Source: Rhodospirillales bacterium (GTDB lineage Bacteria > Pseudomonadota > Alphaproteobacteria > Rhodospirillales > Casp-alpha2). From it: a stretch of 64,000 nt of DNA. The notes beneath the pieces are model-generated. The model searched no databases and was not told the DNA's origin. It saw nothing but the letters and a program-made list of their open reading frames with translations. This document shows positions 1 through 64,000 of this stretch, piece after piece. Position 1 is the stretch's first letter. Each line of letters opens with the position of its first letter. Made by a program: the position numbers and the translations under genes. The DNA lies in NCBI GenBank assembly GCA_965198795.1, contig OZ240674.1, positions 1,540,522-1,604,521 of the forward strand, given 5' to 3'.

Positions 1-1611
1 GCGGCGGGTCAGCATGCGGATTTGTTCCAGCTTGCCGTCGCCCCAGAACGGGGTCATCTGTATCCGCCAGTCGTTCGGGTCTTGTGCGGCGGCAATGCGG
101 CTGAGTTGGGTGAAATCATCCCGCAAACGCGCCAGTAACTGCGGATTGGTTTGAGTGAGGGTTCGGATTGGCGCGTCACCCAGCCAGCTCCGCATATCGC
201 CGCCCCGCAAGGCCGTAACGAACAGAAACAGGTTTGACGCCAAATTATGTGAGGGCGAGGGCAGTATTGTCTGGATCAGCTGCCTGGACACGGCGGGTGC
301 GCCATCCGCCAACTGTCTGATTGCTTGCTCTAGCGCGGGCCATTTGTGATCGGTGATGAAGGCTTGGCGAATTTCGAATGCGGCGCGTCCAGCGTTGGTC
401 GGGTCGGCTGCGGGCGTGACTTGCCCGGTTAACTGCAACAACAGGCGGGTGCCGGGTTCCAGGTTCCGCGCGCTCAACGCCAACGGTCCGCTCGGCGTGT
501 CCACAAGGGGAAGTCCCTGGGGCGTCGTTTGCGTGCTGACGACAGCCGGAATTCGGGCCTTATCGCTAATTGGTTGCGGCGTCACGCCAGGCTGCGGCGC
601 GCTGAAGGTCGTGGCGCCGCCGGGCGGCGGGGGTTGGATTTCCACGACGCGGAAACTAGCCAGACTTCCAGCGGGCAGGGGCAAGATATTCCGCGTCGCC
701 GTGGTTGTCCCGCCGCCATAAGCCGACGCCGGAAAAGTGCTGGCCCCTGTCGGCGGGACAGGTGCTCCAGATGGCTGGGTCGCCGGGGCGGCCGTCGTGT
801 TCGTGATTAAGGGCGCGCCCGGCGTTGCTGGTGTTACCGGCGCGCCCGGTGTTGCCAGTGCGCCCGGTGTTGCCAGCGCGCCCGGTGTTGCCGGTGTTGC
901 CAGTGCGCCCGGTGTTGTCAATGCGCCCGGCGTTGCCGATGTTGCCGGCGCGCCCGGTGTTGTCAGTGCGCCTGGCGTTGCCGATGTTGCCGGCGCGCCC
1001 GGTGTTGTCAGTGCGCCTGGCGTTGCAGGGAAACCGGGGAGAGCGGGCGGGTTTGAAACGGGGCTTGCCTGTTGGGACGAAGCGTCCGCAGGAACTGGCG
1101 TTGGGCGCAGCAGTGTCGCCGTCACGACAACGCCTTGAGTCAGCACTGGAAGAACCGGGGCCGGGGCCGGGATGGCCCCGCCCGAGCTCGGCGGCGGGGC
1201 GGCGCCCTGGGCGGGCGCCGGGGGCGCGGGTTGGCCGTTGATGGTCAACAGGCTGAACCGCAGCGGCTGATTGTCGCCGAGGACCTGCAAGACGAGTTGA
1301 GCGCCGTTGTTCAAGGTCAACGGTGGTTGCGTCGGTAGTTGCAGGGTCAGCGGACCTCGACTGGTTTGAAGCGTCAAAAGCCCGGCCGCCGCCTGGCTCA
1401 ACACCTGAGCAAGCAGACGGTCGCCCGTGCTTAAGTTCGCCAGATCGGGGGGCGGGGCCGTGTTCTGGGGAACCATCAGGACAGGCGGAGGCTGTGCCGG
1501 CGGCGATGACGGAGGTGATGACGGCGGCGAAGATGGCGGCGATGACGGAGGCGGCGACGATGGCGGCGATGACGGAGGTGATGACGGCGGCGGAGGCGGG
1601 ATTTCCGACAT
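1..1611 (-). CDS. Pro/Thr/Ala-rich repeat protein, C-terminus cut by window edge (hypothetical; directly downstream of flhF)
   Basis: Absent from the supplied ORF track because it runs off the window. Splitting the + strand into triplets from position 1 gives no tta/cta/tca up to 1611. ATG at 1611..1609, in-frame stop just upstream at 1617..1615, 13 nt after the flhF stop. Third codon positions are G/C-rich. Translation begins MSEIPPPPPSSPPSSPPSS, contains LAQVLSQAAAGLLTLQTSRGPLTLQLPTQPPLTLNNGAQLVLQVLGDNQPLRFSLLTINGQP and tandem ATPGALTTPGAPATS units, and ends in a non-repetitive part (..FEIRQAFITDHKWPALEQAIRQLADG..DWRIQMTPFWGDGKLEQIRML..). Confidence 0.6.
   Translation of the reverse strand, partial: MSEIPPPPPSSPPSSPPSSPPPSSPPSSPPSSPPSSPPAQPPPVLMVPQNTAPPPDLANLSTGDRLLAQVLSQAAAGLLTLQTSRGPLTLQLPTQPPLTLNNGAQLVLQVLGDNQPLRFSLLTINGQPAPPAPAQGAAPPPSSGGAIPAPAPVLPVLTQGVVVTATLLRPTPVPADASSQQASPVSNPPALPGFPATPGALTTPGAPATSATPGALTTPGAPATSATPGALTTPGALATPATPGALATPGALATPGAPVTPATPGAPLITNTTAAPATQPSGAPVPPTGASTFPASAYGGGTTTATRNILPLPAGSLASFRVVEIQPPPPGGATTFSAPQPGVTPQPISDKARIPAVVSTQTTPQGLPLVDTPSGPLALSARNLEPGTRLLLQLTGQVTPAADPTNAGRAAFEIRQAFITDHKWPALEQAIRQLADGAPAVSRQLIQTILPSPSHNLASNLFLFVTALRGGDMRSWLGDAPIRTLTQTNPQLLARLRDDFTQLSRIAAAQDPNDWRIQMTPFWGDGKLEQIRMLTRR
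896..1030 (-). repeat. In-frame 45-bp tandem repeat (3 units; degenerate 15-nt subunits extend back to about 826)
   Basis: gttgccggcgcgcccggtgttgtcagtgcgcctggcgttgccgat at 941..985 recurs at 986..1030 (diverging only at the last bases), with a close variant at 896..940. It encodes the TPGA-type units of the minus-strand ORF. Confidence 0.85.
1501..1598 (-). repeat. In-frame short tandem repeat encoding the (PPSS)n N-terminus
   Basis: Repeated ggcgatgacggaggtgatgacggcggcg-type units on the + strand, read as PPSSPPSS on the minus strand. Confidence 0.7.
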
Positions 1612-1624
1612 CGGTCAAGCCAAT

Positions 1625-2713
1625 TCAGCCCAACTGGGCGCGTTTGCTGATATCCAGTTCGCTGGGCGGCGGCAGAGCGGCGTCAAGACCCGCGTCACCT
1701 TCGTCCGGGACTACCTTGAGTTCCGCCGGCGCGCCGGCGCGTCCAGCGCGGGTCTTCAGCGTCGAGTCGAGAGCGGCGCCCCCGGCGAACAGGAATTCCG
1801 TTAGTTCACCGGCGGCGGCGGCTTGAACGGGTTTCGAGGCGTCAATGCCGTGTGTGACGCCGGCCAGCGATAACGCGCTCGCTTCCATGGCGCTCAAGAT
1901 ACCGCCAAATCGCCGGGCCGCGTCCATGCGGGTGACGATCATCCGGCGGGCTCCGACGGAGCCGAACGCAAGCGCCGTATCCGCCGACTCCAGAGCATCC
2001 AGACCTGCGGGCAGAACCAAGATCGGTTCCATGGGGCAGGCCTTGGCGAAACCGGCCAGGCTTTCCAGGTCTTCATCATTACCCGGCGTCACGGCCGGGC
2101 TGTCGATGAGCAGGAGGTTCCGGGCCGGAATGCGCGAGGCGGCTTCTGCGAGTTCCCCAGGTGTTTCGGTGATCAGGACTTCCAGATCGAGAACGCGGGC
2201 AAAGGCGGAGAGTTCCTCGACGCCTCCGGCGCGCCGCAGATCAGCCGTTAGAATTTGAACTTTGCGCCCAGCCAGAATGGATTGGGCGGCGAGCTTTACA
2301 AGGGTGAGCGTTTTGCCAGCCCCCGGAGGACCCATCAGCATGATGCGCTGGCCCACGAGATCAAGGTCCAGCGGCTCAAATCCGAAGTCCATGGTCAGCG
2401 CCCCGGCCAGGGCGTGGAGCGGTTCCGGCGCATCCATCAAGCCCGCCGCCTTCGCCAGACGGTCCGCCAGAACCAGGGGCGTTCCGTGCGCCGCCAACCG
2501 CGCGAGGACGGCGTTTTGCCGGGCTTCCGCATCCAGGGGCGCGGTGCCAAAGGCGGGCTCGGCCTCGCTCAGGGGGCAAGTCGCGATTACCTGGCGCAGA
2601 CCGCTGTCTTTGAGCGTGCCGGCGGAAACGATGGCCGCGTCGCCGCCCAATTCGCGGCGCACCTGGGTCATGGCTTCCATCAAGGTCGGTGCGGTGAAGG
2701 TCCACAGTCTCAT
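1625..2713 (-). CDS. flhF: Flagellar biosynthesis SRP-type GTPase FlhF
   Basis: P-loop MLMGPPGAGKTLTLVKLA, followed by ILTADLRRAGGVEEL and LLIDSPAV (SRP-GTPase G motifs). Sits directly downstream of flhA. Confidence 0.85.
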   Translation of the reverse strand: MRLWTFTAPTLMEAMTQVRRELGGDAAIVSAGTLKDSGLRQVIATCPLSEAEPAFGTAPLDAEARQNAVLARLAAHGTPLVLADRLAKAAGLMDAPEPLHALAGALTMDFGFEPLDLDLVGQRIMLMGPPGAGKTLTLVKLAAQSILAGRKVQILTADLRRAGGVEELSAFARVLDLEVLITETPGELAEAASRIPARNLLLIDSPAVTPGNDEDLESLAGFAKACPMEPILVLPAGLDALESADTALAFGSVGARRMIVTRMDAARRFGGILSAMEASALSLAGVTHGIDASKPVQAAAAGELTEFLFAGGAALDSTLKTRAGRAGAPAELKVVPDEGDAGLDAALPPPSELDISKRAQLG

Positions 2714-2746
2714 TGTCTTTCGCCTAATGCTTATTACCCGAATGTC

Positions 2747-4960
2747 CTAGACCTGACCGACGGTTTTGATCTTGGCCTTGGGATGAATTTCGTTCTGCGA
2801 CATGACCACTGTCATGGGGCGGAACCGTTCGATGATGGAACGCACATAAGGCCGGATGGCCGGACTGGTCAGCAGCACGGGCGTTTCGCCTATCATGGCC
2901 TGGCGCTCGAAGGTGTTGCGCAGGTTGCCGATGAACTCCTGGAGGCGCGAAGGCGCCATGGACAGTTGTTTTTCCTCGTCGCGCCCGACCAGACTCTCCG
3001 CAAAAGCCTGCTCCCATTGCGGGGATAGCGTCACCAGAGGAATGAAGCCCTGGTCGTTGACGTTCATGTCGGAAATCTGGCGGGACAACCGGCCGCGGAC
3101 ATGTTCCGTGATCATCATGATGTTGCGCGTGGTGGCCGAAGCCTCCTGGACGCCCTCCAGAATTGTCGGCATGTCGCGGATCGAGACGCGTTCAGTCAAC
3201 AGGTTTTGCAGAACGCGCTGAACGCCGCCGAGTGTAATCGCGTTCGGGATCAAGTCGGCGATCAGTTTTTGTTGCTCTTTGTCCAATTCGTCCAGCAACT
3301 TTTGAGTCTCGGTGTAGGACAGAAGTTCCGGCATATTGTCTTTAATCAATTCGGTCAAATGCGTGGTCACGACGGTCGCCGGATCAACAACCGTATAACC
3401 TCGAAACAGCGCTTCCTCCCGGTTTGACTCTTCGATCCACATGGCCGGCAAGCCAAAAGTGGGTTCGGACGTTTTCTCGCCTGGCAAGGTGATCTCCTCA
3501 CCGCGCGGATCCATCACCATCAGCATGTTGGGGCGCAGGTCGCCGCGTCCCGCTTCGATTTCCTTAACCCGGATAATGTAGGTGTTGGCGGGTAACTGCA
3601 TGTTGTCTTGAATGCGCACGGCGGGCATGACGAAGCCAACTTCCGTCGCCAATTGACGTCGAAGGGCCTTGATTTGATCGGTCAGGCGCTGACCCGATTC
3701 AACCGGCGCATTGACCAGAGAGAGCAGGCCATAACCCAGTTCCAAGCGCAGATAATCGATCTTAAGCGCTGTCGATATCGGCTCTTCCGCCTGCTTCGCG
3801 GACTCCTTCGGCGCTTCTTCCCGTTGCCTGAGCGCCATTTCCTCCGCCTGTCGGTGTTTCCAGGTCGTGTAGTAGGAGATACCTCCGGTGGCCGCGGCCA
3901 GCAGCAGGAACGGGATCATCGGGACGCCCGGCAAGACCGCCAGGGAAACCAGCAGGAAAGAGGTAACGGCAAGCGACTTCGGCTGGCCGCCGATCTGTTT
4001 GAACAGCGTGGCTTCCGTCGGTCCGGAAATGCCCGCCTTGGTGACCATCATACCGGCGGCCGTCGAAACGATCAGGGCGGGAATCTGGCTGACCAGACCA
4101 TCGCCGACTGTCAGGCGGGTGTAGGTGTCGGCGGCCTGGGCGAAGGACAGATCATTCTGCGCCACACCGATGATCATGCCGCCGATGACGTTGATCAGCG
4201 TAATCAACAAGCCGGCGATGGCGTCGCCGCGAACGAACTTCGACGCGCCGTCCATGGCGCCGAAGAAGCTGGACTCGTCTTCCAGTTCCTTCCGGCGCGT
4301 CTTGGCGGTTTCCTCGTCGATCAGACCGGCGGAAAGGTCCGCGTCGATGGCCATTTGTTTGCCGGGCATGGCGTCCAGCGTGAAGCGTGCGGCGACTTCC
4401 GCGATTCGGCCCGAACCCTTGGTGATGACGATGAAGTTGACGATCACCAGAATCGCGAAAACGATCACCCCGATCACATAGTTGCCGCCCATGACGAAGC
4501 CGCCGAACGCCTCGATCACTTGACCGGCCGCGTTCGTGCCCGTGTGCCCGTCGGCGAGAATCAAGCGCGTCGAAGCGAGGTTTAACGATAACCGGATCAT
4601 GGTCGCCAGCAGCAGGACGGTCGGAAAGGAGTTAAACTGCAATGGCTTTTCAATGAAGATTGCCGTCATCAGGATCATGACCGAGAAGGTGATGGAGAAC
4701 GCCAAGCTGACGTCGAGCAGCCACGTCGGCAGCGGCAAGATAAGGACGACCAGGATGGCGACAACGCCGAGGGCGAAGAAGATATCGCCCCGTTTCATCA
4801 TATTGCCGACGCGCTTGCCCATGCCGTCGGCGCTTTCTCCGCCATGTTCCAATGGCGGCGCCATGGAAGCCGGCGCGGCGGTCTGCTCAGCTTCTTGGGT
4901 TGTTTCCGCCATGGATGTCCCGTTCCTTATCCCGCGTCTGGGATTAAGGTAGGGAGGCAT
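2747..4960 (-). CDS. flhA: Flagellar type III export gate protein FlhA (likely true start MAETTQ at 4912)
   Basis: Hallmark FHIPEP sequence ..GGFVMGGNYVIGVIVFAILVIVNFIVITKGSGRIAEVAARFTLDAMPGKQMAIDADL.. and a conserved cytoplasmic C-domain. An ATG at 4912 has aggaa upstream. Confidence 0.95.
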   Translation of the reverse strand: MPPYLNPRRGIRNGTSMAETTQEAEQTAAPASMAPPLEHGGESADGMGKRVGNMMKRGDIFFALGVVAILVVLILPLPTWLLDVSLAFSITFSVMILMTAIFIEKPLQFNSFPTVLLLATMIRLSLNLASTRLILADGHTGTNAAGQVIEAFGGFVMGGNYVIGVIVFAILVIVNFIVITKGSGRIAEVAARFTLDAMPGKQMAIDADLSAGLIDEETAKTRRKELEDESSFFGAMDGASKFVRGDAIAGLLITLINVIGGMIIGVAQNDLSFAQAADTYTRLTVGDGLVSQIPALIVSTAAGMMVTKAGISGPTEATLFKQIGGQPKSLAVTSFLLVSLAVLPGVPMIPFLLLAAATGGISYYTTWKHRQAEEMALRQREEAPKESAKQAEEPISTALKIDYLRLELGYGLLSLVNAPVESGQRLTDQIKALRRQLATEVGFVMPAVRIQDNMQLPANTYIIRVKEIEAGRGDLRPNMLMVMDPRGEEITLPGEKTSEPTFGLPAMWIEESNREEALFRGYTVVDPATVVTTHLTELIKDNMPELLSYTETQKLLDELDKEQQKLIADLIPNAITLGGVQRVLQNLLTERVSIRDMPTILEGVQEASATTRNIMMITEHVRGRLSRQISDMNVNDQGFIPLVTLSPQWEQAFAESLVGRDEEKQLSMAPSRLQEFIGNLRNTFERQAMIGETPVLLTSPAIRPYVRSIIERFRPMTVVMSQNEIHPKAKIKTVGQV

Positions 4961-5037
4961 GGTTGCTTAATGGTTAAGGTGGGTAAATTTTGCCCACTGT
5001 TTTTTGGCTTGGACGCAGCCCGGGCCTTGGATGCGAT

Positions 5038-6375
5038 TTAACCGCCGCCCGGTTGCGGAACGGTGACGCCCTCTTCCGTGTACTGACGCAGCTTATTCCG
5101 CAGTGTGCGGATGGAGATGCCGAGGATATTAGCCGCGTGGGTGCGGTTACCAAGAAAATGATGGAGCGTGTCGATGATCAGGTCGCGCTCGACGTCCGCG
5201 ACCGTGCGCCCAACCAGGGCCTGTCCGCCGCTGGTTTCTTCCGCACCGGCGCCGGCCGCGCCGCTCGGGGCGCCGGGCGTGCCGGTAAGCACGATGGCGT
5301 CCGGCGAGATTTCCTCACCCGCCGCCAAGATCACCGCGCGGTGCATGGTGTTTTCAAGCTCGCGCACGTTGCCGGGCCAGGCGTGGCTTTTAAGTTTCGC
5401 GAGGCCCGCGCCGGACAGCGGGCGTTCCTCAACGCTGTTGGCCTCGGAATATTTCTTGATGAAATGTGTGGCGAGCGGCGCGATGTCCGCGGGCCGTGCG
5501 TTCAAGGGCGGCAGTGGTAGATTCACGACGTTGAGACGGAAATAGAGGTCTTCGCGAAAATTACCCGCCTGGACTTCCCGCTCCATGGCGCGGTTGGACG
5601 TGGCGAGGATGCGGACGTCCACTTTCACCGGCTTGTTGCCACCGACCCGGTCAATTTCACGTTCCTGGATGGCGCGTAGCAACTTGGCCTGCAAACGGAC
5701 GTCCATTTCAGAAATCTCGTCCAGCAGAAGCGTGCCGCCGCTGGCTTCCTCGAACTTCCCGACGCGGCGGGCGACAGCGCCTGTGAAGGCGCCTTTTTCA
5801 TGACCGAAAAGCTCTGACTCCAAGAGATTATCCGGAATGGCGGCGCAGTTGACGGCAACGAACTGGCCGTTCTTGCGCTTGGAATTATCGTGCAGGAATC
5901 GCGCGATCATTTCCTTGCCCGTGCCGCTTGCGCCGGTGATCAGCACACTGGCTTCCGACGGCGCCACTTGCTTGGCGAGACCGATGACCTCGGTCATGGC
6001 CGGGTCTTGGTGGATGATCGCGCTGGGCTCTTCTGATACGGCGGCAAAGACCGCGGCGATTAATTCCGCGTTCGGGGGCAGGGGGACGTATTCCTTGGCG
6101 CCCGCCTTGATGGCGCGAACGGCCGCTTGGGAGTCTGAACCAACACCGCAGGCAATGACTGGAACCGAGAAACGCTCCGCGCTCAGGGCGGTGACGAGAC
6201 GGGCGACGTCCATCCCGACGTCAATCATGATCAATTCGGAACCCGCGCCGCCGCGTAACTGGTCCATCGCGCCGTCGATATTGTCCGCCTGCGTGACTTT
6301 CGCGCCGCGCCCGATGGCGATTTGGCTGGCCGCCCCGATTTGTCCTCCCAAGTTGCCGATGATCAATAAACGCAT
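5038..6375 (-). CDS. flbD: Sigma54-dependent flagellar transcriptional activator (FlbD/FleQ type): receiver-like domain, AAA+ domain, Fis-type HTH
   Basis: AAA+ motifs VLITGASGTGKE, GAFTGA, the ESELFGHEKGAFTGA loop, LLLDEI, and C-terminal HTH ..GNRTHAANILGISIRTLRNKL. N-terminal CheY-like fold. Flagellar context. Confidence 0.8.
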   Translation of the reverse strand: MRLLIIGNLGGQIGAASQIAIGRGAKVTQADNIDGAMDQLRGGAGSELIMIDVGMDVARLVTALSAERFSVPVIACGVGSDSQAAVRAIKAGAKEYVPLPPNAELIAAVFAAVSEEPSAIIHQDPAMTEVIGLAKQVAPSEASVLITGASGTGKEMIARFLHDNSKRKNGQFVAVNCAAIPDNLLESELFGHEKGAFTGAVARRVGKFEEASGGTLLLDEISEMDVRLQAKLLRAIQEREIDRVGGNKPVKVDVRILATSNRAMEREVQAGNFREDLYFRLNVVNLPLPPLNARPADIAPLATHFIKKYSEANSVEERPLSGAGLAKLKSHAWPGNVRELENTMHRAVILAAGEEISPDAIVLTGTPGAPSGAAGAGAEETSGGQALVGRTVADVERDLIIDTLHHFLGNRTHAANILGISIRTLRNKLRQYTEEGVTVPQPGGG

Positions 6376-6463
6376 GGTGCCGGTCTCCCGCCGTCGAGGT
6401 TTATGATTATAAAAACTAGTCTTCCATGATCAATAGATGATCAAAAACGCATGGCGCCGGTCT
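6358..6463 (-). repeat. Direct duplication (about 28 nt) of the flbD translation-initiation region
   Basis: gatgatcaataaacgcatggtgccggtct (6358..6386, covers the flbD ATG and first 6 codons on the minus strand) recurs as gatgatcaaaaacgcatggcgccggtct (6436..6463). The upstream copy reads ATG CGT TTT TGA on the minus strand. Confidence 0.8.
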
Positions 6464-6470
6464 TCGGGTC

Positions 6471-7271
6471 CTAGTCGAAATAATTGACACGCTGCGCCGG
6501 CGGCAGGACGCTGTTCAGCAGTATCTCCAAACGGCGCGGGTTTTCCTGCCGGCCTATGGACGAGGCGGCCAGAACGAACACTTGATTGACCATGGCCTCT
6601 TCCTGGCTGTTTTGTTCCAACTTGGCGGCCAGCGGCGCGAACACCATGTTGGCCAGGACGGCTCCATAGAACGTGGTCAGCAGGGCGACCGCCATGCTGG
6701 GGCCGATGCTTGAAGGATCGTCCAGATTGGCGAGCATCTGCACCAGACCGATCAATGTCCCGATCAGGCCCATAGCCGGTGACAGTTCCGCCATCCGCCG
6801 CAGGACCCCGCTGGCCCGGTTGTGGCGCTGGGTGGTCGCCACCATGTCGCGGCGCATGATCAACTCGACCTCCTCGCCGGGAGTCCCGTCCACGACCATA
6901 CCGACGCCTTTGTGAAACATGGGCTCATGCCGGGTCGACTCAAGCGTGTTTTGCAACGTCAGAATCCCTTGTTTGCGGGCCATCTCGGCGATTTGCAGCA
7001 CCATCATCGCCGCGTCGTTGGGGGAGCGTTTCTGCTTTGAGAACGTTTTGCCGATGACCCTCAGAGTGCGGATCATTTCCCCCAGGGAATAGCTTACGGT
7101 GGTGATGGCGATGGTTCCGCCGACCACGATCAGGATCGAGGGAATGTTGATGAAGCTAGAGGGAGACCCGCCGAGAATGATCGCGGTCGCCACCAACGCA
7201 AAGCCAATCGCCAGCCCGGCGACGGTCGCCAGATCAACGCCGGCTTTTTGCCGCCCGGCCGAATCAGCCAT
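6471..7271 (-). CDS. motA: Flagellar stator protein MotA (MotA/TolQ/ExbB channel family)
   Basis: Four-TM layout. C-terminal MotA/ExbB signature ..SPAMGLIGTLIGLVQMLANLDDPSSIGPSMAVALLTTFYGAVLANMVFAPLA.. Confidence 0.85.
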   Translation of the reverse strand: MADSAGRQKAGVDLATVAGLAIGFALVATAIILGGSPSSFINIPSILIVVGGTIAITTVSYSLGEMIRTLRVIGKTFSKQKRSPNDAAMMVLQIAEMARKQGILTLQNTLESTRHEPMFHKGVGMVVDGTPGEEVELIMRRDMVATTQRHNRASGVLRRMAELSPAMGLIGTLIGLVQMLANLDDPSSIGPSMAVALLTTFYGAVLANMVFAPLAAKLEQNSQEEAMVNQVFVLAASSIGRQENPRRLEILLNSVLPPAQRVNYFD

Positions 7272-7335
7272 TTGTGCTTACCCTGCTCACACCGTTAACG
7301 GACGCGGCCGCTGTTCCTCCAAACCCCGTGGAGTA

Positions 7336-7743
7336 TCAGTTTCTCTCGGTCTTGATAATTTCCGTCATGGTCACGCCGAGGCGGTCCTCCACGACGACGA
7401 CCTCGCCACGCGCCACCAGGCGGTTGTTGACGTAAATATCGATGGCCTCGCCGACTTTCCGGTCCAGTTCGATGACGGCGCCCCGGCCCAGCCGAAGCAA
7501 TTGACTGACCTGCATGGATGTCTTGCCCAGGACGGCGGAAACCGTCACCGGGATATCATAGACCGCTTCCAGATCCCGGGCGGATTTCGGAAGATCGGTG
7601 ATTTCCGGCAACCCCGAGGGCTCGCCGCCGCCCGGCGTCAGGTCCTCGCCGCCGGCGTCCAGCGCCTCGCCGCCGCCCGGCGCTTCGGCGGCGTCGCCGC
7701 CGCCTTCGAAATCATCGAGATTCAGATCGGACTCTTCGGACAT
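7336..7743 (-). CDS. fliN: Flagellar C-ring/switch protein FliN
   Basis: C-terminal SpoA domain YDIPVTVSAVLGKTSMQVSQLLRLGRGAVIELDRKVGEAIDIYVNNRLVARGEVVVVEDRLGVTMTEII, with an acidic N-terminus. Confidence 0.9.
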   Translation of the reverse strand: MSEESDLNLDDFEGGGDAAEAPGGGEALDAGGEDLTPGGGEPSGLPEITDLPKSARDLEAVYDIPVTVSAVLGKTSMQVSQLLRLGRGAVIELDRKVGEAIDIYVNNRLVARGEVVVVEDRLGVTMTEIIKTERN

Positions 7744-7755
7744 GCGATCCTCCTG

Positions 7756-8601
7756 TTATCCTTCGCTTGGGGGCGTTTCTCCGCCAGGCGCGCCTGCGGA
7801 CCCGGCCGCCGTTGGTCGCCCGTCTTCCAGTATAGCCGGGTCTGCGGCCGCCAGCGCGGGCCCGGCGTTTTCCGCGGATCGATCACCGTTCATTCGCTCG
7901 GCCTCGGCCTTTACGTCCCGGCCCAGATAGTCGGCCAGAACAGCGTCGATGCGGGTCCAAATTTCCCCGGTTTTCCGCTCAACTCCTCCGGATCCCCACT
8001 CAATCGAACAATCACCTTCCGGCGCCGTGTTGTCGGCGACAATGCTGATCTTGCCCAAATACCCGCGTTCCTGGGCAATGGCGTTCAACCGGTCTCCGAT
8101 GACGGACTTGGCTTCCGGATTCAAGCGAATCAGTAAGCGCGGCTCGTTCAACAGGTGCGGGACGGTCGTCTCGATCATCGCCTCGATCTCATGGACTTTC
8201 TGAACGTCATTCAAGGACGGAAACAGTTTGCGGACGATGGTGGTGGCTAGGGTCAGGGCGTCGGCCAGGATTTCGGCGTTGACCGCTTCCTGCCCCTGGA
8301 TGAGTTCGGCGGCCTGCTCGGCGAGCCTATCCGCCGTGTCCGCCATACGGGTCTCGCTGGACGTCAGCGCTTCCTTCGACGCCTCCGCCTTGCCCGCTTC
8401 GAACGCCTCCGCTTTGGCGGCCTCCAATTCATCTTCCGAAAATACCGGAGCCTCGGGCTCGGGAACCGGCTCGGCCATCATTTGCTCATCGAGCGGCGCG
8501 CCTTGCCCGTCGCCGGTCTCTTCTCCCGCGAACGCCTCGGCGGTGATGGAGAAGTCCGTATCGAACGTGAATTTTCGATATTCCCGCGTCGCTGTCGCCA
8601 T
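7756..8601 (-). CDS. fliH: Flagellar assembly protein FliH-like
   Basis: Position between fliF and fliN. Acidic/Ala-rich coiled-coil centre (EAAKAEAFEAGKAEASKEA) and a C-terminal ..LLIRLNPEAKSVIGDRL..GDCSIEWGSGGVERK block typical of FliH. Confidence 0.65.
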   Translation of the reverse strand: MATATREYRKFTFDTDFSITAEAFAGEETGDGQGAPLDEQMMAEPVPEPEAPVFSEDELEAAKAEAFEAGKAEASKEALTSSETRMADTADRLAEQAAELIQGQEAVNAEILADALTLATTIVRKLFPSLNDVQKVHEIEAMIETTVPHLLNEPRLLIRLNPEAKSVIGDRLNAIAQERGYLGKISIVADNTAPEGDCSIEWGSGGVERKTGEIWTRIDAVLADYLGRDVKAEAERMNGDRSAENAGPALAAADPAILEDGRPTAAGSAGAPGGETPPSEG

Positions 8602-8733
8602 GGGCGCCGTTTTTCTTTCTGATCCGTTGGTTGACTATCTAACTACTTCGGGCGAATGGTAAAGTCCAATCGGCAGCGGTCGGGCCATGTGGTTCAAGAG
8701 TCCGCGGCCCAGCCACTCAGATTGATTGCGGGG

Positions 8734-10446
8734 TCAGCCTTCCTGATACATCCAGGCCCGGATAATCGAGAGGGCTTCTTCCGGGTGTTTTTCGACGATC
8801 TCGCCGACTTTCTTCACGCTGGACGCCTTCACCCGGCCTTCCACGCGGTCGATGTCGATGAGTTCCTCGAACTGTTCTTCTTCCAACTCGGCCGGAGCGG
8901 GCGCGCCCGGTCCGCCCAGGAGGCCGGCGGCGCCCTGATCGGCCAGCAGGCGGCCGGCGGCGTCTTGAGCGGCCGGAATATTTTCGAACGCGCGGCTGAC
9001 CAGAGGGCGAACGACCAGCAGGATGACCAGAATACCCAGGATCGACAGCACCATGATTTCCGCCAGCCGTAGCAGATCGTTCTTGCCCAGCCCGAAGATC
9101 AGCTCCACCGGCTCCTCGAATTCCGGCGCGTCGGCGAATCGCAGATTGATGATATCGATCTGGTCGCCGCGGTTTTCGTCATAACCCACGGCGGTGCTGA
9201 CCAGACTCTCAAGCAGGGCCATTTCTTCCGGAGGGCGCGGCTCATAGGTCGGATTACCCTCCTCGTCGAACCCGGTGACGCCATTGACCAGGACGGCGAC
9301 GTTCAATCGGCGAATTTCACCGCCCGACTTCACTTCGTTGATGATCTTCTGGGAGACCACGAAGTTGGTGGTTTCTTCCGTCCGGTTCTCGTTCGACTGG
9401 GCCGTCGCGCGCTCGCCGCCGACCGGCGCTCCATCGGGCAACGCCTGGCCAATAGTGACGGCGTCAAAGTCGGTTTCGTTTTCACTGGACTGCTGTTCGA
9501 TCGTTTGCGTTGAGCGGACGACCTGGCCTTCCGGGTCGAACTGCGTCTCTTTCGAACTGACGCGGTTAAAATCCATTTCGGCTTGTACCGTGGCGCGGAC
9601 ATTGCCGAAACCGACGGTTTTCTCAAGCAGTTCCTCGATGGTGCGGGCCATGCGAACCTCGAGTTTCCGCTGTTGGGCTTCGTTTTTGGCGGCGATGGCG
9701 CCGAAGTTGGCCTCGTCCTCGAAACCGGGCGACAGGAGCTTGCCCTTGTCATCGATAATGGTGATCCGGCCAGGCGTTAATCCTGGAACGGCGGCGGCGA
9801 CCAAATGTTGGATGGAGGCCGTCTGCTCGCTGTTCAAACGCTTCGAACCCTTCATCTTCAGGACGACGGACGCGCTGGGGGTTTGCTTTTCGCGGCTGAA
9901 AAGTTCGCGTTTCGGCAGCACCAGATGAACACGGGCGCGATGAACGCTCTCAATGGCCTGGATTGTGCGGCTAAGCTCGCCTTCCAGGGCGCGCTGGCGG
10001 TTGACGTTTTGCAAGAAGTTCGTGGTCCCCAGGCTGTCCGCTTCATCGAAAATTTCGAAACCCACATGACCGCCTGCGGGGATACCCTTGTTGGCGAGGG
10101 CAATGCGCAGATCATGGACACGGTCCGAGGGGACGTAGACGGCGGTGCCGTTATTCCGGATTTCCGCGGTTGAGCCTTCCGCCTGGACAGCGGCGACAAT
10201 GGAGTTCGCGTCCGACGGAGCCAGCTCCGAAAACAACAGCGCCTGCGCCGGTTGGCCCAATTTAGTCAAAAGAAAAATAAAGAAGCCCAGCATGGCGAGC
10301 ATGACACCGCCCGTGAGCGCCAGTCTGACCGGCCCCATGGTGCGCATGATCTGTGCGATTGCGTCCACTTGTCTCTCGTTCCCGTTCTTGCGTTGCGGAC
10401 TCCGCTGAAACTGCGGCGGTCCGGGTTCATCCACTCGGCTCCTCAA
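8734..10446 (-). CDS. fliF: Flagellar MS-ring protein FliF (start uncertain; an internal M at 10347 is possible)
   Basis: N-terminal TM helix followed by ..LFSELAPSDANSIVAAVQAEG..VYVPSDRVHDLRIALANKGIP..GFEIFD..LGTTNFLQNVNRQRALEGELSRTI.., a YscJ/FliF ring-building motif. A second TM helix lies near the C-terminus. Confidence 0.9.
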   Translation of the reverse strand: MRSRVDEPGPPQFQRSPQRKNGNERQVDAIAQIMRTMGPVRLALTGGVMLAMLGFFIFLLTKLGQPAQALLFSELAPSDANSIVAAVQAEGSTAEIRNNGTAVYVPSDRVHDLRIALANKGIPAGGHVGFEIFDEADSLGTTNFLQNVNRQRALEGELSRTIQAIESVHRARVHLVLPKRELFSREKQTPSASVVLKMKGSKRLNSEQTASIQHLVAAAVPGLTPGRITIIDDKGKLLSPGFEDEANFGAIAAKNEAQQRKLEVRMARTIEELLEKTVGFGNVRATVQAEMDFNRVSSKETQFDPEGQVVRSTQTIEQQSSENETDFDAVTIGQALPDGAPVGGERATAQSNENRTEETTNFVVSQKIINEVKSGGEIRRLNVAVLVNGVTGFDEEGNPTYEPRPPEEMALLESLVSTAVGYDENRGDQIDIINLRFADAPEFEEPVELIFGLGKNDLLRLAEIMVLSILGILVILLVVRPLVSRAFENIPAAQDAAGRLLADQGAAGLLGGPGAPAPAELEEEQFEELIDIDRVEGRVKASSVKKVGEIVEKHPEEALSIIRAWMYQEG

Positions 10447-10670
10447 ACGGGCGTTTGAGGATGCGTCCCTTCCGGGCCGAGGGTCGAGTGTCGTCCAAAC
10501 CCTCTGAAAACGGGCTTCCGCCAGCCGGAACAGATTAGGAAGAGGCGGTGAACAAGGGGTTAACGGCGGGCAATTTTTGCCGGGTCACGCCGGATACGCT
10601 CTGGGCGGCGGAAAGGGCCGCGAACGATATTGCGCGGCCTTTGTTTGAAATGAAGCCGGGGCGCGGCCGC

Positions 10671-11012
10671 CTAAACGTGCCGGTCCCGGCCATTTCGACG
10701 GGCGTCCACCGCGCGATAAACCTGTGTGCGGGTTGTGTGCAGGCCCTTCATGCCGTGACTGTCGAACAGACGTTCCCAACTGCGGTATTCGTCTTCCGAC
10801 AGGGAATATCGACGGCAGGCGTCTCTCAGGGTCAGAAGATCGGCGCGCACGGCGGCGACGACTTCGGCCTTGCGGCGGGCGACCCAGCGCTTGGTGTCCG
10901 GCGGCGGCAGATCTTCCAGCCGCAAGGCCACGCCAAGCGGACTAATCGCCTCGCCCGATATCGAGCCGCTTCGGGTGTTTCGGTCCTGGTTCAGTCGTTT
11001 CAAGATCGTCAT
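10671..11012 (-). CDS. DUF1153-family small HTH-like protein
   Basis: ..RWVARRKAEVVAAVRADLLTLRDACRRYSLSEDEYRSWERLFDSHGMKGLHTTR.. matches my memory of the alphaproteobacterial DUF1153 pattern (W..RRKAEVV..I..G.L...EA..RY.LS.EEF..W....HG..GLR.TR). Confidence 0.7.
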   Translation of the reverse strand: MTILKRLNQDRNTRSGSISGEAISPLGVALRLEDLPPPDTKRWVARRKAEVVAAVRADLLTLRDACRRYSLSEDEYRSWERLFDSHGMKGLHTTRTQVYRAVDARRNGRDRHV

Positions 11013-11224
11013 CGTTCTACCGTCTCAAGTTCGGCCCGGCTCCTTCGGGGACATAACCGTTCAGTGGTTTCGTCCCGGGCCGAACCCCTCGTAAAATCAC
11101 TCTCCAAGCCTAGCGGCCCGGGTTTAATGAAAAGCTAATCAGCAGGGTTAAAACTCCCTAAATTCCGCCGTTACGGCCTGGTTCGCCGTGATGAAACCGT
11201 CCGCCCCGGTATGTGTGAAAATTC

Positions 11225-11256
11225 GGCTCTGTTGGGGGTGGAAACCCAACAGAGCC
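11225..11256 (-). terminator. Hairpin downstream of flgE (putative intrinsic terminator)
   Basis: Perfect 12-bp stem ggctctgttggg / cccaacagagcc (11225..11236 and 11245..11256) with an 8-nt loop. On the minus strand it is followed by GAATTTTC. Confidence 0.5.
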
Positions 11257-11366
11257 GCAAGTATGGAACGGTGGTTGTGGAACCTTGAATTCTCTATCGC
11301 GCGCGGACCGCGCGCTTGCGCGGACCGCCTGAAAAAGGAAACTCTCAACCGGATGGACCAGACGCA

Positions 11367-14045
11367 TTAACGGATATTGACCAGTTCCTCGAGCAGTTCG
11401 TCAGAGGCGGTAATAACCCGTGTGGCCGCCGAGAAGGCTCGCTGGACGACGATGATTTTGGTGAATTCCTGACCGATATCGACGGTGGACGCCTCGGTCG
11501 AGGACTGGATGATCCGGCCGGCGGGGCCGTTGTTGGCGAACCGCAGCGTCGGGTCGCCAGACGCCTGCGTTGACGTGAAGACGTTGCCGGTTAACGCGTT
11601 CAGTTCGTTCGTGTTGGTGAAGGTGGCGACCGGAATTTGAAAGATCGGCCTCGTTTCACCAGTCGCGAACCGGGCGGTGACAAGCCCGTCCACCCCGATG
11701 GTCACGCCGGAAAATGAGCTAAACTCAGAACCGTCGGCCTGTTGGGAAACCTGTGTAAAGGTGCCGCTGAACTGGACCAAGCCGTTTTGTCCTCCGATGG
11801 TGCCGAAGTCCAGGTCGATCACACGCGTGTTTTCAGGGTCGCCGTCGAAGTTGGCGGCGCCGTTGGTGAGCCCCTCAATCCGGACCTGGTCGACGTTGAA
11901 CGCCGTGGGTATTCCAACCGCGTTGAAGATAATCTCGTTGGTTATGTCCACCACGGTCGGATTGCCCGCGCCGACAGGGATGGTCGAAGAGGGAACATTG
12001 CTGGACACCGTTCGCGGCGCGCCGGCGAAGTTCGAACTGAAGGAGACCTCATAGGGGCCGCTGTCCAGCGCGGACAGGACGAGCGTGTCGTTTGTTATGC
12101 CGGTGTCGGCGTCCTGGTTGGCCGCTCTCAGGCGAACCGTGTTTGAGCCTGCGGCGAATCGCGGATCCTGACCTTCGATCGCGGCCTCCAAATCGGCCAG
12201 AGTTCCGGCAAGATCGCCATTGACAATCGACACTACCAGATCGGCGCCGCTGTCGTCGGCCGCTTCGCCGGTGCCGAAGGTATAGGTGATGTCGTTGATG
12301 GTGATCGTGTCGCCAGTCACCGGTTGCGCCGTAAATTCGAACTGTGTGGTCGGCGCGAAATCGGAGGACACCTGATTCACCGTGAACATCGACCTTTGTT
12401 TTGTCGCCGACACGCCGGCCTCGGTCAACAGGCCGGACGGATCGACGATGATTTCATCCGATCCGTCCTCAACGAACAGAATGGTCGTCGCCGAGGACGG
12501 GGCCTGCCGGATGCGCTGGTTGATCTGGTCATAATCGGAATCGTGCGCGATCACCCTGGCGATCAGGCTGGCCACATCCTGAGCGGCCGTGGTGTTGCCT
12601 GAGACATCGATGATCTGGTTCGTTGCGTTGTTGCGCGAGTCCGTGGTCAAGGCGATCGTTTGCCCCCCCGTCACGGGGGTGCCGGTGGCGAGCAGGTTAA
12701 AGGTGACCGTTTGACCGCCCGTCTGGGGAGTGCCGGTGGCGGTCAAGACGCCGCCGCTGGTCACTCGGACGTTAGCGGTCCCGCCATCTGCGGAGACGCT
12801 GACCACGCTCACGGTCCTGCCGTCGTTCGCATTGCCGAAGCCGGAGAGGGTCAGAACGTCATCGGCGTCCAGGCCCGTGAACGTGCCAGCCGGGGCGCGG
12901 ATCTCGTCGGGGGCGCCGCCAGTGCCCAACACCAGGTCCAGCGTGCTGCCCATCGCAGAGGTGAAGCCCAAGAACCCGCCGCTCCGTTCGACGTCAACGA
13001 ACAAGCCGTTCGGATCGACGTTGGTCACCCTCACGGTCCTGCCGTCGTTCGCATTGCCGAAGTTGGAGAGGGTCAGAATATCACCGACGTTCAGGTCCGA
13101 GAACGTGTCGGCCAGGGCGGTGATCCGGTCGTGGTCGGTGTTGGCGCCGGCGCCCAATTGCAGGTTCAGCGAGTTGGGTCCCGAAGCGGAGAATCTCGAG
13201 AACAAAGACCGGTCGAAGACGTAGGTGACGCCGTCGACGACGACCGATCCGCCATCCGCGGAACGGGTTTTGAATTCCAGCTGACCGGTCGAGGCCGTCG
13301 TGGACGTCACGCCGTTGGTGACGTCCTCGAAAGTCGTCACCGTGGTGCCTTGCCGCGGTTCAAAGCCGAGGCCGAACTGGTTGTCCCGGCCTGTCGCCTC
13401 AAAGAGGAAGCCAATGGAACCGGGGTTGCCCAGGCTGTCGATGATCTGAACGTCGGTCCGGAAAGTATCGCCCGCGTCCGCGTTGGTCGGCAGGTTGGCG
13501 CCGATGGCGATGTTCGTGGTGGCCGTCGCCGTGCCGCCGACCCGCGCCAGATTGATGGTCGTCAGGAAGTCGGTCGAGATGACGTTCACGTTCGGCGTAA
13601 GAATGTCCGTGTTGTTCGGGATGATGTTGCCGAGCGCGTCCGTCGGGAAGCCTTGCAGGTAGAATCCCGCCGTGTTGCGCAGGAAGCCCCGGTTATCCTG
13701 GAAGAACTGACCGGCGCGGGTGAACAGGAAGCTGTCATCCAGGCCCGGAACCGCGGCCTCGTTGACGACGAAGAAACCGCCGCCGGAGATCGCGATGTCG
13801 GTCTGGGACGTGGTGGCCTGCAACAGACCTTGAACGCCCGTGTCGATCCGCGTCGCGCCCTGAACGCCGCCCGCCGAAAACAGCGTCCTGGACGTCTGCT
13901 GGGTGACCAGCGTCTGGAAGTTCACGTCAACGTTTTTATACCCCACCGTGTTGACGTTGACGATATTGTCCGAGAGAGCGCCGAGCGCGCTGGATTGAGC
14001 GGTCAGGCCGGAAACGCCAGAACTCAATGCACCGAAGAGACCCAT
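11367..14045 (-). CDS. flgE: Flagellar hook protein FlgE, oversized (892 aa) with a large central insertion
   Basis: N-terminus MGLFGALSSGVSGLTAQSSALGALSDNIVNVNTVGYK and C-terminus ..STVDIGQEFTKIIVVQRAFSAATRVITASDELLEELVNIR are canonical rod/hook terminal segments. Position is after flgD. Confidence 0.9.
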   Translation of the reverse strand: MGLFGALSSGVSGLTAQSSALGALSDNIVNVNTVGYKNVDVNFQTLVTQQTSRTLFSAGGVQGATRIDTGVQGLLQATTSQTDIAISGGGFFVVNEAAVPGLDDSFLFTRAGQFFQDNRGFLRNTAGFYLQGFPTDALGNIIPNNTDILTPNVNVISTDFLTTINLARVGGTATATTNIAIGANLPTNADAGDTFRTDVQIIDSLGNPGSIGFLFEATGRDNQFGLGFEPRQGTTVTTFEDVTNGVTSTTASTGQLEFKTRSADGGSVVVDGVTYVFDRSLFSRFSASGPNSLNLQLGAGANTDHDRITALADTFSDLNVGDILTLSNFGNANDGRTVRVTNVDPNGLFVDVERSGGFLGFTSAMGSTLDLVLGTGGAPDEIRAPAGTFTGLDADDVLTLSGFGNANDGRTVSVVSVSADGGTANVRVTSGGVLTATGTPQTGGQTVTFNLLATGTPVTGGQTIALTTDSRNNATNQIIDVSGNTTAAQDVASLIARVIAHDSDYDQINQRIRQAPSSATTILFVEDGSDEIIVDPSGLLTEAGVSATKQRSMFTVNQVSSDFAPTTQFEFTAQPVTGDTITINDITYTFGTGEAADDSGADLVVSIVNGDLAGTLADLEAAIEGQDPRFAAGSNTVRLRAANQDADTGITNDTLVLSALDSGPYEVSFSSNFAGAPRTVSSNVPSSTIPVGAGNPTVVDITNEIIFNAVGIPTAFNVDQVRIEGLTNGAANFDGDPENTRVIDLDFGTIGGQNGLVQFSGTFTQVSQQADGSEFSSFSGVTIGVDGLVTARFATGETRPIFQIPVATFTNTNELNALTGNVFTSTQASGDPTLRFANNGPAGRIIQSSTEASTVDIGQEFTKIIVVQRAFSAATRVITASDELLEELVNIR
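12808..13082 (-). repeat. 222-bp (74-aa) tandem duplication inside the flgE insertion
   Basis: A 33-nt identical core ctcacggtcctgccgtcgttcgcattgccgaag at 12808..12840 and 13030..13062, followed after 2 mismatches by ggagagggtcagaa. It encodes LTLS[NG]FGNANDGRTV[RS]V. Confidence 0.9.
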
Positions 14046-14166
14046 CTTTCTATCTCCTTGTTTTGACCGGCGTATTCACCGGCAAATCCTTTAACCAAAG
14101 TTCCAAAACTCGACCGGTTGCAGCCGGCTTATTCGAATTCCGTTGGCTCATAGCCCGTTGGACCGT

Positions 14167-15129
14167 TTATGCCGGGCCGTCGCCGTCCGAAGCCGGCGTT
14201 TCCTCCGAAGCCGATGTTCCTTCCGAAGCGGATGTTCCTTTCGAAGCCGATGTTCCTTCCGAAGCGGATGTTCCTTTCGAAGCCGATGTTCCTTCCGAAG
14301 CGGATGTTCCTTTCGAAGCCGGCGTCCCTTCCGAAGCGGATGTTCCTTTCGAAGCCGGCGTTCCTTCCGAAGCGGATGTTCCTTTCGAAGCCGATGTTCC
14401 TTCCGAAGCGGATGTTCCTTCCGAAGCGGATGTTCCTTTCGAAGGCGTTGTTTCTTCCAAAGCGGGTGTTTTTTCGACCGACAGGAGGTTGGACTGCGGC
14501 GTGCGGACCGTGCCCATGAACAACGTGGTCTCGCCGTCCACAACGCCGGCGCCGGTGACCCGCCCGAAAGCGGATTGGAATACATCCAGCAGCTTGTCAT
14601 CGCGGTCCTTGGCGCTGACCTTGATCTTGTAGCGGCCGTCCGGCTGTTGAACGCCGTTTCTGTTCTGGCCGTCCCAGGTGAAGGCGTGAACGCCCGGTTC
14701 GGTTTCGCCCTCGGCGGTGAAGACCTCAACGCCCTCGCCGTTGGTCACCGAGATGGTGGTCGAAGCCGCGCCGTTCGGAATATTGTAGGTGATCCGGGCC
14801 GACGAGTTCTCCACGTTCACGTCCTGTCCGGCGTATTCGACCGTTGTGCCGATAAAGTCCACCAGGTTGGCGGTTTGCACGCCTTCTTGCAAAGTGATCA
14901 GCGTTTCCAGGTTGGAGTTCTGGAAGATGGCCTGTTCGACCTCGGCGAATTGCACCAATTGCGAGGTAAACTCGTTGGAGTCCATCGGATCCAGCGGGTC
15001 CTGGTTCTGCAACTGTGTCGTCAAAAGGGTCAGGAACCGGCTCAGGTCTTCCTCAAGGCGCTGTTTCGCCTGTGCGGACTGCGACGAACCATCCCCGGTG
15101 GGGGGGGTAATACCGCCTAAGAATGACAT
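14167..15129 (-). CDS. flgD: Hook-cap/assembly protein FlgD with a roughly 95-aa C-terminal Ser/Thr/Ala/Glu/Lys repeat tail
   Basis: ..FLTLLTTQLQNQDPLDPMDSNEFTSQLVQFAEVEQ.. is the FlgD N-domain signature, followed by an Ig-like region (..HAFTWDGQNRNGVQQPDGRYKIKV..). The tail is (GTSAS[EK])n. Confidence 0.8.
   Translation of the reverse strand: MSFLGGITPPTGDGSSQSAQAKQRLEEDLSRFLTLLTTQLQNQDPLDPMDSNEFTSQLVQFAEVEQAIFQNSNLETLITLQEGVQTANLVDFIGTTVEYAGQDVNVENSSARITYNIPNGAASTTISVTNGEGVEVFTAEGETEPGVHAFTWDGQNRNGVQQPDGRYKIKVSAKDRDDKLLDVFQSAFGRVTGAGVVDGETTLFMGTVRTPQSNLLSVEKTPALEETTPSKGTSASEGTSASEGTSASKGTSASEGTPASKGTSASEGTPASKGTSASEGTSASKGTSASEGTSASKGTSASEGTSASEETPASDGDGPA
14186..14483 (-). repeat. 18-bp (36-bp higher-order) in-frame tandem repeat, about 16 units
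   Basis: tccgaagc[cg]gatgttcc[tt] units are repeated head to tail. They encode GTSASE/GTSASK/GTPASK at the 3' end of flgD. Confidence 0.9.
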
Positions 15130-15163
15130 GACCTGTTCGCTCTCTCGTTTCCGTGGTTACCGT

Positions 15164-17074
15164 TTACGCGCGAACATCCACGCGTCCGTTGGTGATGACG
15201 CCCAGCTCATGGGCGGCGACGGCTTCGCCGGCGGAGTCCAGGAAGTCCTCATCGCCCTCATTGCCGCCGCCGGCGATTTCCTGATCTGGCTGGTTATTGT
15301 TTTCGCCTTTGAGGTTATAGTTCAGACCGTCCCTGGCCAAATCGAGGCCGGCGTCCGACAGCGCGCGCTGAAGTTCGGCCGAATCACGGCGCAGAATGTC
15401 CAGCGTTTCCTGACGCTCCGCCGTCACCGTGGCCACCGTGCGCCCTCCATCGACGGTTTGCAGTTTGATCTCCACGCGGCCCAATTCGGCTGGGTTGAGC
15501 TTGATGTTGATCTTGTCGGCGCCAAGCTTGACGGCCTTGGATATTTGCACTTGAACCTGGTCAACGACGGAGCCGCGAGCCGGCTGACGGGTCTGGCTGG
15601 CGAGCGTGGCGCGGAAATCCTGACTGGTCTGCTGCGTCTGGCTGGATGTTCCGGTTTGAGCCGTTTGGGCCTCGCCGCCGCCCGATTGCGCCTGGAAGCC
15701 GCTGGCGCCTGTGTTGTTGGCGCCGGTTTGTATGGTGGTTCTGGCAGCGTCGGCGGTCTGGCTGGCCGCTTGCGACGCCTGCGCGTTGGCCTGACCCTGA
15801 TTTGATTGGCCCTGCACGAACTGACCGCCGTTTTGAAGCACAGCGGCTGCGGCCGCTGCTTGGGCCTGCGGATTTTGCTGAGCGGTCTGCGCGTTGGTCT
15901 GCGCGTTGGTCTGGGCGGCGTCGGCGCCGTCGTCTGCCGCACCCTGGGAAGCCGCCATGACCGCGGCCTGAGCCGTCGCCGTGACCGTCGATGTGTTGGT
16001 CAGGGTGGCGGCTTCGCGGGTCACGGTCACATTGACCGCCAGCGGCCCATTGTTGCCCGCGGCGCTCGCCAGTTGGGCAACCTGCGGCTGAAGGCGTGAC
16101 TCGGCCTGACTCGCGCCGTCCGCAGCGCCTTGAGTAATTGCGTTCTGAACCGCCGCCCTGCTTTGAGCGGCGCGGGCGCTGTTTTCGCCGATGCCGAAGA
16201 CGCCCGCCCGAAGAACCTCGCTGGACGCTTCCTGGCCGCTGCGGGCGGCGGCTTGCGGATCAACGGCGCGAGAGGCGTCGCCAACCCGTCGCGCGGTCGC
16301 GACGCCCGTTGTTTGTTCCTGAAGCGCGGCTGGAATTTGGGCGGCTTGCCCAGCGTCGGCGGCGGGCGCGGTTTGCCCGGCGCCGTCGGCGGGCGCGGTT
16401 TGCTCAACGGCGCCGTCGGCGGGCGCGGTTTGCCCGGCGCCGTCGGCGGACGCGGTTTGCTCAACGCCGTCGGCGGGCGCGGTTTCCGCTACTAACTGGA
16501 GGGCCCTCCGTGGGGCGGTTTCCTGATCCGCGGCGCCTTGTCCCTCAGCCGCTGGGAATGACTCATCAGCGGCGCGGTCCGCGGCATCGTCCCGTTGCGT
16601 ATCGGACCCGCCGTCGCGATCCCGGGCGCCGGCGTTTTCGCCGCGACCGTCATCGCTTGAGCGGTCGCCGCGGTTCGATTCTCCGTCACGCTCGCCGCCG
16701 CCGGCATGGGCGCCGCCACGGTCACCACCGCTGCGGACATCTTCATCACGGCGCGAGGTCTCGCCGGCGCCGCTGGTGTTCCGTTCCCGGCTGTCTGCGC
16801 GGTTATCGTCCTGATTGGCGTCGCCGCCACGGTCGCGGGCCGCCGCGTCGCCGCGGTCATCGCGGAAGTCGTTGGAGGCGTTCGAGGTGACCTCGCCCAC
16901 GACGTCGGCCGCGTTCGGCGCGCTCAAGGAGTTCGCGCCGATGCGGTTGCCCAACTGATCGACGAGATCTTGGAAGGACGCGACCAGGACGGCCTGACTG
17001 GCGAAATCGCCGCGTTTGATAATGGGAGGGAGCTGCTGCGTGGAGCTGGTTTCGTTCACTGAAAGATCGGTCAT
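15164..17074 (-). CDS. fliK: Hook-length control protein FliK
   Basis: C-terminal Flg_hook-type block ..VQVQISKAVKLGADKINIKLNPAELGRVEIKLQTVDGGRTVATVTAERQETLDILRRDSAELQRALSDAGL... The centre is long, low-complexity and Ala/Gln/Asp-rich. Position is upstream of flgD. Confidence 0.8.
   Translation of the reverse strand: MTDLSVNETSSTQQLPPIIKRGDFASQAVLVASFQDLVDQLGNRIGANSLSAPNAADVVGEVTSNASNDFRDDRGDAAARDRGGDANQDDNRADSRERNTSGAGETSRRDEDVRSGGDRGGAHAGGGERDGESNRGDRSSDDGRGENAGARDRDGGSDTQRDDAADRAADESFPAAEGQGAADQETAPRRALQLVAETAPADGVEQTASADGAGQTAPADGAVEQTAPADGAGQTAPAADAGQAAQIPAALQEQTTGVATARRVGDASRAVDPQAAARSGQEASSEVLRAGVFGIGENSARAAQSRAAVQNAITQGAADGASQAESRLQPQVAQLASAAGNNGPLAVNVTVTREAATLTNTSTVTATAQAAVMAASQGAADDGADAAQTNAQTNAQTAQQNPQAQAAAAAAVLQNGGQFVQGQSNQGQANAQASQAASQTADAARTTIQTGANNTGASGFQAQSGGGEAQTAQTGTSSQTQQTSQDFRATLASQTRQPARGSVVDQVQVQISKAVKLGADKINIKLNPAELGRVEIKLQTVDGGRTVATVTAERQETLDILRRDSAELQRALSDAGLDLARDGLNYNLKGENNNQPDQEIAGGGNEGDEDFLDSAGEAVAAHELGVITNGRVDVRA
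16354..16486 (-). repeat. In-frame tandem repeat in fliK (TAPADGAGQ-type units)
   Basis: cgtcggcgggcgcggtttgc(ccgg/tcaacgg)cgc is repeated about 4-5 times. Confidence 0.75.
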
Positions 17075-17170
17075 CTTTCCTCAATCCTCAATCTCGTCAC
17101 GTCCGTTTGCCCCGCCGGCGCCGGGCCTTTGGGACGGTTTATGGGCGGCCTTCTGCTCCGCACTCATCCC

Positions 17171-17186
17171 AGCAAACGGCGCGCCA
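17171..17186 (-). promoter_or_regulatory. Sigma54 (-24/-12) promoter upstream of fliK-flgD-flgE
   Basis: The minus strand reads TGGCGC-GCCGT-TTGCT. GG and GC have the canonical 10-nt spacing, matching TGGCAC-N5-TTGCW at all but one fixed position. It lies about 97 nt upstream of the fliK start, and a sigma54 activator is encoded in the window. Confidence 0.6.
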
Positions 17187-17243
17187 GATCGAAAAATTGG
17201 GCTATCTATTTGATTTAATTAAAAAGGGTGTCGAGCCTGATTG

Positions 17244-17282
17244 TTGCCGGGCGGTGAATGAAATGCCCACCCGGCAATTTTT
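17244..17282 (+). terminator. Intrinsic-terminator-like hairpin plus T5, canonical only on the + strand
   Basis: ttgccggg (17244..17251) pairs with cccggcaa (17270..17277) and is followed by ttttt (17278..17282). It lies between the stop of the minus-strand TPR-GT gene and the fliK promoter. On the minus strand no U-tract follows. Confidence 0.3.
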
Positions 17283-17321
17283 GACCCCCTGGCTGGGTCA
17301 AATTTTCCGCTCAAAGCGGTT

Positions 17322-18860
17322 TCAGAGCCGCGTTTCCATCTCGATCAGGGCCTGATCAATGACGCCCGCCCAATCGCCCGGCGCCGCTTGCCGGACCAGG
17401 ACGGCGCCGCCATACCAGGGAGTGCCGCTGGACTCCATGCCCCATCTCCAATCGGAGCCGAAAGGCAATAGGACGACGACGGGTTTGCCCAAGGCCCCGG
17501 CGAGGTGGGCGACGGCGGTATCGACCGAAACGACGAGATCAAGCGTCTCGATCAAGGCGGCGGTTTCCGCGAAATCGGTCAAATTCGCCGAGACGTCCAG
17601 AAAGCCGCCGGGCGGGTTCGGGTCTTTCGCCGGCAAATCTTTTTGAAGACTGACGACAGACAGCCCCGCCCTGGCCAGTCTGGTGATTTGGCCGGAAGGG
17701 CAACTGCGCTCCGCGCTCAAGCGCTTTTCGCCAAGGGCTTTCCAGCTCACGCCGACGCGGGGCTTGTCCGTTTCCGGTAATCTGGCGCGCCATGCCGTGA
17801 CGATTTCCGGCAGGGCGGATAGATAAGCCGCGCCATCCAGCGTGGCCGGGTTGACTCCCAAAACCCGCGGCAAGGACATGGCCGGGATATGAAGGTCATA
17901 TTGGGGAAGAGGCCGGCCGAACGCTTGGACCGAAATGGCAGGCTCCAGACAAGCGAGCAAGCGTTCCAGGGAAGGTTGAACAACCAATGACACGGTTCCG
18001 CCCCTTTTCGCGGCCTGCCGCGCAAAGCGGCAAAACTGGATGGTGTCGCCCAGACCTTGTTCCGCGTGAATGAGCAGATGGCGTTCCCCGAGCGCGCCGC
18101 CGTCCCAGACCGGCGTTTCCCAATCCCGCCAGAGGCTGACGCGTTCGCGTTCGCGCCACCGCGCTTCATAAGCCAGCCACGCGGCCCGCCAATCATCGGC
18201 CGTGACGGCGCTCAGCATCATGGCCTGGGCGCGATGAACGGCGCTCGGCGCATGATTCGGGTCAAGGGCCAAAACGCGTTCAAAGACGGCGAGAGCTTCG
18301 AACGCCTTATGCTGGTCGAGCAGACAATTCCCGAGATTATAAAGCACCGTCGCGGGAGGATCGGATATCCTGCGAAAAAGGGCTTCCGCCTCTTCAAGGC
18401 GTTGCAGATCACTTAGAACCAGCCCCAGCCGGTTCAGAAGGTTCATGTCGTCCGGGTATTCGGGAACCAGCGGCTCTAGAAGCGGAAGCGCTTTTTCCGG
18501 TTGATCCAGGCTCGCGTGACAAAAGCCCAGGCGCTTGTTCACGTCGTCGGAGGGAGCGACGGATTTGAGGCGTTCCAGGACCGGGAGGGCTTCCAGGAAA
18601 TCGCCGCTTGTTTCAAGGCAGAGGGCATAGACGTTCAGGTAGCCTGGATCGCCGTCCTTCCGGGCCCGGATCGGCGCCAGGACGTCTTTCGCCGATGGCG
18701 TGTCGCCGGATTGAAACAAGATCATGCCCATAAGGGTGATTATGTCCGGGTTCCCCGGATGCCGCTTAAGACCGGCTTTCAGGCGGGACAGAGCGTCGGG
18801 GGCGCGCCGCGCTTGAAGCATCCGCGCCGCCTCCGCGATCACGGTGTAGGGGTCAGCCAT
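17322..18860 (-). CDS. TPR-repeat protein fused to a GT-B (family-9/heptosyltransferase-like) glycosyltransferase domain
   Basis: N-terminal half has TPR-like repeats. C-terminal ..GLGDTIQFCRFA.. and ..VVSVDTAVAHLAGALGKPVVVLLPFGSDWRWG..TPWY.. resembles the GT9 C-terminal signature. Paralog of 50361..51878. Confidence 0.6.
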   Translation of the reverse strand: MADPYTVIAEAARMLQARRAPDALSRLKAGLKRHPGNPDIITLMGMILFQSGDTPSAKDVLAPIRARKDGDPGYLNVYALCLETSGDFLEALPVLERLKSVAPSDDVNKRLGFCHASLDQPEKALPLLEPLVPEYPDDMNLLNRLGLVLSDLQRLEEAEALFRRISDPPATVLYNLGNCLLDQHKAFEALAVFERVLALDPNHAPSAVHRAQAMMLSAVTADDWRAAWLAYEARWRERERVSLWRDWETPVWDGGALGERHLLIHAEQGLGDTIQFCRFARQAAKRGGTVSLVVQPSLERLLACLEPAISVQAFGRPLPQYDLHIPAMSLPRVLGVNPATLDGAAYLSALPEIVTAWRARLPETDKPRVGVSWKALGEKRLSAERSCPSGQITRLARAGLSVVSLQKDLPAKDPNPPGGFLDVSANLTDFAETAALIETLDLVVSVDTAVAHLAGALGKPVVVLLPFGSDWRWGMESSGTPWYGGAVLVRQAAPGDWAGVIDQALIEMETRL

Positions 18861-19383
18861 TCCGAAACTTCGCGCTCATCACTAGATCGACCGGCCGTCC
18901 GTCGAGAATGAATTGGCCAGCCTTGCGGCCTTCTTCCGCCATGCCGCATTTTTCCATGATCCGCAACATGCCGGTATTCTCCGCCATCGTCCCGGCGGTA
19001 ATTTTCCGAAACCCCTCGGCGAACAGATAATCCATGACCGCTCGCCAGGCCTCGGCGCCCAATCCCGTTCCCCAACTGTGGCGGTCGCCGATCAGTATCT
19101 GGATATCGGCCACGCCGTTCGGTTCGTCGACCGCGGTCGTAATGTTACCGATATGGCGGTTGCGCGCGGTTTTTTCCTCAATGGCCCACAGGTGGTCCGG
19201 ACCGTCCCTGAATCCGTCGATGAACGTTCGGCAGCTTTCGAGGCTGTGTCCGCGATGGCGCTGTTCGGAGTACCTCACCACTTCCGGATCGTTCAGCCAC
19301 GACACATAGGCCGCCGTCAGGTGGCGCTGTTGAAAGGGCGAGAGGACGAGGCGTTCGGTTTCCAGCCGGGGCGCGGTCAACAT
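18853..19383 (-). CDS. GNAT N-acetyltransferase (RimJ/RimL-like)
   Basis: ERLVLSPFQQRHLTAAYVSWLNDPEVVRYSEQR.. and ..IGDRHSWGTGLGAEAWRAVMDYLF.. are Acetyltransf_3-type motifs. Confidence 0.65.
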   Translation of the reverse strand: MLTAPRLETERLVLSPFQQRHLTAAYVSWLNDPEVVRYSEQRHRGHSLESCRTFIDGFRDGPDHLWAIEEKTARNRHIGNITTAVDEPNGVADIQILIGDRHSWGTGLGAEAWRAVMDYLFAEGFRKITAGTMAENTGMLRIMEKCGMAEEGRKAGQFILDGRPVDLVMSAKFRNG

Positions 19384-20459
19384 TGCGGCTCGCTCCGCTC
19401 CATGATGGCGTGAAGCGCCCGATTGATGCGCTCCGGAGCGCCGAAGGTCAGCACCTGTTCGACGCCGGGTGCAGGCTGTCGATTGCTCAGCATCACGCCC
19501 AGTTCGCGTTCGATATCTTCCGGGCTATGGGCGACCGGGGTTAACCCGAGGCTGACAGTGGACAACCAGGTCCGCTCAACCTCGCGGGGCAGTATCGACA
19601 ACGTCGGGCGGCCCAGCACGGTTGCTTCCGCCAGCAGGATGGTCGAGAGACCGACGACATGGTCTGCGGCCCAAACGGCTTCCAAGGGCGCGCCGGGAAC
19701 GCCCATTTGATCGATTTCAGAGCGATAGGCGCCGTACTCGGAAAGCCGCTCCTTGGGATGCGGGCGGAGCGCGACATAGGGTTTTCCATCCAGGCGCGTC
19801 AGCGCGTCCAGCAGTTCTTCCAAAACAATCCTGGTGCGCGCGTCCGCGCCGCCCCTGCCTGATAACCGGTAATCCCGGGAACGTCTAAAGGAAGCCGGAT
19901 CAAGGCCGTCGGAAAGCTCGCTCAGGAAGAGCAGAACGGGCTGGTCCGTGCCCGCGCCCGGGAAGAGTTTACGTTTCAGGGCGCGCCGGCCGGGCGCATG
20001 GTCACGCCAACCCCGGACACGATCCAGGGCGGGGTGGCCCACGCAATGAATGCGGGCCGGGTCGAAGCCCAGGTCTTCGTAGCTCCTCGCGATGGCCTGG
20101 TCGGGAACCAGCAGCCAGTCCGGGGCGTGAGCGAGGGAATTATCCGTCCGTCCCCGAAAGCGGCGCACGCTGTTGGCCGGTCCGTCCACCAGTCCGGCGC
20201 TTGGAATACTCCGGGTTCGCGCGGCCTCGATAAGCGAAAAGGCTTGCGTGTCCGGATTTTCCGACGTGCCGACAACGAACATATCCACGTCGGGTTGGCT
20301 ATTTTCGGGGGGAGCAGCCTTAAATCCCAGTTCCCTCGCCCCATTCAGCGCTTGAGGCCCGGCCCATACAATCATCTCAAGGTCCTGAAGCGCGTCAGGC
20401 AGGCCCGCCAGCATATTCGCGGCGCCGGGGTCCTCGACGAAGAAAAGAACGCGGTTCAT
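19377..20459 (-). CDS. Uncharacterised protein, possibly a two-Rossmann (GT-B-like) nucleotide-sugar enzyme
   Basis: A coding frame supported by the operon overlap pattern. I recognise no diagnostic motif. The alternating beta-alpha character in both halves only hints at a GT-B/epimerase-like fold. Confidence 0.3.
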   Translation of the reverse strand: MNRVLFFVEDPGAANMLAGLPDALQDLEMIVWAGPQALNGARELGFKAAPPENSQPDVDMFVVGTSENPDTQAFSLIEAARTRSIPSAGLVDGPANSVRRFRGRTDNSLAHAPDWLLVPDQAIARSYEDLGFDPARIHCVGHPALDRVRGWRDHAPGRRALKRKLFPGAGTDQPVLLFLSELSDGLDPASFRRSRDYRLSGRGGADARTRIVLEELLDALTRLDGKPYVALRPHPKERLSEYGAYRSEIDQMGVPGAPLEAVWAADHVVGLSTILLAEATVLGRPTLSILPREVERTWLSTVSLGLTPVAHSPEDIERELGVMLSNRQPAPGVEQVLTFGAPERINRALHAIMERSEPQC

Positions 20460-20462
20460 CGC

Positions 20463-21479
20463 TCAGAGCGCGATGCGCGCGCCATCCGACTCGGCGGACG
20501 TGACGGCGGCTTGAAGGATGGCGTCATTCCGGGCCGCGGACGTCCCGCTCGATATGGCTGACTTCTGACCACGGGCGATGGCGGCAAGGTTGTCATAAAG
20601 CCGGTAAAGCGCTCTTCCGGCGGTTGCGGGAAGCGGGGCTGGTTTGTCTGACGCGATTTCCCGTTCATCCATCAGCCCGCGGTTGTCTGTCAGAGAGAAA
20701 TGCCTGGCGCTCAATCCTTCTTGCAGAATGGCGAGGCGGCCCGTCGTGCCCCAGATGTCCAGACCGACTTCCCTGTATACGGAAAAATCGAGAGGCTGAA
20801 GGGTGGCGATTGCGCCGCCCGCGAGGTCCAGCGCGACCGGGATGTTCGGATCTCCCGGGATCGGCGCATTTTTCAGACGTTTCAAGGGAGCGAGGGCGCG
20901 AACGGCGGTGATCTCGCCGGTCAACATGCGGATAAGATCGATCATATGACCGCCGTTGTTGAACAATCCGTCGCCATAGAGCCCGGTTAGCGCCTGGACG
21001 CCGCCGATCTTCCCGGTGAGGTCGCCACCCGCCAACGCCTGCATGGTTTCATCACCCCGGCGCCAGTAATTCACCAGGACTTCGACGCCCCGCCGGGCGC
21101 AGGTTTCCAGAAACCGGGCGCCGTCGGCGCCGCCGGGCGCATCCAGGGGCTTCTCGATCAAGACGGCTTTCAGGCCGGGGAGAGCTTCGAGCATATCCGC
21201 GCGCCGGCCGGGCGGAGCCGTAATAATCGCGACTTCCGGCAGGACGGCTGAGGCCACGGCGGAGAGGTCATCGCTCACATGGGGCACCCGCCAATCCCTG
21301 GCGGCGCGCACTCGGGGACCCTCCGCGAGTTCGACGACTCCCCGCCAGTCGAAGGCTGGATGATCACGCAGCACCTGGGCGTGGGTCGCGTATTCGAAAT
21401 GCTCGGCCATTTTTTCATCCATGGCGAGGCCATGCGCGATCTGGCCGAAGCCGATCACAATGGTCCGAAGGCCGGTCAT
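20463..21479 (-). CDS. Gfo/Idh/MocA-family NAD(P)-dependent oxidoreductase (start MTGLRTIVIGFG at 21479)
   Basis: N-terminal Rossmann motif IVIGFGQIAHG, then ..AVLIEKPL... ATGA start/stop overlap with the upstream gene (cat at 21477..21479, tca at 21476..21478). Confidence 0.7.
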   Translation of the reverse strand: MTGLRTIVIGFGQIAHGLAMDEKMAEHFEYATHAQVLRDHPAFDWRGVVELAEGPRVRAARDWRVPHVSDDLSAVASAVLPEVAIITAPPGRRADMLEALPGLKAVLIEKPLDAPGGADGARFLETCARRGVEVLVNYWRRGDETMQALAGGDLTGKIGGVQALTGLYGDGLFNNGGHMIDLIRMLTGEITAVRALAPLKRLKNAPIPGDPNIPVALDLAGGAIATLQPLDFSVYREVGLDIWGTTGRLAILQEGLSARHFSLTDNRGLMDEREIASDKPAPLPATAGRALYRLYDNLAAIARGQKSAISSGTSAARNDAILQAAVTSAESDGARIAL

Positions 21480-22216
21480 CGGATGGGTTTCTCTTCGCAA
21501 TGGGCGTTGAGAGCCGCCAAATCGGGGCTTTCGTCCAGCAGCGCGAGGATAGGCCCGACGCCAAAAACAGGGCCTAAATCCGGTTCCAGCCGCTCATAAA
21601 CGGAACGGATCAATTCCAGGTCTTCCGGATAATCCATTTGCAGACGGATATCAGGGGCCCTCTGGTCGGCGGGCGCGGTCATGTGATGAATGCGGTAACG
21701 ATCAGGGTTCTCGTAGAAATAAAGCGAGACATGCTCGCGGACAGCCGGATCGGTGATCGTTCGCGAGACCTCGGCCAGGGTCTCATAACCGAACACTTGC
21801 GCGTCGACGCCCTGGGGCCAGGAGAGTTTGCGGACGTTGCAGACAACATCCACGCCGCCTTTCTGAAATCGCGCGACGGCTTGATCGACGACGGCGGGAT
21901 CAAGGAGCGGCGTATCGCCGCATATCTCGACGACGACCTCGCTCCCCGCAGCGCGGTGCGCCTGGACCACACGGTCCAGAACATCGTGTTCGGAACCCCG
22001 GTGGCAAGGCGTTCCGCTCCGCGCCGCCCATTCGGCGATGGCGTCATCGGCGGCGTTGGTTGTGGTCGCCACGATGACGCCGTCAACTCGGGTACAGGCG
22101 TGAAGCCGGTCAACGAGGCGTTCCAGGGCGGGTTTCCCGCAGATATCCATCAACACCTTGCCCGGCAGGCGGGATGCGGACATGCGCGCTTCGATGCTGG
22201 CGACGACGTTCGGCAT
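21476..22216 (-). CDS. SpsF/NeuA-like cytidylyltransferase (copy 1 of 3)
   Basis: VVASIEARMSASRLPGKVLMDICGKPALERLVDRL, a CTP_transf_3-type N-terminus shared by all three copies (AR..S.RLPGK). Confidence 0.7.
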   Translation of the reverse strand: MPNVVASIEARMSASRLPGKVLMDICGKPALERLVDRLHACTRVDGVIVATTTNAADDAIAEWAARSGTPCHRGSEHDVLDRVVQAHRAAGSEVVVEICGDTPLLDPAVVDQAVARFQKGGVDVVCNVRKLSWPQGVDAQVFGYETLAEVSRTITDPAVREHVSLYFYENPDRYRIHHMTAPADQRAPDIRLQMDYPEDLELIRSVYERLEPDLGPVFGVGPILALLDESPDLAALNAHCEEKPIR

Positions 22217-22226
22217 CGGGTTGATC

Positions 22227-23507
22227 CTACTCCGCAGCCGCCCGGCCGCTTAAGTCCGCCCGATGCTTGTGTACTTTGCGGATGGCTTTTAAGAGTAACT
22301 CGACATCATCTTCCGCGAGGTCATGGGCGCAGGGTTCAAACAACAGCGCCTCGTGTTCGTGCAGCCGTTCGGTGACGGGACACAGGCCGTCCTGATAGGT
22401 GCGGTCCGTCAGCGTGAAGGGCCAGCCGTCCCGGCCGATCGCCTTGCGTTCACGGAAAACAGGCAGCCGGTAAAGAGGCGCCAAATAGGCTTGAGCATGA
22501 GGGAACCCCTCAGCCGCGAGGGCCTTTGAGAAGGCGTCGCGAGAGAGACCGGTTATTTTCTCGTCATATCGCAACAGCCAGACGTAATAGTTGTGTCTGC
22601 ATCCAGCACGGACGACCGGCGCCGTCAGTCCATCCAGTTCGCGAACGCCTTCGGAAAGCGCCCGGGCGATGGTCTCGCGCTTTGTCACATGGGTTTCGAT
22701 GTCACCCAGCTGCGCCAGCCCGACAGCGGCCTGCAACTCGGTGAGACGAAGGTTCAAACCGATCAGATTGGTAATGTCGCCGTCCGCCGCCAAGTTGGTG
22801 CAATTCTCGCCGTGATTTCGGATCAACGCCAGGCGCGTCGCCAAACCGTCATCGTTGGTGACGCACATGCCGCCCTCGCCCGTGTGGATGTGCTTATGGA
22901 AATTCAGGCTGGCGACGCCGATGTGCCCGACCGTTCCGGTTGCCTGGCCGTTCTCGTGGGCAAGCGGGGCTTGGGCGTTGTCTTCGATCAGGTAAAGACC
23001 GTGTTCGTCGGCCAGCGCGCGGAGTTCCGCCAGCCGCGCCGGGTGACCGAACAAATTGACGGCGAGGACCGCCTTGGTTTTGCCCGTGATCAACTCCGCC
23101 ACCTTGGCCGGGTCCAAGCCAAAGGTCTCGTCTTCGATGTCGGCGAAAACAGGAATAGCGCCATAATAGAGAGGGACCATGGCCGTCGCCGTCATGGTCC
23201 AAGGCGGCAGAATCACCTCGTCGCCGGGGGACAGCTTGATCGCCCCCATGGCCGCCAGCAGACCCGACGTGTTCGAGTTCATTGAAATCGCGTGCTTGAC
23301 GCCGAACTTGGCCGCCCAGGCCGCCTCGAACTCCCGCACCTTCGGCCCGCCCATGAATTCAGGGCCGGGTGATCCATAAAACCCGGAGAGACAGCCGCTC
23401 GCCACAACATCGGCCACGGCGCGCCGTTCCGCCTCGCCCATGGACGGGTATGGCGCGAACTCGCCTGATATAACAGGTTTTCCGCCAAGACACGCCAAGT
23501 CGCTCAC
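22227..23507 (-). CDS. DegT/DnrJ/EryC1/StrS-family PLP-dependent sugar aminotransferase
   Basis: ..VKHAISMNSNTSGLLAAMGA..GDEVILPPWTMTATA.. and the Lys-containing ..ASLNFHKHIHTGEGGM.. motif. Confidence 0.85.
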   Translation of the reverse strand: MSDLACLGGKPVISGEFAPYPSMGEAERRAVADVVASGCLSGFYGSPGPEFMGGPKVREFEAAWAAKFGVKHAISMNSNTSGLLAAMGAIKLSPGDEVILPPWTMTATAMVPLYYGAIPVFADIEDETFGLDPAKVAELITGKTKAVLAVNLFGHPARLAELRALADEHGLYLIEDNAQAPLAHENGQATGTVGHIGVASLNFHKHIHTGEGGMCVTNDDGLATRLALIRNHGENCTNLAADGDITNLIGLNLRLTELQAAVGLAQLGDIETHVTKRETIARALSEGVRELDGLTAPVVRAGCRHNYYVWLLRYDEKITGLSRDAFSKALAAEGFPHAQAYLAPLYRLPVFRERKAIGRDGWPFTLTDRTYQDGLCPVTERLHEHEALLFEPCAHDLAEDDVELLLKAIRKVHKHRADLSGRAAAE

Positions 23508-24232
23508 GACACCTGTTCCTTGTCCTTGATCTTTTGTTCATCCCACGCGCGGGCCAGGCGCGTGACGATATCCAAAGGCGCTGTCCGATCCTTGAGCCGG
23601 TCCGAGATCCAGGTCGCGCGTTCGAAATCTTCCCGAGTATCCACCGCCAGGCGGCGGCCCGTAAACAGGCGTTCATCGTACCCCGTATCATGGGCTGTGA
23701 CATTCACAATACGGAACACGCCGGGATGTCCGTAGCAATAGCGGGTCACGTGCTCCCGGTCCGCAGGGTTTTGGGCCGCCTGGGCCACCTTCGCCAGCGT
23801 TTCCGACGGGATGACCTCGACACTGACGCCGGCCGGGAAACCACGGGGAAATACATTCGTCGTCAGGTCGCCCTTCTCGGCGTCATGACGTTCCAGAGCG
23901 CCCCGAATCACATCCGGCGCGATGAAGGGACTGTCGCCTGAAACGCGAACCAGGGCGTCCAGACCTTGAGCCTTGGCGCACGCCAGGGCGCGCCCGAGAA
24001 CGTCATCCGCCGGGCCTCGGAACACCGGTAAACCCAGTCCCTTGGCGTGCGCCTCAATGGGATCGTCCAATGATCGCGATGAAGTCGCCACAATAACGGG
24101 AAGCCTGGGTCCAACCATCTCGCAGCGCTCAATGGTCCACGTCAGCATGGGAACGCCCGCCAATGACATCAGGGTTTTTCCCGGTAAGCGGCTTGAGTCC
24201 ATCCGGGCGAAGATAACAATCGCCGTTGTCAT
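23504..24232 (-). CDS. SpsF/NeuA-like cytidylyltransferase (copy 2 of 3; start MTTAIVIF at 24232)
   Basis: AIVIFARMDSSRLPGKTLMSLAGVPMLTWTIERC. ATGA overlap with the upstream GNAT stop (24229..24232). Confidence 0.7.
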   Translation of the reverse strand: MTTAIVIFARMDSSRLPGKTLMSLAGVPMLTWTIERCEMVGPRLPVIVATSSRSLDDPIEAHAKGLGLPVFRGPADDVLGRALACAKAQGLDALVRVSGDSPFIAPDVIRGALERHDAEKGDLTTNVFPRGFPAGVSVEVIPSETLAKVAQAAQNPADREHVTRYCYGHPGVFRIVNVTAHDTGYDERLFTGRRLAVDTREDFERATWISDRLKDRTAPLDIVTRLARAWDEQKIKDKEQVS

Positions 24233-24993
24233 GCCGCATCCCCTTCCGGCGTCATCTCCGGATTGGTCCAATGCAACGTGATTTGGCCAGACTCCTTGCT
24301 AAATCCAGCTTGTTCGTAGAGCCGCAAAGACGCCAGATTGTCGGCCTGGGTGCCGACCCGCATCTCATCTATTTCGCTTCCGAAAACCCGGAAGGCGGCG
24401 TCGATCAGTTGAGCGGCGACGCCTTTGCGCCGGTGTTTCGGCGCCGTCGCGATCAGGTCGATGGCCGCTGTCCGGTCACGCAGCACACACAAGTTGAAGC
24501 CGGCAATCTCGCCGTCGATAGAGGCGATAAGCGGAGCCGCCGCCCGGCCGTTGATGTCATTGGCGATCCAGGCGGCGCGAACTTGATCCGCGAAACCATC
24601 GGGCACTTCCGGGTCGCGGTGCAAACGATCAAGGATGAAGGAGGCTTTGGCGACGGAAACGCATGCGCCGATATCTTCCGCCCCGGCCATTCGGATGTCG
24701 AGCGTCGTCGCGTTTGCCGGGCGGGCGGGTTGAGAGAGAGTGACCAGGGTTTCGATCCGGCGGAACCCGGCGTTCTCCAGGACGTCCGCCGTTTCCTGGT
24801 CGGCTTCGTTGACGCGGCACGAGACCAGCCAAACATCTTCTCGGCGCCACTCGTCAATCAGTCCGGCGGCTTCCGGCCGGCCAGGCGTGCCGGACACCCG
24901 CAGTTTCCCGACTGGGACGCCCGCCATGTCCGTCTCGAACGCCTGTTCGCTCCAGGACAGGGACGGCGGCTTTTCCGCCTTATGGACCATCAT
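24229..24993 (-). CDS. GNAT-family acetyltransferase
   Basis: ..IDLIATAPKHRRKGVAAQLIDAAF..LRLYEQAGF.. (acetyl-CoA binding motif A region). Confidence 0.65.
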   Translation of the reverse strand: MMVHKAEKPPSLSWSEQAFETDMAGVPVGKLRVSGTPGRPEAAGLIDEWRREDVWLVSCRVNEADQETADVLENAGFRRIETLVTLSQPARPANATTLDIRMAGAEDIGACVSVAKASFILDRLHRDPEVPDGFADQVRAAWIANDINGRAAAPLIASIDGEIAGFNLCVLRDRTAAIDLIATAPKHRRKGVAAQLIDAAFRVFGSEIDEMRVGTQADNLASLRLYEQAGFSKESGQITLHWTNPEMTPEGDAA

Positions 24994-25005
24994 ATCAGAC
25001 GCGCT

Positions 25006-26115
25006 CTATTCGACAGGGTGGCGCAGCGCCCACTGGTTGCCGCGGTTCTCCCAAATTTTCGGGTCGCGATGCTTGTCGATCACGTCTGTGAACTCCGCAT
25101 CCGTCATGGCGAGATAATCGAGATGTTCGGCGTGATAGGCGTTAGGGAACTCATCATCATATTTGCGTGCGAGTTCCAACCCCTCTTCCCGGGTCATCTG
25201 ACCGTTCTGAATCATCCGGCAGGCGTCGCGGACAGCCCGGCCAAAGCCGAATTTGACGAACTGCATGTGGTAATAGAGATTGTCGATCTTGTCGTCCAGG
25301 CTGTCGAAGTCCGTGAAGGTGCCGTCCGTCCGGCCATTAGCGGCCAGGCGGAAATCGATCTTGTCCTTGATGTAATCGTAATTCTCCTTCATGGACCAGC
25401 GGAAAAAATAGGCGAAATAAAGCGCCTTGACGCCGACCGCCTCAACCGCGTCCAGGTCTGGATAAAGATAGGGCGCGAGATGACGATCCTCGATCTCGTC
25501 ATCCATCCAGTTATAGGGATCGTCGCCGATCTGGTGTTCCAGCACTTCCGTGAAGTCACGAATCTTTCGGTGTTCCTCGGACAGAACACGTCCGCCGTAT
25601 TCGCTCTCGCCATGTTCGGCGTAAAACAGCAGCGGGATTTTGTAACGAACCGCCATCTGCACGGGGACCGAGTTGACGCCCGCGTTCCAATGAATCTTCG
25701 GATCCCCCCGTTCGATGAAGAAGCGGCGCGACAGTCGGCGCGAGACCGCTTGGTTGGGCCGGACCATCACGTGGTCGAAACCCAGCTTGATCATCTCCTC
25801 ACGGTTATGTTGGGCCGTGTCGTCGGGGATTAACGGCGCCATGGTGACCAGCAGCGGATTCAATCCGAATTCGAACTTCAGCTTGTGTGCGATGGCGCTG
25901 GAGTCCTTGCCGCCCGACCAGGGCACGACGCAGTCGTAGGGACCGTCCTTGGGGCGGAAGCGCCCGACATAGTCCAGAAACTCCTCACGCCGCGCGTCCC
26001 AGTCGATTTCGTTCTTCGCCCGCGCCGTATGGCAGGCGTTACAAACGCCGTTCTCGTCGAACACGATGCGCGGCCTAGTGTCCGGCATCAGGCATTTTCC
26101 GCAGTATGTCACCAT
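25006..26115 (-). CDS. N-acetyl sugar amidotransferase (PP-loop; WbpG/PseA-like)
   Basis: N-terminal Cys cluster CGKCLMPDTRPRIVFDENGVCNACH followed by the PP-loop VVPWSGGKDSS. Immediately followed by HisF/HisH paralogs, as in known acetamidino-sugar loci. Confidence 0.8.
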   Translation of the reverse strand: MVTYCGKCLMPDTRPRIVFDENGVCNACHTARAKNEIDWDARREEFLDYVGRFRPKDGPYDCVVPWSGGKDSSAIAHKLKFEFGLNPLLVTMAPLIPDDTAQHNREEMIKLGFDHVMVRPNQAVSRRLSRRFFIERGDPKIHWNAGVNSVPVQMAVRYKIPLLFYAEHGESEYGGRVLSEEHRKIRDFTEVLEHQIGDDPYNWMDDEIEDRHLAPYLYPDLDAVEAVGVKALYFAYFFRWSMKENYDYIKDKIDFRLAANGRTDGTFTDFDSLDDKIDNLYYHMQFVKFGFGRAVRDACRMIQNGQMTREEGLELARKYDDEFPNAYHAEHLDYLAMTDAEFTDVIDKHRDPKIWENRGNQWALRHPVE

Positions 26116-26140
26116 GGAAACGATCCACTTAAGTCAGGAC

Positions 26141-26887
26141 CTACATCCTTACGGGAATTCCTTGCTTTTCCATGAACTTCTTCGCGCTCGTAATGCTGGT
26201 TTCCGTGAAATGGTAGATATTCTGAGTGCAAACGGCGGATAAGCCGCCTTTCTTCACTCCGTCCGCGAAGTGCCTCCAGTTACCGGCGCCGCCGAGCCCA
26301 AGGACCGGAACTGTGACTCCGCCCGCGACCTCCGCGCAGAGGTCCAAGTCATAACCCTGAAGCGAGCCGTCCCGCTCAACGGACGTGACCATGATTTCGC
26401 CCGCCCCCAATTCCTCTCCTCGGACGGCCCAGTCAACGGGCGGCCAACCGGTTGGATCGGTGGCGAAATTGCTGAAAACGGAATAGCTTCCGTTTTCTCC
26501 CTTGCGGGCGTCGATCGAAAGCACGACGCACTGGCTGCCGTAGGTCTTGGCGATTTCCGTGATCAATTCAGGCCGCTTCACGGCGCCTGTATTGACGACA
26601 ACCTTGTCGCCGCCCGCGGCCATCATTCGTTTCGCGTCATCTATCGTCCGAATGCCGCCGCCGACGGCCAAGGGCACGAAGCATGTCTCCGCAAACTCTC
26701 GAACCACATCGAAGAACGCTTGCTGATCGCCTTTCCCGCCCCGCGTGACGTCCAGCATGACGATCTCGTCAATGGCCCAGGCGTCAACGAAATTGTGGGT
26801 ATAGCGGTAGTCCGGCTCAAACAATTTGGTGCGGAACAGGGTTCCGTCCGAGAATGTGAGAACGGTTACCAGCCGTGTTCTGAGCAT
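26141..26887 (-). CDS. Imidazole-glycerol-phosphate-synthase cyclase subunit paralog (HisF-like)
   Basis: ..RLVTVLTFSDGTLFRTKLF..DEIVMLDVTRGG..PLAVGGGIRTIDDAKRMMAAGGDKVVVNTGAV.. is HisF-like (beta/alpha)8 sequence. Confidence 0.85.
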   Translation of the reverse strand: MLRTRLVTVLTFSDGTLFRTKLFEPDYRYTHNFVDAWAIDEIVMLDVTRGGKGDQQAFFDVVREFAETCFVPLAVGGGIRTIDDAKRMMAAGGDKVVVNTGAVKRPELITEIAKTYGSQCVVLSIDARKGENGSYSVFSNFATDPTGWPPVDWAVRGEELGAGEIMVTSVERDGSLQGYDLDLCAEVAGGVTVPVLGLGGAGNWRHFADGVKKGGLSAVCTQNIYHFTETSITSAKKFMEKQGIPVRM

Positions 26888-27498
26888 CAGGCCTTTTCCA
26901 GGAAGTTCTTCAGCATGGCGAGGCCGTGCCGTTGGCTTTTCTCGGGGTGGAATTGGGTGCCGAAGATATTGCCTTGCTGTACAGCGGCGATGAATGCTCC
27001 GCCATAATCCCCGACACCGATCAGGGCGCCGTTCAATTCACCCACCATGCGGTACTTGTGCACATAGTAGACGAGGCTCTCGTCCGGCACGCCGTCGAAC
27101 AAGACGCTGTCGCCCTTTTGGTAAATTTCATTCCATCCTACGTGGGGCACGCGGAGGTCTTTTGCCGCTTCAAAGGGGCGGATATCCGCATTGATCCAGC
27201 CTAGGCCCTCATGGTCTCCGAACTCCGTGGAATGACGCCCCAAGAGCTGAAATCCCAAACAGATTCCGAGGATCGGTTTCCGGCGTTTGAGGACCATCTC
27301 GGTCAACGGCTCGATCAGGCCGCGTGAGCGGATATTCGCCATTCCATCGCCGAACGCGCCCACGCCCGGCAGGACCAGTTTATCCGCTTCACGGAGTTGG
27401 CCGGCGTCGGCGGTGATAACAGGCTCGAAGCCGACTTTGCGGACAGCGCCGGCGACGGAGGCAAGGTTGCCCAGGCCATAGTCGATGATGCCGATCAC
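26887..27498 (-). CDS. Glutamine amidotransferase subunit paralog (HisH-like); start GTG at 27498
   Basis: VIGIIDYGLGNLASV..LVLPGVGAFGDGM..ILGICLGFQLL..QFHPEKS (class-I GATase Cys/His motifs). aggag lies 8 nt upstream of the GTG. The track ORF start at 27591 overlaps the preceding gene. Confidence 0.85.
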   Translation of the reverse strand: MIGIIDYGLGNLASVAGAVRKVGFEPVITADAGQLREADKLVLPGVGAFGDGMANIRSRGLIEPLTEMVLKRRKPILGICLGFQLLGRHSTEFGDHEGLGWINADIRPFEAAKDLRVPHVGWNEIYQKGDSVLFDGVPDESLVYYVHKYRMVGELNGALIGVGDYGGAFIAAVQQGNIFGTQFHPEKSQRHGLAMLKNFLEKA

Positions 27499-27533
27499 CG
27501 GCGCGCTCCTCTGAGTTGCTTGAGGCGGTCTAT

Positions 27534-28631
27534 CTACAGAATGTTCGCGCTCCGGCGGGCCTGGGTGCGCTCCCACTGCTCGACGTACCACTCACAATAC
27601 CGCTTATAGCCGGTTTCAAGCGGCCACCGGGCATTGAAGTTCAGATCCTTGCTGGCCCGTTCCGTCGATAGCGTGCCGCGGACCGGCTTGATCTTATCAC
27701 GCGGCACTTCGCAAAGCTCCACGGACGGCACGACCGATTTCACCACTTCGGCCAATTCCAAAATGGTGCGGGACCGTCCAAAGGTAATGTTGAACGTGTT
27801 GGAGTAGCCGTTACAGACATCAACCGCCATCGAGCGGATGACGCCATCGACCAAATCTTCAATATAAGTGAAATCCAGCCGGCCGTCACCGCCGCCCTCG
27901 AGCATCAAGGGTTTGCCCAAAAGCGCGTTCTCGATGAACAGTTGACTAACCCGGCGGCTGATACAGCGCTCGCCGTAAAGGGCCGAGGGCCGAATGATGG
28001 TCGTCGCCAGACCGTATTGATCGTTGTAGGTACGGATCAGGCGCTCGCTCATGAACTTGGCGTTGGCGTAGATGCCATAGGGACGGGGACGCACGTTTTC
28101 GTCGACCGTCGGCGTTGAGAAGTCTCCGTAAACGGTGGACGAACTCATGAACACGATTTGGTTTACTTGGTTGGAGAATACGCGGGCGTATTCCAGCACG
28201 TTGCGCAGCGTCACCAATTGCAGGTCGAAGCAGTGACCAGGAACCCGTTTGGCGTCCACTGCACTGGAAATCGCGGCAAGATGCACGATCTTGGTTGGGC
28301 CGAACTCGGCCAGCGCGCTCTGCAAGTCGATCATGGAGCGGGCGTCGGCGCTTTCCAGCACAACGCCCTGATCACGCAACATGTGGAACCGTTGCTGAAG
28401 GAAATTCAGATTGAGATCACGGCGGAACGGATCAATGTCAGGGTCCGTCATGTTGGCCAATAGGTTGTTTTGCATCAGATTATCGGCGATCATCACCTCG
28501 ACGCCCAGTTGGCGCAAACCTAGAGCCAGATTGTGTCCGATAAAGCCGGCTCCGCCAACCAACGCGACGCGCTCGCCGGACAGGTTCGATTCGATGGAGT
28601 CGGGATTAAGAAGCTTAGTCATGGCGTCCAT
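27534..28631 (-). CDS. NAD-dependent sugar epimerase/dehydratase (extended SDR)
   Basis: VALVGGAGFIGHNL Rossmann motif and YANAKFMSE (YxxxK). Confidence 0.8.
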   Translation of the reverse strand: MDAMTKLLNPDSIESNLSGERVALVGGAGFIGHNLALGLRQLGVEVMIADNLMQNNLLANMTDPDIDPFRRDLNLNFLQQRFHMLRDQGVVLESADARSMIDLQSALAEFGPTKIVHLAAISSAVDAKRVPGHCFDLQLVTLRNVLEYARVFSNQVNQIVFMSSSTVYGDFSTPTVDENVRPRPYGIYANAKFMSERLIRTYNDQYGLATTIIRPSALYGERCISRRVSQLFIENALLGKPLMLEGGGDGRLDFTYIEDLVDGVIRSMAVDVCNGYSNTFNITFGRSRTILELAEVVKSVVPSVELCEVPRDKIKPVRGTLSTERASKDLNFNARWPLETGYKRYCEWYVEQWERTQARRSANIL

Positions 28632-28760
28632 CCTCTTTCCGGGCCTCTTTCCGGGTTGAGCCAGGCGCTCTCTTCGTCACAAGCGGGCTCGCCAGAAATC
28701 CTGTTTCTTCGGGTTGGCGGAACCGCCAACCACCAGGGTGTAATAATTAACCCTGAAAGT

Positions 28761-29921
28761 TTAATAGGCCCTTAAGTTTCGAACCAGACCCGCGACCGAC
28801 TCCGTAATATTTCGCATGTCTTCCAGCCCTAAATGCGGGCCGCAGGGAAGGGCGACGGCATGGTCGGCGAGTTGTTCCGCGACTTGGAACCGGGAGGCGT
28901 CATAACCGAATTTTTCCCGGTAATACGACAATCTTCCGATGGGGTGAGGATAATAAATGCTGGTTCCCACACCCATGGCGTTGAGCGAGAGAGCGAGGCT
29001 GTCGCGTTTTTCCGCGAGTTCGCCTTCCAGAACGGCAATGACGCAATAATGACTGCTTTCGAGGCGTTTTTCCGTCGAATCCAGCACACGAACGCCGTCG
29101 ATGTCGTTTAACCCCGCTTTCAGGGCGGCGAAATTGTCACGCCGAATACGTAAGATTTCAGGGATCTTGCCCAGCTGCACGCGGCCAAGGGCGGCCTGCA
29201 TTTCACTCATTCGGTAATTCATGCCGAGCCCGTCCACGTCATAGAGCCCGGGGGGTTTCGGCTGAGGTTGCGACTTGTCGTAATGAAAGCCCCTGAAGTT
29301 GGCGATTTCCTTGATCAGCCCGGCGTCTTTCGAGACCAGCATGCCGCCCTCGCCGCAGGTGATGTGTTTGACGGGATAAAACGAATAGCTTCCCGTGTGG
29401 CCAAACAGACCTACATGCTTGCCGTCCACGCGCGCTCCCACACCGAGCGCGCAATCCTCAACAACGCAAAGGCCATGCCCATCGGCGATTTTCATAACTT
29501 CGGCCATGTCCATGGGGATGCCGATGTAATGGACCAACCCGATCGCTTTGGTGTTGGGGGTGATCTTCGCTTCGATATCGTCTAGGCGCATGTTGCCCGT
29601 CGCCGGGTCGCTATCGACGAACACCGGCGTCGCGCCGCAAAGGGCCACCGCATGGGCGGTCGCCACGTGAGTGGTGGACGGCAGAATAACCTCGTCGCCC
29701 CGGCCGACGCCCAAATTGATCCAAGATAGATGCAGCGACGCCATGCAGGACGACGTGGTGACGGCGCCGCCGCCGCCCATCATCTCGACAAAGCCCTCTT
29801 CAAAGGCTTTGCAATTGGGACCATGAGTCAGGATATGGCCGCGGAGCACGTCCATGACCGCGCAGCGTTCCTCGTCCGTGATCCACGGACGGCCGAAGGG
29901 AATGTCGAGTTTCTCGCTCAT
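28761..29921 (-). CDS. DegT-family PLP-dependent sugar aminotransferase (start MSEKLDIPFGRPW at 29921)
   Basis: ..IPFGRPWITDEE..GDEVILPSTTHVATAHA..SFYPVKHITCGEGGM... ATGA overlap with the upstream oxidoreductase stop (29918..29921). Confidence 0.85.
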   Translation of the reverse strand: MSEKLDIPFGRPWITDEERCAVMDVLRGHILTHGPNCKAFEEGFVEMMGGGGAVTTSSCMASLHLSWINLGVGRGDEVILPSTTHVATAHAVALCGATPVFVDSDPATGNMRLDDIEAKITPNTKAIGLVHYIGIPMDMAEVMKIADGHGLCVVEDCALGVGARVDGKHVGLFGHTGSYSFYPVKHITCGEGGMLVSKDAGLIKEIANFRGFHYDKSQPQPKPPGLYDVDGLGMNYRMSEMQAALGRVQLGKIPEILRIRRDNFAALKAGLNDIDGVRVLDSTEKRLESSHYCVIAVLEGELAEKRDSLALSLNAMGVGTSIYYPHPIGRLSYYREKFGYDASRFQVAEQLADHAVALPCGPHLGLEDMRNITESVAGLVRNLRAY

Positions 29922-30925
29922 GTCAGATACCTGATGTCTTGTGCGGATTGCCGGGCGTGTGCGGCGGCGGCGCAAACCGATATCAAATCAAACTCCCGAT
30001 ACGCGGCGGCGGCGGAGTCGGCGTTCGAGAGGATGGCTTTGACAAAATCAGGGATCAGCACACCTTTGCCGTCGGGTAAGGTTTTCAAGTCCAGCCGCTC
30101 GGCGGGCCTTCCTTCCTCCCGGCCGCGGAAGACACGGGGCCCCTGGTCATCATAAAGGAATGTCGCTTTCGTGCCGAACACCCGCAGCGCGTGGTGGTGC
30201 GGATGCACACAGCCAAAGTTCGCTGTAACGCGTCCGATGACGCCGGAGGCGAAATGAAAGGTCGAGGTCATGAAGTCGTCATAGCGGAACGGCGTCCTGC
30301 GGGTGGCGACGCCGGCGCCGGCCGTCTCAACGCGTGATGGACGTTCGCCCAGCACCATCATCATGATATCGATCATATGCACGCCGCCGCCTTCCATAAC
30401 CGAATAATCAGGTACGTCTTTACGCCATCCCTCGGTGATTTTAGGCAGGCGGCCATAGAGATAATCGCCGTCAACGGCGTAAATATCGCCGAACTCTCCG
30501 GCCTTAACGGCGTCCTCCAGCCACTTGTAAACCGCGGCCTCGCGCAGCACGAGATTAGAGCGGAGATGCGGCCGGCCGGCCTTCTCCCAAGCGGCGTGAA
30601 TGGACTCCAGCTCCTTCACGGTGCGGCAAAGGGGCTTTTCGACGAATACATGCTTGCCCGCCTCAAAACACCGGGGCACCTCGGTTGCATGATGATGATC
30701 GAGGGTGGCGAGGGAAACCAGCGCCGTTTCAGGGTCGTTCAAGATTTTTGTCAACGACCGGGTCCGGCGTTCCGCCTTGACACGGCCCGAGACCCGCGTC
30801 AACTGGGCTGCGTTGTGATCACAGAGCCATTTGATCCGGCAATCAGGATGACGCTGATAGGCCAAAGCGTGTTGTTCTCCGACACCGAGGCCGACAACGC
30901 CGACGTTCAAGCGGGTCTTGGTCAT
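29918..30925 (-). CDS. Gfo/Idh/MocA-family oxidoreductase
   Basis: LNVGVVGLGVGEQHA Rossmann N-terminus and ..HVFVEKPL... Confidence 0.75.
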   Translation of the reverse strand: MTKTRLNVGVVGLGVGEQHALAYQRHPDCRIKWLCDHNAAQLTRVSGRVKAERRTRSLTKILNDPETALVSLATLDHHHATEVPRCFEAGKHVFVEKPLCRTVKELESIHAAWEKAGRPHLRSNLVLREAAVYKWLEDAVKAGEFGDIYAVDGDYLYGRLPKITEGWRKDVPDYSVMEGGGVHMIDIMMMVLGERPSRVETAGAGVATRRTPFRYDDFMTSTFHFASGVIGRVTANFGCVHPHHHALRVFGTKATFLYDDQGPRVFRGREEGRPAERLDLKTLPDGKGVLIPDFVKAILSNADSAAAAYREFDLISVCAAAAHARQSAQDIRYLT

Positions 30926-30938
30926 CGACGTTTCCGCT

Positions 30939-31697
30939 TCACGAAACCAGTTGGCGAGAAGGCCTCGGGAAGCGGGTCTGGATGAGATCCGGATTGTCCG
31001 AGACGAAAAGATCCGGCTCCCGCTCGCTCAGGGCGGCCAGTTCAACAGCGCCGAATATCGGATTTGCCTCGTAAAGCCGGTCAAATATCTTAACCATTCG
31101 GTCATAGTCGGCGGGTGTGTCGATCAAGACTTTCAGATGCGTCAAGGCAGGTTTATAACCCAGTTCGATCCGCGGAAAACGGTTGGGCTGGCGCTCTAGG
31201 AATACGTTGAAGGCCTCGCGCTCCGCCGTGTCCGCCGCTTCCTCGTCAATCACCAGCATGGCGGTTGCCGGCATGACGTGACACTCGGATCCTTCATAAA
31301 GCGCGCTCTCGGCGTTCGGCGCCGCCCAAGCGGCGTCCGACGCGTGATAGGCGTTGATCAGCGCGGCGGCGAAGCCCACATCGACCGCCGGCGCGTCCCC
31401 CCAAAGGCGGACGACCGTTTTCGCGTTCGTGGCCTCGATCGCTAATCGGAAGCGGCGGATCAGGTCCTTGTCCGGACCGGCGACGAGAGAGACGTCCGGG
31501 CGTTTGGCGACAGCCTCAATGAGACCGTCCTGACCCGGAATGTCCGGCACGGCGACGCAGACTTTGTCGACGCCTTCGGTCGCAATGGCGCGATCAATGA
31601 CGTGATCGATCACGGGTTTGCCGGCCAGAGGCATGCTTGATTTGCCCGGCAGCCGGACCGACGTGTCCCGCGCCTGGATGACGGCCACCGTCGCCAT
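30939..31697 (-). CDS. SpsF/NeuA-like cytidylyltransferase (copy 3 of 3)
   Basis: VAVIQARDTSVRLPGKSSMPLAGKPVIDHVIDRA. Confidence 0.7.
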   Translation of the reverse strand: MATVAVIQARDTSVRLPGKSSMPLAGKPVIDHVIDRAIATEGVDKVCVAVPDIPGQDGLIEAVAKRPDVSLVAGPDKDLIRRFRLAIEATNAKTVVRLWGDAPAVDVGFAAALINAYHASDAAWAAPNAESALYEGSECHVMPATAMLVIDEEAADTAEREAFNVFLERQPNRFPRIELGYKPALTHLKVLIDTPADYDRMVKIFDRLYEANPIFGAVELAALSEREPDLFVSDNPDLIQTRFPRPSRQLVS

Positions 31698-31700
31698 CGC

Positions 31701-33566
31701 TTAAACTCCCCCGGGCTCGAAAGCCTCATGGCGCTCCATGAATGTGCGGGCGGAAATGAACGAGAAGAGAAATTTCGACAGGCTGTTCGTTTTCATGTCG
31801 TCATCCAGCAATGCTTCAAGGCGGGACCGGTCCACCACGTCAAAAATTGGATTGTCGCTCAGAAGACGCTCGCGAGTCTCATTATTCCGATGATCGACCA
31901 GTGATGTTATGGACGCGTTGAACCCTCGCTTTCGGCTATCCAATCTAACTTCATCGGGCACCAGCCCCTCGCCGGCGGCCCGCAGCAGCGCCTTCGCCCG
32001 GCCGCCTTGCATCAGATGCTCGCCTGGAACGGTAAACATAAACTCAACAAGATCGCGGTCAAGAAACGGCGAGCGGTTTTCAATGGAAGCGCGCATGGAA
32101 TTTGCGTCGTCTTCTTCCAGAAGAACCGGGACGGTCTCGAAGAACAATTCGTTCATCAACCGATTGCGAAGGAGGTCGTCCGTGAAGCGCGCGTCTTCAA
32201 ACGCCTCATTCAAGGGCTCGCGCGTGACCGTGTTGAAGACGTCGGAATTCAGCAAGATATGATCCCGGTTTCCTGGATTTTTGACAAACGCCATCGGGTC
32301 TCGCAGGACCGGATTGGCGACATGGCCGCCCGCCCCCCGCCGCCAATCCGCAAGCAAGGTCTCGAAATCGACGCCCGGATCGATCTGCGCGCGCCGCCAC
32401 ATCTGGGCCAGCCAGAAATTATGGTGGTCATAATAACCGGTGAAGATTTCATCGGCCGCCGTTCCCGAGATCGCCACCTTGAAACCGTTGGCCGCGATGC
32501 TCTCTGACAGGAATGCGTGAAGATAATAGCTGATGGTGGCGACCGGCCTCATCCGATAGCCGCAAAGCGCCGCCATACGATCAAAAAAGCCGTCGCGCGA
32601 GGTTTTGACGACCGTGTGTTCGCAGCCCAAATCCCGGACCATGACGCCAAGGTTCCGGGTTTCGTCGTAGCGCTCGTCCGAATCGACGATGGAGAAGCAA
32701 TGCAATTGGGCGCCGTGCGTCTTTTTGGCGATCGCCGCCAAAGTCGTTGAGTCCACACCGCCAGAGAGACAAAACGCCAGCGGCACGTCCGCCCGAAGAC
32801 GCAGTTCCATAGACCGGGCGAGCCGCGCGCGAACGCCGTCCAACGCCTCCTTCCGTGACAGGGGCCGCGGTTTGAAGTCCAGGCGCCAATAAAATTCCGG
32901 CGGCGCCAGATGACCGTCCCTTAGGGTCATGGATGTCCCGGGCGGCAGTTCCAGGACACCGTTCAAGAAAGTGTCGCCGTGCTTGTGAAGCGCTTTATAC
33001 CCGTGAACCAGATATCGGAGGATTTGGCGTTCGTTGACGGACGGTTTCGCGCCCGCAAGCGTCATTAGCCCCGGAATGTCCGAGGCGAAATAGATTGTGT
33101 CCTCAACGGCCCAAACATAAAGCGGTTTCTCGCCGAACCGGTCGCGGCTGAGCGTCAGCGAGCCCGTCCGCCCGTCCACGACGGCGAGCGCCCACATACC
33201 CTCGAACTGGCCGAGGGCCGCCTCGCCCCATTGTTCCCAGGCGGCGGCCAGGACCTCGGTGTCCGAATTCGTCCGAAATTGGTGGCCGAGCCGCTCAAGA
33301 TCGCGCCGGACCTCTAGGTAATTATAGATTTCTCCGTTGAAACAAACGGTCACCGCGTTCCGTGTGAATGGCTGGTTGGAGCGGGGATCGAGATCGATGA
33401 TCGCCAGGCGCCGGTGCAAAAGCGTGACCGTCTGGCCGCCCAACTCAAACGCTTGAGCGGCTTTGGCGTCCGGGCCCCGTTCCCTCATGATCTCAAGACA
33501 AGCGGCGATCCGGTCCGGTGAGGGCGCCTGATTTCTTGGGCCGATGCCGCCGGCGATTCCGCACAT
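31701..33566 (-). CDS. Asparagine synthase (glutamine-hydrolysing)-like amidotransferase
   Basis: N-terminal Ntn nucleophile MCGIAGG, ..FNGEIYNY.., and the PP-loop ..AFCLSGGVDSTTLAA... Confidence 0.85.
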   Translation of the reverse strand: MCGIAGGIGPRNQAPSPDRIAACLEIMRERGPDAKAAQAFELGGQTVTLLHRRLAIIDLDPRSNQPFTRNAVTVCFNGEIYNYLEVRRDLERLGHQFRTNSDTEVLAAAWEQWGEAALGQFEGMWALAVVDGRTGSLTLSRDRFGEKPLYVWAVEDTIYFASDIPGLMTLAGAKPSVNERQILRYLVHGYKALHKHGDTFLNGVLELPPGTSMTLRDGHLAPPEFYWRLDFKPRPLSRKEALDGVRARLARSMELRLRADVPLAFCLSGGVDSTTLAAIAKKTHGAQLHCFSIVDSDERYDETRNLGVMVRDLGCEHTVVKTSRDGFFDRMAALCGYRMRPVATISYYLHAFLSESIAANGFKVAISGTAADEIFTGYYDHHNFWLAQMWRRAQIDPGVDFETLLADWRRGAGGHVANPVLRDPMAFVKNPGNRDHILLNSDVFNTVTREPLNEAFEDARFTDDLLRNRLMNELFFETVPVLLEEDDANSMRASIENRSPFLDRDLVEFMFTVPGEHLMQGGRAKALLRAAGEGLVPDEVRLDSRKRGFNASITSLVDHRNNETRERLLSDNPIFDVVDRSRLEALLDDDMKTNSLSKFLFSFISARTFMERHEAFEPGGV

Positions 33567-33578
33567 GGTCCGCCGCCC

Positions 33579-34496
33579 CTACGTTACAAAGATACGGCGG
33601 AGATGAAACAGGTCGTCCCCGGGCATGTTCACGCCGTCGATGGCGGTCGGACAGCAAAGCACGCGGCGCGTCTTGAGGGCGTCGATCACGGCGTCGGAAT
33701 AGCAATGCCTCAACCCCTCAGGATAGCAGTAGTGCGTCGGTCCGACGCCGGCTTTTTCCCGCAGAAGGCCAAGACTGGTGTCAATCTCCCAGGCCAAGCC
33801 ATCGGGCGACAGGAAAGACATCACGGCATGGGTATGGGTGTGGCCGCCGACGCTGAAGAGCGGATCGGCGTTCAACTCCGCCACCTGGGCCCAGGTCAGT
33901 TTTTGATCCAGGGGATCTGGCGAGGACCAGGTCTCGTCGAAATGCATCTGGCGCTGTAAATCCGTCGCGAGGACGTCCGGATTGATTTCGGGCGTGGTTT
34001 TAACGTGTCGCCGAATATCGTCCAGGACCAATCGCATGGCGGCGGGGCTTTTGGGTGTTTTCGGCGTATCCGACCAGGGCAGTTCAATCACAATGTCCCG
34101 GTGGGCCTCGAAGGCCCACTCGATGCGGTCGATCCAGGACATGCGGTTGTTCTCGATAAAATCCGTGGTGACGTAAAAAGTGGCGGGGACGCCATGCTTA
34201 CGCAGGATGGGGGCTGCGACCGACGAATTATTTTCGAACCCGTCATCGAAGGTGACGGCGAAAGCGTTTTCCGGGAACGGTTCGCCCGACTGGGTCAATT
34301 CGATGACGTCGTTCAGAGAGAGAGGGGCGCCGCGCGCCTTCAAGCCGGCGATGACGGCGTCAAACTCCGCCGCTTCAAGATGTTTCCGATTGTAGTTTCT
34401 GATCCGGTAACGGTCTTCCTTGATGACGCCATGAAACAGATAGACGGCCAGGGTGTCCCGGCCGAGCCTGCCGCGCCATGTGTCCGGGCTGGTCAC
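33579..34496 (-). CDS. Polysaccharide deacetylase (NodB-homology) family protein
   Basis: ..AVTFDDGFENN.. and ..GGHTHTHAVM.. (NodB metal-binding motifs). Confidence 0.7.
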   Translation of the reverse strand: MTSPDTWRGRLGRDTLAVYLFHGVIKEDRYRIRNYNRKHLEAAEFDAVIAGLKARGAPLSLNDVIELTQSGEPFPENAFAVTFDDGFENNSSVAAPILRKHGVPATFYVTTDFIENNRMSWIDRIEWAFEAHRDIVIELPWSDTPKTPKSPAAMRLVLDDIRRHVKTTPEINPDVLATDLQRQMHFDETWSSPDPLDQKLTWAQVAELNADPLFSVGGHTHTHAVMSFLSPDGLAWEIDTSLGLLREKAGVGPTHYCYPEGLRHCYSDAVIDALKTRRVLCCPTAIDGVNMPGDDLFHLRRIFVT

Positions 34497-35206
34497 CGGG
34501 GGGTCTCCGTCATGGTTTCAAACTTCGCCACGCAAACCGATTTTAGCTCGGCGGGCATAAAGGAAAAATAGGCGCCGCGGCTGAGTTGGGCGCGCGGCTG
34601 GGGCTGATCGCCCCGGCGGACCCGGTCCAGCAAGTCCCTGGTTAGTTCTATGCAAACGTCCGTGTTCGCCGCGCGCAACTGATGAAGCTTCATGCCGCGC
34701 GGCAGGGGAATGGCCTTCATGCCGTGAATAGCGCCCGCGTCCAGTTCGGGCGCCACGTCATGCAGGCAGGCGGCCAGCCCCTCCGGCGTGTCGTGATAAA
34801 TCGACCAAAGATGCGTATCAAGGCCGCGATGGGTTTCCGGATTGCCGCCGTGAAGGTTGACCAGCAGGCCGTCTCCGGCGGTCAGGACCCGGCCCTTCAG
34901 TTTGCCTGTTCCGAAAACCACGGCGACGTCGGCCCGAAGGCGTTCGAGATCGTTCGCCGCCGCGTCCGTGTTGAGACTGGAGTGACGGAAGCAGGGAGCA
35001 AAATCGGCGATGCCGGCCCGCTTCCCGCCGAACCACAAATCCCGTTCATACCGGTCCCGTTCCGTCTCGAAGGGGTGAGCGGTTGGAAAGGGGGCCTTCA
35101 AGCCGGTCGTCTCATCCAGGACGCCAACCAAGTCGAAGTCCCGGGCCAGCGCGCGGACGAAGTGAGCATGGTGGCTGGTTTGCGTGGTGAGAACAGCGAG
35201 GCGCAT
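34493..35206 (-). CDS. Formyltransferase-like protein
   Basis: ..LLVNLHGGNPETHRGLDTHLWSIY.. resembles the Formyl_trans_N catalytic N.H..LP..RG segment. Rossmann-like N-terminus MRLAVLTTQ. Confidence 0.5.
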   Translation of the reverse strand: MRLAVLTTQTSHHAHFVRALARDFDLVGVLDETTGLKAPFPTAHPFETERDRYERDLWFGGKRAGIADFAPCFRHSSLNTDAAANDLERLRADVAVVFGTGKLKGRVLTAGDGLLVNLHGGNPETHRGLDTHLWSIYHDTPEGLAACLHDVAPELDAGAIHGMKAIPLPRGMKLHQLRAANTDVCIELTRDLLDRVRRGDQPQPRAQLSRGAYFSFMPAELKSVCVAKFETMTETPR

Positions 35207-35209
35207 GGG

Positions 35210-36262
35210 TTATTGGGGTTCCAGGTGATCGTTTAAGATCATGGCCCCGTTCTCCAACGCCTTGTTGAGCCGCCTGCCGATCACCGCCGCTTCCCCGCCG
35301 GGCGGAATACCGCCGCCGGGGCGCACCCAGGTGATGTCGGACAAGGCGATTTCGGTTCCGGCTGGCAAATCCCGGGCCGCGCAGATGGAACGGCGAACAG
35401 GTTCGATATTGCCCTTTTCGCAAGGCATGGCGCCGATCTCGCCCGCGCCCAATATCCGGTCCGCCCGGCGCAGGGTCTCGACAAAGCGCTTCATGGCCGG
35501 CGGGTCGGCGGAGACCTGGTGGTCCCGGAAGCCGGAATAGTTGTTGTCGATGGTGAAGTGTTTTTCGACAATGCGCGCTCCCTGGGCGGCGGCGAGCAAG
35601 GCGGCCTCCGGCCCCAGAGTATGGTCCGAATAGCCGATGATCCGATCGGGGAAGGCGGCCGTCAAGGAGGATACGGCGGCCAAGTTGGCCTCTTCCGGCG
35701 GGACCGGATAGCTGACCACGCAATGGAGCAGGGCGAGCTCTCGTGTGACGCCAAGGGACTCCCACGTCGTCTCGACGCGGGAAACGGCGGCGGCGATTTC
35801 CGGTTCCGACGCGATGCCCGTTGAGATAAGCAGGGGGCGTTTCGATCGAGCGGCGGTCTCGATCAACGGATAAAACGTGTTGTCGCCCGACGCGATCTTC
35901 ATGGCGTCGACGACGCCGCCCAGGAAGCGCGCGCTCTCCAGGTCGAACGGAGTGGAGAGAAACTTGAGACCTTTGGCGCGGGCATGTTCCGCCAGGGCGG
36001 CGAAGTCGTCGAAGCTGAGTTGAAAGTCTCTCAGACGATCTTGGCGGTTGGTGTCCAAAACTGTCGAGTAATGCTCCGGCAGGAAGGTCTGGAACTTGAC
36101 CGCATCGACGCCGGTCCCAGCCGCCAGATCAATCATCTCGCGGGCCAGACCCGCGTCGCCCTCGTGGTTGTTGCCGATCTCGGCGATGATGAAGCACCGG
36201 CCGTGATCAGAGGCGAAGGCGTTCGTTTCGGAAGAGCCGCTCATTAGTGTATTCTTCATCAA
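35210..36262 (-). CDS. Nonulosonic acid synthase (NeuB/PseI/LegI family) with C-terminal SAF domain
   Basis: CFIIAEIGNNHEGDAGLAREMIDLAAGTGVDAVKFQTF.. is the hallmark NeuB N-terminus. C-terminal ..ARDLPAGTEIALSDITWVRPGGGIPP is SAF-like. First gene of the minus-strand block. Confidence 0.85.
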   Translation of the reverse strand: MMKNTLMSGSSETNAFASDHGRCFIIAEIGNNHEGDAGLAREMIDLAAGTGVDAVKFQTFLPEHYSTVLDTNRQDRLRDFQLSFDDFAALAEHARAKGLKFLSTPFDLESARFLGGVVDAMKIASGDNTFYPLIETAARSKRPLLISTGIASEPEIAAAVSRVETTWESLGVTRELALLHCVVSYPVPPEEANLAAVSSLTAAFPDRIIGYSDHTLGPEAALLAAAQGARIVEKHFTIDNNYSGFRDHQVSADPPAMKRFVETLRRADRILGAGEIGAMPCEKGNIEPVRRSICAARDLPAGTEIALSDITWVRPGGGIPPGGEAAVIGRRLNKALENGAMILNDHLEPQ

Positions 36263-36349
36263 ATTTTAAGCCCGCCAACCAAACAATAACGCCGCGTATT
36301 CAGCCGCGAACCCGGAAGGGGGAGGCCGCCGAGGTTTGGAGCCAGAGAT

Positions 36350-37114
36350 ATGTCCCAGGCGAAGACTACCTATCAAACCTATACAAGCGATGAATCGGTT
36401 GCGAAAGAGTATGCGCGCCGTCAAGCCCGCTTTAGCGAGACCCCGATGGAGTCGGAAAAAATCCTAATCGAGATTGCCAAAAAGGCGGTTCGGGATTTGG
36501 GCGGAGACGCCTTGAGGCTGTCGTTGATCGATCTGGGTTGTTCGACGGGTAATTTCCTTTATCATTTGAAGAACGCCGTGCCGGGGCTGACTCTGACGGG
36601 GCTGGACCTGATGGAAAGCATCGTCGCCGCCGCGCAGCGCGACCCGCGCTTGGAAGGCGTTAACATCACCCGCCAGGATATGCTGGCCGTGGATGACGAC
36701 CAGCAATACGACATCACGGTTTTCAACAAATCGCTTTGTTTCTTCACCGAAGAGCAACATCAGTTGGCCATGCGCAACGCGGCCAAGATCACCAAGCCCG
36801 GCGGCGTGCTGATTATCTTTGACTGGATGACGCCCTGGTTCCAAGATCTGGAAATCCTGGAAAAGACCAAGTGGCATAAGGACGGCTTGCGTATTTTTTA
36901 TCGCAGTTACGACACCATGACCCGTTCGGCCGGGCAGGCCGGCTTTGGTGATCCCACCTTTCAGCCGTTCGATATTCCGATCGATCTGGCGGCGTCCAGC
37001 GATTTGACGGACCACGCGACCTTTACCGTTCAGTCCCAGTCGGGCGAGCGGCTTCAGTTCCGCGGCTGCCTGTCGCAGCCCTGGTGCTTCATGACGGCGC
37101 GCCTCGGCGAGTGA
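36350..37114 (+). CDS. Class I SAM-dependent methyltransferase
   Basis: Motif I LIDLGCSTGNF, post-I LTGLDL, and ..KPGGVLIIFD... Confidence 0.7.
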   Translation: MSQAKTTYQTYTSDESVAKEYARRQARFSETPMESEKILIEIAKKAVRDLGGDALRLSLIDLGCSTGNFLYHLKNAVPGLTLTGLDLMESIVAAAQRDPRLEGVNITRQDMLAVDDDQQYDITVFNKSLCFFTEEQHQLAMRNAAKITKPGGVLIIFDWMTPWFQDLEILEKTKWHKDGLRIFYRSYDTMTRSAGQAGFGDPTFQPFDIPIDLAASSDLTDHATFTVQSQSGERLQFRGCLSQPWCFMTARLGE

Positions 37115-37121
37115 GGGCCGA

Positions 37122-38498
37122 ATGTCCGGGGATCTTGCATGGCTGGAGGGTCATAGCCGTCTGGTGACAGCCAAACAGGATAGCGCCGATGGCATGTGGG
37201 CGTTGATGGAAACGCTGTTTCCTATTTACCGCTCGCTCTGCGGACCCGGTTTCAAGGCCTCGCTGGACGCCATCTCGGGCGTCGTTCCCTTGACCACGAC
37301 CGAAATTCCGTCCGGCCGGAACGTGCACGGCTGGACCGTGCCCAAGGAATTCTCGGTCAAGGAAGCCTGGGTCGAAGCGCCTGGCGGCGCGCGGATCATG
37401 GACTTCGACCGGGACAGTTACGGCCTTTGGCTCTACAGTCAACCGTTCAGCGGAACGGTAACGAGGGATGAGTTGCTGACCCATGTCGGCGTCAACGACG
37501 CCGTGCCGGAAGCGTTGCCGCTGCGTCACACCTATTACCAGGAGAATTGGGGTGTGACGTTACCCAAGGCGACGGCGGAGCAATTGCCGGACGGTGATTA
37601 CAAGGTGCACATCGACACAAAGCTTGAGCCCGGCTGTCTTCGGATCGGCGAGGCCTATCTGCCGGGTGAGTCGGAAGACGAGGTGCTGATCTGCAGTTAC
37701 CTTTGCCACCCGAAGGGCGCCAATGACAACTTAAGCGGCGTGGTCGTCGCGACGGAACTGTTCCGGCTTTTGTCGGAACTCCCGTCGCGCCGCTATTCCT
37801 ATCGGCTGGCTCTCTGGCCGGAAACCATTGGGGCCATCAGCTACATCGCGACTTATCCGGAACGCCTGAGGAAAATGGCGGCCGGATTCTCGATCTCCAT
37901 TTGCGGCGACGCCTCGCCCGTCGGCTACGAACAGACGATCCACGGCGATCAAGCCATCGACCGGGCGATGACCCATGCGCTGGAACTCTGTTCGTTCGAG
38001 AGCGAGGTGCGGGCGTTCAGTCAGATGAGCGGATCGGACATCCAGCATTTCAACGCCGTCGGCGTTCGGGCGCCGTTCGGAACCATCACGCGGAGCGGGC
38101 CCGGCTATGACAATCAGAACACCGGCGTCTATCCGCCCGGCTATTCACGGTATCACTCCAGCGCCGACGACTTGAGTTTCGTCAAGCCGGAAAACTTGCT
38201 TGAGACCCTGCAAGCGGCTTTCCTGGGTCTTCAGACCCTTGAGCGCACGGCGCGCTACAAGGGGACGTTCACGGTCAGCCCGTTCCTTACCAAATACGGC
38301 ATTTATCCTCATCACCACGGCGTCGGGAGCGGCGGCATGGGGAATGTGGTCGCGGACGCCTACTATCAGTTGATGCCCTTCGTCGATGGCGACACGGACC
38401 TTTTACAGATTGCCGAACGCGCCCGGATGCCGATCTTCGCATTCGACGAAGCGGTCGAGGCTTTCAGCCGGGTGGGGCTGATTGAGAAGGTCGGCTGA
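37122..38498 (+). CDS. Aminopeptidase-like (M28-related, DUF4910-type) protein with C-terminal winged-helix
   Basis: ..EVLICSYLCHPKGANDNLSGVVVATELF.. and ..YHSSADDLSFV.. resemble the aminopeptidase-like domain proteins found in polysaccharide loci. The tail ..LLQIAERARMPIFAFDEAVEAFSRVGLIEKV is wHTH-like. Confidence 0.5.
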   Translation: MSGDLAWLEGHSRLVTAKQDSADGMWALMETLFPIYRSLCGPGFKASLDAISGVVPLTTTEIPSGRNVHGWTVPKEFSVKEAWVEAPGGARIMDFDRDSYGLWLYSQPFSGTVTRDELLTHVGVNDAVPEALPLRHTYYQENWGVTLPKATAEQLPDGDYKVHIDTKLEPGCLRIGEAYLPGESEDEVLICSYLCHPKGANDNLSGVVVATELFRLLSELPSRRYSYRLALWPETIGAISYIATYPERLRKMAAGFSISICGDASPVGYEQTIHGDQAIDRAMTHALELCSFESEVRAFSQMSGSDIQHFNAVGVRAPFGTITRSGPGYDNQNTGVYPPGYSRYHSSADDLSFVKPENLLETLQAAFLGLQTLERTARYKGTFTVSPFLTKYGIYPHHHGVGSGGMGNVVADAYYQLMPFVDGDTDLLQIAERARMPIFAFDEAVEAFSRVGLIEKVG

Positions 38499-38505
38499 AC
38501 TCTCT

Positions 38506-39756
38506 TTAGCCCATCGTCACGCCGCCGGACACATGGATTGTCTCGCCTGTTATGTGGCCGGCCTGATCGCTCATCAGAAACGCGATGACGCCGGCGATGT
38601 CTTCCGGTTCGGCCAGCCGTCTCAGGGGCGTGTTCATTTTCGCCAGCATCCTCGCCTTGTCGGGCACGGTTGCGATCATGGCCGTATTTGTCATGCCCGG
38701 AGACACCACGTTCACGCGGACGCCCTTCGGTCCCAGTTCGGACGCGAGGGAGCGCGCCAAGCCGCCGACGGCCGCCTTGACCGAGACATAAGCGGACTGT
38801 TGGGGCGGCGGGGCGCTGTCGCCGAAAATCGAACCCAGCAAAACGACAGATCCCCGGCCTTGCTCGAGCATTACCGGCAACAAACGCTGAATACAGTGAT
38901 ACGCCCCGCCGATTTGGGTTTGGAACTGGCGCATGAAATCGTCCCAGCCAGTGTCCTTGAAGGTCTGCGGCGTCGGTTCCGGAGCGGCGCAATGGACCAG
39001 ACCAGTAACGGCGCCGAAGGCTTGAGAAGCCGAAATCATGGCGTCAACGGCGGCCGGGTCCGCAATATCGCCCCCCACGGCCAGCGCTGTCCCGCCGGCG
39101 TTGACGATCTCTGAAACCACCGCGTCCGCGGCCCGGCTGTTTCGGTGATAATTGACCAGCACGGTGGAGCCCCGCGCGGCCAGGGCGAGAGCCGCGGCCG
39201 CCCCTATGCCGCCGCTGGCGCCGGTCACCAGGACGGCCGAACCATTACGCGGCGCCGGAGCGGTTTCGGCGGAGGCGGCCGCTGGTTCGCCGTCCTTGAC
39301 CGGGGCCGGTTCCGCGCCCAGAAGACGAACGGTGGACTCGCCCGAGACAACCTCATGGCCGTGCTGATTGGTGATCGAGACGCCGCAGACGATGGATTGG
39401 GTGGACGGGGAGAGCTGTTTCACCGCGGATGTGACGGTAATCTTGTCGCCGATGAACACAGGGCGCGCGAACATAAGCGTCTGGGACGTCCAAAGCGCGC
39501 CCTTACCCGGCAGTAACATACCAACCAGCGTCGAGATGAAGGACGACGTCAACATGCCGTGCACGACGCGCCTGCCGAAATTGGCCGAGCGGGCGAATTC
39601 GTCATCCATATGGACCGGATTGAAATCACCGGTCAGCGTGGCGAAGGTCTCCACGTCCTCTTCCGTCACCCGGTGCGTGAGGGAGGCCTGATAGCCGACA
39701 TGAAGGTCGGACCATTTGAATTCCGCGGGCGTGCGGCCGGATGGCGAATAGCTCAT
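38506..39756 (-). CDS. Fusion protein: MaoC-like (R)-hydratase/dehydratase hot-dog domain plus SDR ketoreductase
   Basis: N-terminal ..FATLTGDFNPVHMDDEFAR..FGRRVVHGML.. (MaoC). C-terminal VLVTGASGGIGAA.., ..YVSVKAAV.. (YxxxK), ..SPGMTNT... An ATG at 39756 overlaps the KSIII stop (ATGA). An alternative GTG lies at 39765. Confidence 0.7.
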   Translation of the reverse strand: MSYSPSGRTPAEFKWSDLHVGYQASLTHRVTEEDVETFATLTGDFNPVHMDDEFARSANFGRRVVHGMLTSSFISTLVGMLLPGKGALWTSQTLMFARPVFIGDKITVTSAVKQLSPSTQSIVCGVSITNQHGHEVVSGESTVRLLGAEPAPVKDGEPAAASAETAPAPRNGSAVLVTGASGGIGAAAALALAARGSTVLVNYHRNSRAADAVVSEIVNAGGTALAVGGDIADPAAVDAMISASQAFGAVTGLVHCAAPEPTPQTFKDTGWDDFMRQFQTQIGGAYHCIQRLLPVMLEQGRGSVVLLGSIFGDSAPPPQQSAYVSVKAAVGGLARSLASELGPKGVRVNVVSPGMTNTAMIATVPDKARMLAKMNTPLRRLAEPEDIAGVIAFLMSDQAGHITGETIHVSGGVTMG

Positions 39757-40742
39757 CCCTGCCACCTCATGACGCTGGAGCCGAAAATGAAACCAGCGCC
39801 AACGCCGGAGATCATCACGATATCGTCTTTCTTCAGGCGGCCGCGCGTCACCGCGTCGCAGAGCGTGATGGCCTGCGAGGCGTCGGCCGTGTTGCCGTAC
39901 TCTTCCACGTTGGTGAGGGTCCTGTTCATGGGTAGACGCATTTTGCCCATCAGGAACTCGATCAAGCGCAGGTTCGCCTGGTGGAAAACGAAGAAATCCA
40001 CGTCCTCGACGCTGAACCCCGCTTTCTCAAGCGCGCGTTTCATGGATTTCGGCTGATTCTGGACCACCTGCTTCCAAACTTCCAGGCCGTTGATCTCATA
40101 ATACTGAAGATTGTCGCCGATATTATCGGGGCGCAGCGGATGGCTTGACCCCCCGCCCCGCAATCTGACGGCCTCGAACGCCTTCGGATTGGAAAAGACG
40201 TCGTGGGACAAAAGACCATAGCCGTCGGGGACCCGCCCCAGGACGGCCGCGCCGGCGCCGTCGCCAAAGAAAACGCAGGACGACGGATCAGAATAATCGA
40301 TGAACCGGTTCTGCAGCGCCGCGCCGATCACGAGGACATAATCGCAGGCCGGGTCTTGGGCGATCCGGTCGGCCGCCACGCCAAGGCCAACTTGAAAGCC
40401 GGTGCAGTTCGCCATCAGATCAAACGCGCCCGCGTTGCTCGCTCCGATAAGCTCCTGAATTTTGCACGAAACCGCCGGATAGACGTAATCGCCGGTGAAA
40501 GTGCAGGTCATAACCAGGTCCACCTGCTCCGCGCCGACCCCCGCCATGGCGAGGGCGCTGCGGGCGGCGGCGGCGGACATTGCGGACGCCGTTTCGCCGC
40601 CGCCCGCGCGCCGCCGGGTCCGGATGCCGGTTTTAGCCTCAATGTCGGCCGCGGCCATGCCGCAGGACTTTTCCAGACTCTCGTTGGTGATCAGACCGTC
40701 CGGCAAATATTTGCCGACGCCGATGACGCCGACGCCGCTCAC
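39753..40742 (-). CDS. 3-oxoacyl-ACP synthase III (FabH-like KSIII); start GTG at 40742
   Basis: ..VGVIGVGKYLPD..TASAMSAAAARSAL..FDLMANCTGFQ..FVFHQANLRLIE..EEYGNTADAS.. (Cys-His-Asn triad context). GTGA overlap with the MBL stop at 40739..40742. Confidence 0.8.
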   Translation of the reverse strand: MSGVGVIGVGKYLPDGLITNESLEKSCGMAAADIEAKTGIRTRRRAGGGETASAMSAAAARSALAMAGVGAEQVDLVMTCTFTGDYVYPAVSCKIQELIGASNAGAFDLMANCTGFQVGLGVAADRIAQDPACDYVLVIGAALQNRFIDYSDPSSCVFFGDGAGAAVLGRVPDGYGLLSHDVFSNPKAFEAVRLRGGGSSHPLRPDNIGDNLQYYEINGLEVWKQVVQNQPKSMKRALEKAGFSVEDVDFFVFHQANLRLIEFLMGKMRLPMNRTLTNVEEYGNTADASQAITLCDAVTRGRLKKDDIVMISGVGAGFIFGSSVMRWQG

Positions 40743-41437
40743 CGGAGCATCCCTTCCATGGCGTATTCCGGCGGCGCGTCCTTGTGGCCGGCCCACCAGT
40801 CACAGGCTTCCGCGACCGTCCAGGGGCCGCCATGACCCGGAAACATCAAGGTGTCGGGCGGGAGGGTTTCAAGCAGACGGCTAATCGATTGGGCCAGCCC
40901 CTCACCGCTGGAGCCGGGCAGATCGGTCCGACCGACCAGCCGCTTCATCAGGGTGTCTCCCGTAAAACATACTCCATCCCAGTGATAGCAAACGCCGCCA
41001 TCCGTATGGCCCGGCGTGTGAATAAAGCCGATTTGACCCATGCCGCCAGAGAGCTTCGCCTCATCCAGGAACACATGGGTTTCCGGCACTGTGACCACGG
41101 TGCGATCAAAGCTCATGGCGTAGAGCGTCGCGCGCCGCAAAAGGCGGAAATCACCGCGATGCAGGTGGAACGGCAAGCCGTAAGCCCTGCACATGGCGTC
41201 GAGCGCGCCCACGTGATCGAAGTGCGCATGGGTCAAAAGGATGAATTTCGGCTCGCCGCCCAACTCATTGATCAAGCCGGTCAAACGATTCGCGTCTCCG
41301 CCCGGATCAATCAGCACAGCCTCGCGGCTGGGCTTGTGAAAAACAACATAGGCGTTCTCGCGCCATCGACCGTTCTTAACGGCCGTGATCAGCAAATCGC
41401 CCACTTCGAAACCCGGATCCCGTCTCGCCACGTTCAA
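40739..41437 (-). CDS. MBL-fold metallo-hydrolase (glyoxalase-II-like, possible thioesterase)
   Basis: ..AVLIDPGGD..ILLTHAHFDHVGALD..HTPGHTDGG... The track ORF (to 41965) is an alternate-frame read-through of the upstream SDR gene. The real start is TTG 41437 or GTG 41431, overlapping or abutting the SDR stop (tca 41434..41436). Confidence 0.75.
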   Translation of the reverse strand: MNVARRDPGFEVGDLLITAVKNGRWRENAYVVFHKPSREAVLIDPGGDANRLTGLINELGGEPKFILLTHAHFDHVGALDAMCRAYGLPFHLHRGDFRLLRRATLYAMSFDRTVVTVPETHVFLDEAKLSGGMGQIGFIHTPGHTDGGVCYHWDGVCFTGDTLMKRLVGRTDLPGSSGEGLAQSISRLLETLPPDTLMFPGHGGPWTVAEACDWWAGHKDAPPEYAMEGMLR

Positions 41438-42159
41438 TCGACCAGCCCCACGTACAAAACCTGTCCCGTGACGGCGCTGGCCTTCTCGGAAACGAAAAAG
41501 TCCACCGCGTGACAAATTTCCTCCATGCCGATCATGCGGGGAATTGTCTGAAGGGCGAGCGTGCGCTCTTTCCAGTCCCCATCCTTCGCCAGCTCGCGGG
41601 ATGCGTCGGTGTCCATCATCGCCGGCGCGACCGTGTTGCAGGTGATGCCCTGCGGCGCCAGTTCCCTGGCCAGGACCTTGGTCATTTCCGTAACGCCCGC
41701 CTTGGTCGCGGAATAGATCGCCGTTCCCTCCTGATGTAGCGCGGCCATGGCCGAAGAGATGGTAATGATGCGGCCTTGATGGCTTCGCAGCATTAATTTG
41801 CCCATCTCGCGCAGGGTCAGGAACACGCCAGTCAGATTGACATTGATGAAGTCGTTGTAGACTGGCGCGGTGGTCAGGGATAGATAGAGCGCGGACCGGG
41901 CGAGCCCGGCGTTGCAGATCAGAACGTCCACGGCGCGGAAGGTTTTTCCGACGCTCCGCGCCCAAGCCCGCACGGCCGCCTCGGACGCCAAATCAAGCGC
42001 TGTGTGGTGATAGTTCTCGTGATCAATGGTGGCCTCGCCCCGGCTGCAGCCCGCGACCCGATAGCCCGCAGTCAAATAGTGCTCTGCAAGCGCCCGGCCC
42101 AGGCCGCGGCTGGCGCCGGTGATTACGGCGACGGGGAAAGGGGGCGGGGCGTCAACCAT
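41434..42159 (-). CDS. Short-chain dehydrogenase/reductase (FabG-like ketoreductase)
   Basis: VAVITGASRGLGRAL, NAG, and YSATKAGV (YxxxK). Confidence 0.8.
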   Translation of the reverse strand: MVDAPPPFPVAVITGASRGLGRALAEHYLTAGYRVAGCSRGEATIDHENYHHTALDLASEAAVRAWARSVGKTFRAVDVLICNAGLARSALYLSLTTAPVYNDFINVNLTGVFLTLREMGKLMLRSHQGRIITISSAMAALHQEGTAIYSATKAGVTEMTKVLARELAPQGITCNTVAPAMMDTDASRELAKDGDWKERTLALQTIPRMIGMEEICHAVDFFVSEKASAVTGQVLYVGLVD

Positions 42160-42176
42160 GATGGGGGCTCGAATTC

Positions 42177-42479
42177 TTAAGCTTTAAGCGTGGCGATGTG
42201 GTCCGCGAGAATGCCGGCGGTCAACGTCGGGCTGTTGATGTCGAAGCCCTGGATGTCAGTCAGAACAATCGCCAGATCTTCGCCGGTTTCCTGGGATAGC
42301 CGGTCTTCCACGTCCATGATGAAGGTTACGAACCCCAGCGAGTCCAGGCCGCTGTCCGCGCCGCCTCCCATCAGGACGGTGTCGTCGGTGGCGCTGATCT
42401 CAACCTTGATGGTTCCGGACCGTCTCAGGCTGTCCAGGCTGGCTTGGATGAGACCCAGGGCTTTCCGCTTTTCCATCAT
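42177..42479 (-). CDS. Acyl carrier protein (ACP1)
   Basis: About 100 aa and acidic, with the phosphopantetheine attachment motif GLDSLGFV. Confidence 0.7.
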   Translation of the reverse strand: MMEKRKALGLIQASLDSLRRSGTIKVEISATDDTVLMGGGADSGLDSLGFVTFIMDVEDRLSQETGEDLAIVLTDIQGFDINSPTLTAGILADHIATLKA

Positions 42480-42696
42480 TCGTCACGCTCCTCGACGTTT
42501 GGCTTTCCCGGTGATCAACAGATCGGTCCCGGATAGCGCGGCGGGTAATCTTTTATCAACCAAAGTTTGGTTTTCTTTCGCTCGTATTAGAAAGCAAAAC
42601 GGTGAATATTCCGTTATTTTCTTGCAATCCCCGGACCGGGGTTCGGCGGCAGACGCCGTTCCGCCGGCCGTTCCTGACCCGGAAGGAGTTCAAGCC

Positions 42697-43656
42697 TTGG
42701 CGATGATCTCGAATCCGTCCGCCGTTGTCCCCGGAAACCGGCGGGACTGTCCAGAACTCAGCCGTATCGTCGAGTTGATCGCGGGCGGGAACCCTTTGCA
42801 GAAAAAGCGCATCGAAGGATTTCTGGAAACCCGGGATCTGGAGTACTGGAGTTTCGCCGAGGGTCTAAGCCGCATTCTCAATCACGGCTTTCTGACCGAC
42901 GAGGCGGCGAGGGACGAGGCGGCGAGGGCCTATAACAAGATGTGCATGGACTTCCTGTCCGAGCAGATACGTTTCAAAAAGACCGGCAAATACAGAATTG
43001 ACGACGCCGCGAAAGCCGTCGCCGAGGTTTATGACGACCTGGAAGTCATGCGCTATTACATGGTCGGCCTGTTGGTGTCCTATATGTTCTGGCCGAATCA
43101 TTATGCGCTGTTCCGGTTCTTCGACAAGCACTTGCCCAAGACGCCGCCTGGGAACTATCTTGAGGTCGGCGTCGGCCATGGTCTGTTCACCTCCACGATG
43201 CTCAGCCGGTTCCCCGGCGTTACCGGCGCCGCCATCGATATCAGCGAGACTTCGATCAAGACAGCGCGCGAGACCCTGACGGCTTTCCAGGTCGATCAGT
43301 CCCGGCTGAGATTTATCCATGGCGATTATTTGACGACCGAGCCCGACGGCGGTCCCTTCGATTTCATCATCATGGGCGAGGTTCTGGAGCACGTGAACGA
43401 CGCGCCCGCGTTCATGCGCCGCACCAGGAACCTGCTGGCGCCCGGCGGCGCGGTCTACATGACGACGTGCGCCAATTGCCCGGCGCTCGACCACGTTTAT
43501 CATTTTCACTCTGCGGGCGAGATCAGGGACCTCATGGTTGAAAGCGGATTTCGCATCGTGGACGACCTGGCGCTGGCCGCCGAGGATATTCCCGAGGACA
43601 AGTGGGAGGAGGAATTGGTGACCGTGAATTATTGCGCCCTGCTGGAGCACGCTTGA
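42697..43656 (+). CDS. Class I SAM-dependent methyltransferase (start TTG 42697 or ATG 42703)
   Basis: YLEVGVGHGLF motif I, ..GAAIDIS.., ..LAPGGAVYMTT... ggaaggag at 42681..42688. The long N-terminal extension in the track ORF (from 42190) is antisense to ACP1. Confidence 0.7.
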   Translation: MAMISNPSAVVPGNRRDCPELSRIVELIAGGNPLQKKRIEGFLETRDLEYWSFAEGLSRILNHGFLTDEAARDEAARAYNKMCMDFLSEQIRFKKTGKYRIDDAAKAVAEVYDDLEVMRYYMVGLLVSYMFWPNHYALFRFFDKHLPKTPPGNYLEVGVGHGLFTSTMLSRFPGVTGAAIDISETSIKTARETLTAFQVDQSRLRFIHGDYLTTEPDGGPFDFIIMGEVLEHVNDAPAFMRRTRNLLAPGGAVYMTTCANCPALDHVYHFHSAGEIRDLMVESGFRIVDDLALAAEDIPEDKWEEELVTVNYCALLEHA

Positions 43657-45482
43657 TGGCGTCCGGCGCGGCCGTGTTCGGGACCAGCTTCTCCGAGGCC
43701 CTGCCGCGCGCCAGGAAAGAAGGGTCCTACGCGGCTCTCGCGGCCTTGGCGAACGCGAAGGACGCGGATGACGCGCAGGAAGGCCTCAAGCCATACAAGA
43801 TCGCGGTGCTTCGAAACATGACGGTGGAGCCGGTCCTGCCTGTGCTGGAGGCCGAACTGCTGATGGCCGGTCTATACCCGGACGTTCATGTGGCGGATTT
43901 CGACACCATCGCGTCCGACGCCATGAACCCGGACTCGGACCTTTACGCCCTCGCGCCCGACTGCGTCGTCATCGCCCAGTGGCCGGAAACGCTGACGCCG
44001 GCCCTGTGGTCGCGGTTTCCGACCCTTTCCCGGGAAATGGTCGATGAAGAAATTCAGCGGGTCGCGGACGATCTTAAAATGGTCATGAGCGCCCTTCGCG
44101 AAAAAACCGGCGTTCCTGTCCTGGCGACCAACATCCCCTGCCCAGGTCACGGCGCCATGGGTATGATGGAAGCGCAATCGGGGGAACATCAGCGGGCCGC
44201 CATCGACCGGTTGAACAGGGCGTTGATCAAGGCGGCCGGGCCGTTCGGAGACGTCTACTGGATCGACCTGGCCGGACTGATCAATCGGTTGGGATACGAA
44301 CAGGCCTTTGACCGCCGCTATTGGCAGATCGCGCGCGCCCCCCTGGGCAAATCGGCCCTGGTTCCGCTTGGCCGGCATATGGCGGCGCTGATAAGGGCGC
44401 TGACCGGCGGCGTTCGGAAATGCCTGGTGCTGGACTGCGACAACACGCTTTGGGGCGGGATCGTCGGCGAGGACGGCATGGCGGGCGTCAAGGTGGGCGC
44501 CGACTATCCGGGTTCGGCCTACCGGGCGTTTCAACAGGCCGTGTTGAACCTGAAGGCCCGCGGCGTCATGCTGGCCATCAACTCCAAGAACAATGAAGCG
44601 GACGTGCTGGAGGTGTTTCGGGACCATCCCGGCATGTTGCTCCGCGAGGATGATTTTGTCGCCATGCGCGTCAACTGGCGGGACAAGGCCTCCAATTTGC
44701 GCGAACTGGCGGAAGAATTGAACATCGGACTAGACGCGCTGGTGTTCGCGGATGACAGCGCCTTTGAATGTGATTTCGTCCGCGCCGCCCTGCCGGAAGT
44801 CGCGGTGCTGCATTTACAGGGCGGCGCGAGCGGTTACGCGGACAAGCTCGCCGAAGGGGCCTACTTCGACCGCTTGAGCTTGTCGGCGGAGGACGCCAAG
44901 CGGAGCGAGATGTATCTGGCGGACCGCAAGCGCAAAAATATGGCGGCTGGCGCGGCGTCCATTGAGGATTATCTGCGGGGCCTTGAGATCGAGGCTGAAA
45001 TCGCCGAACCGGCGCCGGCGGATATTCCCCGCGTCGCGCAGCTCACGCAAAAAACCAATCAGTTCAACCTAACCACCAGGCGCTACACGGAAGGCGACGT
45101 GAGCCGGTTCATCAAGGATCCGGCGAAAAAGGTCTACGCCATGAAGCTCCGCGACAAGATCGCCGACATCGGCCTCGTCGGCGTGGCGATTGCGTCGGAA
45201 GAGAGCGGCGCCTGCGTCATAGACACTTTCTTGATGTCATGCCGGGCGCTGGGGCGCGGCGCGGAAGACGCCATGCTGAGCCGGGTGTTGCGGGACGCGG
45301 GCGGCGCGCCGGTCATTGGACGCTTTCTGCCCACCGGGAAGAACGCCCAGGTGGCGCGGTTTTTTCCGAAGCGCGGGTTCGAGGAAACCGCGCGGACCAA
45401 AGAGGCGGTTGAATGGAGGCTTCAGCCCGGCGATAAGCTGGTCGAGGCGCCCGATTGGATCAACGTGCGCTCGCCCGGCTAG
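43656..45482 (+). CDS. FkbH-like HAD-superfamily IIIC protein with C-terminal GNAT-like domain
   Basis: DxDxT core CLVLDCDNTLWGGIVGEDG, ..LAINSKNNE.., ..FADDSAFE.., and C-terminal ..DTFLMSCRALGRGAE... The ATG at 43656 overlaps the preceding stop (TGATG). Confidence 0.75.
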   Translation: MASGAAVFGTSFSEALPRARKEGSYAALAALANAKDADDAQEGLKPYKIAVLRNMTVEPVLPVLEAELLMAGLYPDVHVADFDTIASDAMNPDSDLYALAPDCVVIAQWPETLTPALWSRFPTLSREMVDEEIQRVADDLKMVMSALREKTGVPVLATNIPCPGHGAMGMMEAQSGEHQRAAIDRLNRALIKAAGPFGDVYWIDLAGLINRLGYEQAFDRRYWQIARAPLGKSALVPLGRHMAALIRALTGGVRKCLVLDCDNTLWGGIVGEDGMAGVKVGADYPGSAYRAFQQAVLNLKARGVMLAINSKNNEADVLEVFRDHPGMLLREDDFVAMRVNWRDKASNLRELAEELNIGLDALVFADDSAFECDFVRAALPEVAVLHLQGGASGYADKLAEGAYFDRLSLSAEDAKRSEMYLADRKRKNMAAGAASIEDYLRGLEIEAEIAEPAPADIPRVAQLTQKTNQFNLTTRRYTEGDVSRFIKDPAKKVYAMKLRDKIADIGLVGVAIASEESGACVIDTFLMSCRALGRGAEDAMLSRVLRDAGGAPVIGRFLPTGKNAQVARFFPKRGFEETARTKEAVEWRLQPGDKLVEAPDWINVRSPG

Positions 45483-45502
45483 GGCTTTTTGAGGACATCA
45501 CC

Positions 45503-45748
45503 ATGAGCGATAACGAAAACCGTCTGAAATCAGTGATCGGGGACATTCTGAAGATTGACGCCGGTTCAATCGGCGATGAGACGTCCGTTGACAGTGTAGA
45601 GGCGTGGGATTCGCTCCGTCATCTCAATCTGGTGCTGGCCATTGAGGGTGAATTCGGCATTTCGTTGACCGAGGAGCAGACGGTGGAAATTCTGAATTAT
45701 CCGCTGATCAAGCTTGTGATGGCGGAACACGGGATCGACTTCGGATGA
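45503..45748 (+). CDS. Acyl carrier protein-like (ACP2)
   Basis: 81 aa. ..VDSVEAWDSLRHLNLVLAIEGEF.. has a carrier-protein serine motif (DSL) in helix-II context. Confidence 0.65.
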   Translation: MSDNENRLKSVIGDILKIDAGSIGDETSVDSVEAWDSLRHLNLVLAIEGEFGISLTEEQTVEILNYPLIKLVMAEHGIDFG

Positions 45749-47124
45749 CCGAGGCCGCCGCCGTTAAACGAGCCGACGAGGTTTTGCTGGAGCGTGTCGC
45801 TTCGGGCGGCGGCCTTCCGGCGCTCTATTGGCGCGGCGCTGAAATTACCTATGACCAGCTTTGGGAAAATGTGTCCGCGTGGCGCAAGCGCCTGCGGCGG
45901 GACGGCGTTGAAGCGGGCGACGTCCTGGCGTTTCATGGGGATTTCAGCCCCGGCACGTCCGCGCTCATGCTGGCGGGGGTCGCCGAGGGGGCCATCCTGG
46001 CGCCGTTGACCTGGGATGTGGACTCCGAGCTTGAAAATCTGCTGGCCATCGCCGGCGCCGGGACCTTGTACCGATTCGACGCGGATGACCGGGCGGCAAG
46101 GGAAACATACGCGTACGGCCCCGCGCCGCTCTTGATCGAGGAGTTCCGCGAGCGGGGTCATCCGGGCCTTGTGGTCTTTACTTCCGGCTCCACGGGTAAG
46201 CCCAAGGGAATTTTGCAGGACGTGGCGCTTGTTTCGAGAAAGTTCGTCGCCGAGCGTCCCGGCTGGCGGACGGTGTTGTTCCTGATGATGGATCACTTCG
46301 GTGGATTCAACACGTTCCTCTCCACGTTCGCTTATCGAGGCATGGGGGTGTGCCTGGGCGGCGCGCGCGATCCGGAAACCGTCGCGAAAGCCATTGCCGG
46401 GAGCCGGGCGACCTTGTTGCCGACAACGCCGACGTTCCTGAATTTCCTGATCGCCAGCCGGGCTTACGCGGCTCACGACCTGTCGTCGGTGGAGCTGATA
46501 ACATACGGCACGGAACTGATGCCCGAAACGACCTTGAACGAGATCGCGGCCATTTTTCCGAACGCCAGGTTGAAGCAGACTTATGGGCTGTCGGAACTGG
46601 GCGTTTTACGATCCGAGTCTGAAGACTCCGGCTCGCTCTGGCTGAAAGTGGGGGGCCGGGGTTTCGAGACCAAGGTCGTCAACGGCGTTCTCTGGATTCG
46701 TTCGGAGGCGAACATGGTGGGCTATCTGAACGCGCCTAGCCCCTTTGACGACGCGGGCTGGATGTGCACCGGCGACGAGGTCGAGGTCCGCGGCGATTAC
46801 ATGCGTTTCATGGGCCGGAAAACCGAGGTCATCAACACGGGCGGCAAGAAAGTCTACCCGATCGAGGTCGAAAATTTCCTGATGAGCCTGCCAAACGTGG
46901 GGAACGCGACGGTGGAAGCGCGACCGCATCCGATCATGGGGCAAGTCGTCCAGGCGAGAATTTCCGTGCTGGAACCGGAGGACTCCATGGCCATGACCGA
47001 GCGTCTGCGCGGCCTTTGTAACGAAAAGCTCGCGAAATACAAAGTGCCGGTGAGGTTCGTTCAGATTGATGCGGACGGCCATCACAACATGCGGTTCAAG
47101 AAGGTTCGGACGAATATTTCCTGA
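45745..47124 (+). CDS. AMP-dependent synthetase/ligase (acyl-CoA or acyl-ACP ligase, ANL superfamily)
   Basis: A3 motif VVFTSGSTGKPKGI, ..YGLSE.., ..TGD.., ..GRKTEVINTGGKKVYP... Its start overlaps the ACP2 stop. Confidence 0.85.
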   Translation: MTEAAAVKRADEVLLERVASGGGLPALYWRGAEITYDQLWENVSAWRKRLRRDGVEAGDVLAFHGDFSPGTSALMLAGVAEGAILAPLTWDVDSELENLLAIAGAGTLYRFDADDRAARETYAYGPAPLLIEEFRERGHPGLVVFTSGSTGKPKGILQDVALVSRKFVAERPGWRTVLFLMMDHFGGFNTFLSTFAYRGMGVCLGGARDPETVAKAIAGSRATLLPTTPTFLNFLIASRAYAAHDLSSVELITYGTELMPETTLNEIAAIFPNARLKQTYGLSELGVLRSESEDSGSLWLKVGGRGFETKVVNGVLWIRSEANMVGYLNAPSPFDDAGWMCTGDEVEVRGDYMRFMGRKTEVINTGGKKVYPIEVENFLMSLPNVGNATVEARPHPIMGQVVQARISVLEPEDSMAMTERLRGLCNEKLAKYKVPVRFVQIDADGHHNMRFKKVRTNIS

Positions 47125-47134
47125 AGTCCGGCGC

Positions 47135-47980
47135 TCAAGCCGGCCGCCAGCGCTCTTCCCGTTTCAGACCAGCCATCTCGTCATCCTTGCCGTTCCTGAT
47201 CCAGGCGTCCAACTCGTCGCCATTGGTGATGTAGCAATACATGTCCTCCCGGAAGAGGTCTTCGTTGACTCGGTGAATGTCGCGCGCGAGGCCGCTTTCC
47301 ATCGGGATTCGTCTGTTGTCGCCGACTTTTACCGCGCCATCGGCCCGAAGCGCGCGTCCGAATCCGGTAATGTCCCATTCGGGTACGGCGTGAAGCGAGC
47401 GGGAATACATCACCTCCGCGCAGGGACCGATCTCCTCGCCGTCCTCGAACATGCGCCCGGCGAAGCGTTTGAAGTACCGGTACGGGACCATCAGGATTTC
47501 CTCGGCGTGATGCATGAGACTGCACGACACCCAGGGGACGCCCAGGACGCAGACGCGGGCGTTCACGCCGCACAACCAGCCGAGCACGCCGTCCAGCCCC
47601 CAGGCGGTCGTGCAGGGAAGGGTCAGAAGTTCCTCCGCCCGGGGACCCTTGACCAGGTAACTGTTCATGGGCGAGCGGCTGCGCCGGAAGGCGCCCCCGG
47701 CAAGCGCCGTTTCCGGCAGGCTGCCCGTGTCCGGCGCGGTTCGGACGAGATCGAACGTCCGGTTCCTCGCGAAATCGAGATAGCTGTAGGCGGGCAGCAC
47801 AAGCGTTCTGCCCTCGCCGGCGACATCCTCCAGAATCTCCAGAACCCGCGCCGCCGCCTGGTCCGGCGGCCAACCGAAGGCGTGGACGAAAGTCCAAAGA
47901 CCCGAATAGACTGCGATGACGTCGTTATCCGGGGGCAGGAGCGCTCGAAAGACGTCTTCCAGGTCCCGTTCGGTCGGCAC
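47135..47980 (-). CDS. AAC(3)-family (aminoglycoside 3-N-acetyltransferase-like) N-acyltransferase
   Basis: ..GRTLVLPAYS..RSRSPMNSYLVKGPRAEELL..ARVCVLGVPWVSCSLMHHAEEILMVPY.. follows the AAC(3)/Antibiotic_NAT pattern as I remember it. Confidence 0.5.
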   Translation of the reverse strand: MPTERDLEDVFRALLPPDNDVIAVYSGLWTFVHAFGWPPDQAAARVLEILEDVAGEGRTLVLPAYSYLDFARNRTFDLVRTAPDTGSLPETALAGGAFRRSRSPMNSYLVKGPRAEELLTLPCTTAWGLDGVLGWLCGVNARVCVLGVPWVSCSLMHHAEEILMVPYRYFKRFAGRMFEDGEEIGPCAEVMYSRSLHAVPEWDITGFGRALRADGAVKVGDNRRIPMESGLARDIHRVNEDLFREDMYCYITNGDELDAWIRNGKDDEMAGLKREERWRPA

Positions 47981-47982
47981 GG

Positions 47983-48429
47983 TCAGCCGCCTTCTTGAAC
48001 ACCGGGCTCGCTCTCGGCCTCAAGCAGTTTCCGTACGCCTTCATGAAACGCCCCCAAAACCTCGGCCTCGTGAACAACAAGCTTCTGGGTCAGCTTCATG
48101 CCTTTGTATATTTTACCCTGGTCAACGGCTTGGAAGACTTGATCGGCGATCTCCCGCGTATTGGGCGCCGCCGCGACGAAATCGTCGAGGTAGGTTTTAA
48201 AGACCGCCAGGTACGTGGCTTCTTTTTTCGGGAACATGTAAGCGCACTGCAGCGCGAAATAGACTCGGGCCGCCGGCGTGGCGGCCTCGTCCTCGGTCAA
48301 GACTTCCTTCTCGCGCAAAATCGCCGACTCGTTATGCACCAGCAACTTCGCGTTTCCGCCGATATTCTCGACGACGGCGCCGTTGATGACCACTTTGTCG
48401 CCAGTCTTGACGTCAAGTTTCAAAGGCAT
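47983..48429 (-). CDS. flbT: Flagellin synthesis regulator FlbT (148 aa; start MPLKLDV at 48429)
   Basis: MPLKLDVKTGDKVVINGAVVENIGGNAKLLVHNESAILREKEVLTEDEAATPAARVYFALQ.. matches the FlbT N-terminal pattern. The track ORF start (48696) adds 89 non-FlbT residues. Confidence 0.8.
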   Translation of the reverse strand: MPLKLDVKTGDKVVINGAVVENIGGNAKLLVHNESAILREKEVLTEDEAATPAARVYFALQCAYMFPKKEATYLAVFKTYLDDFVAAAPNTREIADQVFQAVDQGKIYKGMKLTQKLVVHEAEVLGAFHEGVRKLLEAESEPGVQEGG

Positions 48430-48620
48430 TTCAATCCGACTCCCGAGTCCCGGCGTTACGCGGCCATGGTCAGGCCGGTTCGGCGGAATGGTAACGCCAA
48501 ACCCTCCGCTTTTGAATAACGGGTTTCCATGCCATTGGTTTTGCGGGGATTTCTTCCGCAGCGCCCGCGAAATCATGGACCGGACCATTAGGACCGATTC
48601 CGCCGCAGGCCGTTTCGCCG

Positions 48621-48714
48621 TCCCCCGCGCGGGCGGGAATCCAGCGCGGGGGCTCGCGCTGCAAGCAATCATGAGTGACCGTAGAGCGGTCTGCATTCCC
48701 GCCCGCGCGGGGGA
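48621..48714. repeat. Perfect 20-bp inverted repeat (54-nt spacer) in the flbT-flagellin intergenic region
   Basis: tcccccgcgcgggcgggaat (48621..48640) versus attcccgcccgcgcggggga (48695..48714). A partial third copy gcgcgggaat lies at 48725..48734. The spacer contains its own 7-bp hairpin cagcgcg/cgcgctg. Confidence 0.9.
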
Positions 48715-48800
48715 TGGAGCGAGGGCGCGGGAATGGCTTCCTTAAGCCGCCCGAACCAATACAGGAACCGCCCGGACCATCACAGAGGATGGAGACCCTG

Positions 48801-48829
48801 TTGACATCATGACCGGGCGCCGGTAAGTT
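48801..48829 (+). promoter_or_regulatory. Sigma70-like promoter candidate for the flagellin gene
   Basis: TTGACA (48801..48806), 17-nt spacer, TAAGTT (48824..48829), about 80 nt upstream of the flagellin ATG. I saw no convincing sigma28 or sigma54 motif here. Confidence 0.35.
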
Positions 48830-48907
48830 CCCGATTGGGTGCCGTCAGAAGGATTGCGCCTACGGGGCAAGAACGCCCTCTCAAATACTCTAGAAAGGAG
48901 TAGACTT

Positions 48908-50269
48908 ATGTCAGACGTTGCTCTTTCATTCGCTGTACGCGATTCACTTCTCTCCCTCCAAAACACGACCGACCTGATCAACAGAACCAACAGCCGCTTG
49001 GCCTCGGGTCTAGAGGTCGCGTCCGCCGTTGACGATCCGGTCGCGTTCTTCACCGCTGTGGGCCTCGCCGACCGCGCGTCCGACTTCGAGGACCGTTTAT
49101 CCGGTATCGAACAAGGCATTCAGGCGGTTACGGCCGCTCTGGACGGTGTTGAAGGCATCGACGGCATCGTTCGTCAGCTCAGAGGTCTCGCCAACAACCT
49201 TCGGTCCGCCAGGGGCACGGCGTTCAATGACTTGGTGACGCAGTTCAATGGGGTCCGTACTCAGATCGGCGAACTGGCCAACGACACCGAGTACCTGGGT
49301 CAGAGCCTGGTCGACAGCACGAGGGAGGAGCTTACGATCCGCTTCTCGACCACGACCAGCGCCCTGCTGCTCCTGCAATCGGAGAACCTCCGCGAAAGCG
49401 GCATTGGCGTTAACCAGCTGATTAGCGGGGGTACCGTCGATGTCGCCTCCGCCGCGGCCCAGGGCGTCTTGACCGGCACCGACTCGGCCGTCACCTACTC
49501 CGGTCAAACCGTCAACCTGGTTGGCGGCGACACCACCGCGGGCGTCACAACGCAGAGTTTGAGCCGCGTGGTCGTCACCTTCAACGGCACGGGCTCCCTC
49601 AGCTTCGATACTCAAGGGGCGACCACGCTTCAGTTCGACCTGGGCACCGTCAGCATCACGATCTCGAATAACCAAGGCGGCAACACGGCCGCGACGGTCA
49701 GGAACGGCGACACGCTGACGCTGGTCCTTTCGTCCAGTACGGATACGCAAGCGTTCACCGGCGGTACCGCCACTTTCAACGTGGCGGCGGACGAGTTTAT
49801 CGGCGTCGTCGACAACGTTCGGGTCAACGTGGGTTCCACCGACAACCGTGCGGGGCTGATCGGCTTCGGCTCCACGCAAACGTCGGTCGCCGAAACGGCT
49901 GATAATTTAACCGCTGCTGAGTTGACGGCGCTGCTGAACACCGCGTCTTTGGGAGTCGATTACACGGCCGTTGAGGAAGCCGACACCGCCGGGTTTGACA
50001 TACTCGTCGGGCAACTCGACTCCGCCATACAGACGCTGCGGACCGAATCCCAGTCTCTGGGTTCGAACGTCGCCTTGCTGCAAACCCGTTTGGACTTCTC
50101 AGAGTCCTACATCAACACCCTTGAGGTGGGTGATGGTCTGCTGACGCTGGCCGACCTGAACACGGAAGGCGCCAACCTGCTCGCTCTGCAAACCAGACAG
50201 CAGCTTGGTATTTCGGCCCTGGCCTTCGCCGGTCAGTCCGAACAGGGCATCCTGAGCCTGTTCAACTAG
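48908..50269 (+). CDS. fliC: Flagellin (453 aa) with a Ser/Thr-rich central domain
   Basis: gaaaggag lies 7 nt upstream of the ATG at 48908. N-terminal ..NSRLASGLEVASAVDDPVAFF.. and C-terminal ..ANLLALQTRQQLGISALAFAGQSEQGILSLFN are flagellin D0/D1 segments. Confidence 0.85.
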   Translation: MSDVALSFAVRDSLLSLQNTTDLINRTNSRLASGLEVASAVDDPVAFFTAVGLADRASDFEDRLSGIEQGIQAVTAALDGVEGIDGIVRQLRGLANNLRSARGTAFNDLVTQFNGVRTQIGELANDTEYLGQSLVDSTREELTIRFSTTTSALLLLQSENLRESGIGVNQLISGGTVDVASAAAQGVLTGTDSAVTYSGQTVNLVGGDTTAGVTTQSLSRVVVTFNGTGSLSFDTQGATTLQFDLGTVSITISNNQGGNTAATVRNGDTLTLVLSSSTDTQAFTGGTATFNVAADEFIGVVDNVRVNVGSTDNRAGLIGFGSTQTSVAETADNLTAAELTALLNTASLGVDYTAVEEADTAGFDILVGQLDSAIQTLRTESQSLGSNVALLQTRLDFSESYINTLEVGDGLLTLADLNTEGANLLALQTRQQLGISALAFAGQSEQGILSLFN

Positions 50270-50323
50270 GTTTGAACGAATACCGGGAAGGCGCTTTCGC
50301 CTTCTTCATACCGGACGAATGAA

Positions 50324-50361
50324 CTCCGTCGGCGGAAAGACCGCCGGCGGAGTTTCGTTTT
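50324..50361 (+). terminator. Intrinsic terminator after flagellin (possibly bidirectional)
   Basis: Stem ctccgtcggcgg / ccgccggcggag (one G-U pair), loop aaaga, then tttcgtttt. A second hairpin gaaggcg-cttt-cgccttc lies at 50287..50304. Confidence 0.7.
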
Positions 50362-51878
50362 CAAGCCGGGCCGTAAAGAGCGTCAACCATTTGTTTGACG
50401 GCTGACTCCCAATCCGATGGCGCTTCTTGACGGAAGAGCCGCGTCGCCGGATACCAAGGTGTTGTCCCGCCCGTTTGACCCCAGCGCCAATCGGCGACGA
50501 ACGGCAGCACGATCCAGGTCGTCAGGCCCATAGCGCCGGACAGGTGGGCGGCCGACGTGTCGACGGAGATGGTCAGGTCCAGCTTCGCCATCAACTTCGC
50601 CGTATCCGCGTAGTCCCTCAGCCCTTCAGACCAGTCGTCGAGTTTTCCGGCGAGGCCCTCAACGGAAATCTCTCCGGCGCCCCCCATTTGCAGGCTGACC
50701 CACCGCGCGCTGGTTCCATTGATCAGTGGCTTCAGAAAAGAGAGAGGCATGGATCTCTCCGCATCGGCCCGATGTTCGGGATTTCCGCGCCAAACCAGGC
50801 CGATTTTTTCGGGAGGCCAAGCCGGCGTTTTGATGTCCGGGCGCTCAAGATAGGGGGCGGGCGGCGAGTCGGAGGGAGACGGTTTTCCTAAAAGAAGCGG
50901 GAGGCTCATCAAAGGAACATGAAAGTCGGTTCGCGTCCGGATACGGGGAACATCCGAGGAATGGACGCCGTCGGCGCCGGACACGCCGGCCAAAAGGCGC
51001 GCGAGGGACGGCGGGCACACAAACTCGACGCGCCGGCAGCGTTCCCGAAGCGCCGCGAGATAGCGGACGAATTGAATGGTGTCGCCTTGACCCTGCTCGG
51101 CGTACACGCAAACGGATTTGCCTTCGACCGGCTGGCCGGTCCAAGGCTCCGCCTTCTCGACGCCCAATGGCGGAACAAGCAACCGCCGCCGCGCCTCAAA
51201 GGCTCTGTATCCGTCCTCCCACCGTTCAAGGCAAAGCAACGTCTGGGCTTTGTTCCATTGTGCGAGAAACGAGCCAGGATCCATTCGGGCCGCCTTTTCA
51301 AGCGTCTCGCACGCGGCCTCGAATTGGCCCAGGCGCTGTTGGCATAAACCCAGATTTATCAATAAGCTGGCGTCGTCCCGAATCCGCGCTGAAGCGTTCT
51401 CGAAATCGGTCAGGGCGTCGTGAAGCCGGTTCATGCGGTAGAACGCGTTTCCCCGATTGAATAACGCGCGTCCATGACGGGGGTCTTGCCGGATAATTTG
51501 GCTGAAGCCATTGATCGCGGCGGTGAAATCTCCGGCGTCATACGAGAGTCTGGCCAGATTAAACAAGGCGTCGCGATGGCCGGGATTGAATTCAACGGCT
51601 TTCTTCCATTGAGCCCGGGCGTCATGAGTCCGGTTCTGTGATTTCAGACAGACCCCGTAATTGTAGTGAATGTCTGATCTGCCGGGCAGGCGGACGAGAG
51701 CGTCTTCGTATAGCCCGGCGGCTTTCTCATGCTCGCCTTCCCGGTCCGCCAACACGGCCGACAGGTAAAAGGCTTCCGAAACGTCAGCGCCGCAAAGAGC
51801 GTCCGCGAGCTTTCGGGCTTCCCGCCTTTCTCCCGAGATTATGAGCCGCCTCAAATCGCCGACCCGGGGGGATGTCAT
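50361..51878 (-). CDS. TPR-repeat protein fused to a GT9-like GT-B glycosyltransferase domain (paralog of 17322..18860)
   Basis: TPR repeats in the N-terminal half. ..GQGDTIQFVRYL.. and ..TISVDTSAAHLSGAMGLTTWIVLPFVADWRWGQTGGTTPWY... Its start overlaps the maf stop. Confidence 0.6.
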   Translation of the reverse strand: MTSPRVGDLRRLIISGERREARKLADALCGADVSEAFYLSAVLADREGEHEKAAGLYEDALVRLPGRSDIHYNYGVCLKSQNRTHDARAQWKKAVEFNPGHRDALFNLARLSYDAGDFTAAINGFSQIIRQDPRHGRALFNRGNAFYRMNRLHDALTDFENASARIRDDASLLINLGLCQQRLGQFEAACETLEKAARMDPGSFLAQWNKAQTLLCLERWEDGYRAFEARRRLLVPPLGVEKAEPWTGQPVEGKSVCVYAEQGQGDTIQFVRYLAALRERCRRVEFVCPPSLARLLAGVSGADGVHSSDVPRIRTRTDFHVPLMSLPLLLGKPSPSDSPPAPYLERPDIKTPAWPPEKIGLVWRGNPEHRADAERSMPLSFLKPLINGTSARWVSLQMGGAGEISVEGLAGKLDDWSEGLRDYADTAKLMAKLDLTISVDTSAAHLSGAMGLTTWIVLPFVADWRWGQTGGTTPWYPATRLFRQEAPSDWESAVKQMVDALYGPA

Positions 51879-53869
51879 GAGGTGAAGGCCCCCTCGAAGA
51901 TGTCCTCTCCGTTATAAGCGGAAAGGTCCAGAATCTCTCCCCGGTCAAGAGCCTCGAAATTGATCCTGGCTTTTTCGGTCATCAGATCGATCACTGCGCA
52001 AGCTTCGTTGACGAACAGTTCCCGGAGCCGCTCCCGCTGGCTGTCTTCCACGCGGCTCATGTAGTAGTCGGCGCCGATGTTCATCATGTGGTAAGTGCCC
52101 CGCGTCATCATCGCGGCGAACAACTCCAGTCCCTCTTTCGGCTCCAAAAGGAGCGCCGAGGATTTGACTTGAAAATCCGGTCCATCAAGATGTCCCGCGT
52201 TCCGGAACGCGTCCTTGTAGGCGCCGGCCAGTGTTTCCAGAGACGCGAGCGTTTCTTGAACATTCCAGCAAGCGGCGAACATTTCCTCGGTGAATTCGCC
52301 GAAACTCTCGACAATATCGTTCGTCACTTCCGATTTATCCTTATCCAATGGAGCGAGATCCAGACCGCCGCCCAGCTTCGCGGTGGCGCCGTTCACGTAA
52401 ACGCCGTCGCTGCAATTGAACACCTTGCATCGTTTGTAGCGGTTTATCGCGCGTTGGAGCGAGTCCCGCGCCCAAAATAAGCCGTGAAAAGTATACGCCC
52501 TGCCCCCGAAATTGCCCGGAAGCTCGATACTGAAATCAGGATCCCAGTGGGGAGCGTCCTTTGAGTAATGGTAAACGTCGCCGTGGTGATGACGCTGGCC
52601 TTTCTTGCCCATATCAACGCCGAACATATAGATTTTCCTGAAATCCGCCGACTGAAGGAAAGAAAGCGCCGCGTTGGCCACGGTTGGGTCGGGATCCTCC
52701 AGGGTATGATTGACGTCGTTGCTGAACAGAGCGAACGGGGACAATCCCTGCCTGAAGAAGTAAACGCACCGCTTAAATATTCCCTTGATTTTCAAATCCA
52801 CCGTGACGGGACCGAGAAAAACGATGTCCGACAGGTCAAATTCGCCCGCCGCGTAATTAATGGTTTTATCGACGTCGAGGTTTTCAAGTTCGATATGGAT
52901 GTCGGGTCTGACGCCGGCGCGCAGCAGCGGCATCAGGGCGGTTCCGCAAGAGACAATCAGCGCGTTATTTTGCTGTTCCTTGATCGTCTCGAGATCATTT
53001 GATAGAGACGGACCCGAACCGATTAAAAAAACCGGAATGTTATCTTTATTTTTGTATCTCCGTGTAAATATTCGTGGCCGCCCACTCTTCAGGTTTGTGC
53101 AAGTATTGCTGATCATAAGGTTTTCATCATAGAAAAACCCAAGACCGGAAAGGTAAAGTCTCATGTTTTCCCTGAAATGATATGCCGATTTTTCCAAGAA
53201 AGGAGATTTATAGAGTTGAAATATGGAAACCCCATCCAGGGCGCAGGGATTATGAACTCTGGTCCGGTATCGAAAAATTTCAGCAAAATCGTTATCATTA
53301 TTTGATGGTAATAAAAACAAGTCCACATTATTATCTTGTAATTTTTGCAACAGGGAAAACCAATCCAGGACCGTCACGGAGTGAAAAACAAGTTCAAGGT
53401 TCGGCTCCTGGATCAATATATTGCGGGCGCGAAGCGTGTCGGCCAACTCTTCGATGTGAAGCCCGAGACCCAGGCCAAATAAGCATACATAGTATGAGTC
53501 GGTTGATTTTCTGTTTGGAGAAAACTGAATATTTTCCTCCTCTGCGGCGTCCAACACATTCTTCATGACGCGGCCCGCGTAACTGTCGAACGACGTCGGT
53601 TCTATTTTGTCTAGAGCTATTCTTGTGGGAGTCTCGAAAAAAGCGCTGAGCTTTTCGGCGGCGTAAGCTGCAGCGTCGCCGCCGAAAAAGGCCTTGTCCT
53701 GAAAGTAGATATCAAACGAGCCGTCGTCATGGACGCGGAGTTCCGTCTGGGGGGAGAGAGCGTCCAGTTTTTGCGTGACTTCGGGAAATTTTTGGCGGAA
53801 CGCGAAAAGGTTCCGTTCGCGGCGTTCTTCCAAATCTACGCCCCTCAAATTGATCGTCGGTCCACTCAC
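51875..53869 (-). CDS. maf: Motility accessory factor (Maf, DUF115/MptE-like), a putative flagellin nonulosonic-acid transferase
   Basis: ..IPVFLIGSGPSLSNDLETIKEQQNNALIVSCGTALMPLLRAGVRPDIHIELE.. matches the Maf/DUF115 core as I remember it. The roughly 660-aa size is typical of Maf. Confidence 0.75.
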   Translation of the reverse strand: MSGPTINLRGVDLEERRERNLFAFRQKFPEVTQKLDALSPQTELRVHDDGSFDIYFQDKAFFGGDAAAYAAEKLSAFFETPTRIALDKIEPTSFDSYAGRVMKNVLDAAEEENIQFSPNRKSTDSYYVCLFGLGLGLHIEELADTLRARNILIQEPNLELVFHSVTVLDWFSLLQKLQDNNVDLFLLPSNNDNDFAEIFRYRTRVHNPCALDGVSIFQLYKSPFLEKSAYHFRENMRLYLSGLGFFYDENLMISNTCTNLKSGRPRIFTRRYKNKDNIPVFLIGSGPSLSNDLETIKEQQNNALIVSCGTALMPLLRAGVRPDIHIELENLDVDKTINYAAGEFDLSDIVFLGPVTVDLKIKGIFKRCVYFFRQGLSPFALFSNDVNHTLEDPDPTVANAALSFLQSADFRKIYMFGVDMGKKGQRHHHGDVYHYSKDAPHWDPDFSIELPGNFGGRAYTFHGLFWARDSLQRAINRYKRCKVFNCSDGVYVNGATAKLGGGLDLAPLDKDKSEVTNDIVESFGEFTEEMFAACWNVQETLASLETLAGAYKDAFRNAGHLDGPDFQVKSSALLLEPKEGLELFAAMMTRGTYHMMNIGADYYMSRVEDSQRERLRELFVNEACAVIDLMTEKARINFEALDRGEILDLSAYNGEDIFEGAFTS

Positions 53870-54083
53870 GGTCTTAAATCCTTATCAACCATAACAATAC
53901 GACGCCCGCGCCCATGACCGGACGGGTCGATGAAACATTATGACGACCGAGTTAAAAAATGACAAAGAACGGGATATTAAAAAATCATCGATGCTGAAGA
54001 TAAATTCTAAAAAAATAGATTTTTCGTGACTTTTAGGCCGTATCGAATTAAAATCAATCCATTGTTTTATTAGGAGCGTCCTT

Positions 54084-54914
54084 ATGACCGACGGCCCTTC
54101 CATCGCATCCGTTTTCGCCGCCGTTGGGCAGGCCAATCAACGCGCCCAATTTAATATTCAGTTCAACAATCTTCAGAACACCTTGATTCGGCGGTTCAAC
54201 GAAGACGCCGAGGAGGCTGCGGAGACTCCGTTTTCGGTCGAGCGGGAAATCAACATTCTCGAAGACAACCTCGAAGACCTTACAAACGGCGCCTCGGTGC
54301 TGAGGGAGTTCGGCCAAGGGAACGTGAACAACGCTTCACAGTTGCGGTGGCTGTTGGGCCAAGTAGGAGAGCTTTTTGGGACATTCAACAGCGATGACGC
54401 GGTGACGGCGGAAGAAGTAAGCGCGTTCACGGCCCGGCGTGACGCGATCATTCAACAGGTCAACAATCTGACGATTTTCAGCCACCCCGAGATCGTGACG
54501 CCAAATGTCATTCAGGATTTGAGGGACAGCGCCAACCAACTGGCGTCCGTCGAGCCTCAAGCGGGCGCGCTTTCGGATCCGGCCAACGCCGCCGTGTCCG
54601 AACGATTGACGGCGTTTCGAGACCGAATCACCAACGGCGTCCTTATTTTGCGGAATACGGTCGATGTCGTGAATAACCTGGAAAAAGGCATCACGCGGCA
54701 GGTGACTTCAGTGCGAACGCGGCTTACCTCAATCACGCGCGATGAACGACAGCGGCAGGAAACGGAAATCGAGAATCTCAGGGCCCGGCTGGGTAACCAG
54801 TTGCGCGCCATTTCCCTGACCTTCGAAGCCAACAGCGCCCTGGCGGATCAATTGAATGTTCGATTGAATCCGGCCATTCCCGATCCTGGCTCGGTTGTCA
54901 GCATCCTGACGTAA
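54084..54914 (+). CDS. Hypothetical, apparently helix-rich/possibly coiled-coil protein (276 aa), no recognisable family
   Basis: aggag lies 8 nt upstream of the ATG. Coherent composition rich in helix formers. I saw no signal peptide or TM segment. Divergent from maf across an AT-rich spacer. Confidence 0.5.
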   Translation: MTDGPSIASVFAAVGQANQRAQFNIQFNNLQNTLIRRFNEDAEEAAETPFSVEREINILEDNLEDLTNGASVLREFGQGNVNNASQLRWLLGQVGELFGTFNSDDAVTAEEVSAFTARRDAIIQQVNNLTIFSHPEIVTPNVIQDLRDSANQLASVEPQAGALSDPANAAVSERLTAFRDRITNGVLILRNTVDVVNNLEKGITRQVTSVRTRLTSITRDERQRQETEIENLRARLGNQLRAISLTFEANSALADQLNVRLNPAIPDPGSVVSILT

Positions 54915-54984
54915 GGCTTCCTTTCCGTGGGGGCCGTCCGGGCGCGCCGCATGTTCCGCGGGCAAGACTTCCCGTACCGTTCAT

Positions 54985-57018
54985 TCAGTCGCCGGTTGAA
55001 CCGGCCAACTCCTCGTGACGGTTAATCAGGAATGTGTCCAGCGTCTGGGCCGTGATCAAGGGCTGGGTCAGGGGGGTGCTGTGCAATTCGCCGCGCAGGT
55101 TTTTTCGCAAGGCGGCCAGAGAATCGGGATCACTGACCAGTTGTTCGATTATGCCGGTCATCTCGCGGCGCGTTTCCCCCGAAAGCTGGCCGTTGGCGGC
55201 GGACATCAACACCCCGGAAGCGATCAATCCGGATAAACATGTTTCGCGATGAGAAACCACCGGCACACCCATAATCAAGGCTTCCGCCGTCCGGTAGCCA
55301 TCCGTGCGTCTTCCAAATTCCAGGAAAATATCGACGCTGGCGAAGAATCCCGGGTTTTTGCCATCGGGTAACGGTTCAACGAAATCCCAATCAAAACAGT
55401 CTTCGACGCCGTGATCGGCGGCGATCCGCCGGATGCGCGCGAATATTTCCTCGTCCCGTTTCGGCCCCCAAAGCACGCGCATTCCGGAACCTTCGAATGT
55501 CCGAAGAATATTTGCGACTTCCTCGAAATCCTGCGGCGTGTAATTGAAGAGATCGGCGCGCATACCGAAGGTCGGCGCCCCCTTCGCCACGATTGGGGCG
55601 TCGCCGGCCAGCGGGGACAACGCCTGCGATCCGGTCGTCCAAACGCCCAAAGGCGCGGCGACCAAATGGATGGAATCACGCGCGACCGCCGGCAGAGCGG
55701 CGACGTCGTGTTCGTACGCCAAAAATGAGTTGATGCCGGGCAGGGGGAAGCCATGCTTGAATGGCGGCCAGCACACTCGCATGGGTGCGTCGCTCCGCAG
55801 AAAAAGCTGAGGTCTGGATGGTTCCGTCGATATGGTCGCATCGATCAGAACATCGAGACCATCATTCTTCATTATGAGAGCGACAACTTCATCGTCGAGA
55901 TCTTGGATCTTGCGTGACTGGCTGGCCAATTCGCGCAACTTTTTTGTCATCTCGTCCGAAGACACGCTGTCTTCGTACAAGTGGACCTCGCAGCGGGTTT
56001 TGTTGTGTCCACCCAGAAAATCAGACAAAAACCGGGTCTCTTCGCAATGGTGGGTGGCGTTGGTGAGGTAACCGATGACCAAACGGCGTCCATTGAGAGG
56101 GGCCGGAGCCGGAGGCTCCTTTTCCACACTCAAGGGCGCTCTCTCGTGCATGGCGTCAAGGAAGAGTCGCGCCTCATCCGGATGCGTCGCCGTGAGGCAG
56201 GAACCGCGGACCGCTATCCGGCAAGACAACTCAAAAGAGTCGGGATCAAGTTTCAATGCCTCGCGATGCTGGAGAACGCCTTCCTCGATCTCTCCAATTT
56301 CATAACAGGCTTCGCCCAGCCAATAGCGGAACTCGGCGTTGTTCATGTCCTTTTTCACGCCATGGCTCAGCACGCCGAGCGCTTCCTTGTACAGACCATT
56401 GGTTTGATAGAGCTTTCCAACCGCCAGCAGACAGTCCAAATGGTCGGGATTCAGCCTGAGTTCACGAAGAAACCTGATTTCCGCCTCTTTGAAATCGCGT
56501 TTATCCGCGAACCTGACGCCCCGCGCGTAATCAAGAGACGGTCTTACTTCGGCGGCGGCGTTATAAAATCCCGTCAAATAGTCAGGCAGAAGCCCCTCAA
56601 TCTCGGGATGCGGTTCAAGCACGGTGGACAATTTGGCGAAATAAACGCCATCCGATAGATTTCCGACTTTAGTGTTAAGATTGGCCAGGGCCTCCGCGTA
56701 CTCGTACCTTTCAGGGTCCAGTTCATGAGCCTGCTTAAGAAAAGCTAGAGCACGGCCTTCCTCGCCGAGTTTTACGCTGGCCAGTCCCATAATGAAATAA
56801 AGTTCGGGAGCATCTGGATAGTTCCGAATTTCGACAGCGACTCTGTTTACGACTGTCTCCGTCTCGTCATTTTGGAGTCCTTCCAGAAGCTCGCGGATCA
56901 ATTCCAGGTAAGACAGCTCGGGAGCGATTGTTTCCGACATTTCCGACCCGCCCCCGTCAGACGCGATTCGTCCGGATGATGCGGATTTTTGTCTCGCGCC
57001 ACATGATTTTATGCTCAA
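54985..57018 (-). CDS. TPR-repeat protein fused to a GT41 (SPINDLY/O-GlcNAc-transferase-like) domain
   Basis: TPR repeats (..YFIMGLASVKLGEEGRALAFLKQAHELDP..). C-terminal ..TAEALIMGVPVVSHRETCLSGLIASGVL..LVSDPDSLAALRKNLRGEL..PL.. resembles the COG3914-type OGT C-terminus. Confidence 0.6.
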   Translation of the reverse strand: MSIKSCGARQKSASSGRIASDGGGSEMSETIAPELSYLELIRELLEGLQNDETETVVNRVAVEIRNYPDAPELYFIMGLASVKLGEEGRALAFLKQAHELDPERYEYAEALANLNTKVGNLSDGVYFAKLSTVLEPHPEIEGLLPDYLTGFYNAAAEVRPSLDYARGVRFADKRDFKEAEIRFLRELRLNPDHLDCLLAVGKLYQTNGLYKEALGVLSHGVKKDMNNAEFRYWLGEACYEIGEIEEGVLQHREALKLDPDSFELSCRIAVRGSCLTATHPDEARLFLDAMHERAPLSVEKEPPAPAPLNGRRLVIGYLTNATHHCEETRFLSDFLGGHNKTRCEVHLYEDSVSSDEMTKKLRELASQSRKIQDLDDEVVALIMKNDGLDVLIDATISTEPSRPQLFLRSDAPMRVCWPPFKHGFPLPGINSFLAYEHDVAALPAVARDSIHLVAAPLGVWTTGSQALSPLAGDAPIVAKGAPTFGMRADLFNYTPQDFEEVANILRTFEGSGMRVLWGPKRDEEIFARIRRIAADHGVEDCFDWDFVEPLPDGKNPGFFASVDIFLEFGRRTDGYRTAEALIMGVPVVSHRETCLSGLIASGVLMSAANGQLSGETRREMTGIIEQLVSDPDSLAALRKNLRGELHSTPLTQPLITAQTLDTFLINRHEELAGSTGD

Positions 57019-57020
57019 TT

Positions 57021-57575
57021 CTAAATTTCAGCGTCAATGTGAAGGCGGGAAGGGGCTGAATTTTGGGATTGTTCCGCCTCGACCGGTTCTTCAACCGGAG
57101 CCGCCAACTGTTTTTGTTGAACCTCAACGCTTGAGGCGGAGGCGTTTGAGAGAGACGCAACGAGACCGGCCGCGATGTTTCGGTTGATGTCGATCAGAAC
57201 ATTCATCATCTCCGCCGTGGGTTTGACCATCGCGGCGACCATGTGTTTGTCGATGAATTTGCAAAGCGTCAACATGTTGATCCGCAATTCGGGCGGCACT
57301 TCGGAGCGGTCAGTCGTCAATTCCGCCTGAAAGATTGTCCAAAGACGCCAATTCAGCCGCAAGGCCTGCCGTCTTTCTTGTTTCGATTTTTTTTCGTCGT
57401 TGGGATGCGAGGTTAATGAGAGGGTCATTCGCTTTGCGGCCTCGACGAGGGCCCACGCCTCTGTGCGGGTTGGGTTCCCGGCGATAGGCCGTTGATCGTA
57501 TTTTTTAACCTGCTTGTGATGAGGAGGCATTTCTTGTCTCGTGTCGTCGTCTTCTTGGCTAGCGTTGGTGAACAT
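57021..57575 (-). CDS. flaF: Flagellar biosynthesis regulator FlaF (start may be the internal MPPHH at 57530)
   Basis: ..RTEAWALVEAAKRMT..RRQALRLNWRLWTIFQAELTTDRSEVPPELRINMLTLCKFIDKHM.. fits the FlaF pattern. Position is right after flgL. Confidence 0.7.
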   Translation of the reverse strand: MFTNASQEDDDTRQEMPPHHKQVKKYDQRPIAGNPTRTEAWALVEAAKRMTLSLTSHPNDEKKSKQERRQALRLNWRLWTIFQAELTTDRSEVPPELRINMLTLCKFIDKHMVAAMVKPTAEMMNVLIDINRNIAAGLVASLSNASASSVEVQQKQLAAPVEEPVEAEQSQNSAPSRLHIDAEI

Positions 57576-57647
57576 ATCACGCCATCTTTGAGCAAAGATG
57601 TTGTGATATGGTTAAGAAAAGCGGAGCAAATCGCGAGGAACGCCGTT

Positions 57648-60600
57648 TTACAGGAATTGGAGGAGTGACAATTGCCGGACACGGGAGAAGGTTTGATATG
57701 ACGTTTCCAGTAAACGCTGTTCATTCAAAAGGTTAGTAATGGACTCCAGACGGTCCGCGTTTTCGACTCCCGCGATGCTGGTCTCGAAGAAATCAACAAG
57801 GTCTTCCGAGCGCTTGTTGGTGTCTTTGATGAGCACTCGATTGAACGCAAGCTCCATACGAAGCGTATCTACGTTGTCATTCAATTCCTCGCCGAACGGC
57901 GGCGGTTCGGTGTTCGTCGAGTCAAGCGCGTCGTTCAATAAGTAGAGCGCCTGCGTGACGCGCTCCGGATTCTGGTCCAGGCCGCCCTCGGAGCCATATT
58001 CTCCTTGCAGGATCAGGCGAGCCGCCCGAATGGCTTTTTCGAAGGCGGGGTTCGACGCATTGACGTCGAACTCGATCAATCTGTCGTTGCTTATCCTTTG
58101 ATTAATTGAGAGGTTGTCGCCGTTATAATAGGAATTGGCGGTGATGGCGCCGGATGTTAGCGGCGACGAGAGAAAGCCCGTGGTCGCGGAGCCCGTCGCC
58201 ATCACATCGTCACTCGACATTAAGGTGGCGGTGCTTCCGTCCGTCGAAACCGATTGAATGGTAAAGGTCAAACCGTCATTCGTGGTGCCCGTCCCGAGCA
58301 CTGTGAATTGCGTCCCGGCGGCCAAAAGATTGCCATCGGAGTCCCGGAAATCGCCATTCGACAAAGTGATCGAGTCCGCCGAGCCGCCGCCTTCCGTAAA
58401 GGTTATCGCTTGCTGAACGGTGGCCGCGCCGGTGCTTCGAAGGTTCTCGTTCGTCAGTGTGTCTCCGGTGACCAGCGTCGCGACATTACCCGCCGCATTC
58501 AAGCTCGCGATGGTGAAGGTGCCGTTGTTGTTGGCGGAGCCGGTAATGGTTATCCGGGTGTTCGCCCGCAGAGGATTTCCGTTCGAGTCCGTGAATGTTC
58601 CGTTGGACAGTGTGATCGTATCGGCGCTTGGGTTATTGTCGCTAAATGTGAATGACGGCACAGTAGTGACCGAACCTGCGGCTGTGGCGTCCGTTATGGT
58701 CAGAGCCGGCGAGCCGGCCAGGTCCGCTGTCCTGTTGTTGTTGCTAAGCGACGTGATGGTGAATATCCGGCCATCATTGGCGGTGCCCGTGCCGGCGACC
58801 TGGATCTGAGTTCCCGGCGGCAACGGCGCGCCGGATGAGTCCACGAATGATCCTCCGTTTGACAGGGTGATCCTGTTTGAGCCCAAGTTGGTAAAGGCGA
58901 TATCCGCCGCCGCCGGCGCGTTAAACATGAAGTTCGACGCGGCGGCGGCGTTGAACGTAAAGATCGGCGGGGCTGACGTATCAAATTGCGTCGCCGTATC
59001 CGCGTTGGACAGCGTGCCGGCGACACCCGCGACAGCAGTCACGGAGTCACCGCTTGATAGAGTGATCGTCGCGCCATTGGCCGAAATACCGGCGATGGTG
59101 AACACCTGGTTTCGGTTTGCGCCGGTCGCGGCGCCGCCGACACGGATTCGCTGTCCGATTTCGAAATTACTGAAGACATTGAGAGCGGGACTTGCGGTGA
59201 TCGTGTCCGCATCGGGAGCGTTGTCGTTGAACGTAATGGTCACGTCGGCCTGAAGGTTGGCGGTGTTCGTTGTTTCATTGGTGAGTGTATTCGCCGGTAT
59301 CAATGTCGCTGTCGTTCCATCCGCCGAGACCGAGGCAATGGTGTGCGTAGCGTTGTTCGACATGGTCGTCGTGGTGACGATCTGCGTGCCGCTGGGCAGT
59401 AGATTGCCCAACGAGTCGGTGAAGCGGGCGCCGCCGGTTAATCGAATGGTGTCCGGCGCCGCGCCGTTATCGGTAAAGATCGCCATCTCAGTGCTGGGAG
59501 AGGTGATGGCGAAGGTGAAGACATTGGTGTCGAAGTCAAACGCGTTGGCGCCTTGGATTGTCCCGTTTTGAACAGCGGAGGCCGCGACGACGCTGTCATT
59601 GGCCGAAAGGGTAAGCGTATTGTTGTTGGCGGAGATCGACGCCACGGTGAAGGTGCGCCCGTCGTTGTTCGTCCCGGTGCCTTGAATTTTGATCCTTTGA
59701 CCGACTTCCACCGCGGCGAACGCGTTGGACGCGAGAGGGGCGGTAATACTATCCGGTCCGGCGCCTCCATCGACGAAGTTGATCTGCTGATTGCCGCTAC
59801 CGGCCTTCAGTATCTGGCGTTCGCCCCCTAATGAGGTCAGCCGTTTACTTTGAACTGTCAGATTGGTTCCGTCGTTGGCGGCGACCGTGAAGGTGTTGTT
59901 GTTGCTGGTTGTGCCCGAGATGGCGATCACGCTGCCGACTGGAATGTCGGAAAGAGCGCCAGTTTCCGCCGCTGTGATCGTATTGGTTTGCCGGTCGAAG
60001 GAAACCTCCGCCGTCACGGTTTTATCGACCAGAGGCTCCAAACTTATTGGATAGGTGAATGTGGCGTTCAAGGGGTCGTCCACGGCGCCCGTCTCGTCAG
60101 TCAGTTGTTTGGTGACGACGTCGATGTAAAAGCCGTTCGGATCGACAGCCGCAATTGTGTAAGTCCCGTCATTGACGCCGTTCAAGGTTCCGGAAATGTT
60201 GATCGTGCCGCCGACGTCGGCGTTTTGAAATTGAGCGACGGACGAACTGATCCGGCTGTCGCCGCCACTGGTCGTGCCGGTGAAGGTGAGAAAGTTCGGG
60301 TCAAGAGTGTCAGGGTTGTTATTGATGGTGAAGTCCGCCAGCGCCGCATTGCGGGTCGTTGGAACCGTTACGGTCGAACCATTGAATACGGATTGGAACG
60401 CCGCTTTGGTTGTGAGGCCTAGATCTATGGGTTCGGTTGTCGCTCTGCCGCCTCCGAATATGAAACCGCGGTCGTCCTCGGTGTTCAGCAATCCCTCAAG
60501 ATTCAAGAGCATCCGGAAAGCGTTGTCCTGAATTTTATTTGTCTTGGTTTCGCTGGAAACGCCGAAATTCTGATGATATGTGTTCAGTAGCTTACGAAAA

Positions 60601-60872
60601 TTCCCGATGTCGTCATTGATCCCTTTCAGTGTGGTTTCCTGCACCTTAAGGCGGAGATCGGCAATCTCGTTGTTGGTTTGAAATCTCTCAAGACTGTCGC
60701 GGGTAGTTTCCATATCCAGCAGACGCTGGCTGACGCCGGTCTCCAGACCGCTGTAGACCTGGGCTTTCTTTTGAGATGAGGTCTGTTGATTCAGAGAAAA
60801 TAGATTCGTCTGCGTCAACAACAGCCGGTTAATGATCGCCTGACTGGATGCGAGTGTGCCGAGACGGGTCAT
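57648..60872 (-). CDS. flgL: Hook-filament junction protein FlgL (HAP3), giant 1074-aa form
   Basis: N-terminus MTRLGTLASSQAIINRLLLTQTNLFSLNQQTSSQKKAQVYSGL and C-terminus ..LLNEQRLLETSYQTFSRVRQLSLLQFL are FlgL/flagellin-type termini. Immediately follows flgK. Confidence 0.85.
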   Translation of the reverse strand: MTRLGTLASSQAIINRLLLTQTNLFSLNQQTSSQKKAQVYSGLETGVSQRLLDMETTRDSLERFQTNNEIADLRLKVQETTLKGINDDIGNFRKLLNTYHQNFGVSSETKTNKIQDNAFRMLLNLEGLLNTEDDRGFIFGGGRATTEPIDLGLTTKAAFQSVFNGSTVTVPTTRNAALADFTINNNPDTLDPNFLTFTGTTSGGDSRISSSVAQFQNADVGGTINISGTLNGVNDGTYTIAAVDPNGFYIDVVTKQLTDETGAVDDPLNATFTYPISLEPLVDKTVTAEVSFDRQTNTITAAETGALSDIPVGSVIAISGTTSNNNTFTVAANDGTNLTVQSKRLTSLGGERQILKAGSGNQQINFVDGGAGPDSITAPLASNAFAAVEVGQRIKIQGTGTNNDGRTFTVASISANNNTLTLSANDSVVAASAVQNGTIQGANAFDFDTNVFTFAITSPSTEMAIFTDNGAAPDTIRLTGGARFTDSLGNLLPSGTQIVTTTTMSNNATHTIASVSADGTTATLIPANTLTNETTNTANLQADVTITFNDNAPDADTITASPALNVFSNFEIGQRIRVGGAATGANRNQVFTIAGISANGATITLSSGDSVTAVAGVAGTLSNADTATQFDTSAPPIFTFNAAAASNFMFNAPAAADIAFTNLGSNRITLSNGGSFVDSSGAPLPPGTQIQVAGTGTANDGRIFTITSLSNNNRTADLAGSPALTITDATAAGSVTTVPSFTFSDNNPSADTITLSNGTFTDSNGNPLRANTRITITGSANNNGTFTIASLNAAGNVATLVTGDTLTNENLRSTGAATVQQAITFTEGGGSADSITLSNGDFRDSDGNLLAAGTQFTVLGTGTTNDGLTFTIQSVSTDGSTATLMSSDDVMATGSATTGFLSSPLTSGAITANSYYNGDNLSINQRISNDRLIEFDVNASNPAFEKAIRAARLILQGEYGSEGGLDQNPERVTQALYLLNDALDSTNTEPPPFGEELNDNVDTLRMELAFNRVLIKDTNKRSEDLVDFFETSIAGVENADRLESITNLLNEQRLLETSYQTFSRVRQLSLLQFL
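58217..60280 (-). repeat. Array of at least 8 divergent protein-level repeats (NDG module) forming the FlgL insertion
   Basis: Recurrent pattern [hydrophobic]xxGxxIx[VI]xGTGxxNDGx[FY]T[IV]xSxSxxGxTATL. Examples: GQRIKIQGTGTNNDGRTFTVASISANNNTLTL, GTQIQVAGTGTANDGRIFTITSLSNNNRTADL, GTQFTVLGTGTTNDGLTFTIQSVSTDGSTATL. Coordinates are approximate. Confidence 0.8.
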
Positions 60873-60887
60873 GACATGATCTCCTTC

Positions 60888-63155
60888 CTACAGCACCGAC
60901 CGGGTTAGCTCGTCGATCAAGTCCTGAATGACGCTCAGAACTCTGGCGGCGGCCGAGTAGGCCTGCTCAAGGACGATCAGGTTTGCGAGTTCCTCATCCA
61001 CGTTGACGCCGCGAATGTTGTCGGATTGGAATTGCAGCGCGTTGGTCAGTGTTTTTTGACTGGTTTCAGCCGTCTCGTTGGCTTGCGCGAGCGACGAGCT
61101 TCTGCCGACGACGGCTGCGCCAAAATCAGCGAAATTAAGATTCAAGTTCGGTAATCCGCCCGCGGCTTCAAAGCTGTTCGCCGATTCCAACGTGTCGGCG
61201 AGCGCTTCGATGTTGGCGTTGTCCGCGGACGAAACCCGATATTGCCCCGCCGCCCCGATGGCGGAGTCAAACCGCACTTGCCCACGGGCCACCTTGCCCG
61301 GGTTGGCGACAATATCATTACGGATGGAAAGGGCGGATGCGCGGCCCGAACGGGCGGGCTCCAAGGCTAAATTGCCGAGAAAGGTCTGCCCCGCCGCCTG
61401 CGTAATGGTGAGGGCTGAGCCCTCATCGTGTTTGACGCGCAGCCGAACGCCGCTTGCCTCATGAATAATCGCGGCCGTGACTTGAGGAATGTTATCGGTG
61501 ATCAAACTCGCCAGTTCCGTCAGGGACGTCCCCGCCGGAACCGTCAAAGGCGTCGCGGACGCGTCAAAAGCCGTCGATGGAGCCGGAGTGTCGGCGCCCA
61601 GGAAACCATCATTGGTGAAGAATGTTAAGGTGCCCGCTGTTGTCGTAAATCCTGGGGATAGCAGCTGGCTGTCAAACGAGTTGGGGGCGAGGTTGTCAAC
61701 CACCAGATCGTTCAGCCCGAGGAAGCTGGAGAACCCGTTAATTGTTTCGTCGATGAAGGTATCCCCGTTCGGATCAAAGGAAATGACCGCATCCTCATGT
61801 GCGCCGCCGGGCGTTCGGCCGGCTTCATCCCGGATTGCGAGATTCAGATTCGGTTGTGAAAGGTTGATGTTGAAACGTCCGTCGTCTGTGAGCCGCGCCG
61901 CCGCTTGGGGCGCGCCGCTGGCTTGAAGGTAGTCTTCCAGCCGGGCCCCGAACTCAACGATGGTGATCGGGCCGTTCCCGGCGTTTGTGCCGTCCCCCAA
62001 TGTTGTCGTGCCCGACCTGCCCGTGAGAATCTCGGAAAGCCTGATCTCGCTCTGTTGATTGCCCGCGCCGTCGAGCAATACAAAAACGGTGTCGTCGTTC
62101 GCGTCGATGGAAAATTGCGGCGTGATGTTGGCCGTGCTGTTGAGGTTAAAGACCCGTGTGCCTTCGAACGATTGATAACCAGGGAACGCAACGCCGCGAT
62201 TGTGAACCTGGTTGATCGTGGTCTGGAGTTCCGCCGCGAGTTCGTCCAACTGACTTTGCAGATTTGGTAAAACATTATCGCGAATGTCCACCAAGCCGCC
62301 CAGGATGCCGCCGCGATTCAGGTCGGCGGTAATGTCGTTGGACAAGTTCGCCCGAGGCCCGACGAATATCCCATCAATCTCGCCGCCGGACACGGTGGCG
62401 GTCGGGGTGATCACCGCAGCGGCCGTGTGGGTAATTGCCGGCGGGATGGTGTCGACGAGTGTTTTACCGGATTTCGTGAAGACGACGACATCACCATCGT
62501 TTCGCGAAAAAGTCTGGATTTCCAGAATTTCGGCGATGCGGTCCAGTGAATTGTCACGGGCGTCTTCCAACTCGCTTGTATCAGAGCCGATGGAACGAAT
62601 GGAAATAATGTCGTCATTGGATTGATCCACGTCCTGCACAAGCCGGTTCAATTCAGTCACGAGATTGGTGATGTCCTGGTCCGCCCTAAGGCGCAGATCC
62701 TGCGCCAAATTGGATAGATCCCTTAGGTTCTTGAAAACGTTTTCGGCTTGGCGCACGAAATTGCCCTGCTCCACGGACCGGTTCGGCGTGGCGGACAGCA
62801 GTTCGGCGGAGTTCTGAAATTTCTCAAGAATATGGCTGAGCGAGGTGTTGTTCCCGGGTGACCCAAAGGCTTCCTGAAGCCGGTCGAAGAATGGGCTTTT
62901 AGAGGTCAGAAAGTTCAGCTCCGACATTTCATCCCGCACGCGCTTGAGCAGGTTATTGTCGATGGCGCGGTTGATTTCGCCGAGCCGCACACCGGCGGGA
63001 ACGCCGTTAAGGGTCACGGATTTTTGCGTTATGATGCGGCGTGAATAGCCTTCCGTGTTCGCGTTCGCGATATTTTGCGACAGGAACCCAAGGGCTTTCT
63101 GGTTGACCAGCAGGCCGCTGGATGCCGATTGAAGGGCGCTTGTAATACCACCCAT
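60888..63155 (-). CDS. flgK: Hook-associated protein 1 FlgK (755 aa)
   Basis: N-terminus ..ALQSASSGLLVNQKALGFLSQNIANANTEGYSRR.. and C-terminus ..SDNIRGVNVDEELANLIVLEQAYSAAARVLSVIQDLIDEL... Confidence 0.9.
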   Translation of the reverse strand: MGGITSALQSASSGLLVNQKALGFLSQNIANANTEGYSRRIITQKSVTLNGVPAGVRLGEINRAIDNNLLKRVRDEMSELNFLTSKSPFFDRLQEAFGSPGNNTSLSHILEKFQNSAELLSATPNRSVEQGNFVRQAENVFKNLRDLSNLAQDLRLRADQDITNLVTELNRLVQDVDQSNDDIISIRSIGSDTSELEDARDNSLDRIAEILEIQTFSRNDGDVVVFTKSGKTLVDTIPPAITHTAAAVITPTATVSGGEIDGIFVGPRANLSNDITADLNRGGILGGLVDIRDNVLPNLQSQLDELAAELQTTINQVHNRGVAFPGYQSFEGTRVFNLNSTANITPQFSIDANDDTVFVLLDGAGNQQSEIRLSEILTGRSGTTTLGDGTNAGNGPITIVEFGARLEDYLQASGAPQAAARLTDDGRFNINLSQPNLNLAIRDEAGRTPGGAHEDAVISFDPNGDTFIDETINGFSSFLGLNDLVVDNLAPNSFDSQLLSPGFTTTAGTLTFFTNDGFLGADTPAPSTAFDASATPLTVPAGTSLTELASLITDNIPQVTAAIIHEASGVRLRVKHDEGSALTITQAAGQTFLGNLALEPARSGRASALSIRNDIVANPGKVARGQVRFDSAIGAAGQYRVSSADNANIEALADTLESANSFEAAGGLPNLNLNFADFGAAVVGRSSSLAQANETAETSQKTLTNALQFQSDNIRGVNVDEELANLIVLEQAYSAAARVLSVIQDLIDELTRSVL

Positions 63156-63215
63156 GACGCGTTCTCCCGCTTTCTTTTGACTGTCGATCCCGGCTCTATG
63201 GCCGAGGCCGCGGGT

Positions 63216-63659
63216 TTACAGAGATTGATCCAGCGAAACCGACATACTGTTGGCGGCCGCGCGCATTCCCTCTTGGCCCTGCTTGCCGTTCTTCGCATAG
63301 GTGCCGGCGTGCGGCGTATTCGCGCGCACGGCGTCGGCGACCGCTTCCAGAACGGCTTGATTGGCGTGCGCGGCGACTTTAAGGCGCATGACGTTCTCGT
63401 CCGTCAGGGTTTTCAGGCGTTCCGCCGTGTTCGCCATTTCCTGGCGTTTTTCCTCGCCAAGCTGCCCCCAATTGACGTTTAGCTCCTCAAGCGCCTTGAA
63501 CCGGTTTTCGTAGAGCCGCGACAGCGTCGCTTTCTCCTCGAGCATGTTCTCGACATCGGCGTTCCGGCGCTCGACCAGCGCCAAGTTTTCCGTTTCGACC
63601 AAATCCGCGAGGCGATGGGTCAGTTCCATCATGCTTTCCAGGCGTTCTTCATGTTCCAT
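63216..63659 (-). CDS. flgN: FlgN-like flagellar export chaperone
   Basis: 147-aa helical protein between the rod-binding gene and flgK. ..LTHRLADLVETENLALVERRNADVENMLEEKATLSRLYE.. resembles the FlgN N-terminal region. Assignment rests largely on position. Confidence 0.5.
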   Translation of the reverse strand: MEHEERLESMMELTHRLADLVETENLALVERRNADVENMLEEKATLSRLYENRFKALEELNVNWGQLGEEKRQEMANTAERLKTLTDENVMRLKVAAHANQAVLEAVADAVRANTPHAGTYAKNGKQGQEGMRAAANSMSVSLDQSL

Positions 63660-63663
63660 GACG

Positions 63664-63987
63664 TTACGCTGCCTCCTGCATTCGAATGAGTTGATCCAGC
63701 ACTTGATCCGCGATGCCGACGCCGCCGCGCTTGGACAGCGCTTTGGCGTATTCGTCGACCTGCATGCTGCTGAAGATGTCTTCCGCCTGGCCGCCGCCGA
63801 ACGGGCTATCGAGCTTCACGCTCTCAAACAGCGGGCGGATCATCTCGGCCAGAAAAACGCTCTCGAAATCCTGAGCGACTTCCCGCATCTTTGCCAGGTT
63901 CAAGTCCTTGACATTGGCTGGTTCGCCATAGGCCCTCAGTTTTTCGGGAGCGGCTTCGCCCTGTTCATGACGCTGAAGTTCGCGCAA
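63664..63987 (-). CDS. flgJ: Rod-binding protein (FlgJ N-terminal domain type, no muramidase domain)
   Basis: ..AQDFESVFLAEMIRPLFESV..FGGGQAEDIFSSMQVDEYAKALSKRGGVGIADQV.. is the Rod_binding motif. TTG start as given by the track; the true start could lie off-window. Confidence 0.7.
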   Translation of the reverse strand: MRELQRHEQGEAAPEKLRAYGEPANVKDLNLAKMREVAQDFESVFLAEMIRPLFESVKLDSPFGGGQAEDIFSSMQVDEYAKALSKRGGVGIADQVLDQLIRMQEAA

Positions 63988-64000
63988 GACCGGCGCCGTG

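Follow-up and report, generated by a model that had tools for sequence, protein, structure and literature searches.

Why does a flagellar hook-cap protein from a marine-type alphaproteobacterium of the Rhodospirillales end in about 100 residues of near-identical hexapeptides, and does this extension serve a function? The question is raised by one open reading frame in a 64,000-nucleotide stretch of the genome, called the window below; all coordinates refer to it. An earlier reading of the bare sequence (the original prediction) identified the frame as flgD and proposed that its tail is disordered, unexpected for such a protein and an obvious candidate for O-glycosylation. Here we examine the identity of the gene, the organization of the repeat and the reliability of its assembled length, and then compare the tail with those of other FlgD proteins and weigh the explanations for it.

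Identity of the gene

The open reading frame at 14167-15129 on the minus strand encodes a genuine FlgD hook-cap protein, as originally predicted. In the ORF list and its translation it has 320 amino acids, with the stop codon at 14167-14169. Residues 12-75 match PF03963 (Pfam FlgD; E = 1.3e-19, 70.6 bits versus a cut-off of 27) and residues 109-176 match PF13860 (Pfam FlgD_ig; 1e-13). Several NCBIfam FlgD models also match the product, and phmmer matches residues 6-207 to Salmonella FlgD, 7bhq, at 1e-17. When the AF2 model is used as a Foldseek query, the best matches of the core are the Salmonella hook-cap structures 7bhq and 7eha; these two, 3c12 and 3osv are all matched at a probability of 1.00, and the matches include Xanthomonas and Pseudomonas FlgD domains. 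The model predicts helices at residues 17-40 and 64-90 and has pLDDT >90 at residues 91-220, with a last beta-strand at 215-219. The neighboring genes agree with the assignment, in the order fliK - flgD - flgE, all on the minus strand:

14167-15129, minus strand: flgD coding sequence, 320 aa (ORF list; Pfam FlgD and FlgD_ig, NCBIfam and PDB FlgD matches)
14905-15096, minus strand: N-terminal FlgD domain, residues 12-75, stalk and export region (PF03963, AF2 helices)
14473-14859, minus strand: beta-rich Tudor/Fn-III (Ig-like) cap domain, residues 91-219 (AF2, PF13860, Foldseek)
11367-14045, minus strand: flgE, 892 aa, 121 nt downstream of the flgD stop (Pfam Flg_bb_rod, LlgE_F_G_D1 and Flg_bbr_C; NCBIfam FlgE)
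15164-17074, minus strand: fliK, 636 aa, same operon, upstream of flgD (Pfam Flg_hook)

The query thus shares with Salmonella FlgD (7bhq/7eha) the N-terminal FlgD domain, the Tudor/Fn-III beta domain and the position between fliK and flgE. The Salmonella protein stops at residue 232 and is ordered to its end (PMC8595650), whereas the query continues for 101 further residues that are predicted to be disordered. As a separate observation, oversized FlgE proteins (about 700-1344 aa) are the rule in this Rhodospirillales clade (loci L001-L092), and 892 aa is not unusual among them.

Organization of the repeat array

Residues 220-315 of FlgD are 16 hexapeptide units in register, starting directly after the last beta-strand, which ends at residue 219. 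The expected extension of about 95 residues made of GTSASE, GTSASK and GTPASK is therefore present, and in the direction of translation it has the following parts:

14437-14472, minus strand: two degenerate leading units, KTPALE and ETTPSK (14/18 and 15/18 nt identity to core units)
14203-14436, minus strand: homogeneous core, 13 units of 18 nt, with GTSASE x9, GTSASK x3 and GTPASK x2 (TRF, unit alignment)
14185-14202, minus strand: degenerate trailing unit ETPASD (13/18 nt identity to a core unit)
14167-14184, minus strand: non-repeat C-terminus GDGPA and TAA stop (translation)

From the FlgD core to 14167 the frame runs on with no in-frame stop before 14167-14169, and the units are 18 nt long; both the uninterrupted translation and the preservation of the frame on gain or loss of units were anticipated correctly. 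Eight GTSASE units have identical DNA, GGAACATCCGCTTCGGAA, and individual 31-mers are present up to 5 times within the array. In a six-frame translation of the 3.12-Mb genome, the motif GT[SP]AS[EKD] occurs 13 times in the array and twice elsewhere. Among arrays with a period of <60 nt, that of flgD has the highest score in the genome.

The original description was of a near-perfect 18-bp array. The repeat itself stands, but 18 bp is not the best period. TRF reports period 18 with 15.4 copies and 83% matches (14186-14463), and period 36 with 6.6 copies, 95% matches and a score of 422 (14206-14444). Units ending in Glu and units ending in Lys alternate, and they differ at the Glu/Lys codon and at one synonymous Ser codon; thus, the unit that was amplified is 36 nt long, and a higher-order repeat of one E-unit plus one K-unit describes the array better.

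The tail of about 100 residues is predicted to be intrinsically disordered, in line with the earlier claim: in the AF2 model, residues 221-320 have pLDDT 47-60 and no secondary structure, versus >90 in the core. Its 101 residues include S26, T17, A16, G15, E11, K7 and P6, with a net charge of -6, so that 43 of the 101 are Ser or Thr. The codons differ from those of the rest of the genome as well. GC3 falls to 0.41 in the tail, from 0.80 in the flgD core (17 reference genes: 0.73). Of the 101 tail codons, 40 are GCT, ACA or GGA, each of which accounts for 10-12% of its synonymous codons in the reference genes. Off-genome codon usage together with identical copies is most simply explained by recent amplification of one founder unit. 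The view of the array as young or homogenized and prone to slippage is thus well supported, by the eight identical units, the rare codons and the degenerate edges. The mRNA of the array shows no folding advantage over shuffled sequences (z = +1.93).

Reliability of the assembled length

Four public short-read runs carry the locus, in the form of k=31 contigs that break inside the array, and the array flanks show no differences across the four. For the repeat unitigs, we took the depth relative to that of the flanks and set it against the number of times that the same 31-mers occur in the assembly. Three runs from one sample give observed and expected values of 3.53 and 3.39, 3.79 and 3.91, 2.99 and 3.16, 3.21 and 3.16, and 4.02 and 3.91. 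This agreement makes the assembled array length credible. The run from a second sample, X2, gives lower values, 2.68 versus 3.91 expected and 1.75 versus 3.16 expected. A shorter array could produce such ratios, but the single-copy contigs of this run span 362-640 and the signal is at most suggestive.

It is very improbable that the array length is an assembly artefact, with the repeat collapsed or inflated, or that the tail is untranslated. Contigs break inside the array in 4/4 runs, so that the copy number could not come from short reads alone; against this, the genome is assembled as a single 3.12-Mb contig, the depths fit the assembled multiplicities in the three runs and the reading frame is uninterrupted from the FlgD core to 14167. 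A 36-mer of the array had no match in the metagenome_contigs or genome_contigs collections, and a search for an RNA run gave none. We also observed that an X2 contig is broken inside flgE at 11997-12029, where the other three runs are continuous, and that X2 is more fragmented overall, which hints at strain heterogeneity in the second sample.

C-terminal tails of other FlgD proteins

Among about 120 closest database homologues, the tail that follows the conserved LSV strand has a median length of about 10 residues, and only the query, P0003 and P0005 have tails of >40 residues. The short tails of relatives end in ...SVEEAPQVEETP or similar. The nearest homologue, P0002 (77% identity, 221 aa), apparently has no tail, a shortness that the end of its contig could explain. 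No protein sharing the GTSAS[EK] tail was found in 5.8 billion clustered proteins, and the exact tailed protein had no match in a 15-billion-protein collection.

For a wider view, the core of the query without its tail was searched against 1.84 billion cluster representatives, which gave 11,627 FlgD homologues, and 148 of the best 150 were examined. Tails are <=15 aa in 91 of the 148 and 16-30 aa in 10, while about 18 (~12%) carry low-complexity tails of >30 aa, 3 of them >90 aa. At least 17 of the 148 have one or more extra copies of an Ig-like module. Describing the tail as unexpected was therefore an overstatement: additions at this end of FlgD recur. The tails that have arisen independently among relatives include PDPEPE repeats, GDGADA repeats, an ST-rich tail and a 69-aa (DDSTTTT)n tail; others are poly-Ser, a twice-repeated 27-aa K/E/S/T unit, a 126-aa Ala-rich tail and a Pro/Asn-rich tail. 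Over residues 1-206, P0003 and P0005 do not differ at all, whereas a 12-aa indel and about 12 substitutions separate their tails; thus, FlgD tails evolve much faster than the body of the protein.

The tailed proteins P0003/P0005, P0189, P0179, P0211 and L064, of which we found no description in the papers searched, have the same attachment point as the query, right after the ...LSV strand. Their tails are likewise disordered and S/T/D/E/G/A/P-rich, several are tandem-repeated, and they evolve fast between near-identical strains. They are unrelated in sequence to that of the query, whose GTSAS[EK] unit is unique to its genome. The query tail has a mixed E/K charge, as opposed to purely acidic tails, and its DNA is the most regular and youngest-looking of the cases seen. 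The FlgD array is best seen as an extreme, young case of a common, tolerated and fast-evolving C-terminal add-on. The extra-module proteins form a further group: P0123, P0127, P0128, P0140, P0169 and P0177 are FlgDs of 307-485 aa with one or two extra Ig-like/Tudor modules, and the presence of such modules in many representatives indicates that the 'petal' domain of the cap has been duplicated repeatedly.

Origin and tolerance of the tail

We consider it probable that the tail is a disordered product of slippage, largely neutral or mildly helpful (for example, for solubility) and free of sequence-specific function. In this view, flgD ends in a young in-frame minisatellite whose 16 units of 18 nt are arranged in 36-nt double units, and replication slippage or unequal recombination would have expanded it from the short Thr/Pro/Glu-rich tail found in this clade of the Rhodospirillales. 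A homogeneous center with degenerate edges is what slippage or unequal exchange would be expected to leave. The leading units KTPALE and ETTPSK, probable remnants of a short ancestral T/P/E-rich tail, resemble the short tails of relatives, and the array thus appears to have grown from such a tail. Once translated, it would add about 100 residues of a disordered, very soluble Gly/Thr/Ser/Ala/Glu/Lys polyampholyte, and a pentameric cap would bear five of these flexible tails.

What is known of FlgD in other bacteria suggests how the addition may be tolerated. FlgD is among the early substrates exported by the flagellar type III apparatus. It lacks the C-terminal D0 helix and export signal of FlgE, FlgG and FlgC, and removal of residues 191-232 from the Salmonella protein leaves its export at the level of wild type (PMC10936197). 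The stalk of the pentameric cap, without which capping fails, consists of the N-terminal helices, and the outer petals are the C-terminal domains (PMC8595650). A tail on a protein that is exported unfolded, needs no C-terminal export signal or D0 helix and has its C-terminus in the outer petals would thus be expected to do little harm. The Salmonella C-terminal region does touch the beta9-beta10 loop of the neighboring subunit (PMC8595650), and a tail emerging at this contact may therefore not be without effect. We also expect the array to be polymorphic in length within the species, changing by 18 or 36 nt at a time from one strain to another.

Possible glycosylation and spacer functions

The composition of the tail invites other readings. 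The original prediction counted four candidate protein glycosyltransferases at the locus, and the window does encode Maf and three TPR proteins, two of which have GT-like C-terminal parts:

51875-53869: Maf, candidate protein glycosyltransferase
17322-18860: TPR protein, GT9-like, candidate glycosyltransferase
54985-57018: TPR protein, GT41-like, candidate glycosyltransferase
50361-51878: TPR protein, candidate glycosyltransferase

With these enzymes encoded nearby, the tail could be an O-glycosylation acceptor, in which Maf or a TPR-glycosyltransferase adds a nonulosonic-acid-type sugar to Ser or Thr in the cytoplasm, before export. A predicted disordered and accessible tail with 43 Ser/Thr among 101 residues suits such a role, and the independent FlgD tails of other lineages are often S/T-rich; other long tails are Ala-rich, Pro-rich or purely acidic, however, so that richness in Ser and Thr is not a requirement. 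We surveyed the co-occurrence of Maf (Maf_flag10_N, PF20157) with FlgD tail length, counting tails of >=28 aa as long. Maf is absent from all 8 genomes with long tails and present in 8 of the 23 with short ones, and the FlgD tails of Maf-bearing close relatives are 8-13 aa. The association runs opposite to the one that would favor glycosylation, and co-occurrence with Maf was rejected as support. The established flagellar glycosyltransferases, Maf and FlmG, recognize flagellin and are not known to act on FlgD, and literature searches turned up no relevant report on glycosylated FlgD or on FlgD C-terminal tails. What connects the glycosyltransferases of the window with FlgD is the composition of the tail, and we regard its glycosylation as unlikely; calling it an obvious candidate went too far. 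The more specific proposal, that the tail is the dedicated acceptor of Maf or of one TPR-glycosyltransferase paralogue, that FlgD is heavily decorated with a nonulosonic-acid-type sugar and that repeat number sets the glycan load, is slightly more doubtful still. If true, it would extend glycosylation to a hook-cap protein for the first time and give a flagellar glycosylation island its first substrate other than flagellin. Periplasmic O-glycosylation of the PglL type can be dismissed, as FlgD passes through the flagellar channel and bypasses the periplasm.

Selection on length rather than on chemistry has about the same low standing in our assessment. Here the tail would be a length-tuned entropic spacer or bristle that enlarges the cap, retains or guides the 892-aa FlgE, or keeps FlgD soluble before export. 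Its composition resembles that of engineered unstructured solubility polymers of G, T, S, A, E and P, flgD adjoins the gene for an oversized FlgE, and the C-terminal domain of FlgD contributes to efficient hook assembly (PMC8595650). Yet FlgE length, which spans 417-1344 aa in 83 related loci, is not linked to the length of the FlgD tail, and FlgEs of 1040, 1085 and 1344 aa are paired with FlgD tails of 11, 10 and 8 aa; this comparison rules out a long tail as a need of a large hook. The closest homologues lack this tail, and rare-codon, un-ameliorated tail DNA favors a recent origin over a long-maintained function. The slippage-born, tolerated tail remains the explanation that we prefer, although the S/T/acidic richness of the independent tails could reflect a shared selected property (glycosylation, solubility or channel passage) and not neutrality.

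Comparison with other repeat systems

The array has the DNA features of the in-frame VNTRs of bacterial secreted or surface proteins: near-identical head-to-tail units of multiple-of-3 length (18 nt, 36 nt), a homogenized center, degenerate edges and a secreted host protein. Such VNTRs are defined by copy-number polymorphism, whereas the flgD array is known here from one assembled length. FlgD is exposed only transiently and is then shed, which makes antigenic variation an unlikely driver. In phase-variable contingency loci, a change in the repeat switches a gene on or off; the flgD array differs, and on/off phase variation was ruled out, as in-frame 18-nt units at the 3' end of the gene leave the FlgD core intact.

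In the serine-rich repeat glycoproteins of Gram-positive bacteria (Fap1, GspB and Srr1/2), Ser-rich repeats are densely modified with O-linked glycans in the cytoplasm, before the proteins are exported. The query shares with them a long region of Ser-rich repeats and has a weak, sub-threshold match to an NCBIfam serine-rich-protein model. The Gram-positive proteins rely on accessory Sec export, an LPXTG anchor and dipeptide repeats over hundreds to thousands of residues; the query has hexapeptides over about 100 residues, a flagellar type III route with the N-terminal export region of FlgD, the end ...ETPASDGDGPA in place of an LPXTG motif and only putative glycosylation. The linker of the hook-length ruler FliK is closer to hand. 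It too is disordered, repeat-prone and part of an early flagellar export substrate, and fliK in the window has its own 27-nt array (16341-16485, TRF). The FliK linker reportedly has a demonstrated role in measuring hook length, a role neither known nor suggested for the FlgD tail.

Significance

Taken alone, the array is of little import: a lineage-specific, probably near-neutral expansion on the dispensable end of a transient assembly protein. Its wider interest is that it marks the FlgD C-terminus as a recurrent add-on hot spot across bacteria, for low-complexity tails as well as extra Ig-like modules, which is consistent with FlgD needing no C-terminal export signal. The same end of the protein is thereby marked as a natural site for fusions to be exported via the flagellar system. 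Strains of the organism could be typed by the array, and the tail provides an uncomplicated natural case in which to ask whether a flagellar glycosylation island modifies proteins beyond flagellin.

Other repeats and open frames in the window

About 16 distinct arrays with a TRF score of >=200 are present genome-wide (3.12 Mb), and 3 of these lie within 15.6 kb at the flagellar locus, at 846-1026 (in a Pro-rich ORF), 14186-14463 (flgD) and 16341-16485 (fliK). All three are in frame; by a rough hand estimate, chance would place about 0.08 arrays there. An open frame of at least 537 codons lies at 1-1611 on the minus strand, downstream of flhF; it starts with (PPSS)n and contains repeats of the TPGAL(A/T)TPGAPATSA type. 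These repeats are also T/S/P/A/G-rich, and a 320-aa sub-ORF of the frame has no Pfam match. Near the other end of the window, between the gene for the GT41-like TPR protein and flgK, lies a 1074-aa ORF (57648-60872, minus strand) with no Pfam match at E <=1e-5.

Follow-up and report, generated by a model that had tools for sequence, protein, structure and literature searches.

A probable N-acyl tailoring module in a flagellar glycosylation island of a Rhodospirillales bacterium

Analysis of a 64,000-nucleotide stretch of DNA from a Rhodospirillales bacterium (hereafter the window, whose numbering is used throughout) revealed a functional unit of 12 genes (36350-47980) that is likely a carrier-protein tailoring module, making a short, oxygenated, probably O-methylated N-acyl group for a flagellar nonulosonic acid (NulO). 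This acyl group is most likely small, glycerate-derived and destined for the nine-carbon acidic sugar of the flagellar filament. Comparative genomics separates the unit into two layers, a nine-gene acyl-building cassette (ACP1, SDR, MBL, KSIII, MaoC::SDR, MT2, FkbH, ACP2 and ANL) and a transfer pair (the AAC(3)-like and DUF4910 genes). In the window, the cassette genes are split between two divergent operons with one ACP apiece. We tentatively propose a specific route, from glyceryl-ACP2 through (O-methyl)lactyl-ACP2 and one KSIII extension to sugar N-acylation. The best explanation overall, a tailoring module of a flagellar glycosylation island with this inferred route included, is one that we hold with moderate confidence.

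Gene content of the unit

An initial annotation had described ten genes within 38506-47980. Pfam and NCBIfam searches and a motif check recovered all ten with the domains it had assigned and intact catalytic motifs, after minor corrections of starts and ends. The complete unit is larger, since the DUF4910 gene and a second methyltransferase gene (MT1) lie outside that stretch. The features are as follows.

36350-37114, plus strand: MT1, class I SAM methyltransferase just upstream of the DUF4910 gene (Pfam Methyltransf_12/25/11)
37122-38498, plus strand: DUF4910/DUF2172/M28-like protein with a C-terminal winged helix (Pfam)
38506-39756, minus strand: MaoC::SDR, a MaoC-type dehydratase fused to an SDR ketoreductase (DH-KR; Pfam MaoC_dehydratas and adh_short_C2)
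39753-40742, minus strand: KSIII, FabH-type condensing enzyme (PRK09352, ACP_syn_III)
40739-41437, minus strand: MBL-fold hydrolase, glyoxalase-II/YcbL type (Pfam Lactamase_B, 93.5 bits)
41434-42159, minus strand: SDR ketoreductase, FabG-like (Pfam adh_short, 156 bits)
42177-42479, minus strand: ACP1, divergent 100-aa carrier protein that opens the minus-strand operon (orthologue profile)
42480-42696, no strand: divergent intergenic region between the ACP1 and MT2 operons (block conserved in relatives)
42697-43656, plus strand: MT2, cassette-specific methyltransferase with an N-terminal helical cap (Pfam class I methyltransferase)
43656-45482, plus strand: FkbH-like protein with FkbH_N, HAD-IIIC and C-terminal transferase-like domains (TIGR01686)
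45503-45748, plus strand: ACP2, 81-aa carrier protein downstream of FkbH (Pfam PP-binding, 25.3 bits)
45745-47124, plus strand: ANL-family adenylating ligase, translationally coupled to ACP2 (AMP-binding and AMP-binding_C)
47135-47980, minus strand: AAC(3)-fold N-acyltransferase (Pfam Antibiotic_NAT, 71.2 bits)
47983-48429, minus strand: flbT, flagellin-synthesis regulator, a context gene (Pfam FlbT)

The plus-strand operon begins with MT2 (start at 42697 or 42703; 64.8 bits in Pfam), which has 566 homologous clusters, with identities of at least 54% among the 120 matches listed. Its AF2 model (pLDDT 91.8) resembles the small-molecule O- and C-methyltransferases DnrK, Fur6, SgvM and MrsA in Foldseek (TM ~0.5). 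We propose that MT2 methylates the C3 unit bound to ACP2; Foldseek matches to Fur6, SgvM and MrsA mean that, judged from the model, it could also be a C-methyltransferase. FkbH scored 281 bits against TIGR01686 (cutoff 146.65), 56.1 bits against HAD-SF-IIIC (NCBIfam) and 38.1 bits against FkbH_N (Pfam). It carries the motifs DCDNT, SKN and SCR, C261 and C529 are invariant in 17 homologues, and its PDB match is the uncharacterised 3slr (155 bits). We propose that it is a glyceryl-S-ACP2 synthase. ANL (AMP-binding 106.7 bits, AMP-binding_C 33.8 bits in Pfam) contains TSGSTGKPK and GRKTEVINTGGKKVYPIEVE and is 51-74% identical to its orthologues in cassette loci; its proposed role is to re-activate a released acid for transfer. 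DCDNT, TSGSTGKPK and the DSL motif of both ACPs had all been quoted in the initial annotation. Stop and start codons overlap at MT2/FkbH (TGATG) and ACP2/ANL (ATGA).

The minus-strand genes are similarly packed, and the overlaps noted earlier are real: TTGA (SDR/MBL), GTGA (MBL/KSIII) and ATGA (KSIII/MaoC::SDR). ACP1 matched no Pfam or NCBIfam model, and a profile of seven orthologues, in which LDS is invariant, matched the solved ACP 2l4b (E = 7e-4). The FabG-like SDR has TGASRGLG, NAG and YSATK motifs and scored 164 bits against TIGR01830, below that model's cutoff (NCBIfam). MBL carries the motif HxHxDH as HAHFDH, and its top PDB matches are 7ev5, 2zwr, 7l0b and 2xf4. The last two are named hydroxyacylglutathione hydrolases, and by these structure matches MBL is nearest to such lactoyl-thioester hydrolases; we propose that it is a thioesterase for a (2-)hydroxyacyl thioester. 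KSIII (ACP_syn_III 69 bits and ACP_syn_III_C 99.5 bits in Pfam; PRK09352 291 bits against a cutoff of 249 in NCBIfam) has its catalytic Cys (CTGF), His (HQAN) and Asn (GNTA) in place and, at 58-73% identity across phyla, is among the best-conserved cassette proteins. MaoC::SDR is a single 419-aa ORF (38506-39765, start corrected to the ATG at 39756) that scored 83.9 bits for MaoC_dehydratas and 187.2 bits for adh_short_C2. Its hydratase-2 motif FATLTGDFNPVHMDDEFA, TGASGGIG and YVSVK are intact, giving the line two YxxxK motifs, one here and one in the FabG-like SDR. The reported lack of a malonyl-CoA:ACP transacylase and an enoyl reductase also held, in that neither a transacylase of this type nor an SDR with a FabI-type Yx6K motif was present among the window proteins scanned.

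Between the operons, alignment with three related loci (L001-L003) revealed a conserved segment including AACGGTGAATATTCCGTT (42598-42615); a search of this intergenic region gave no sigma-54-like and no strong sigma-70-like site.

The transfer pair flanks the cassette. The DUF4910 protein matched DUF4910 (222 bits), DUF2172 (74.5), Peptidase_M28 (24.8) and HTH_47 in Pfam, and the "putative peptidase" 3k9t in the PDB (243 bits). We propose that it is a de-N-acetylase that frees a sugar amine. The AAC(3)-like protein has an HHAE motif and in the PDB weakly matches AAC(3) enzymes and FrbF, while NCBIfam AAC_3 gave just 41.7 bits against a cutoff of 270; the homologue search found only 32 clusters. 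Its proposed role is to put the acyl group on the sugar amine. The gene abuts flbT as described, beginning 2 nt past the flbT stop codon, and from this spacing the two are apparently co-transcribed. The flbT start is uncertain, as the longest ORF reaches 48696 with the FlbT domain at its residues 92-214 (Pfam); FlbT orthologues have 154-175 aa. MT1, with a 40% identical orthologue at the equivalent position in L001-L003, is a candidate second O-methyltransferase for the acyl group or the sugar.

Module combinations and the proposed route

We compared 89 loci chosen for their similarity to FkbH; they are not phylogenetically independent of each other, and they cover KSIII lines only where these accompany FkbH. 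An ACP2-like gene follows FkbH in about 77 of the 89. FkbH and ACP occur with no other cassette gene in 50 loci, with MT2 alone in seven and with MaoC::SDR in seven; the full set is present in 12, plus two partial sets. The KSIII line was seen only where MaoC::SDR is present: KSIII, ACP1, SDR and MBL accompany FkbH-ACP in 0 of ~66 loci without MaoC::SDR and in 14 of 21 with it. Furthermore, MaoC::SDR directly adjoins FkbH/ACP2 in all seven loci that have it without KSIII. These combinations argue that the C3 unit on ACP2 is the substrate of MT2 and the DH-KR, whose product then enters the KSIII line.

Bifunctional DH-KR proteins are known to make lactyl-S-ACP from glyceryl-S-ACP (PMC4765723). 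Given this precedent and the seven KSIII-free loci, MaoC::SDR most likely acts on glyceryl-ACP; a place in a fatty-acid-like cycle is disfavoured by the same loci. Between the MaoC domain and the polyketide DH* domains that make lactyl-ACP, the parallel drawn here is one of proposed role.

In the proposed route, FkbH would load a glycerate unit onto ACP2, and MaoC::SDR would dehydrate and reduce glyceryl-ACP2 via pyruvoyl-ACP2 to lactyl-ACP2, with O-methylation of the ACP2-bound unit by MT2. KSIII would then join this primer to malonyl-ACP1 in a single extension, and the FabG-like SDR would reduce the 3-keto group to give a C5 3-hydroxy-4-hydroxy(or methoxy)pentanoyl-type chain. MBL would free the acid and ANL would re-activate it. 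Finally, the DUF4910 protein would take the N-acetyl group off the sugar, the AAC(3)-fold enzyme would move the new acyl group onto the freed amine, and MT1 may add a further methyl group.

Campylobacter jejuni and the number of acyl groups

Flagellin of C. jejuni bears 5-N-(2,3-di-O-methylglyceroyl)-Pse (DMGA-Pse), a documented precedent for the glycerate-derived, O-methylated N-acyl group that had been suggested for this island. It requires Cj1295, described as a DUF2172/M28 protein, whose knockout abolishes DMGA-Pse (PMC3068675, PMC6321876); Cj1295 and the window DUF4910 protein belong to one Pfam family. The DMGA glycan is also missing from one strain with an fkbH-domain cj1302 pseudogene and from one without cj1301 (PMC7099621). 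With cj1303 as FabH2 and Cj1299 as the ACP of the glycosylation locus, the cj1295-cj1304 region has the same domain repertoire as the window set, compared by paper descriptions at the domain level, contrary to the earlier statement that no characterised pathway could be mapped to these genes. Strain 11168 has the AAC(3)-like Cj1296/7 out of frame in each of its two variants (Table 1, PMC3068675), yet the variant with Cj1295 on still produces the DMGA sugar, so an AAC(3)-like transferase is not obligatory in C. jejuni. The AAC(3)-like gene of the window travels with NulO and flagellin genes; the suggestion that its product delivers the acyl group remains inferential.

DMGA keeps both glycerate oxygens, and its synthesis requires neither a dehydratase nor the making of a C-C bond. 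The C. jejuni locus contains FabH2, which the lactyl/extension route does not explain. We consider as an unlikely alternative a reading in which the genes make two independent acyl groups, one for each NulO amine (N5 or N7). FkbH, ACP2 and MT2 (with or without MT1) would make a mono- or di-O-methylglyceroyl group as in DMGA-Pse, and KSIII, ACP1 and SDR would make 3-hydroxybutanoyl-ACP, as in the Pseudomonas syringae viosamine island, where vioS/vioR/acp give N-(3-hydroxybutanoyl)-viosamine on flagellin (PMC3927599); MaoC::SDR and MBL would be editing or accessory enzymes. The C. jejuni flagellar locus that combines Cj1295 with FabH2, ACPs and an fkbH-domain gene, the two methyltransferases and divergent operons of the window, and the seven free-standing triads of MT2-like, FkbH and ACP genes are consistent with this reading. 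However, the KSIII line follows MaoC::SDR as counted above, and MaoC::SDR cannot be an accessory of that line where it adjoins FkbH/ACP2 and KSIII is absent. Moreover, all genes form one co-directional operon in L082, L084, L005 and L088, and the cassette is linked to a single candidate for the N-acyltransferase. We thus favour a single acyl group built along one line.

Flagellar and polysaccharide contexts

The link to NulO and the flagellum proposed for this lineage was borne out in four related loci. In L001-L003 (Rhodospirillales relatives) the neighbours of the 12-gene set are FlbT, flagellin and NulO genes, and L085 has the cassette and AAC3 beside FlaF, FlbT, flagellin and Maf, with no DUF4910 gene within 10 kb. 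DUF4910 orthologues (47-51% identity) stand beside the AAC(3)-like gene in L001-L003, L086 and L087. In the latter two, which lack the FkbH cassette and MT1, the pair occurs with flagellin, maf and NeuB; it thus accompanies different carrier-protein lines in other alphaproteobacterial flagellar islands. All four AAC(3)-like homologue contexts fetched (L085-L087, and L001-L003 by tblastn) are flagellar and contain NulO genes.

Elsewhere the cassette occupies NulO or amino-sugar polysaccharide loci, and in several phyla the loci that hold it are of the polysaccharide kind, not the flagellar. Copies embedded among NeuB, CMP-transferase and Pse-like genes reinforce the NulO link: L082 and L083 (copies of one contig) are flanked by NeuB and CTP_transf_3, L088 has Pse-like genes, and L089 has NeuB, GNAT and CTP_transf_3. 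In L005, L006, L081, L084 and L088 the cassette sits amid GT1, GT2, GT4, Wzx, Wzz, Wzi, WbpM-like and DegT genes, and in Solirubrobacterales, Gemmatimonadaceae, Ignavibacteriales and others the nine-gene core lies amid glycosyltransferase, Wzx, Wzz, Wzi and DegT genes. No flagellar gene was found within 10 kb in eight of 12 loci with at least six of the nine core genes (L082 and L083 being one contig). These results demonstrate that the core is a widespread, uncharacterised cassette of surface-polysaccharide loci in other bacteria and is not flagellum-specific. The window AAC(3)-like gene holds the slot taken in polysaccharide versions by GNATs, directly after ANL (L081, L088, L089) or directly after ACP2 where ANL is absent (L082/L083).

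These contexts raise the possibility that the window cassette serves an LPS O-antigen or capsule with an N-acylated amino sugar or NulO, its flagellar neighbours being incidental. We consider this improbable. Both here and in the four nearest relatives, the cassette has the NulO block on one side and flbT/flagellin on the other, with maf close by; the scan of window proteins detected no Wzx, Wzy or Wzz; and the 2-nt spacing from flbT and the AAC3-DUF4910 pair of L086 and L087 both tie the transfer genes to flagella.

A small secondary-metabolite cluster of the tetronate/butenolide or methoxymalonyl type, unconnected to glycosylation, is very improbable: the co-occurrence of FkbH with a FabH-like enzyme and a discrete ACP, as seen here, is the hallmark of tetronate ring formation, and the tetronate literature (Sun et al. 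2008 among it) ties glyceryl-S-ACP to FkbH, but PKS, NRPS, Agg4/Agg5-like, FkbK-type (3-hydroxyacyl-CoA dehydrogenase) and FkbI-type (acyl-CoA dehydrogenase) genes are absent, the closest solved structures to KSIII are genuine FabH enzymes (8vd9, 213 bits), and the cassette consistently lies within sugar, NulO or polysaccharide loci.

Gene content and catalytic motifs of the acyl cassette

The window carries a cluster of flagellar genes (FlgE-like hook protein, FliK, FlgK, flagellin, FlbT and Maf), and within this cluster lies a glycan island of ~30 kb. The sugar genes of this island encode NeuB, three cytidylyltransferases, two DegT aminotransferases, HisH/HisF, an asparagine-synthase-type amidotransferase, GNATs, a formyltransferase-like protein and a polysaccharide deacetylase, and the island also encodes two TPR + GT9-like proteins. 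The initial annotation read ten of its genes (38506-47980) as an acyl-building line that makes an N-acyl decoration of the flagellar nonulosonic acid (NulO). Gene calls from ORF listing and GC3 filtering placed a second methyltransferase gene (MT1) and a DUF4910/DUF2172/M28-like gene immediately upstream of this block. Below, nine of these genes (MaoC::SDR through ANL in the list, the MaoC::SDR fusion also being termed DH-KR) are called the cassette, and the AAC(3)-like and DUF4910 genes the transfer pair.

Genes of the cassette and its flanks in the window
36350-37114, plus strand: methyltransferase MT1
37122-38498, plus strand: DUF4910 protein
38506-39756, minus strand: MaoC::SDR fusion
39753-40742, minus strand: ketoacyl synthase KSIII
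40739-41437, minus strand: MBL-fold hydrolase
41434-42159, minus strand: SDR ketoreductase
42177-42479, minus strand: carrier protein ACP1
42697-43656, plus strand: methyltransferase MT2
43656-45482, plus strand: FkbH-like loader
45503-45748, plus strand: carrier protein ACP2
45745-47124, plus strand: ANL ligase
47135-47980, minus strand: AAC(3)-like protein, followed by flbT (minus strand)
48839-50269, plus strand: flagellin

Each domain originally named was recovered by Pfam/NCBIfam profile searches, with ACP1 alone giving no library match; its LDS motif is invariant in seven orthologues, and a profile built from these matches a solved ACP. The overlapping stop/start codons described for the minus-strand genes (TTGA, GTGA and ATGA) are present in the sequence, and we found further coupled junctions between MT2 and FkbH (TGATG) and between ACP2 and ANL (ATGA). 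ACP2 begins 20 nt past FkbH, and most of the 89 loci compared likewise have an ACP2-like gene next after FkbH. The AAC(3)-like gene abuts flbT as described, starting 2 nt past the flbT stop codon.

FkbH scored 281 bits against TIGR01686 (cutoff 146.65), 56.1 bits against the HAD-IIIC model TIGR01681 (cutoff 35.75) and 38.1 bits against Pfam FkbH_N (cutoff 27). It carries DCDNT at residues 260-264 (HAD motif I, DxDxT) and SCR at 528-530, and D260, C261, D262 and C529 are invariant across 17 homologues. KSIII retains its Cys (CTGF), His (HQAN) and Asn (GNTA); it passes NCBIfam PRK09352 (291 bits, cutoff 249), falls slightly short of TIGR00747 fabH (273.9 versus 292.1), and has FabH enzymes as its best PDB matches. 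MaoC and SDR form a single ORF in which the hydratase-2 motif is intact. Absence of an enoyl reductase had been claimed, and the SDR fused to MaoC agrees with this, since it has YxxxK and scores best as FabG-like, which is the ketoreductase type and not FabI-like; the cassette holds two ketoreductase signatures (TGxxxGxG/YxxxK), both intact. Also kept are the HxHxDH motif of MBL, the TSGSTGKPK and GRKTEVINTGGKKVYPIEVE motifs of ANL, and the HHAE segment of the AAC(3)-like protein. The DUF4910 protein matches DUF4910 (222 bits), DUF2172 (74.5 bits), Peptidase_M28 and a winged helix. For MT2, neither structure prediction nor Foldseek told O- from C-methylation. The gene set in the window is complete, and none of its catalytic motifs is disrupted.

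Recurrence of the cassette and of its modules

FkbH has more than 7,400 homologues, the best 120 of which align over their full length at 45-61% identity, so that at least 120 FkbH clusters lie at 45% identity or more to that of the window. MT2 has at least 566 homologous clusters, with 120 listed at 54% identity or more. The closest loci are in Rhodospirillales MAGs (56-75% protein identity). Three loci (L001, a Logan contig, and L002 and L003, two Rhodospirillales MAGs) have all twelve genes, arranged as in the window, beside FlbT/flagellin and NulO genes, and a fourth (L085) has the cassette and AAC(3)-like gene next to FlaF, FlbT, flagellin and Maf. The nine-gene core also occurs without flagellar genes, frequently as a single co-directional operon and with most proteins 42-66% identical to those of the window. 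Copies amid polysaccharide genes were found in L005 (Solirubrobacterales), L006 (Gemmatimonadaceae), L081 (Ignavibacteriales) and L084, where the neighbors encode glycosyltransferases, Wzx, Wzz, Wzi, a WbpM-like dehydratase, DegT and LbH or GNAT acyltransferases; in L082/83, L088 and L089 the set lies between NeuB, CMP-transferase and Pse-like genes. Its recurrence across flagellar and non-flagellar loci, the identities and the number of MT2 clusters indicate that the cassette is common and well conserved. The linkage to maf and flagellin expected from the initial annotation thus holds in L001-L003 and L085 but not in the four polysaccharide loci, and the cassette is not intrinsically flagellar.

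Module combinations across the 89 FkbH loci
FkbH and ACP2 only: 50 loci
FkbH only, ACP not detected: 9 loci
MT2-like gene, FkbH and ACP2: 7 loci
MaoC::SDR, FkbH and ACP2, always adjacent: 7 loci, 4 of them beside NeuB
Full cassette: 12 loci
Partial cassette: 2 loci

MaoC::SDR adjoins FkbH/ACP2 in seven loci that lack KSIII and in every full cassette, and FkbH, ACP and DH-KR stand as a trio of their own beside NeuB in Acidobacteriota loci. Across the 89 loci, KSIII accompanies FkbH only where MaoC::SDR is present. Because these loci were picked by FkbH similarity and are phylogenetically non-independent, this co-occurrence is suggestive rather than conclusive. The combinations fit a layered pathway in which MT2 and DH-KR would each act on an ACP2-bound C3 unit and the KSIII line would act on their product.

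The subfamily of the AAC(3)-like protein is small (32 clusters), and its contexts, as seen in L001-L003 and L085-L087, are flagellar and NulO loci. It fails the NCBIfam AAC_3 equivalog (41.7 bits, cutoff 270) and passes the fold-level Pfam model (71.2 bits, cutoff 25), and on these scores we file it as an AAC(3)-fold protein and not a resistance AAC(3). In L086 and L087 it occurs with an orthologous DUF4910 protein, a NeuB/formyltransferase/deacetylase/amidotransferase block, flagellins and Maf, beside a carrier line unlike that of the window. This line combines radical-SAM enzymes and a methyltransferase with an 80-aa ACP unrelated to those of the window and an ANL of 485-487 aa; of these ANL proteins only that of L086 aligns with the window's, at about 25% identity. 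L089 contains an additional MT-ACP-ANL-AAC(3) line. In the polysaccharide cassettes, a GNAT gene after ANL or ACP2 occupies the slot that the AAC(3)-like gene has in the window. From these arrangements we conclude that the AAC(3)-like and DUF4910 proteins are likely constant 'swap' enzymes of alphaproteobacterial flagellar islands, with interchangeable acyl-building lines.

The alternative carrier lines span 8784-16039 in L086, 6446-12212 in L087 and 18306-20948 in L089, and each has an ANL (485-511 aa), an ACP (79-80 aa) and a methyltransferase. Radical-SAM enzymes and DUF4910 occur in the L086 and L087 lines, and an amine oxidase in L087. Judged by gene content, these lines probably supply flagellar sugars with further N-acyl or aminoacyl groups of an unusual kind.

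Comparison with known systems and a proposed pathway

Compared at the domain level, with the C. jejuni side taken from gene descriptions in papers, cj1295-cj1304 of C. jejuni NCTC 11168 resembles the window in being a flagellar NulO island with maf genes that encodes a DUF2172/M28-like protein (Cj1295; PMC6321876), an AAC(3)-type 'N-acetyltransferase' (Cj1296/7), an fkbH-domain protein (cj1302), FabH2 (cj1303) and dedicated ACPs (Cj1299, the ACP of the glycosylation locus). The window likewise has its Cj1295-family protein together with Maf, flagellin and NeuB. Strain 11168 flagellin bears 5-N-(2,3-di-O-methylglyceroyl)-pseudaminic acid (DMGA-Pse), whose N-acyl group is glycerate-derived and O-methylated, and this sugar is lost upon knockout of cj1295, the sole gene of the locus tested genetically for it (PMC3068675). 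The glycan is also absent from strain 12664, where cj1302 is a pseudogene, and from strain 12661, where cj1301 is missing (PMC7099621). However, MaoC::SDR, MBL and the FabG-like SDR are not reported in the published descriptions of the C. jejuni locus that were consulted, and DMGA requires no dehydration and no chain extension, unlike the product proposed below. These extra DH-KR, MBL and KR genes argue for a window product other than 2,3-di-O-methylglyceroyl on N5. No Campylobacter was among the 80 best FkbH loci from the genome-collection scan. Cj1296/7 is out of frame in a C. jejuni variant that produces DMGA (PMC3068675), and the role of the AAC(3)-like protein as sugar N-acyltransferase is therefore a candidate assignment and not secure.

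A second likeness is to the FR901464 and lankacidin starter route, in which a bifunctional DH-KR converts glyceryl-S-ACP to lactyl-S-ACP (PMC4765723). As compared by architecture, this route has the same FkbH-type loader, carrier protein and DH-KR fusion as the window; its DH*/KR* domains are of the polyketide type, whereas the DH of the window is of the MaoC/hydratase-2 type, and it feeds modular polyketide synthases, whereas the window's set is found in sugar loci.

Flagellin glycosylation islands are already known to contain carrier-protein acyl lines, as the C. jejuni, P. syringae and Aeromonas precedents demonstrate. P. syringae vioS (KSIII), vioR (reductase), acp, vioB (acyltransferase) and vioM (methyltransferase) yield N-(3-hydroxybutanoyl)-2-O-methylviosamine on flagellin (PMC3927599), and viosamine-island mutants lose the modified sugar. 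This island and the P. aeruginosa a-type island share KSIII, a 3-oxoacyl-ACP reductase and an ACP with the window, as the viosamine island does a methyltransferase, but both lack FkbH, a second ACP, DH-KR, MBL and ANL; the viosamine acceptor is dTDP-viosamine and not a NulO, and its transferase is of another family. Aeromonas group II polar flagellin glycosylation islands place an ACP, a 3-oxoacyl-ACP reductase and an AMP-dependent synthetase, all with putative roles, between pse genes, but differ in having LuxC/LuxE-type enzymes and no FkbH or KSIII. Outside flagellar islands, the V. cholerae O1 perosamine N-tetronate genes rfbK-O (ACP, ANL ligase and reductases in a sugar locus) similarly use a carrier and ANL line to make a short hydroxy-acyl N-substituent, although the enzymes, the product and the O-antigen context are different. 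The AAC(3)-like protein shares the Antibiotic_NAT fold and HHAE segment with aminoglycoside N-acetyltransferases and with FrbF, which acetylates the amine of a CMP-linked substrate resembling a CMP-sugar acceptor; its donor is presumably a larger acyl thioester than theirs. Our literature search found no description of a cassette containing DH-KR, KSIII, MBL and ANL, or of its product.

We tentatively propose, as one possibility, that the cassette works as a small type II polyketide-like line, standing on its own and dedicated to sugar decoration, and is joined to an 'acyl-swap' machinery of an AAC(3)-fold enzyme and a Cj1295-type deacetylase. FkbH enzymes are known to load glyceryl onto an ACP, and for the window we infer each step from this loading onward. 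FkbH would load glyceryl onto ACP2, and MaoC::SDR, by analogy with the architecture and neighborhood of known DH-KR systems, would convert it to lactyl-ACP2, with MT2 adding an O- or C-methyl group to the ACP2-bound C3 unit. KSIII would then condense the (O-methyl)lactyl primer with malonyl-ACP1, leaving a 3-keto group for the FabG-like SDR to reduce. MBL, whose nearest matches are hydroxyacylglutathione (lactoyl-thioester) hydrolases, may release the hydroxyacyl thioester, and ANL may re-activate the freed acid for a CoA-type transferase. Following the proposal of Hitchen et al. for Cj1295, DUF4910 would take an N-acetyl group off the sugar, after which the AAC(3)-fold enzyme would acylate the amine. 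With one malonate extension of a glycerate-derived lactyl or O-methyl-lactyl starter, the NulO would receive a C5 hydroxy/methoxy-acyl group, which, if true, has not been described before. Methoxypropanoyl and hydroxy-methoxy-pentanoyl N-acyl groups occur in mycobacterial glycolipids; a literature search for them as N-acyl groups of sugars gave no usable report. The gene set first observed in the island is confirmed, and its interpretation as a line for N-acylating the flagellar NulO is partly supported.

The same genes could instead serve two products, with FkbH, ACP2 and MT2 making a methylglyceroyl unit and KSIII, ACP1 and SDR separately making a 3-hydroxybutanoyl unit. In favor of this, DMGA requires neither dehydratase nor condensation although the C. 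jejuni locus has FabH2, whose role there is consequently unaccounted for; the restriction of KSIII to loci with MaoC::SDR fits the layered pathway, and we consider two separate products unlikely. A tetronate set was rejected: FkbH, ACP and KSIII are present, but there is no PKS and no alpha/beta-hydrolase or acyltransferase partner of the Agg4/Agg5 type, and the loci are sugar loci throughout. So was methoxymalonyl-ACP synthesis (FkbG-K), as the FkbK-type 3-hydroxyacyl-CoA dehydrogenase and FkbI-type acyl-CoA dehydrogenase are absent from the twelve proteins and the context is a sugar locus. The unusual CMP-sugars of Magnetospirillum gryphiswaldense, whose masses initially fit an extra acetyl and methyl, were also dismissed as cassette products since their authors assign these masses to a longer sugar backbone and nothing links the strain to the cassette (bioRxiv 10.64898/2026.04.20.719630).

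Genome comparison resolves the gene set into an FkbH-ACP base, a methyltransferase, DH-KR, a KSIII extension and the transfer pair. The N-acyl groups of flagellar NulOs vary, with consequences for how the filament assembles, for its surface charge, for immune recognition and for phage attachment; to our knowledge, the enzymes that make the unusual ones are largely uncharacterized. Working out the cassette would provide functional assignments both for thousands of FkbH-like 'HAD-IIIC phosphatase' genes that lie in flagellar or polysaccharide loci and for a subfamily of the AAC(3) fold whose current annotation is that of an antibiotic-resistance enzyme. If the proposal is true, it would also indicate that an aminoglycoside-resistance enzyme has a fold of housekeeping origin.

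Other features of the island

Scans of the divergent ACP1-MT2 intergenic region found no sigma-54-type flagellar promoter, and consensus promoter and terminator hits there were at chance level. A block at 42560-42625 in this region is conserved with L001-L003 and is a possible operator or promoter element; within it lies a short inverted repeat, AACGG-N8-CCGTT, at 42598-42615.

The cytidylyltransferase genes (21476-22216, 23504-24271 and 30939-31697) lie in a region (20463-31697) with two DegT and two GFO/IDH/MocA genes, and this set, with HisH/HisF and the amidotransferase, suggests more than one NulO pathway and an acetamidino modification. The TPR + GT9-like pair and one Maf are three candidate flagellin glycosyltransferases (17322-18860, 50361-51878 and 51875-53869, all minus strand); we take the TPR + GT9-like architecture to resemble the Caulobacter flagellin glycosyltransferase FlmG.

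Three ORFs have no Pfam match. One of 369 aa (25006-26115, minus strand), between hisF and the GNAT/cytidylyltransferase block, is 80% identical to its L001 counterpart, the top value among the island proteins compared and above the cassette enzymes. Another of 276 aa (54084-54914, plus strand) lies near maf, and L085 and L087 each have a 274-aa gene beside maf, also without a Pfam match, that is likened to it by position and size. The third, of 1074 aa (57648-60872, minus strand), is beside flgK, where GC drops to 50-59% from about 60-63% in the island. Finally, the longest flbT ORF (47983-48696, minus strand) encodes 237 aa with the FlbT domain starting at residue 92, and orthologues have 154-175 aa, which puts the probable true start near 48429.

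Follow-up and report, generated by a model that had tools for sequence, protein, structure and literature searches.

A probable flagellar glycosylation island encoding a Maf protein, two relatives of FlmG and a divergent GT41-like TPR protein in an alphaproteobacterium

Gene surveys of a 64-kb window of one contig (the whole stretch of DNA analysed) identified four transferase-like ORFs, all on the minus strand, with coordinates and domain make-up exactly as originally predicted. These are maf (51875..53869, 664 aa, GTG start), TPR-GT9a (50361..51878, 505 aa, P0279 in the source genome), its paralogue TPR-GT9b (17322..18860, 512 aa), and a GT41-like TPR gene (54985..57018), which encodes 677 aa from a TTG codon or 651 aa from Met27 at 56940, the latter being the source annotation P0121 and 100% identical to our ORF. 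Tblastn finds one flagellin gene in the window, bearing out the claim of a single visible flagellin, along with one Maf, one GT41-like gene and two GT9-like genes; flagellins or glycosyltransferases beyond the 64-kb window may exist. The flagellin gene (48839..50269, plus strand, likely start Met24 at 48908) carries the Flagellin_N and Flagellin_C domains of Pfam, matches the flagellin models of NCBIfam, and is convergent with TPR-GT9a. Two regulators are encoded on the minus strand, the flagellin synthesis/secretion regulator FlaF (57021..57575; PF07309 1.3e-22, NF009435 1.6e-22) and its partner, the flagellin translation repressor FlbT (47983..48696; PF07378 5.3e-32, NF001995 2.3e-23). Also on the minus strand are fliK, flgD and flgE (636, 320 and 892 aa; 11367..17074, by Pfam) and flgL and flgK (1074 and 755 aa; 57648..63155, by Pfam and NCBIfam).

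The stop codon of maf and the start codon of TPR-GT9a overlap in the sequence ATGA. TPR-GT9b, the last gene of the sugar operon, shares 8 nt with the GNAT gene that precedes it and has fliK-flgD-flgE directly downstream, and the GT41-like gene directly follows flaF in the string flgK-flgL-flaF-GT41-like. The proposed operon linkage of the extra TPR-carrying proteins to flaF and to the sugar genes is thus supported at the level of gene coordinates. The locus is most likely a flagellar glycosylation island of a FlaF/FlbT-type alphaproteobacterium.

Pfam and NCBIfam scans of the sugar block (18853..47998, about 29 kb) identified a NeuB-type synthase (35210-36262), which scores higher with the NCBIfam model NeuB_NnaB than with PseI, and three CMP-cytidylyltransferase paralogues (at 21476, 23504 and 30939), to each of which Caulobacter FlmC is 32-36% identical. 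The block further contains two DegT aminotransferases, two GFO oxidoreductases, two GNATs, a WbuX amidotransferase with HisH/HisF-like genes, a dehydratase, AsnB, a deacetylase, methyltransferases, and a set of FkbH, KASIII, MaoC-SDR and AMP-ligase genes. Homologues of Caulobacter FlmH (PseH) and FlmD (PseG) were not found in the block, and no ADP-heptose biosynthesis genes were seen within the window.

The Maf/DUF115 assignment of the original prediction proved correct, as the protein matches Maf_flag10_N (PF20157, 1.4e-37) and MptE-like (PF01973, 3e-27) and is homologous to the Maf of Magnetospirillum magneticum AMB-1 (PDB 5MU5) across residues 19-642 (E 3.3e-89). The two proteins have in common a three-part architecture (N-terminal domain, GT-A-like MptE domain and C-terminal helical bundle) and the stretches GSGPS, SCGTA and FGVDxG. 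As in Maf/PseE/PseD systems, maf lies beside flagellin and nonulosonic-acid biosynthesis genes, although its product falls below the NCBIfam cutoff for PseD (54.8 versus 670 bits). On these similarities it is predicted to be a flagellin nonulosonic-acid O-transferase of the Magnetospirillum type. Unlike the AMB-1 gene, maf is co-transcribed with an enzyme of the FlmG superfamily and flanked by the small gene orf276 and the GT41-like TPR gene; its GC content is 0.51, versus about 0.60 for neighbouring genes. Whereas Shewanella oneidensis Maf-1 and an 845-aa Maf from a Magnetococcales contig carry their own TPR domain, this Maf lacks one. Published work has not established what determines flagellin binding by M. 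magneticum Maf, and Maf-2 requires the cis-encoded adaptor GlfM (bioRxiv 10.1101/2022.03.25.485807, 10.1101/2023.12.03.569772).

TPR-GT9a and TPR-GT9b are paralogues (32% identity over 492 aa, BLASTP E 3e-48), both with N-terminal TPRs in Pfam. The label GT9-like is upheld for both, for TPR-GT9b by Pfam and for TPR-GT9a by fold, a Pfam glycosyltransferase match being visible in the 512-aa protein only: TPR-GT9b matches PF01075 (4.5e-8, along 37 residues) and TIGR02193 (6.9e-7), both at a VDT..AH motif, and the Pfam scan of TPR-GT9a returned no glycosyltransferase. AF2 models of TPR-GT9a (pLDDT 94 for the full length, 90 for the C-terminal domain) consist of 14 TPR helices (residues 4-232) and a compact GT-B domain (residues 255-502), for which the only good PDB matches are the GT9 structures 3TOV (Veillonella), TibC (4RAP), WaaC (2H1H) and WaaF (1PSW), with query-normalised TM scores of 0.52-0.60. 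GT9 enzymes and the TPR-GT9 proteins have in common the motif (V/I)DT(G/A)..H(L) and a Gly-Asp ending the first beta-strand loop, the site of the catalytic Asp13 in WaaC. Among GT9 members TibC is a protein heptosyltransferase, so the fold is capable of glycosylating proteins. The TPR-GT9 proteins differ from GT9 heptosyltransferases in their TPR fusion, in a catalytic domain about 50-100 residues shorter, and in a marginal sequence similarity, limited to those 37 residues in Pfam and to a sole PDB profile match, WaaC at the VDTGLSHL motif (E 0.09).

As a FlmG reference we used an orthologue from a metagenome (L011:9347-11146), found via, and validated by, peptides from published primers (MSRKSALESSA, AREKTGD and FQIPGVRWSGQDLRGK; PMC7591256). 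FlmC and FlmH orthologues (58% and 55% identity) follow this gene, and three flagellin genes lie upstream. BLASTP of the FlmG orthologue, covering both TPR and GT domains, gives E 2e-24 with TPR-GT9a and 2e-21 with TPR-GT9b, so that FlmG is a much nearer relative of the pair than the LPS heptosyltransferases are (best WaaC profile E 0.09), in answer to the comparison called for in the original prediction. FlmG of Caulobacter crescentus and Brevundimonas subvibrioides likewise has an N-terminal TPR region and a C-terminal GT-B domain equal in length, the motifs W.G..L.GK, AEQG.GD and PWYP, and a flagellar and nonulosonic-acid gene context. The predicted FlmG-like architecture therefore stands as homology over both domains, but not as orthology. 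Identity is only 25-26%, and the proteins fall into two sister clades, type A with TPR-GT9a/b and type B with FlmG and three paralogues from contig L002, with bit scores of 142-237 within type A, 114-218 within type B and 46-104 between them. Type A retains the heptosyltransferase-like VDT..AH motif, which type B has lost or replaced; where the window proteins carry VDT..AH, PLMSLP, RRS, DWRW and LFRQ, aligned positions of FlmG read FSNATAN, AIGDFL, GRQFS and so on. On these scores and motifs we rejected FlmG orthology for TPR-GT9a/b. Their co-occurrence with Maf also distinguishes them from FlmG in Caulobacter, which has no Maf (PMC7591256). FlmG has been described in the literature as confined to Caulobacterales.

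Type A homologues are found beside flagellin, FliD, FliS and dTDP-sugar genes (L001), beside FlgE, FlgD, two NeuB genes and the three type B paralogues (L002), and beside the 845-aa Maf of the Magnetococcales contig (L004). Because the other four of the seven sampled homologues (L005, L015, L016 and L017) occur in non-flagellar contexts, one of them a polysaccharide locus with an ABC transporter, the family is not intrinsically flagellar. This distribution, together with a fold best known from heptosyltransferases of the LPS core, would suit TPR-GT9a/b glycosylating other proteins or a polysaccharide and residing in the island for common sugar precursors. We regard such a role as rather improbable, given the translational coupling of TPR-GT9a to maf, the position of TPR-GT9b between the sugar operon and fliK-flgD-flgE, the three independent flagellar or Maf-linked homologues, and the similarity to FlmG rather than WaaC. 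Moreover, the TPR domain is placed as is that of FlmG, which binds flagellin (PMC7591256).

Since type A enzymes elsewhere accompany Maf or an FlmG-type enzyme, TPR-GT9a/b are unlikely to provide a second, FlmG-like transferase for nonulosonic acid, and from sequence comparison they probably add a sugar different from that of FlmG. The VDT..AH motif, by analogy with WaaC, would be a sign of an NDP-sugar donor. Both proteins keep every one of the 20-27 residues that are invariant in type A.

The GT41-like protein combines TPRs with a marginal Pfam GT41 match (26.8 bits against a cutoff of 25). The full-length sequence matches Thermobaculum OGT (TtOGT, PDB 5DJS) with E 1.6e-31, and the catalytic domain taken separately still gives 1.3e-21; matches to Arabidopsis SPINDLY (SPY) and Xanthomonas XcOGT reach about 3e-16 and 1e-8, and the entire catalytic domain aligns with TtOGT and SPY. 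Like these proteins and human OGT, the GT41-like protein joins TPRs to a bilobed GT-B catalytic domain; unlike theirs, its gene comes after flaF in a flagellar operon. There is no relation to FlmG beyond the TPRs (E 0.14), and we reject it as an FlmG relative. In SPY, K665 is essential and N661, T748 and H728 bind the nucleotide (PMC9715652). The window protein has Asn at the essential Lys position (SPY K665, human OGT K842), and three further GT41 residues are replaced as well, an Asn and a Thr that bind phosphate and a His that stacks on the base (N661 to A, T748 to Y, H728 to P), along with Y744 to R and H495 to C. Thus the predicted architecture and the homology to TtOGT and SPY are confirmed, but without the essential Lys this is not a straightforward fourth glycosyltransferase. 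A divergent GT41 subclade, marked by the motif TFGG(R/K)CDLA.LTP, has this donor-site change in common. Since Arg is often found at the Lys position of its members and a new Asp is conserved, these may be active enzymes rather than adaptors. Judged from its residues and its gene neighbourhood, the window protein is less likely to be a classical OGT than a Maf accessory or adaptor, or a transferase that uses a non-canonical donor.

Could Maf alone matter, the TPR proteins being redundant paralogues, paralogues in decay, or TPR scaffolds that regulate but do not act as transferases? The degenerate GT41-like active site would fit, and Maf alone is enough in some systems, such as S. oneidensis Maf-1, but we consider this very improbable in view of the intact ORFs with genome-typical GC3, the high-confidence models of TPR-GT9a/b and their retention of every invariant residue of a large, well-conserved family.

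At the other extreme, all four proteins may be active protein glycosyltransferases, building a flagellin oligosaccharide stepwise or serving separate substrates (flagellin, FlgE, FlgL, FlgK and FlgD). The systematic subclade change (conserved Asp, frequent Arg) is what would be expected of an enzyme with another donor, a cyanobacterial GT41 is reported to glycosylate a pilin, and every one of the four genes lies within a flagellar or sugar operon. Ser/Thr-rich regions are, as predicted, present in the giant axial proteins: Ser plus Thr reach 46-48% in the FlgD tail, 34-38% in FlgL patches and 26-34% in the flagellin core/central domain, over a baseline of 10-13% in Maf, FlhA and FliF. The products of fliK, flgD, flgE, flgL and flgK are accordingly candidate alternative acceptors by composition, and there is a precedent in hook glycosylation, as FlgE of H. 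pylori carries Pse (bioRxiv 10.1101/2025.07.13.664564). Nevertheless, acceptors are not identifiable from sequence, TPR-GT9a/b stand outside the FlmG clade, and the GT41-like protein lacks K665, N661, T748 and H728. This possibility is therefore an unlikely one, though not negligible; because the OGT-like protein lacks the usual catalytic residues, the island probably encodes three working transferases and one accessory protein rather than four equivalent enzymes.

The reading towards which we lean, with moderate confidence, is a division of labour among Maf, two FlmG-like TPR-GT9 transferases and a GT41-like accessory or non-canonical protein, a variant on already known flagellin glycosylation systems. 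The 29-kb sugar block would supply a CMP-activated nonulosonic acid, which cytoplasmic Maf would put onto Ser/Thr residues of flagellin. TPR-GT9a/b would act as protein glycosyltransferases in two parts, like FlmG: the TPR superhelix at the N-terminus would pick an acceptor among the flagellar proteins, and the compact domain of GT9 fold would transfer a different, probably NDP-activated, sugar, as suggested by the retained VDT..AH motif and the co-occurrence of type A with Maf or FlmG-type enzymes. Because their TPR domains have diverged and their operon positions are separate, TPR-GT9a, coupled to maf and facing the flagellin gene, and TPR-GT9b, beside fliK-flgD-flgE, may serve different acceptors or sites. 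The GT41-like protein, with its rewired donor-phosphate site, would assist Maf or use a non-canonical donor.

Between maf and the GT41-like gene lies orf276 (54084..54914, plus strand; P0282 in the source genome), which has an AGGAG ribosome-binding site and encodes 276 aa of no family, searches of Pfam, NCBIfam and PDB yielding no relatives and just weak coiled-coil-type Pfam matches. In a second organism, one 3.8-kb contig carries a homologue (L014:2317-3162; 25% identity over 265 aa, E 6e-11) whose neighbours are P0122, a GT41-like gene, and a Maf_C fragment, the latter a weak call (25.7 bits against a cutoff of 27; BLASTP E 0.001). On this one contig the grouping of Maf, orf276 and the GT41-like gene recurs. 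By analogy, orf276 or the GT41-like protein may serve as an adaptor for Maf, since the arrangement recalls GlfM-Maf-2 of S. oneidensis (bioRxiv 10.1101/2023.12.03.569772), where a Maf without TPRs is paired with a small, cis-encoded, family-less protein; the likeness is one of description. The L014 homologue is immediately downstream of maf, as is GlfM, whereas orf276 of the window is divergent from maf. The two systems also differ in protein size (276 aa versus 89 aa for GlfM) and in the separate GT41-like TPR protein encoded in the orf276 neighbourhood.

Scanning of the window with Pfam and NCBIfam models reveals a contiguous flagellar and glycosylation island with a GC content of about 60%. 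It carries flhF, flhA, a sigma-54 activator, motA, fliH, fliF, flgE, flgD and fliK, then TPR-GT9b and a sugar-biosynthesis block of approximately 29 kb, followed by flbT, flagellin, TPR-GT9a, maf, orf276, the GT41-like gene, flaF, flgL and flgK. The presence of FlaF and FlbT marks the island as alphaproteobacterial. Gene calls in the source annotation agree with these, orf276 included, with the GT41-like protein given as 651 aa, and the window proteins that were looked up are singleton clusters in the protein collection. The original prediction placed four candidate protein glycosyltransferases here for one flagellin: Maf (51875-53869, minus strand, 664 aa), the paralogues TPR-GT9a (50361-51878, minus strand, 505 aa) and TPR-GT9b (17322-18860, minus strand, 512 aa), and a GT41-like TPR protein (54985-57018, minus strand, 677 aa from a TTG start or 651 aa from Met27). 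All four ORFs lie at exactly these coordinates with the Pfam domain content described, their operon links were read correctly, and tblastn finds a single flagellin and no extra copies of the four ORFs within the window. We find that the island, which combines Maf, two FlmG-superfamily enzymes of a clade that we call type A, a GT41-like TPR protein with a rewired donor site and the conserved orf276, is a variant arrangement of known flagellin-glycosylation systems; the functions given for its proteins are inferred.

The identity of Maf is secure. The protein carries PF01973 (MptE-like, the GT-A-like central domain, E 3e-27) and PF20157 (the N-terminal domain, E 1.4e-37), both above cutoffs, and its residues 19-642 align with residues 14-648 of the Magnetospirillum magneticum Maf 5MU5 (E 3.3e-89), including the C-terminal helical bundle. 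To our knowledge 5MU5 is the sole solved Maf structure. The conserved catalytic Asp of S. oneidensis Maf-1/Maf-2 is D247/D261. The maf gene has a GC content of 0.51 and a GC3 of 0.61, compared with approximately 0.60-0.63 and 0.69-0.81, respectively, for the genes to its left, and this shift at the maf-to-flgK end of the island may reflect a different origin. The stretch from orf276 to flgK (54084-63155) is intermediate, with a GC content of 0.53-0.57.

In the current picture, flagellin is glycosylated via Maf, which is widespread, or via FlmG, which has been described as confined to Caulobacterales (bioRxiv 10.1101/2023.12.03.569772). For comparison with the window proteins, primers tabulated by Ardissone et al. 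2020 (PMC7591256) were translated into peptides of C. crescentus FlmG: the N-terminus MSRKSALESSA, AREKTGD, FQIPGVR-WSGQDLRGK at the start of the GT domain, and the C-terminus ALRDFAAS. Primer-derived 23-mers of C. crescentus and B. subvibrioides flmG had no match in genome contigs, an exact 23-mer scan of metagenomes for flmG had none either, and a 52-aa query stitched from the peptides returned no candidates in a protein search. A degenerate pattern encoding WSGQDLRGK, however, matched eight metagenomic loci. One of these, L011, encodes a 599-aa protein (9347-11146) that starts MSRKKALESSAS and contains both AREKTGD, in a region with 17 nucleotides identical to the PflmG_X primer, and FHIPGARWSGQDLRGK. 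Three flagellin genes lie upstream of it, and orthologues of C. crescentus FlmC (58% identity) and FlmH (55%) lie downstream; this protein is the FlmG orthologue of a Caulobacter-like organism. A second, partial FlmG orthologue is found in L007, type A TPR-GT9 proteins are present in five further loci (L006, L008, L009, L012 and L013), those of L009 and L012 being partial, and the remaining locus is a chance match. The type A ORFs of L006, L008 and L013 are approximately 870-900 aa long and have a complete C-terminal extension of about 300 residues.

All three TPR proteins had been likened to FlmG in architecture. The likeness holds for the TPR-GT9 pair, as the L011 orthologue matches TPR-GT9a (E 2e-24) and TPR-GT9b (E 2e-21) over both the TPR and GT domains in BLASTP, but fails for the GT41-like protein (E 0.14, in the TPR region only). 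Homology is not orthology, however. Alignment of GT domains and all-against-all comparison resolve two clades, with 142-237 bits within type A, 114-218 bits within type B and 46-104 bits between them. Type A contains both window proteins together with P0003 (L002_485), P0046 (L001) and P0069 (L004), and is recognised by the motifs AEQG.GDT(I/L)QF.RY, PLMSLP, RRS, (V/I)DT..AHL.GA, DWRW and LFRQ. Type B contains the two FlmG orthologues and three 700-aa TPR proteins of L002; it has GDE..FA, a two-residue deletion before PW.P, and FSNATAN or GRCWIST instead of DT..H. FlmG itself differs from type A in having FSNATAN in place of VDT..AH, among other motifs. The GT domains of the window pair score 58-71 bits against FlmG and 142-196 bits against type A members, and on this sequence comparison TPR-GT9a and TPR-GT9b are assigned to a sister clade of FlmG, not to its orthologues. 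Since they keep every invariant type A residue, they look like functional enzymes.

The two proteins are 32% identical (E 3e-48), most strongly in the C-terminal 270 residues. In a collection of 5.8 billion proteins the C-terminal domain of TPR-GT9a has 585 relatives at E <= 1e-5 among 5,250 scored candidates; among the matches listed these are mostly TPR fusions, many with PF01075, and the named sources include Alphaproteobacteria, Magnetococcales, Betaproteobacteria and Tepidisphaeraceae. PF01075 itself is matched in TPR-GT9b at 33.2 bits (cutoff 22), confined to residues 428-464, and is not matched in TPR-GT9a at E 0.01. Sequence searches of the PDB returned TPR matches only for full-length TPR-GT9a and nothing meaningful for its C-terminal domain, and a profile of the TPR-GT9 family found WaaC only, marginally (E 0.09), where VVSVDTGLSHL aligns with the family motif LVITVDTAVAHL. 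An AF2 model of TPR-GT9a (47 sequences, pLDDT 94) has 14 TPR helices (residues 4-232) followed by a two-lobed Rossmann GT-B domain (255-502), the same layout of N-terminal TPR and C-terminal GT-B as FlmG, whose TPR domain binds flagellin and whose GT domain takes CMP-Pse or CMP-Leg. Fold searching with the full-length model was dominated by TPR-GT-B architectures (SPINDLY, OGT) at low TM, and therefore a domain-only model (pLDDT 90) was needed. The best 29 Foldseek PDB matches of this domain are all GT9 (Veillonella 3TOV, TibC, WaaC and WaaF; E 4e-6 to 5e-4, TM 0.52-0.60 normalised to the query), so that the label "GT9-like" is correct at the level of the predicted fold. TibC, among the top matches, is a protein heptosyltransferase with a GT9 fold. 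GT9 heptosyltransferases take ADP-heptose as donor and the LPS core or an autotransporter as acceptor; no heptose-pathway genes were noticed in the Pfam and NCBIfam scans of the window.

Seven type A homologues were sampled with their neighbourhoods, of which three lie in flagellar or glycan islands: that of L001 beside dTDP-sugar genes, GT25, motA, flagellin, fliD and fliS; that of L002/L003 beside flgE-flgD, two NeuB genes, a CMP-transferase and three type B paralogues; and that of L004 (Magnetococcales) beside an 845-aa Maf and aminosugar genes. The other four are found next to a polysaccharide ABC-transporter, carbohydrate utilisation genes, GT4 and GT41 genes, and housekeeping genes, and thus type A appears to be a general family of TPR-guided glycosyltransferases. 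The metagenomic L002 island (FlgE, FlgD, two NeuB) has at least four paralogues of the TPR-GT9 fold (3571-5718, 5875-7974, 8001-9458 and 15156-17378), one of type A and three of type B clustering with FlmG, and L003 is the same. The FlmG type may therefore extend beyond Caulobacterales. The described confinement may hold for strict FlmG orthologues, while the FlmG superfamily is much wider, with type B also in the L002/L003 flagellar island; FlmG becomes one branch of a much larger TPR-GT9-fold superfamily, and Maf and FlmG-related classes coexist at the locus studied here.

In flagellar islands type A accompanies, and does not replace, a nonulosonic-acid transferase (Maf or an FlmG-type enzyme), in several lineages, which points to a second sugar-transfer step. 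Because of this co-occurrence, and because type A keeps the GT9 nucleotide-sugar motif that FlmG has lost, type A enzymes probably transfer a different, NDP-activated sugar. The reading of VDT..AH as that motif draws on the structural role that we presume for WaaC D261, T262 and H266. Bipartite TPR-GT enzymes are of interest as engineering tools for O-glycosylating chosen sites in the cytoplasm, and a clade that uses another donor would widen the choice of such tools.

The sugar block contains one NeuB-type synthase, scoring higher on NeuB/NnaB than on PseI models, and, against this single synthase, three paralogous CMP-cytidylyltransferases (CTP_transf_3; 21476-22216, 23504-24271 and 30939-31697). 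Each shares 32-36% identity with Caulobacter FlmC (PseF), and two adjoin GFO/IDH/MocA oxidoreductases. The block also encodes two each of DegT aminotransferases, GFO oxidoreductases and GNATs, along with AsnB, methyltransferases, a deacetylase and a WbuX amidotransferase whose partners are HisH/HisF-like (acetamidino formation). Caulobacter FlmH (PseH) and FlmD (PseG), translated from a published synthetic operon, have no homologue within the window; a conserved flmGH module and a Caulobacter-like Pse pathway are thereby rejected, the GNAT upstream of TPR-GT9b is not FlmH, and the pathway looks more legionaminic- or neuraminic-type than the Caulobacter Pse route. Between a GNAT gene and a GFO oxidoreductase gene, a 360-aa ORF (19377-20459, minus strand) has a faint match to UDP-GlcNAc 2-epimerase (Epimerase_2, E 0.013), and its product could be either a PseG/LegG-like enzyme or a divergent hydrolysing epimerase of the GT-B fold. 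Genes in the distal stretch of the block (36350-47998) encode FkbH, KASIII, a MaoC-dehydratase/SDR fusion, a metallo-beta-lactamase-fold protein, an AMP-dependent ligase, two methyltransferases and a DUF4910/M28-like protein; the FkbH/KASIII/MaoC-SDR/AMP-ligase set suggests that the nonulosonic acid could bear an unusual acyl or glyceroyl-type decoration.

The GT41-like protein matches PF13844 at 26.8 bits (cutoff 25), and its catalytic domain aligns end-to-end with Thermobaculum OGT 5DJS (E 1.3e-21 over 361 residues) and with SPINDLY (SPY, E 1.9e-11). Its appearance as an orphan, with six matches in a word-indexed search, was overturned by an exhaustive HMMER search that found 12,444 relatives. 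In SPY, N661, K665 and T748 bind the GDP phosphates, K665 being essential, H728 stacks on the base, and activity also requires H495, S496 and Y744 (Zhu et al. 2022, PMC9715652). Residue states read from the pairwise HMMER alignment show that N661 is replaced by A, K665 (the hOGT K842 position) by N, Y744 by R, T747, T748 and T749 by G, Y and R, H728 by P, D491 by A, H495 by C, with two His directly before it, and S496 by E. In the same alignment the GT41-like motifs are TFGMRADLFNYTP against TFGSFNNLAKITP and GRRTDGYRTAEAL against PYAGTTTTCESL. The essential Lys, the phosphate-binding Asn and Thr and the base-stacking His of canonical GT41 are thus absent in alignment to SPY, and with K665>N, N661>A, T748>Y and H728>P the protein, which the original prediction had included among its four, does not qualify as an ordinary OGT. 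Its closest relatives with a single domain (P0149, at 34-36% identity, and a dozen others) have the motif TFGG(R/K)CDLA(R/N/x)LTP in common and lack TT(T), whereas FGSFN..K and TT(T) are retained in canonical relatives farther away. The change thus characterises a subclade, is not random decay, and is compatible with either altered donor chemistry or a non-catalytic role. TPR-GT9 and TPR-GT41 genes also occur a few kb apart in L013, with the GT41-like gene approximately 4 kb downstream, and in L016.

Between maf and the GT41-like gene, orf276 (54084-54914, plus strand) is preceded by a good ribosome-binding site. Searches of Pfam, NCBIfam and the PDB found no relatives, weak coiled-coil-type Pfam matches aside. 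That it might be a cryptic flagellin was rejected (BLASTP E 0.038). A homologue in which both termini are conserved (25% identity over 265 aa, E 6e-11) is encoded by contig L014 (2317-3162, minus strand). Its immediate neighbours there are P0122, which is the closest GT41-like homologue from the word search, and a truncated gene whose product resembles the C-terminal helical bundle of Maf (PF20156, E 1.2e-5; window Maf residues 590-646, BLASTP E 0.001). As the L014 homologue is flanked by both, Maf, orf276 and a divergent GT41-like protein are neighbours in two distantly related contigs, and orf276 and the rewired GT41 TPR protein are candidates for flagellin recognition by Magnetospirillum-type Maf. 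The flagellin-binding determinant of this type of Maf is stated to be unknown (bioRxiv 10.1101/2022.03.25.485807, 10.1101/2023.12.03.569772), and Shewanella Maf-2 requires a small cis-encoded adaptor, GlfM (bioRxiv 10.1101/2023.12.03.569772). On these grounds it is reasonable, though unproven, to regard orf276, the GT41-like TPR protein or both as adaptors or accessory factors.

A fuller reading, which we think rather unlikely to be right, would make Maf, orf276 and the divergent GT41-like protein with its rewired donor site an undescribed multi-component flagellar glycosylation module. The GT41-like protein would be either the missing acceptor-recognition subunit for Magnetospirillum-type Maf or a GT41-fold enzyme switched to a monophosphate (CMP) sugar donor, and type A TPR-GT9 proteins would form a second class of FlmG-related protein glycosyltransferases, widespread but so far unrecognised, which modify the axial proteins of the flagellum, hook and hook-associated proteins among them, with a sugar other than a nonulosonic acid.

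Additional glycosylation substrates beyond flagellin are plausible, as candidate proteins. Compared with cytoplasmic or membrane flagellar proteins, Ser and Thr are abundant in the flagellin core, in the tail of FlgD and in parts of FlgL and FlgE. TPR-GT9b is immediately upstream of fliK-flgD-flgE, and TPR-GT9a adjoins maf and the flagellin gene. In H. pylori, three sites of FlgE carry pseudaminic acid (bioRxiv 10.1101/2025.07.13.664564).

The axial proteins of the island are unusually large, with FlgE of 892 aa (11367-14045), FlgL of 1074 aa (57648-60872) and FlgK of 755 aa (60888-63155), and the C-terminal tail of FlgD (14167-15129) is 46-48% Ser plus Thr. Downstream of flhF, a 320-aa ORF (656-1618, minus strand) that matches no other family has a weak match to collagen-triple-helix repeats (E 6e-4).
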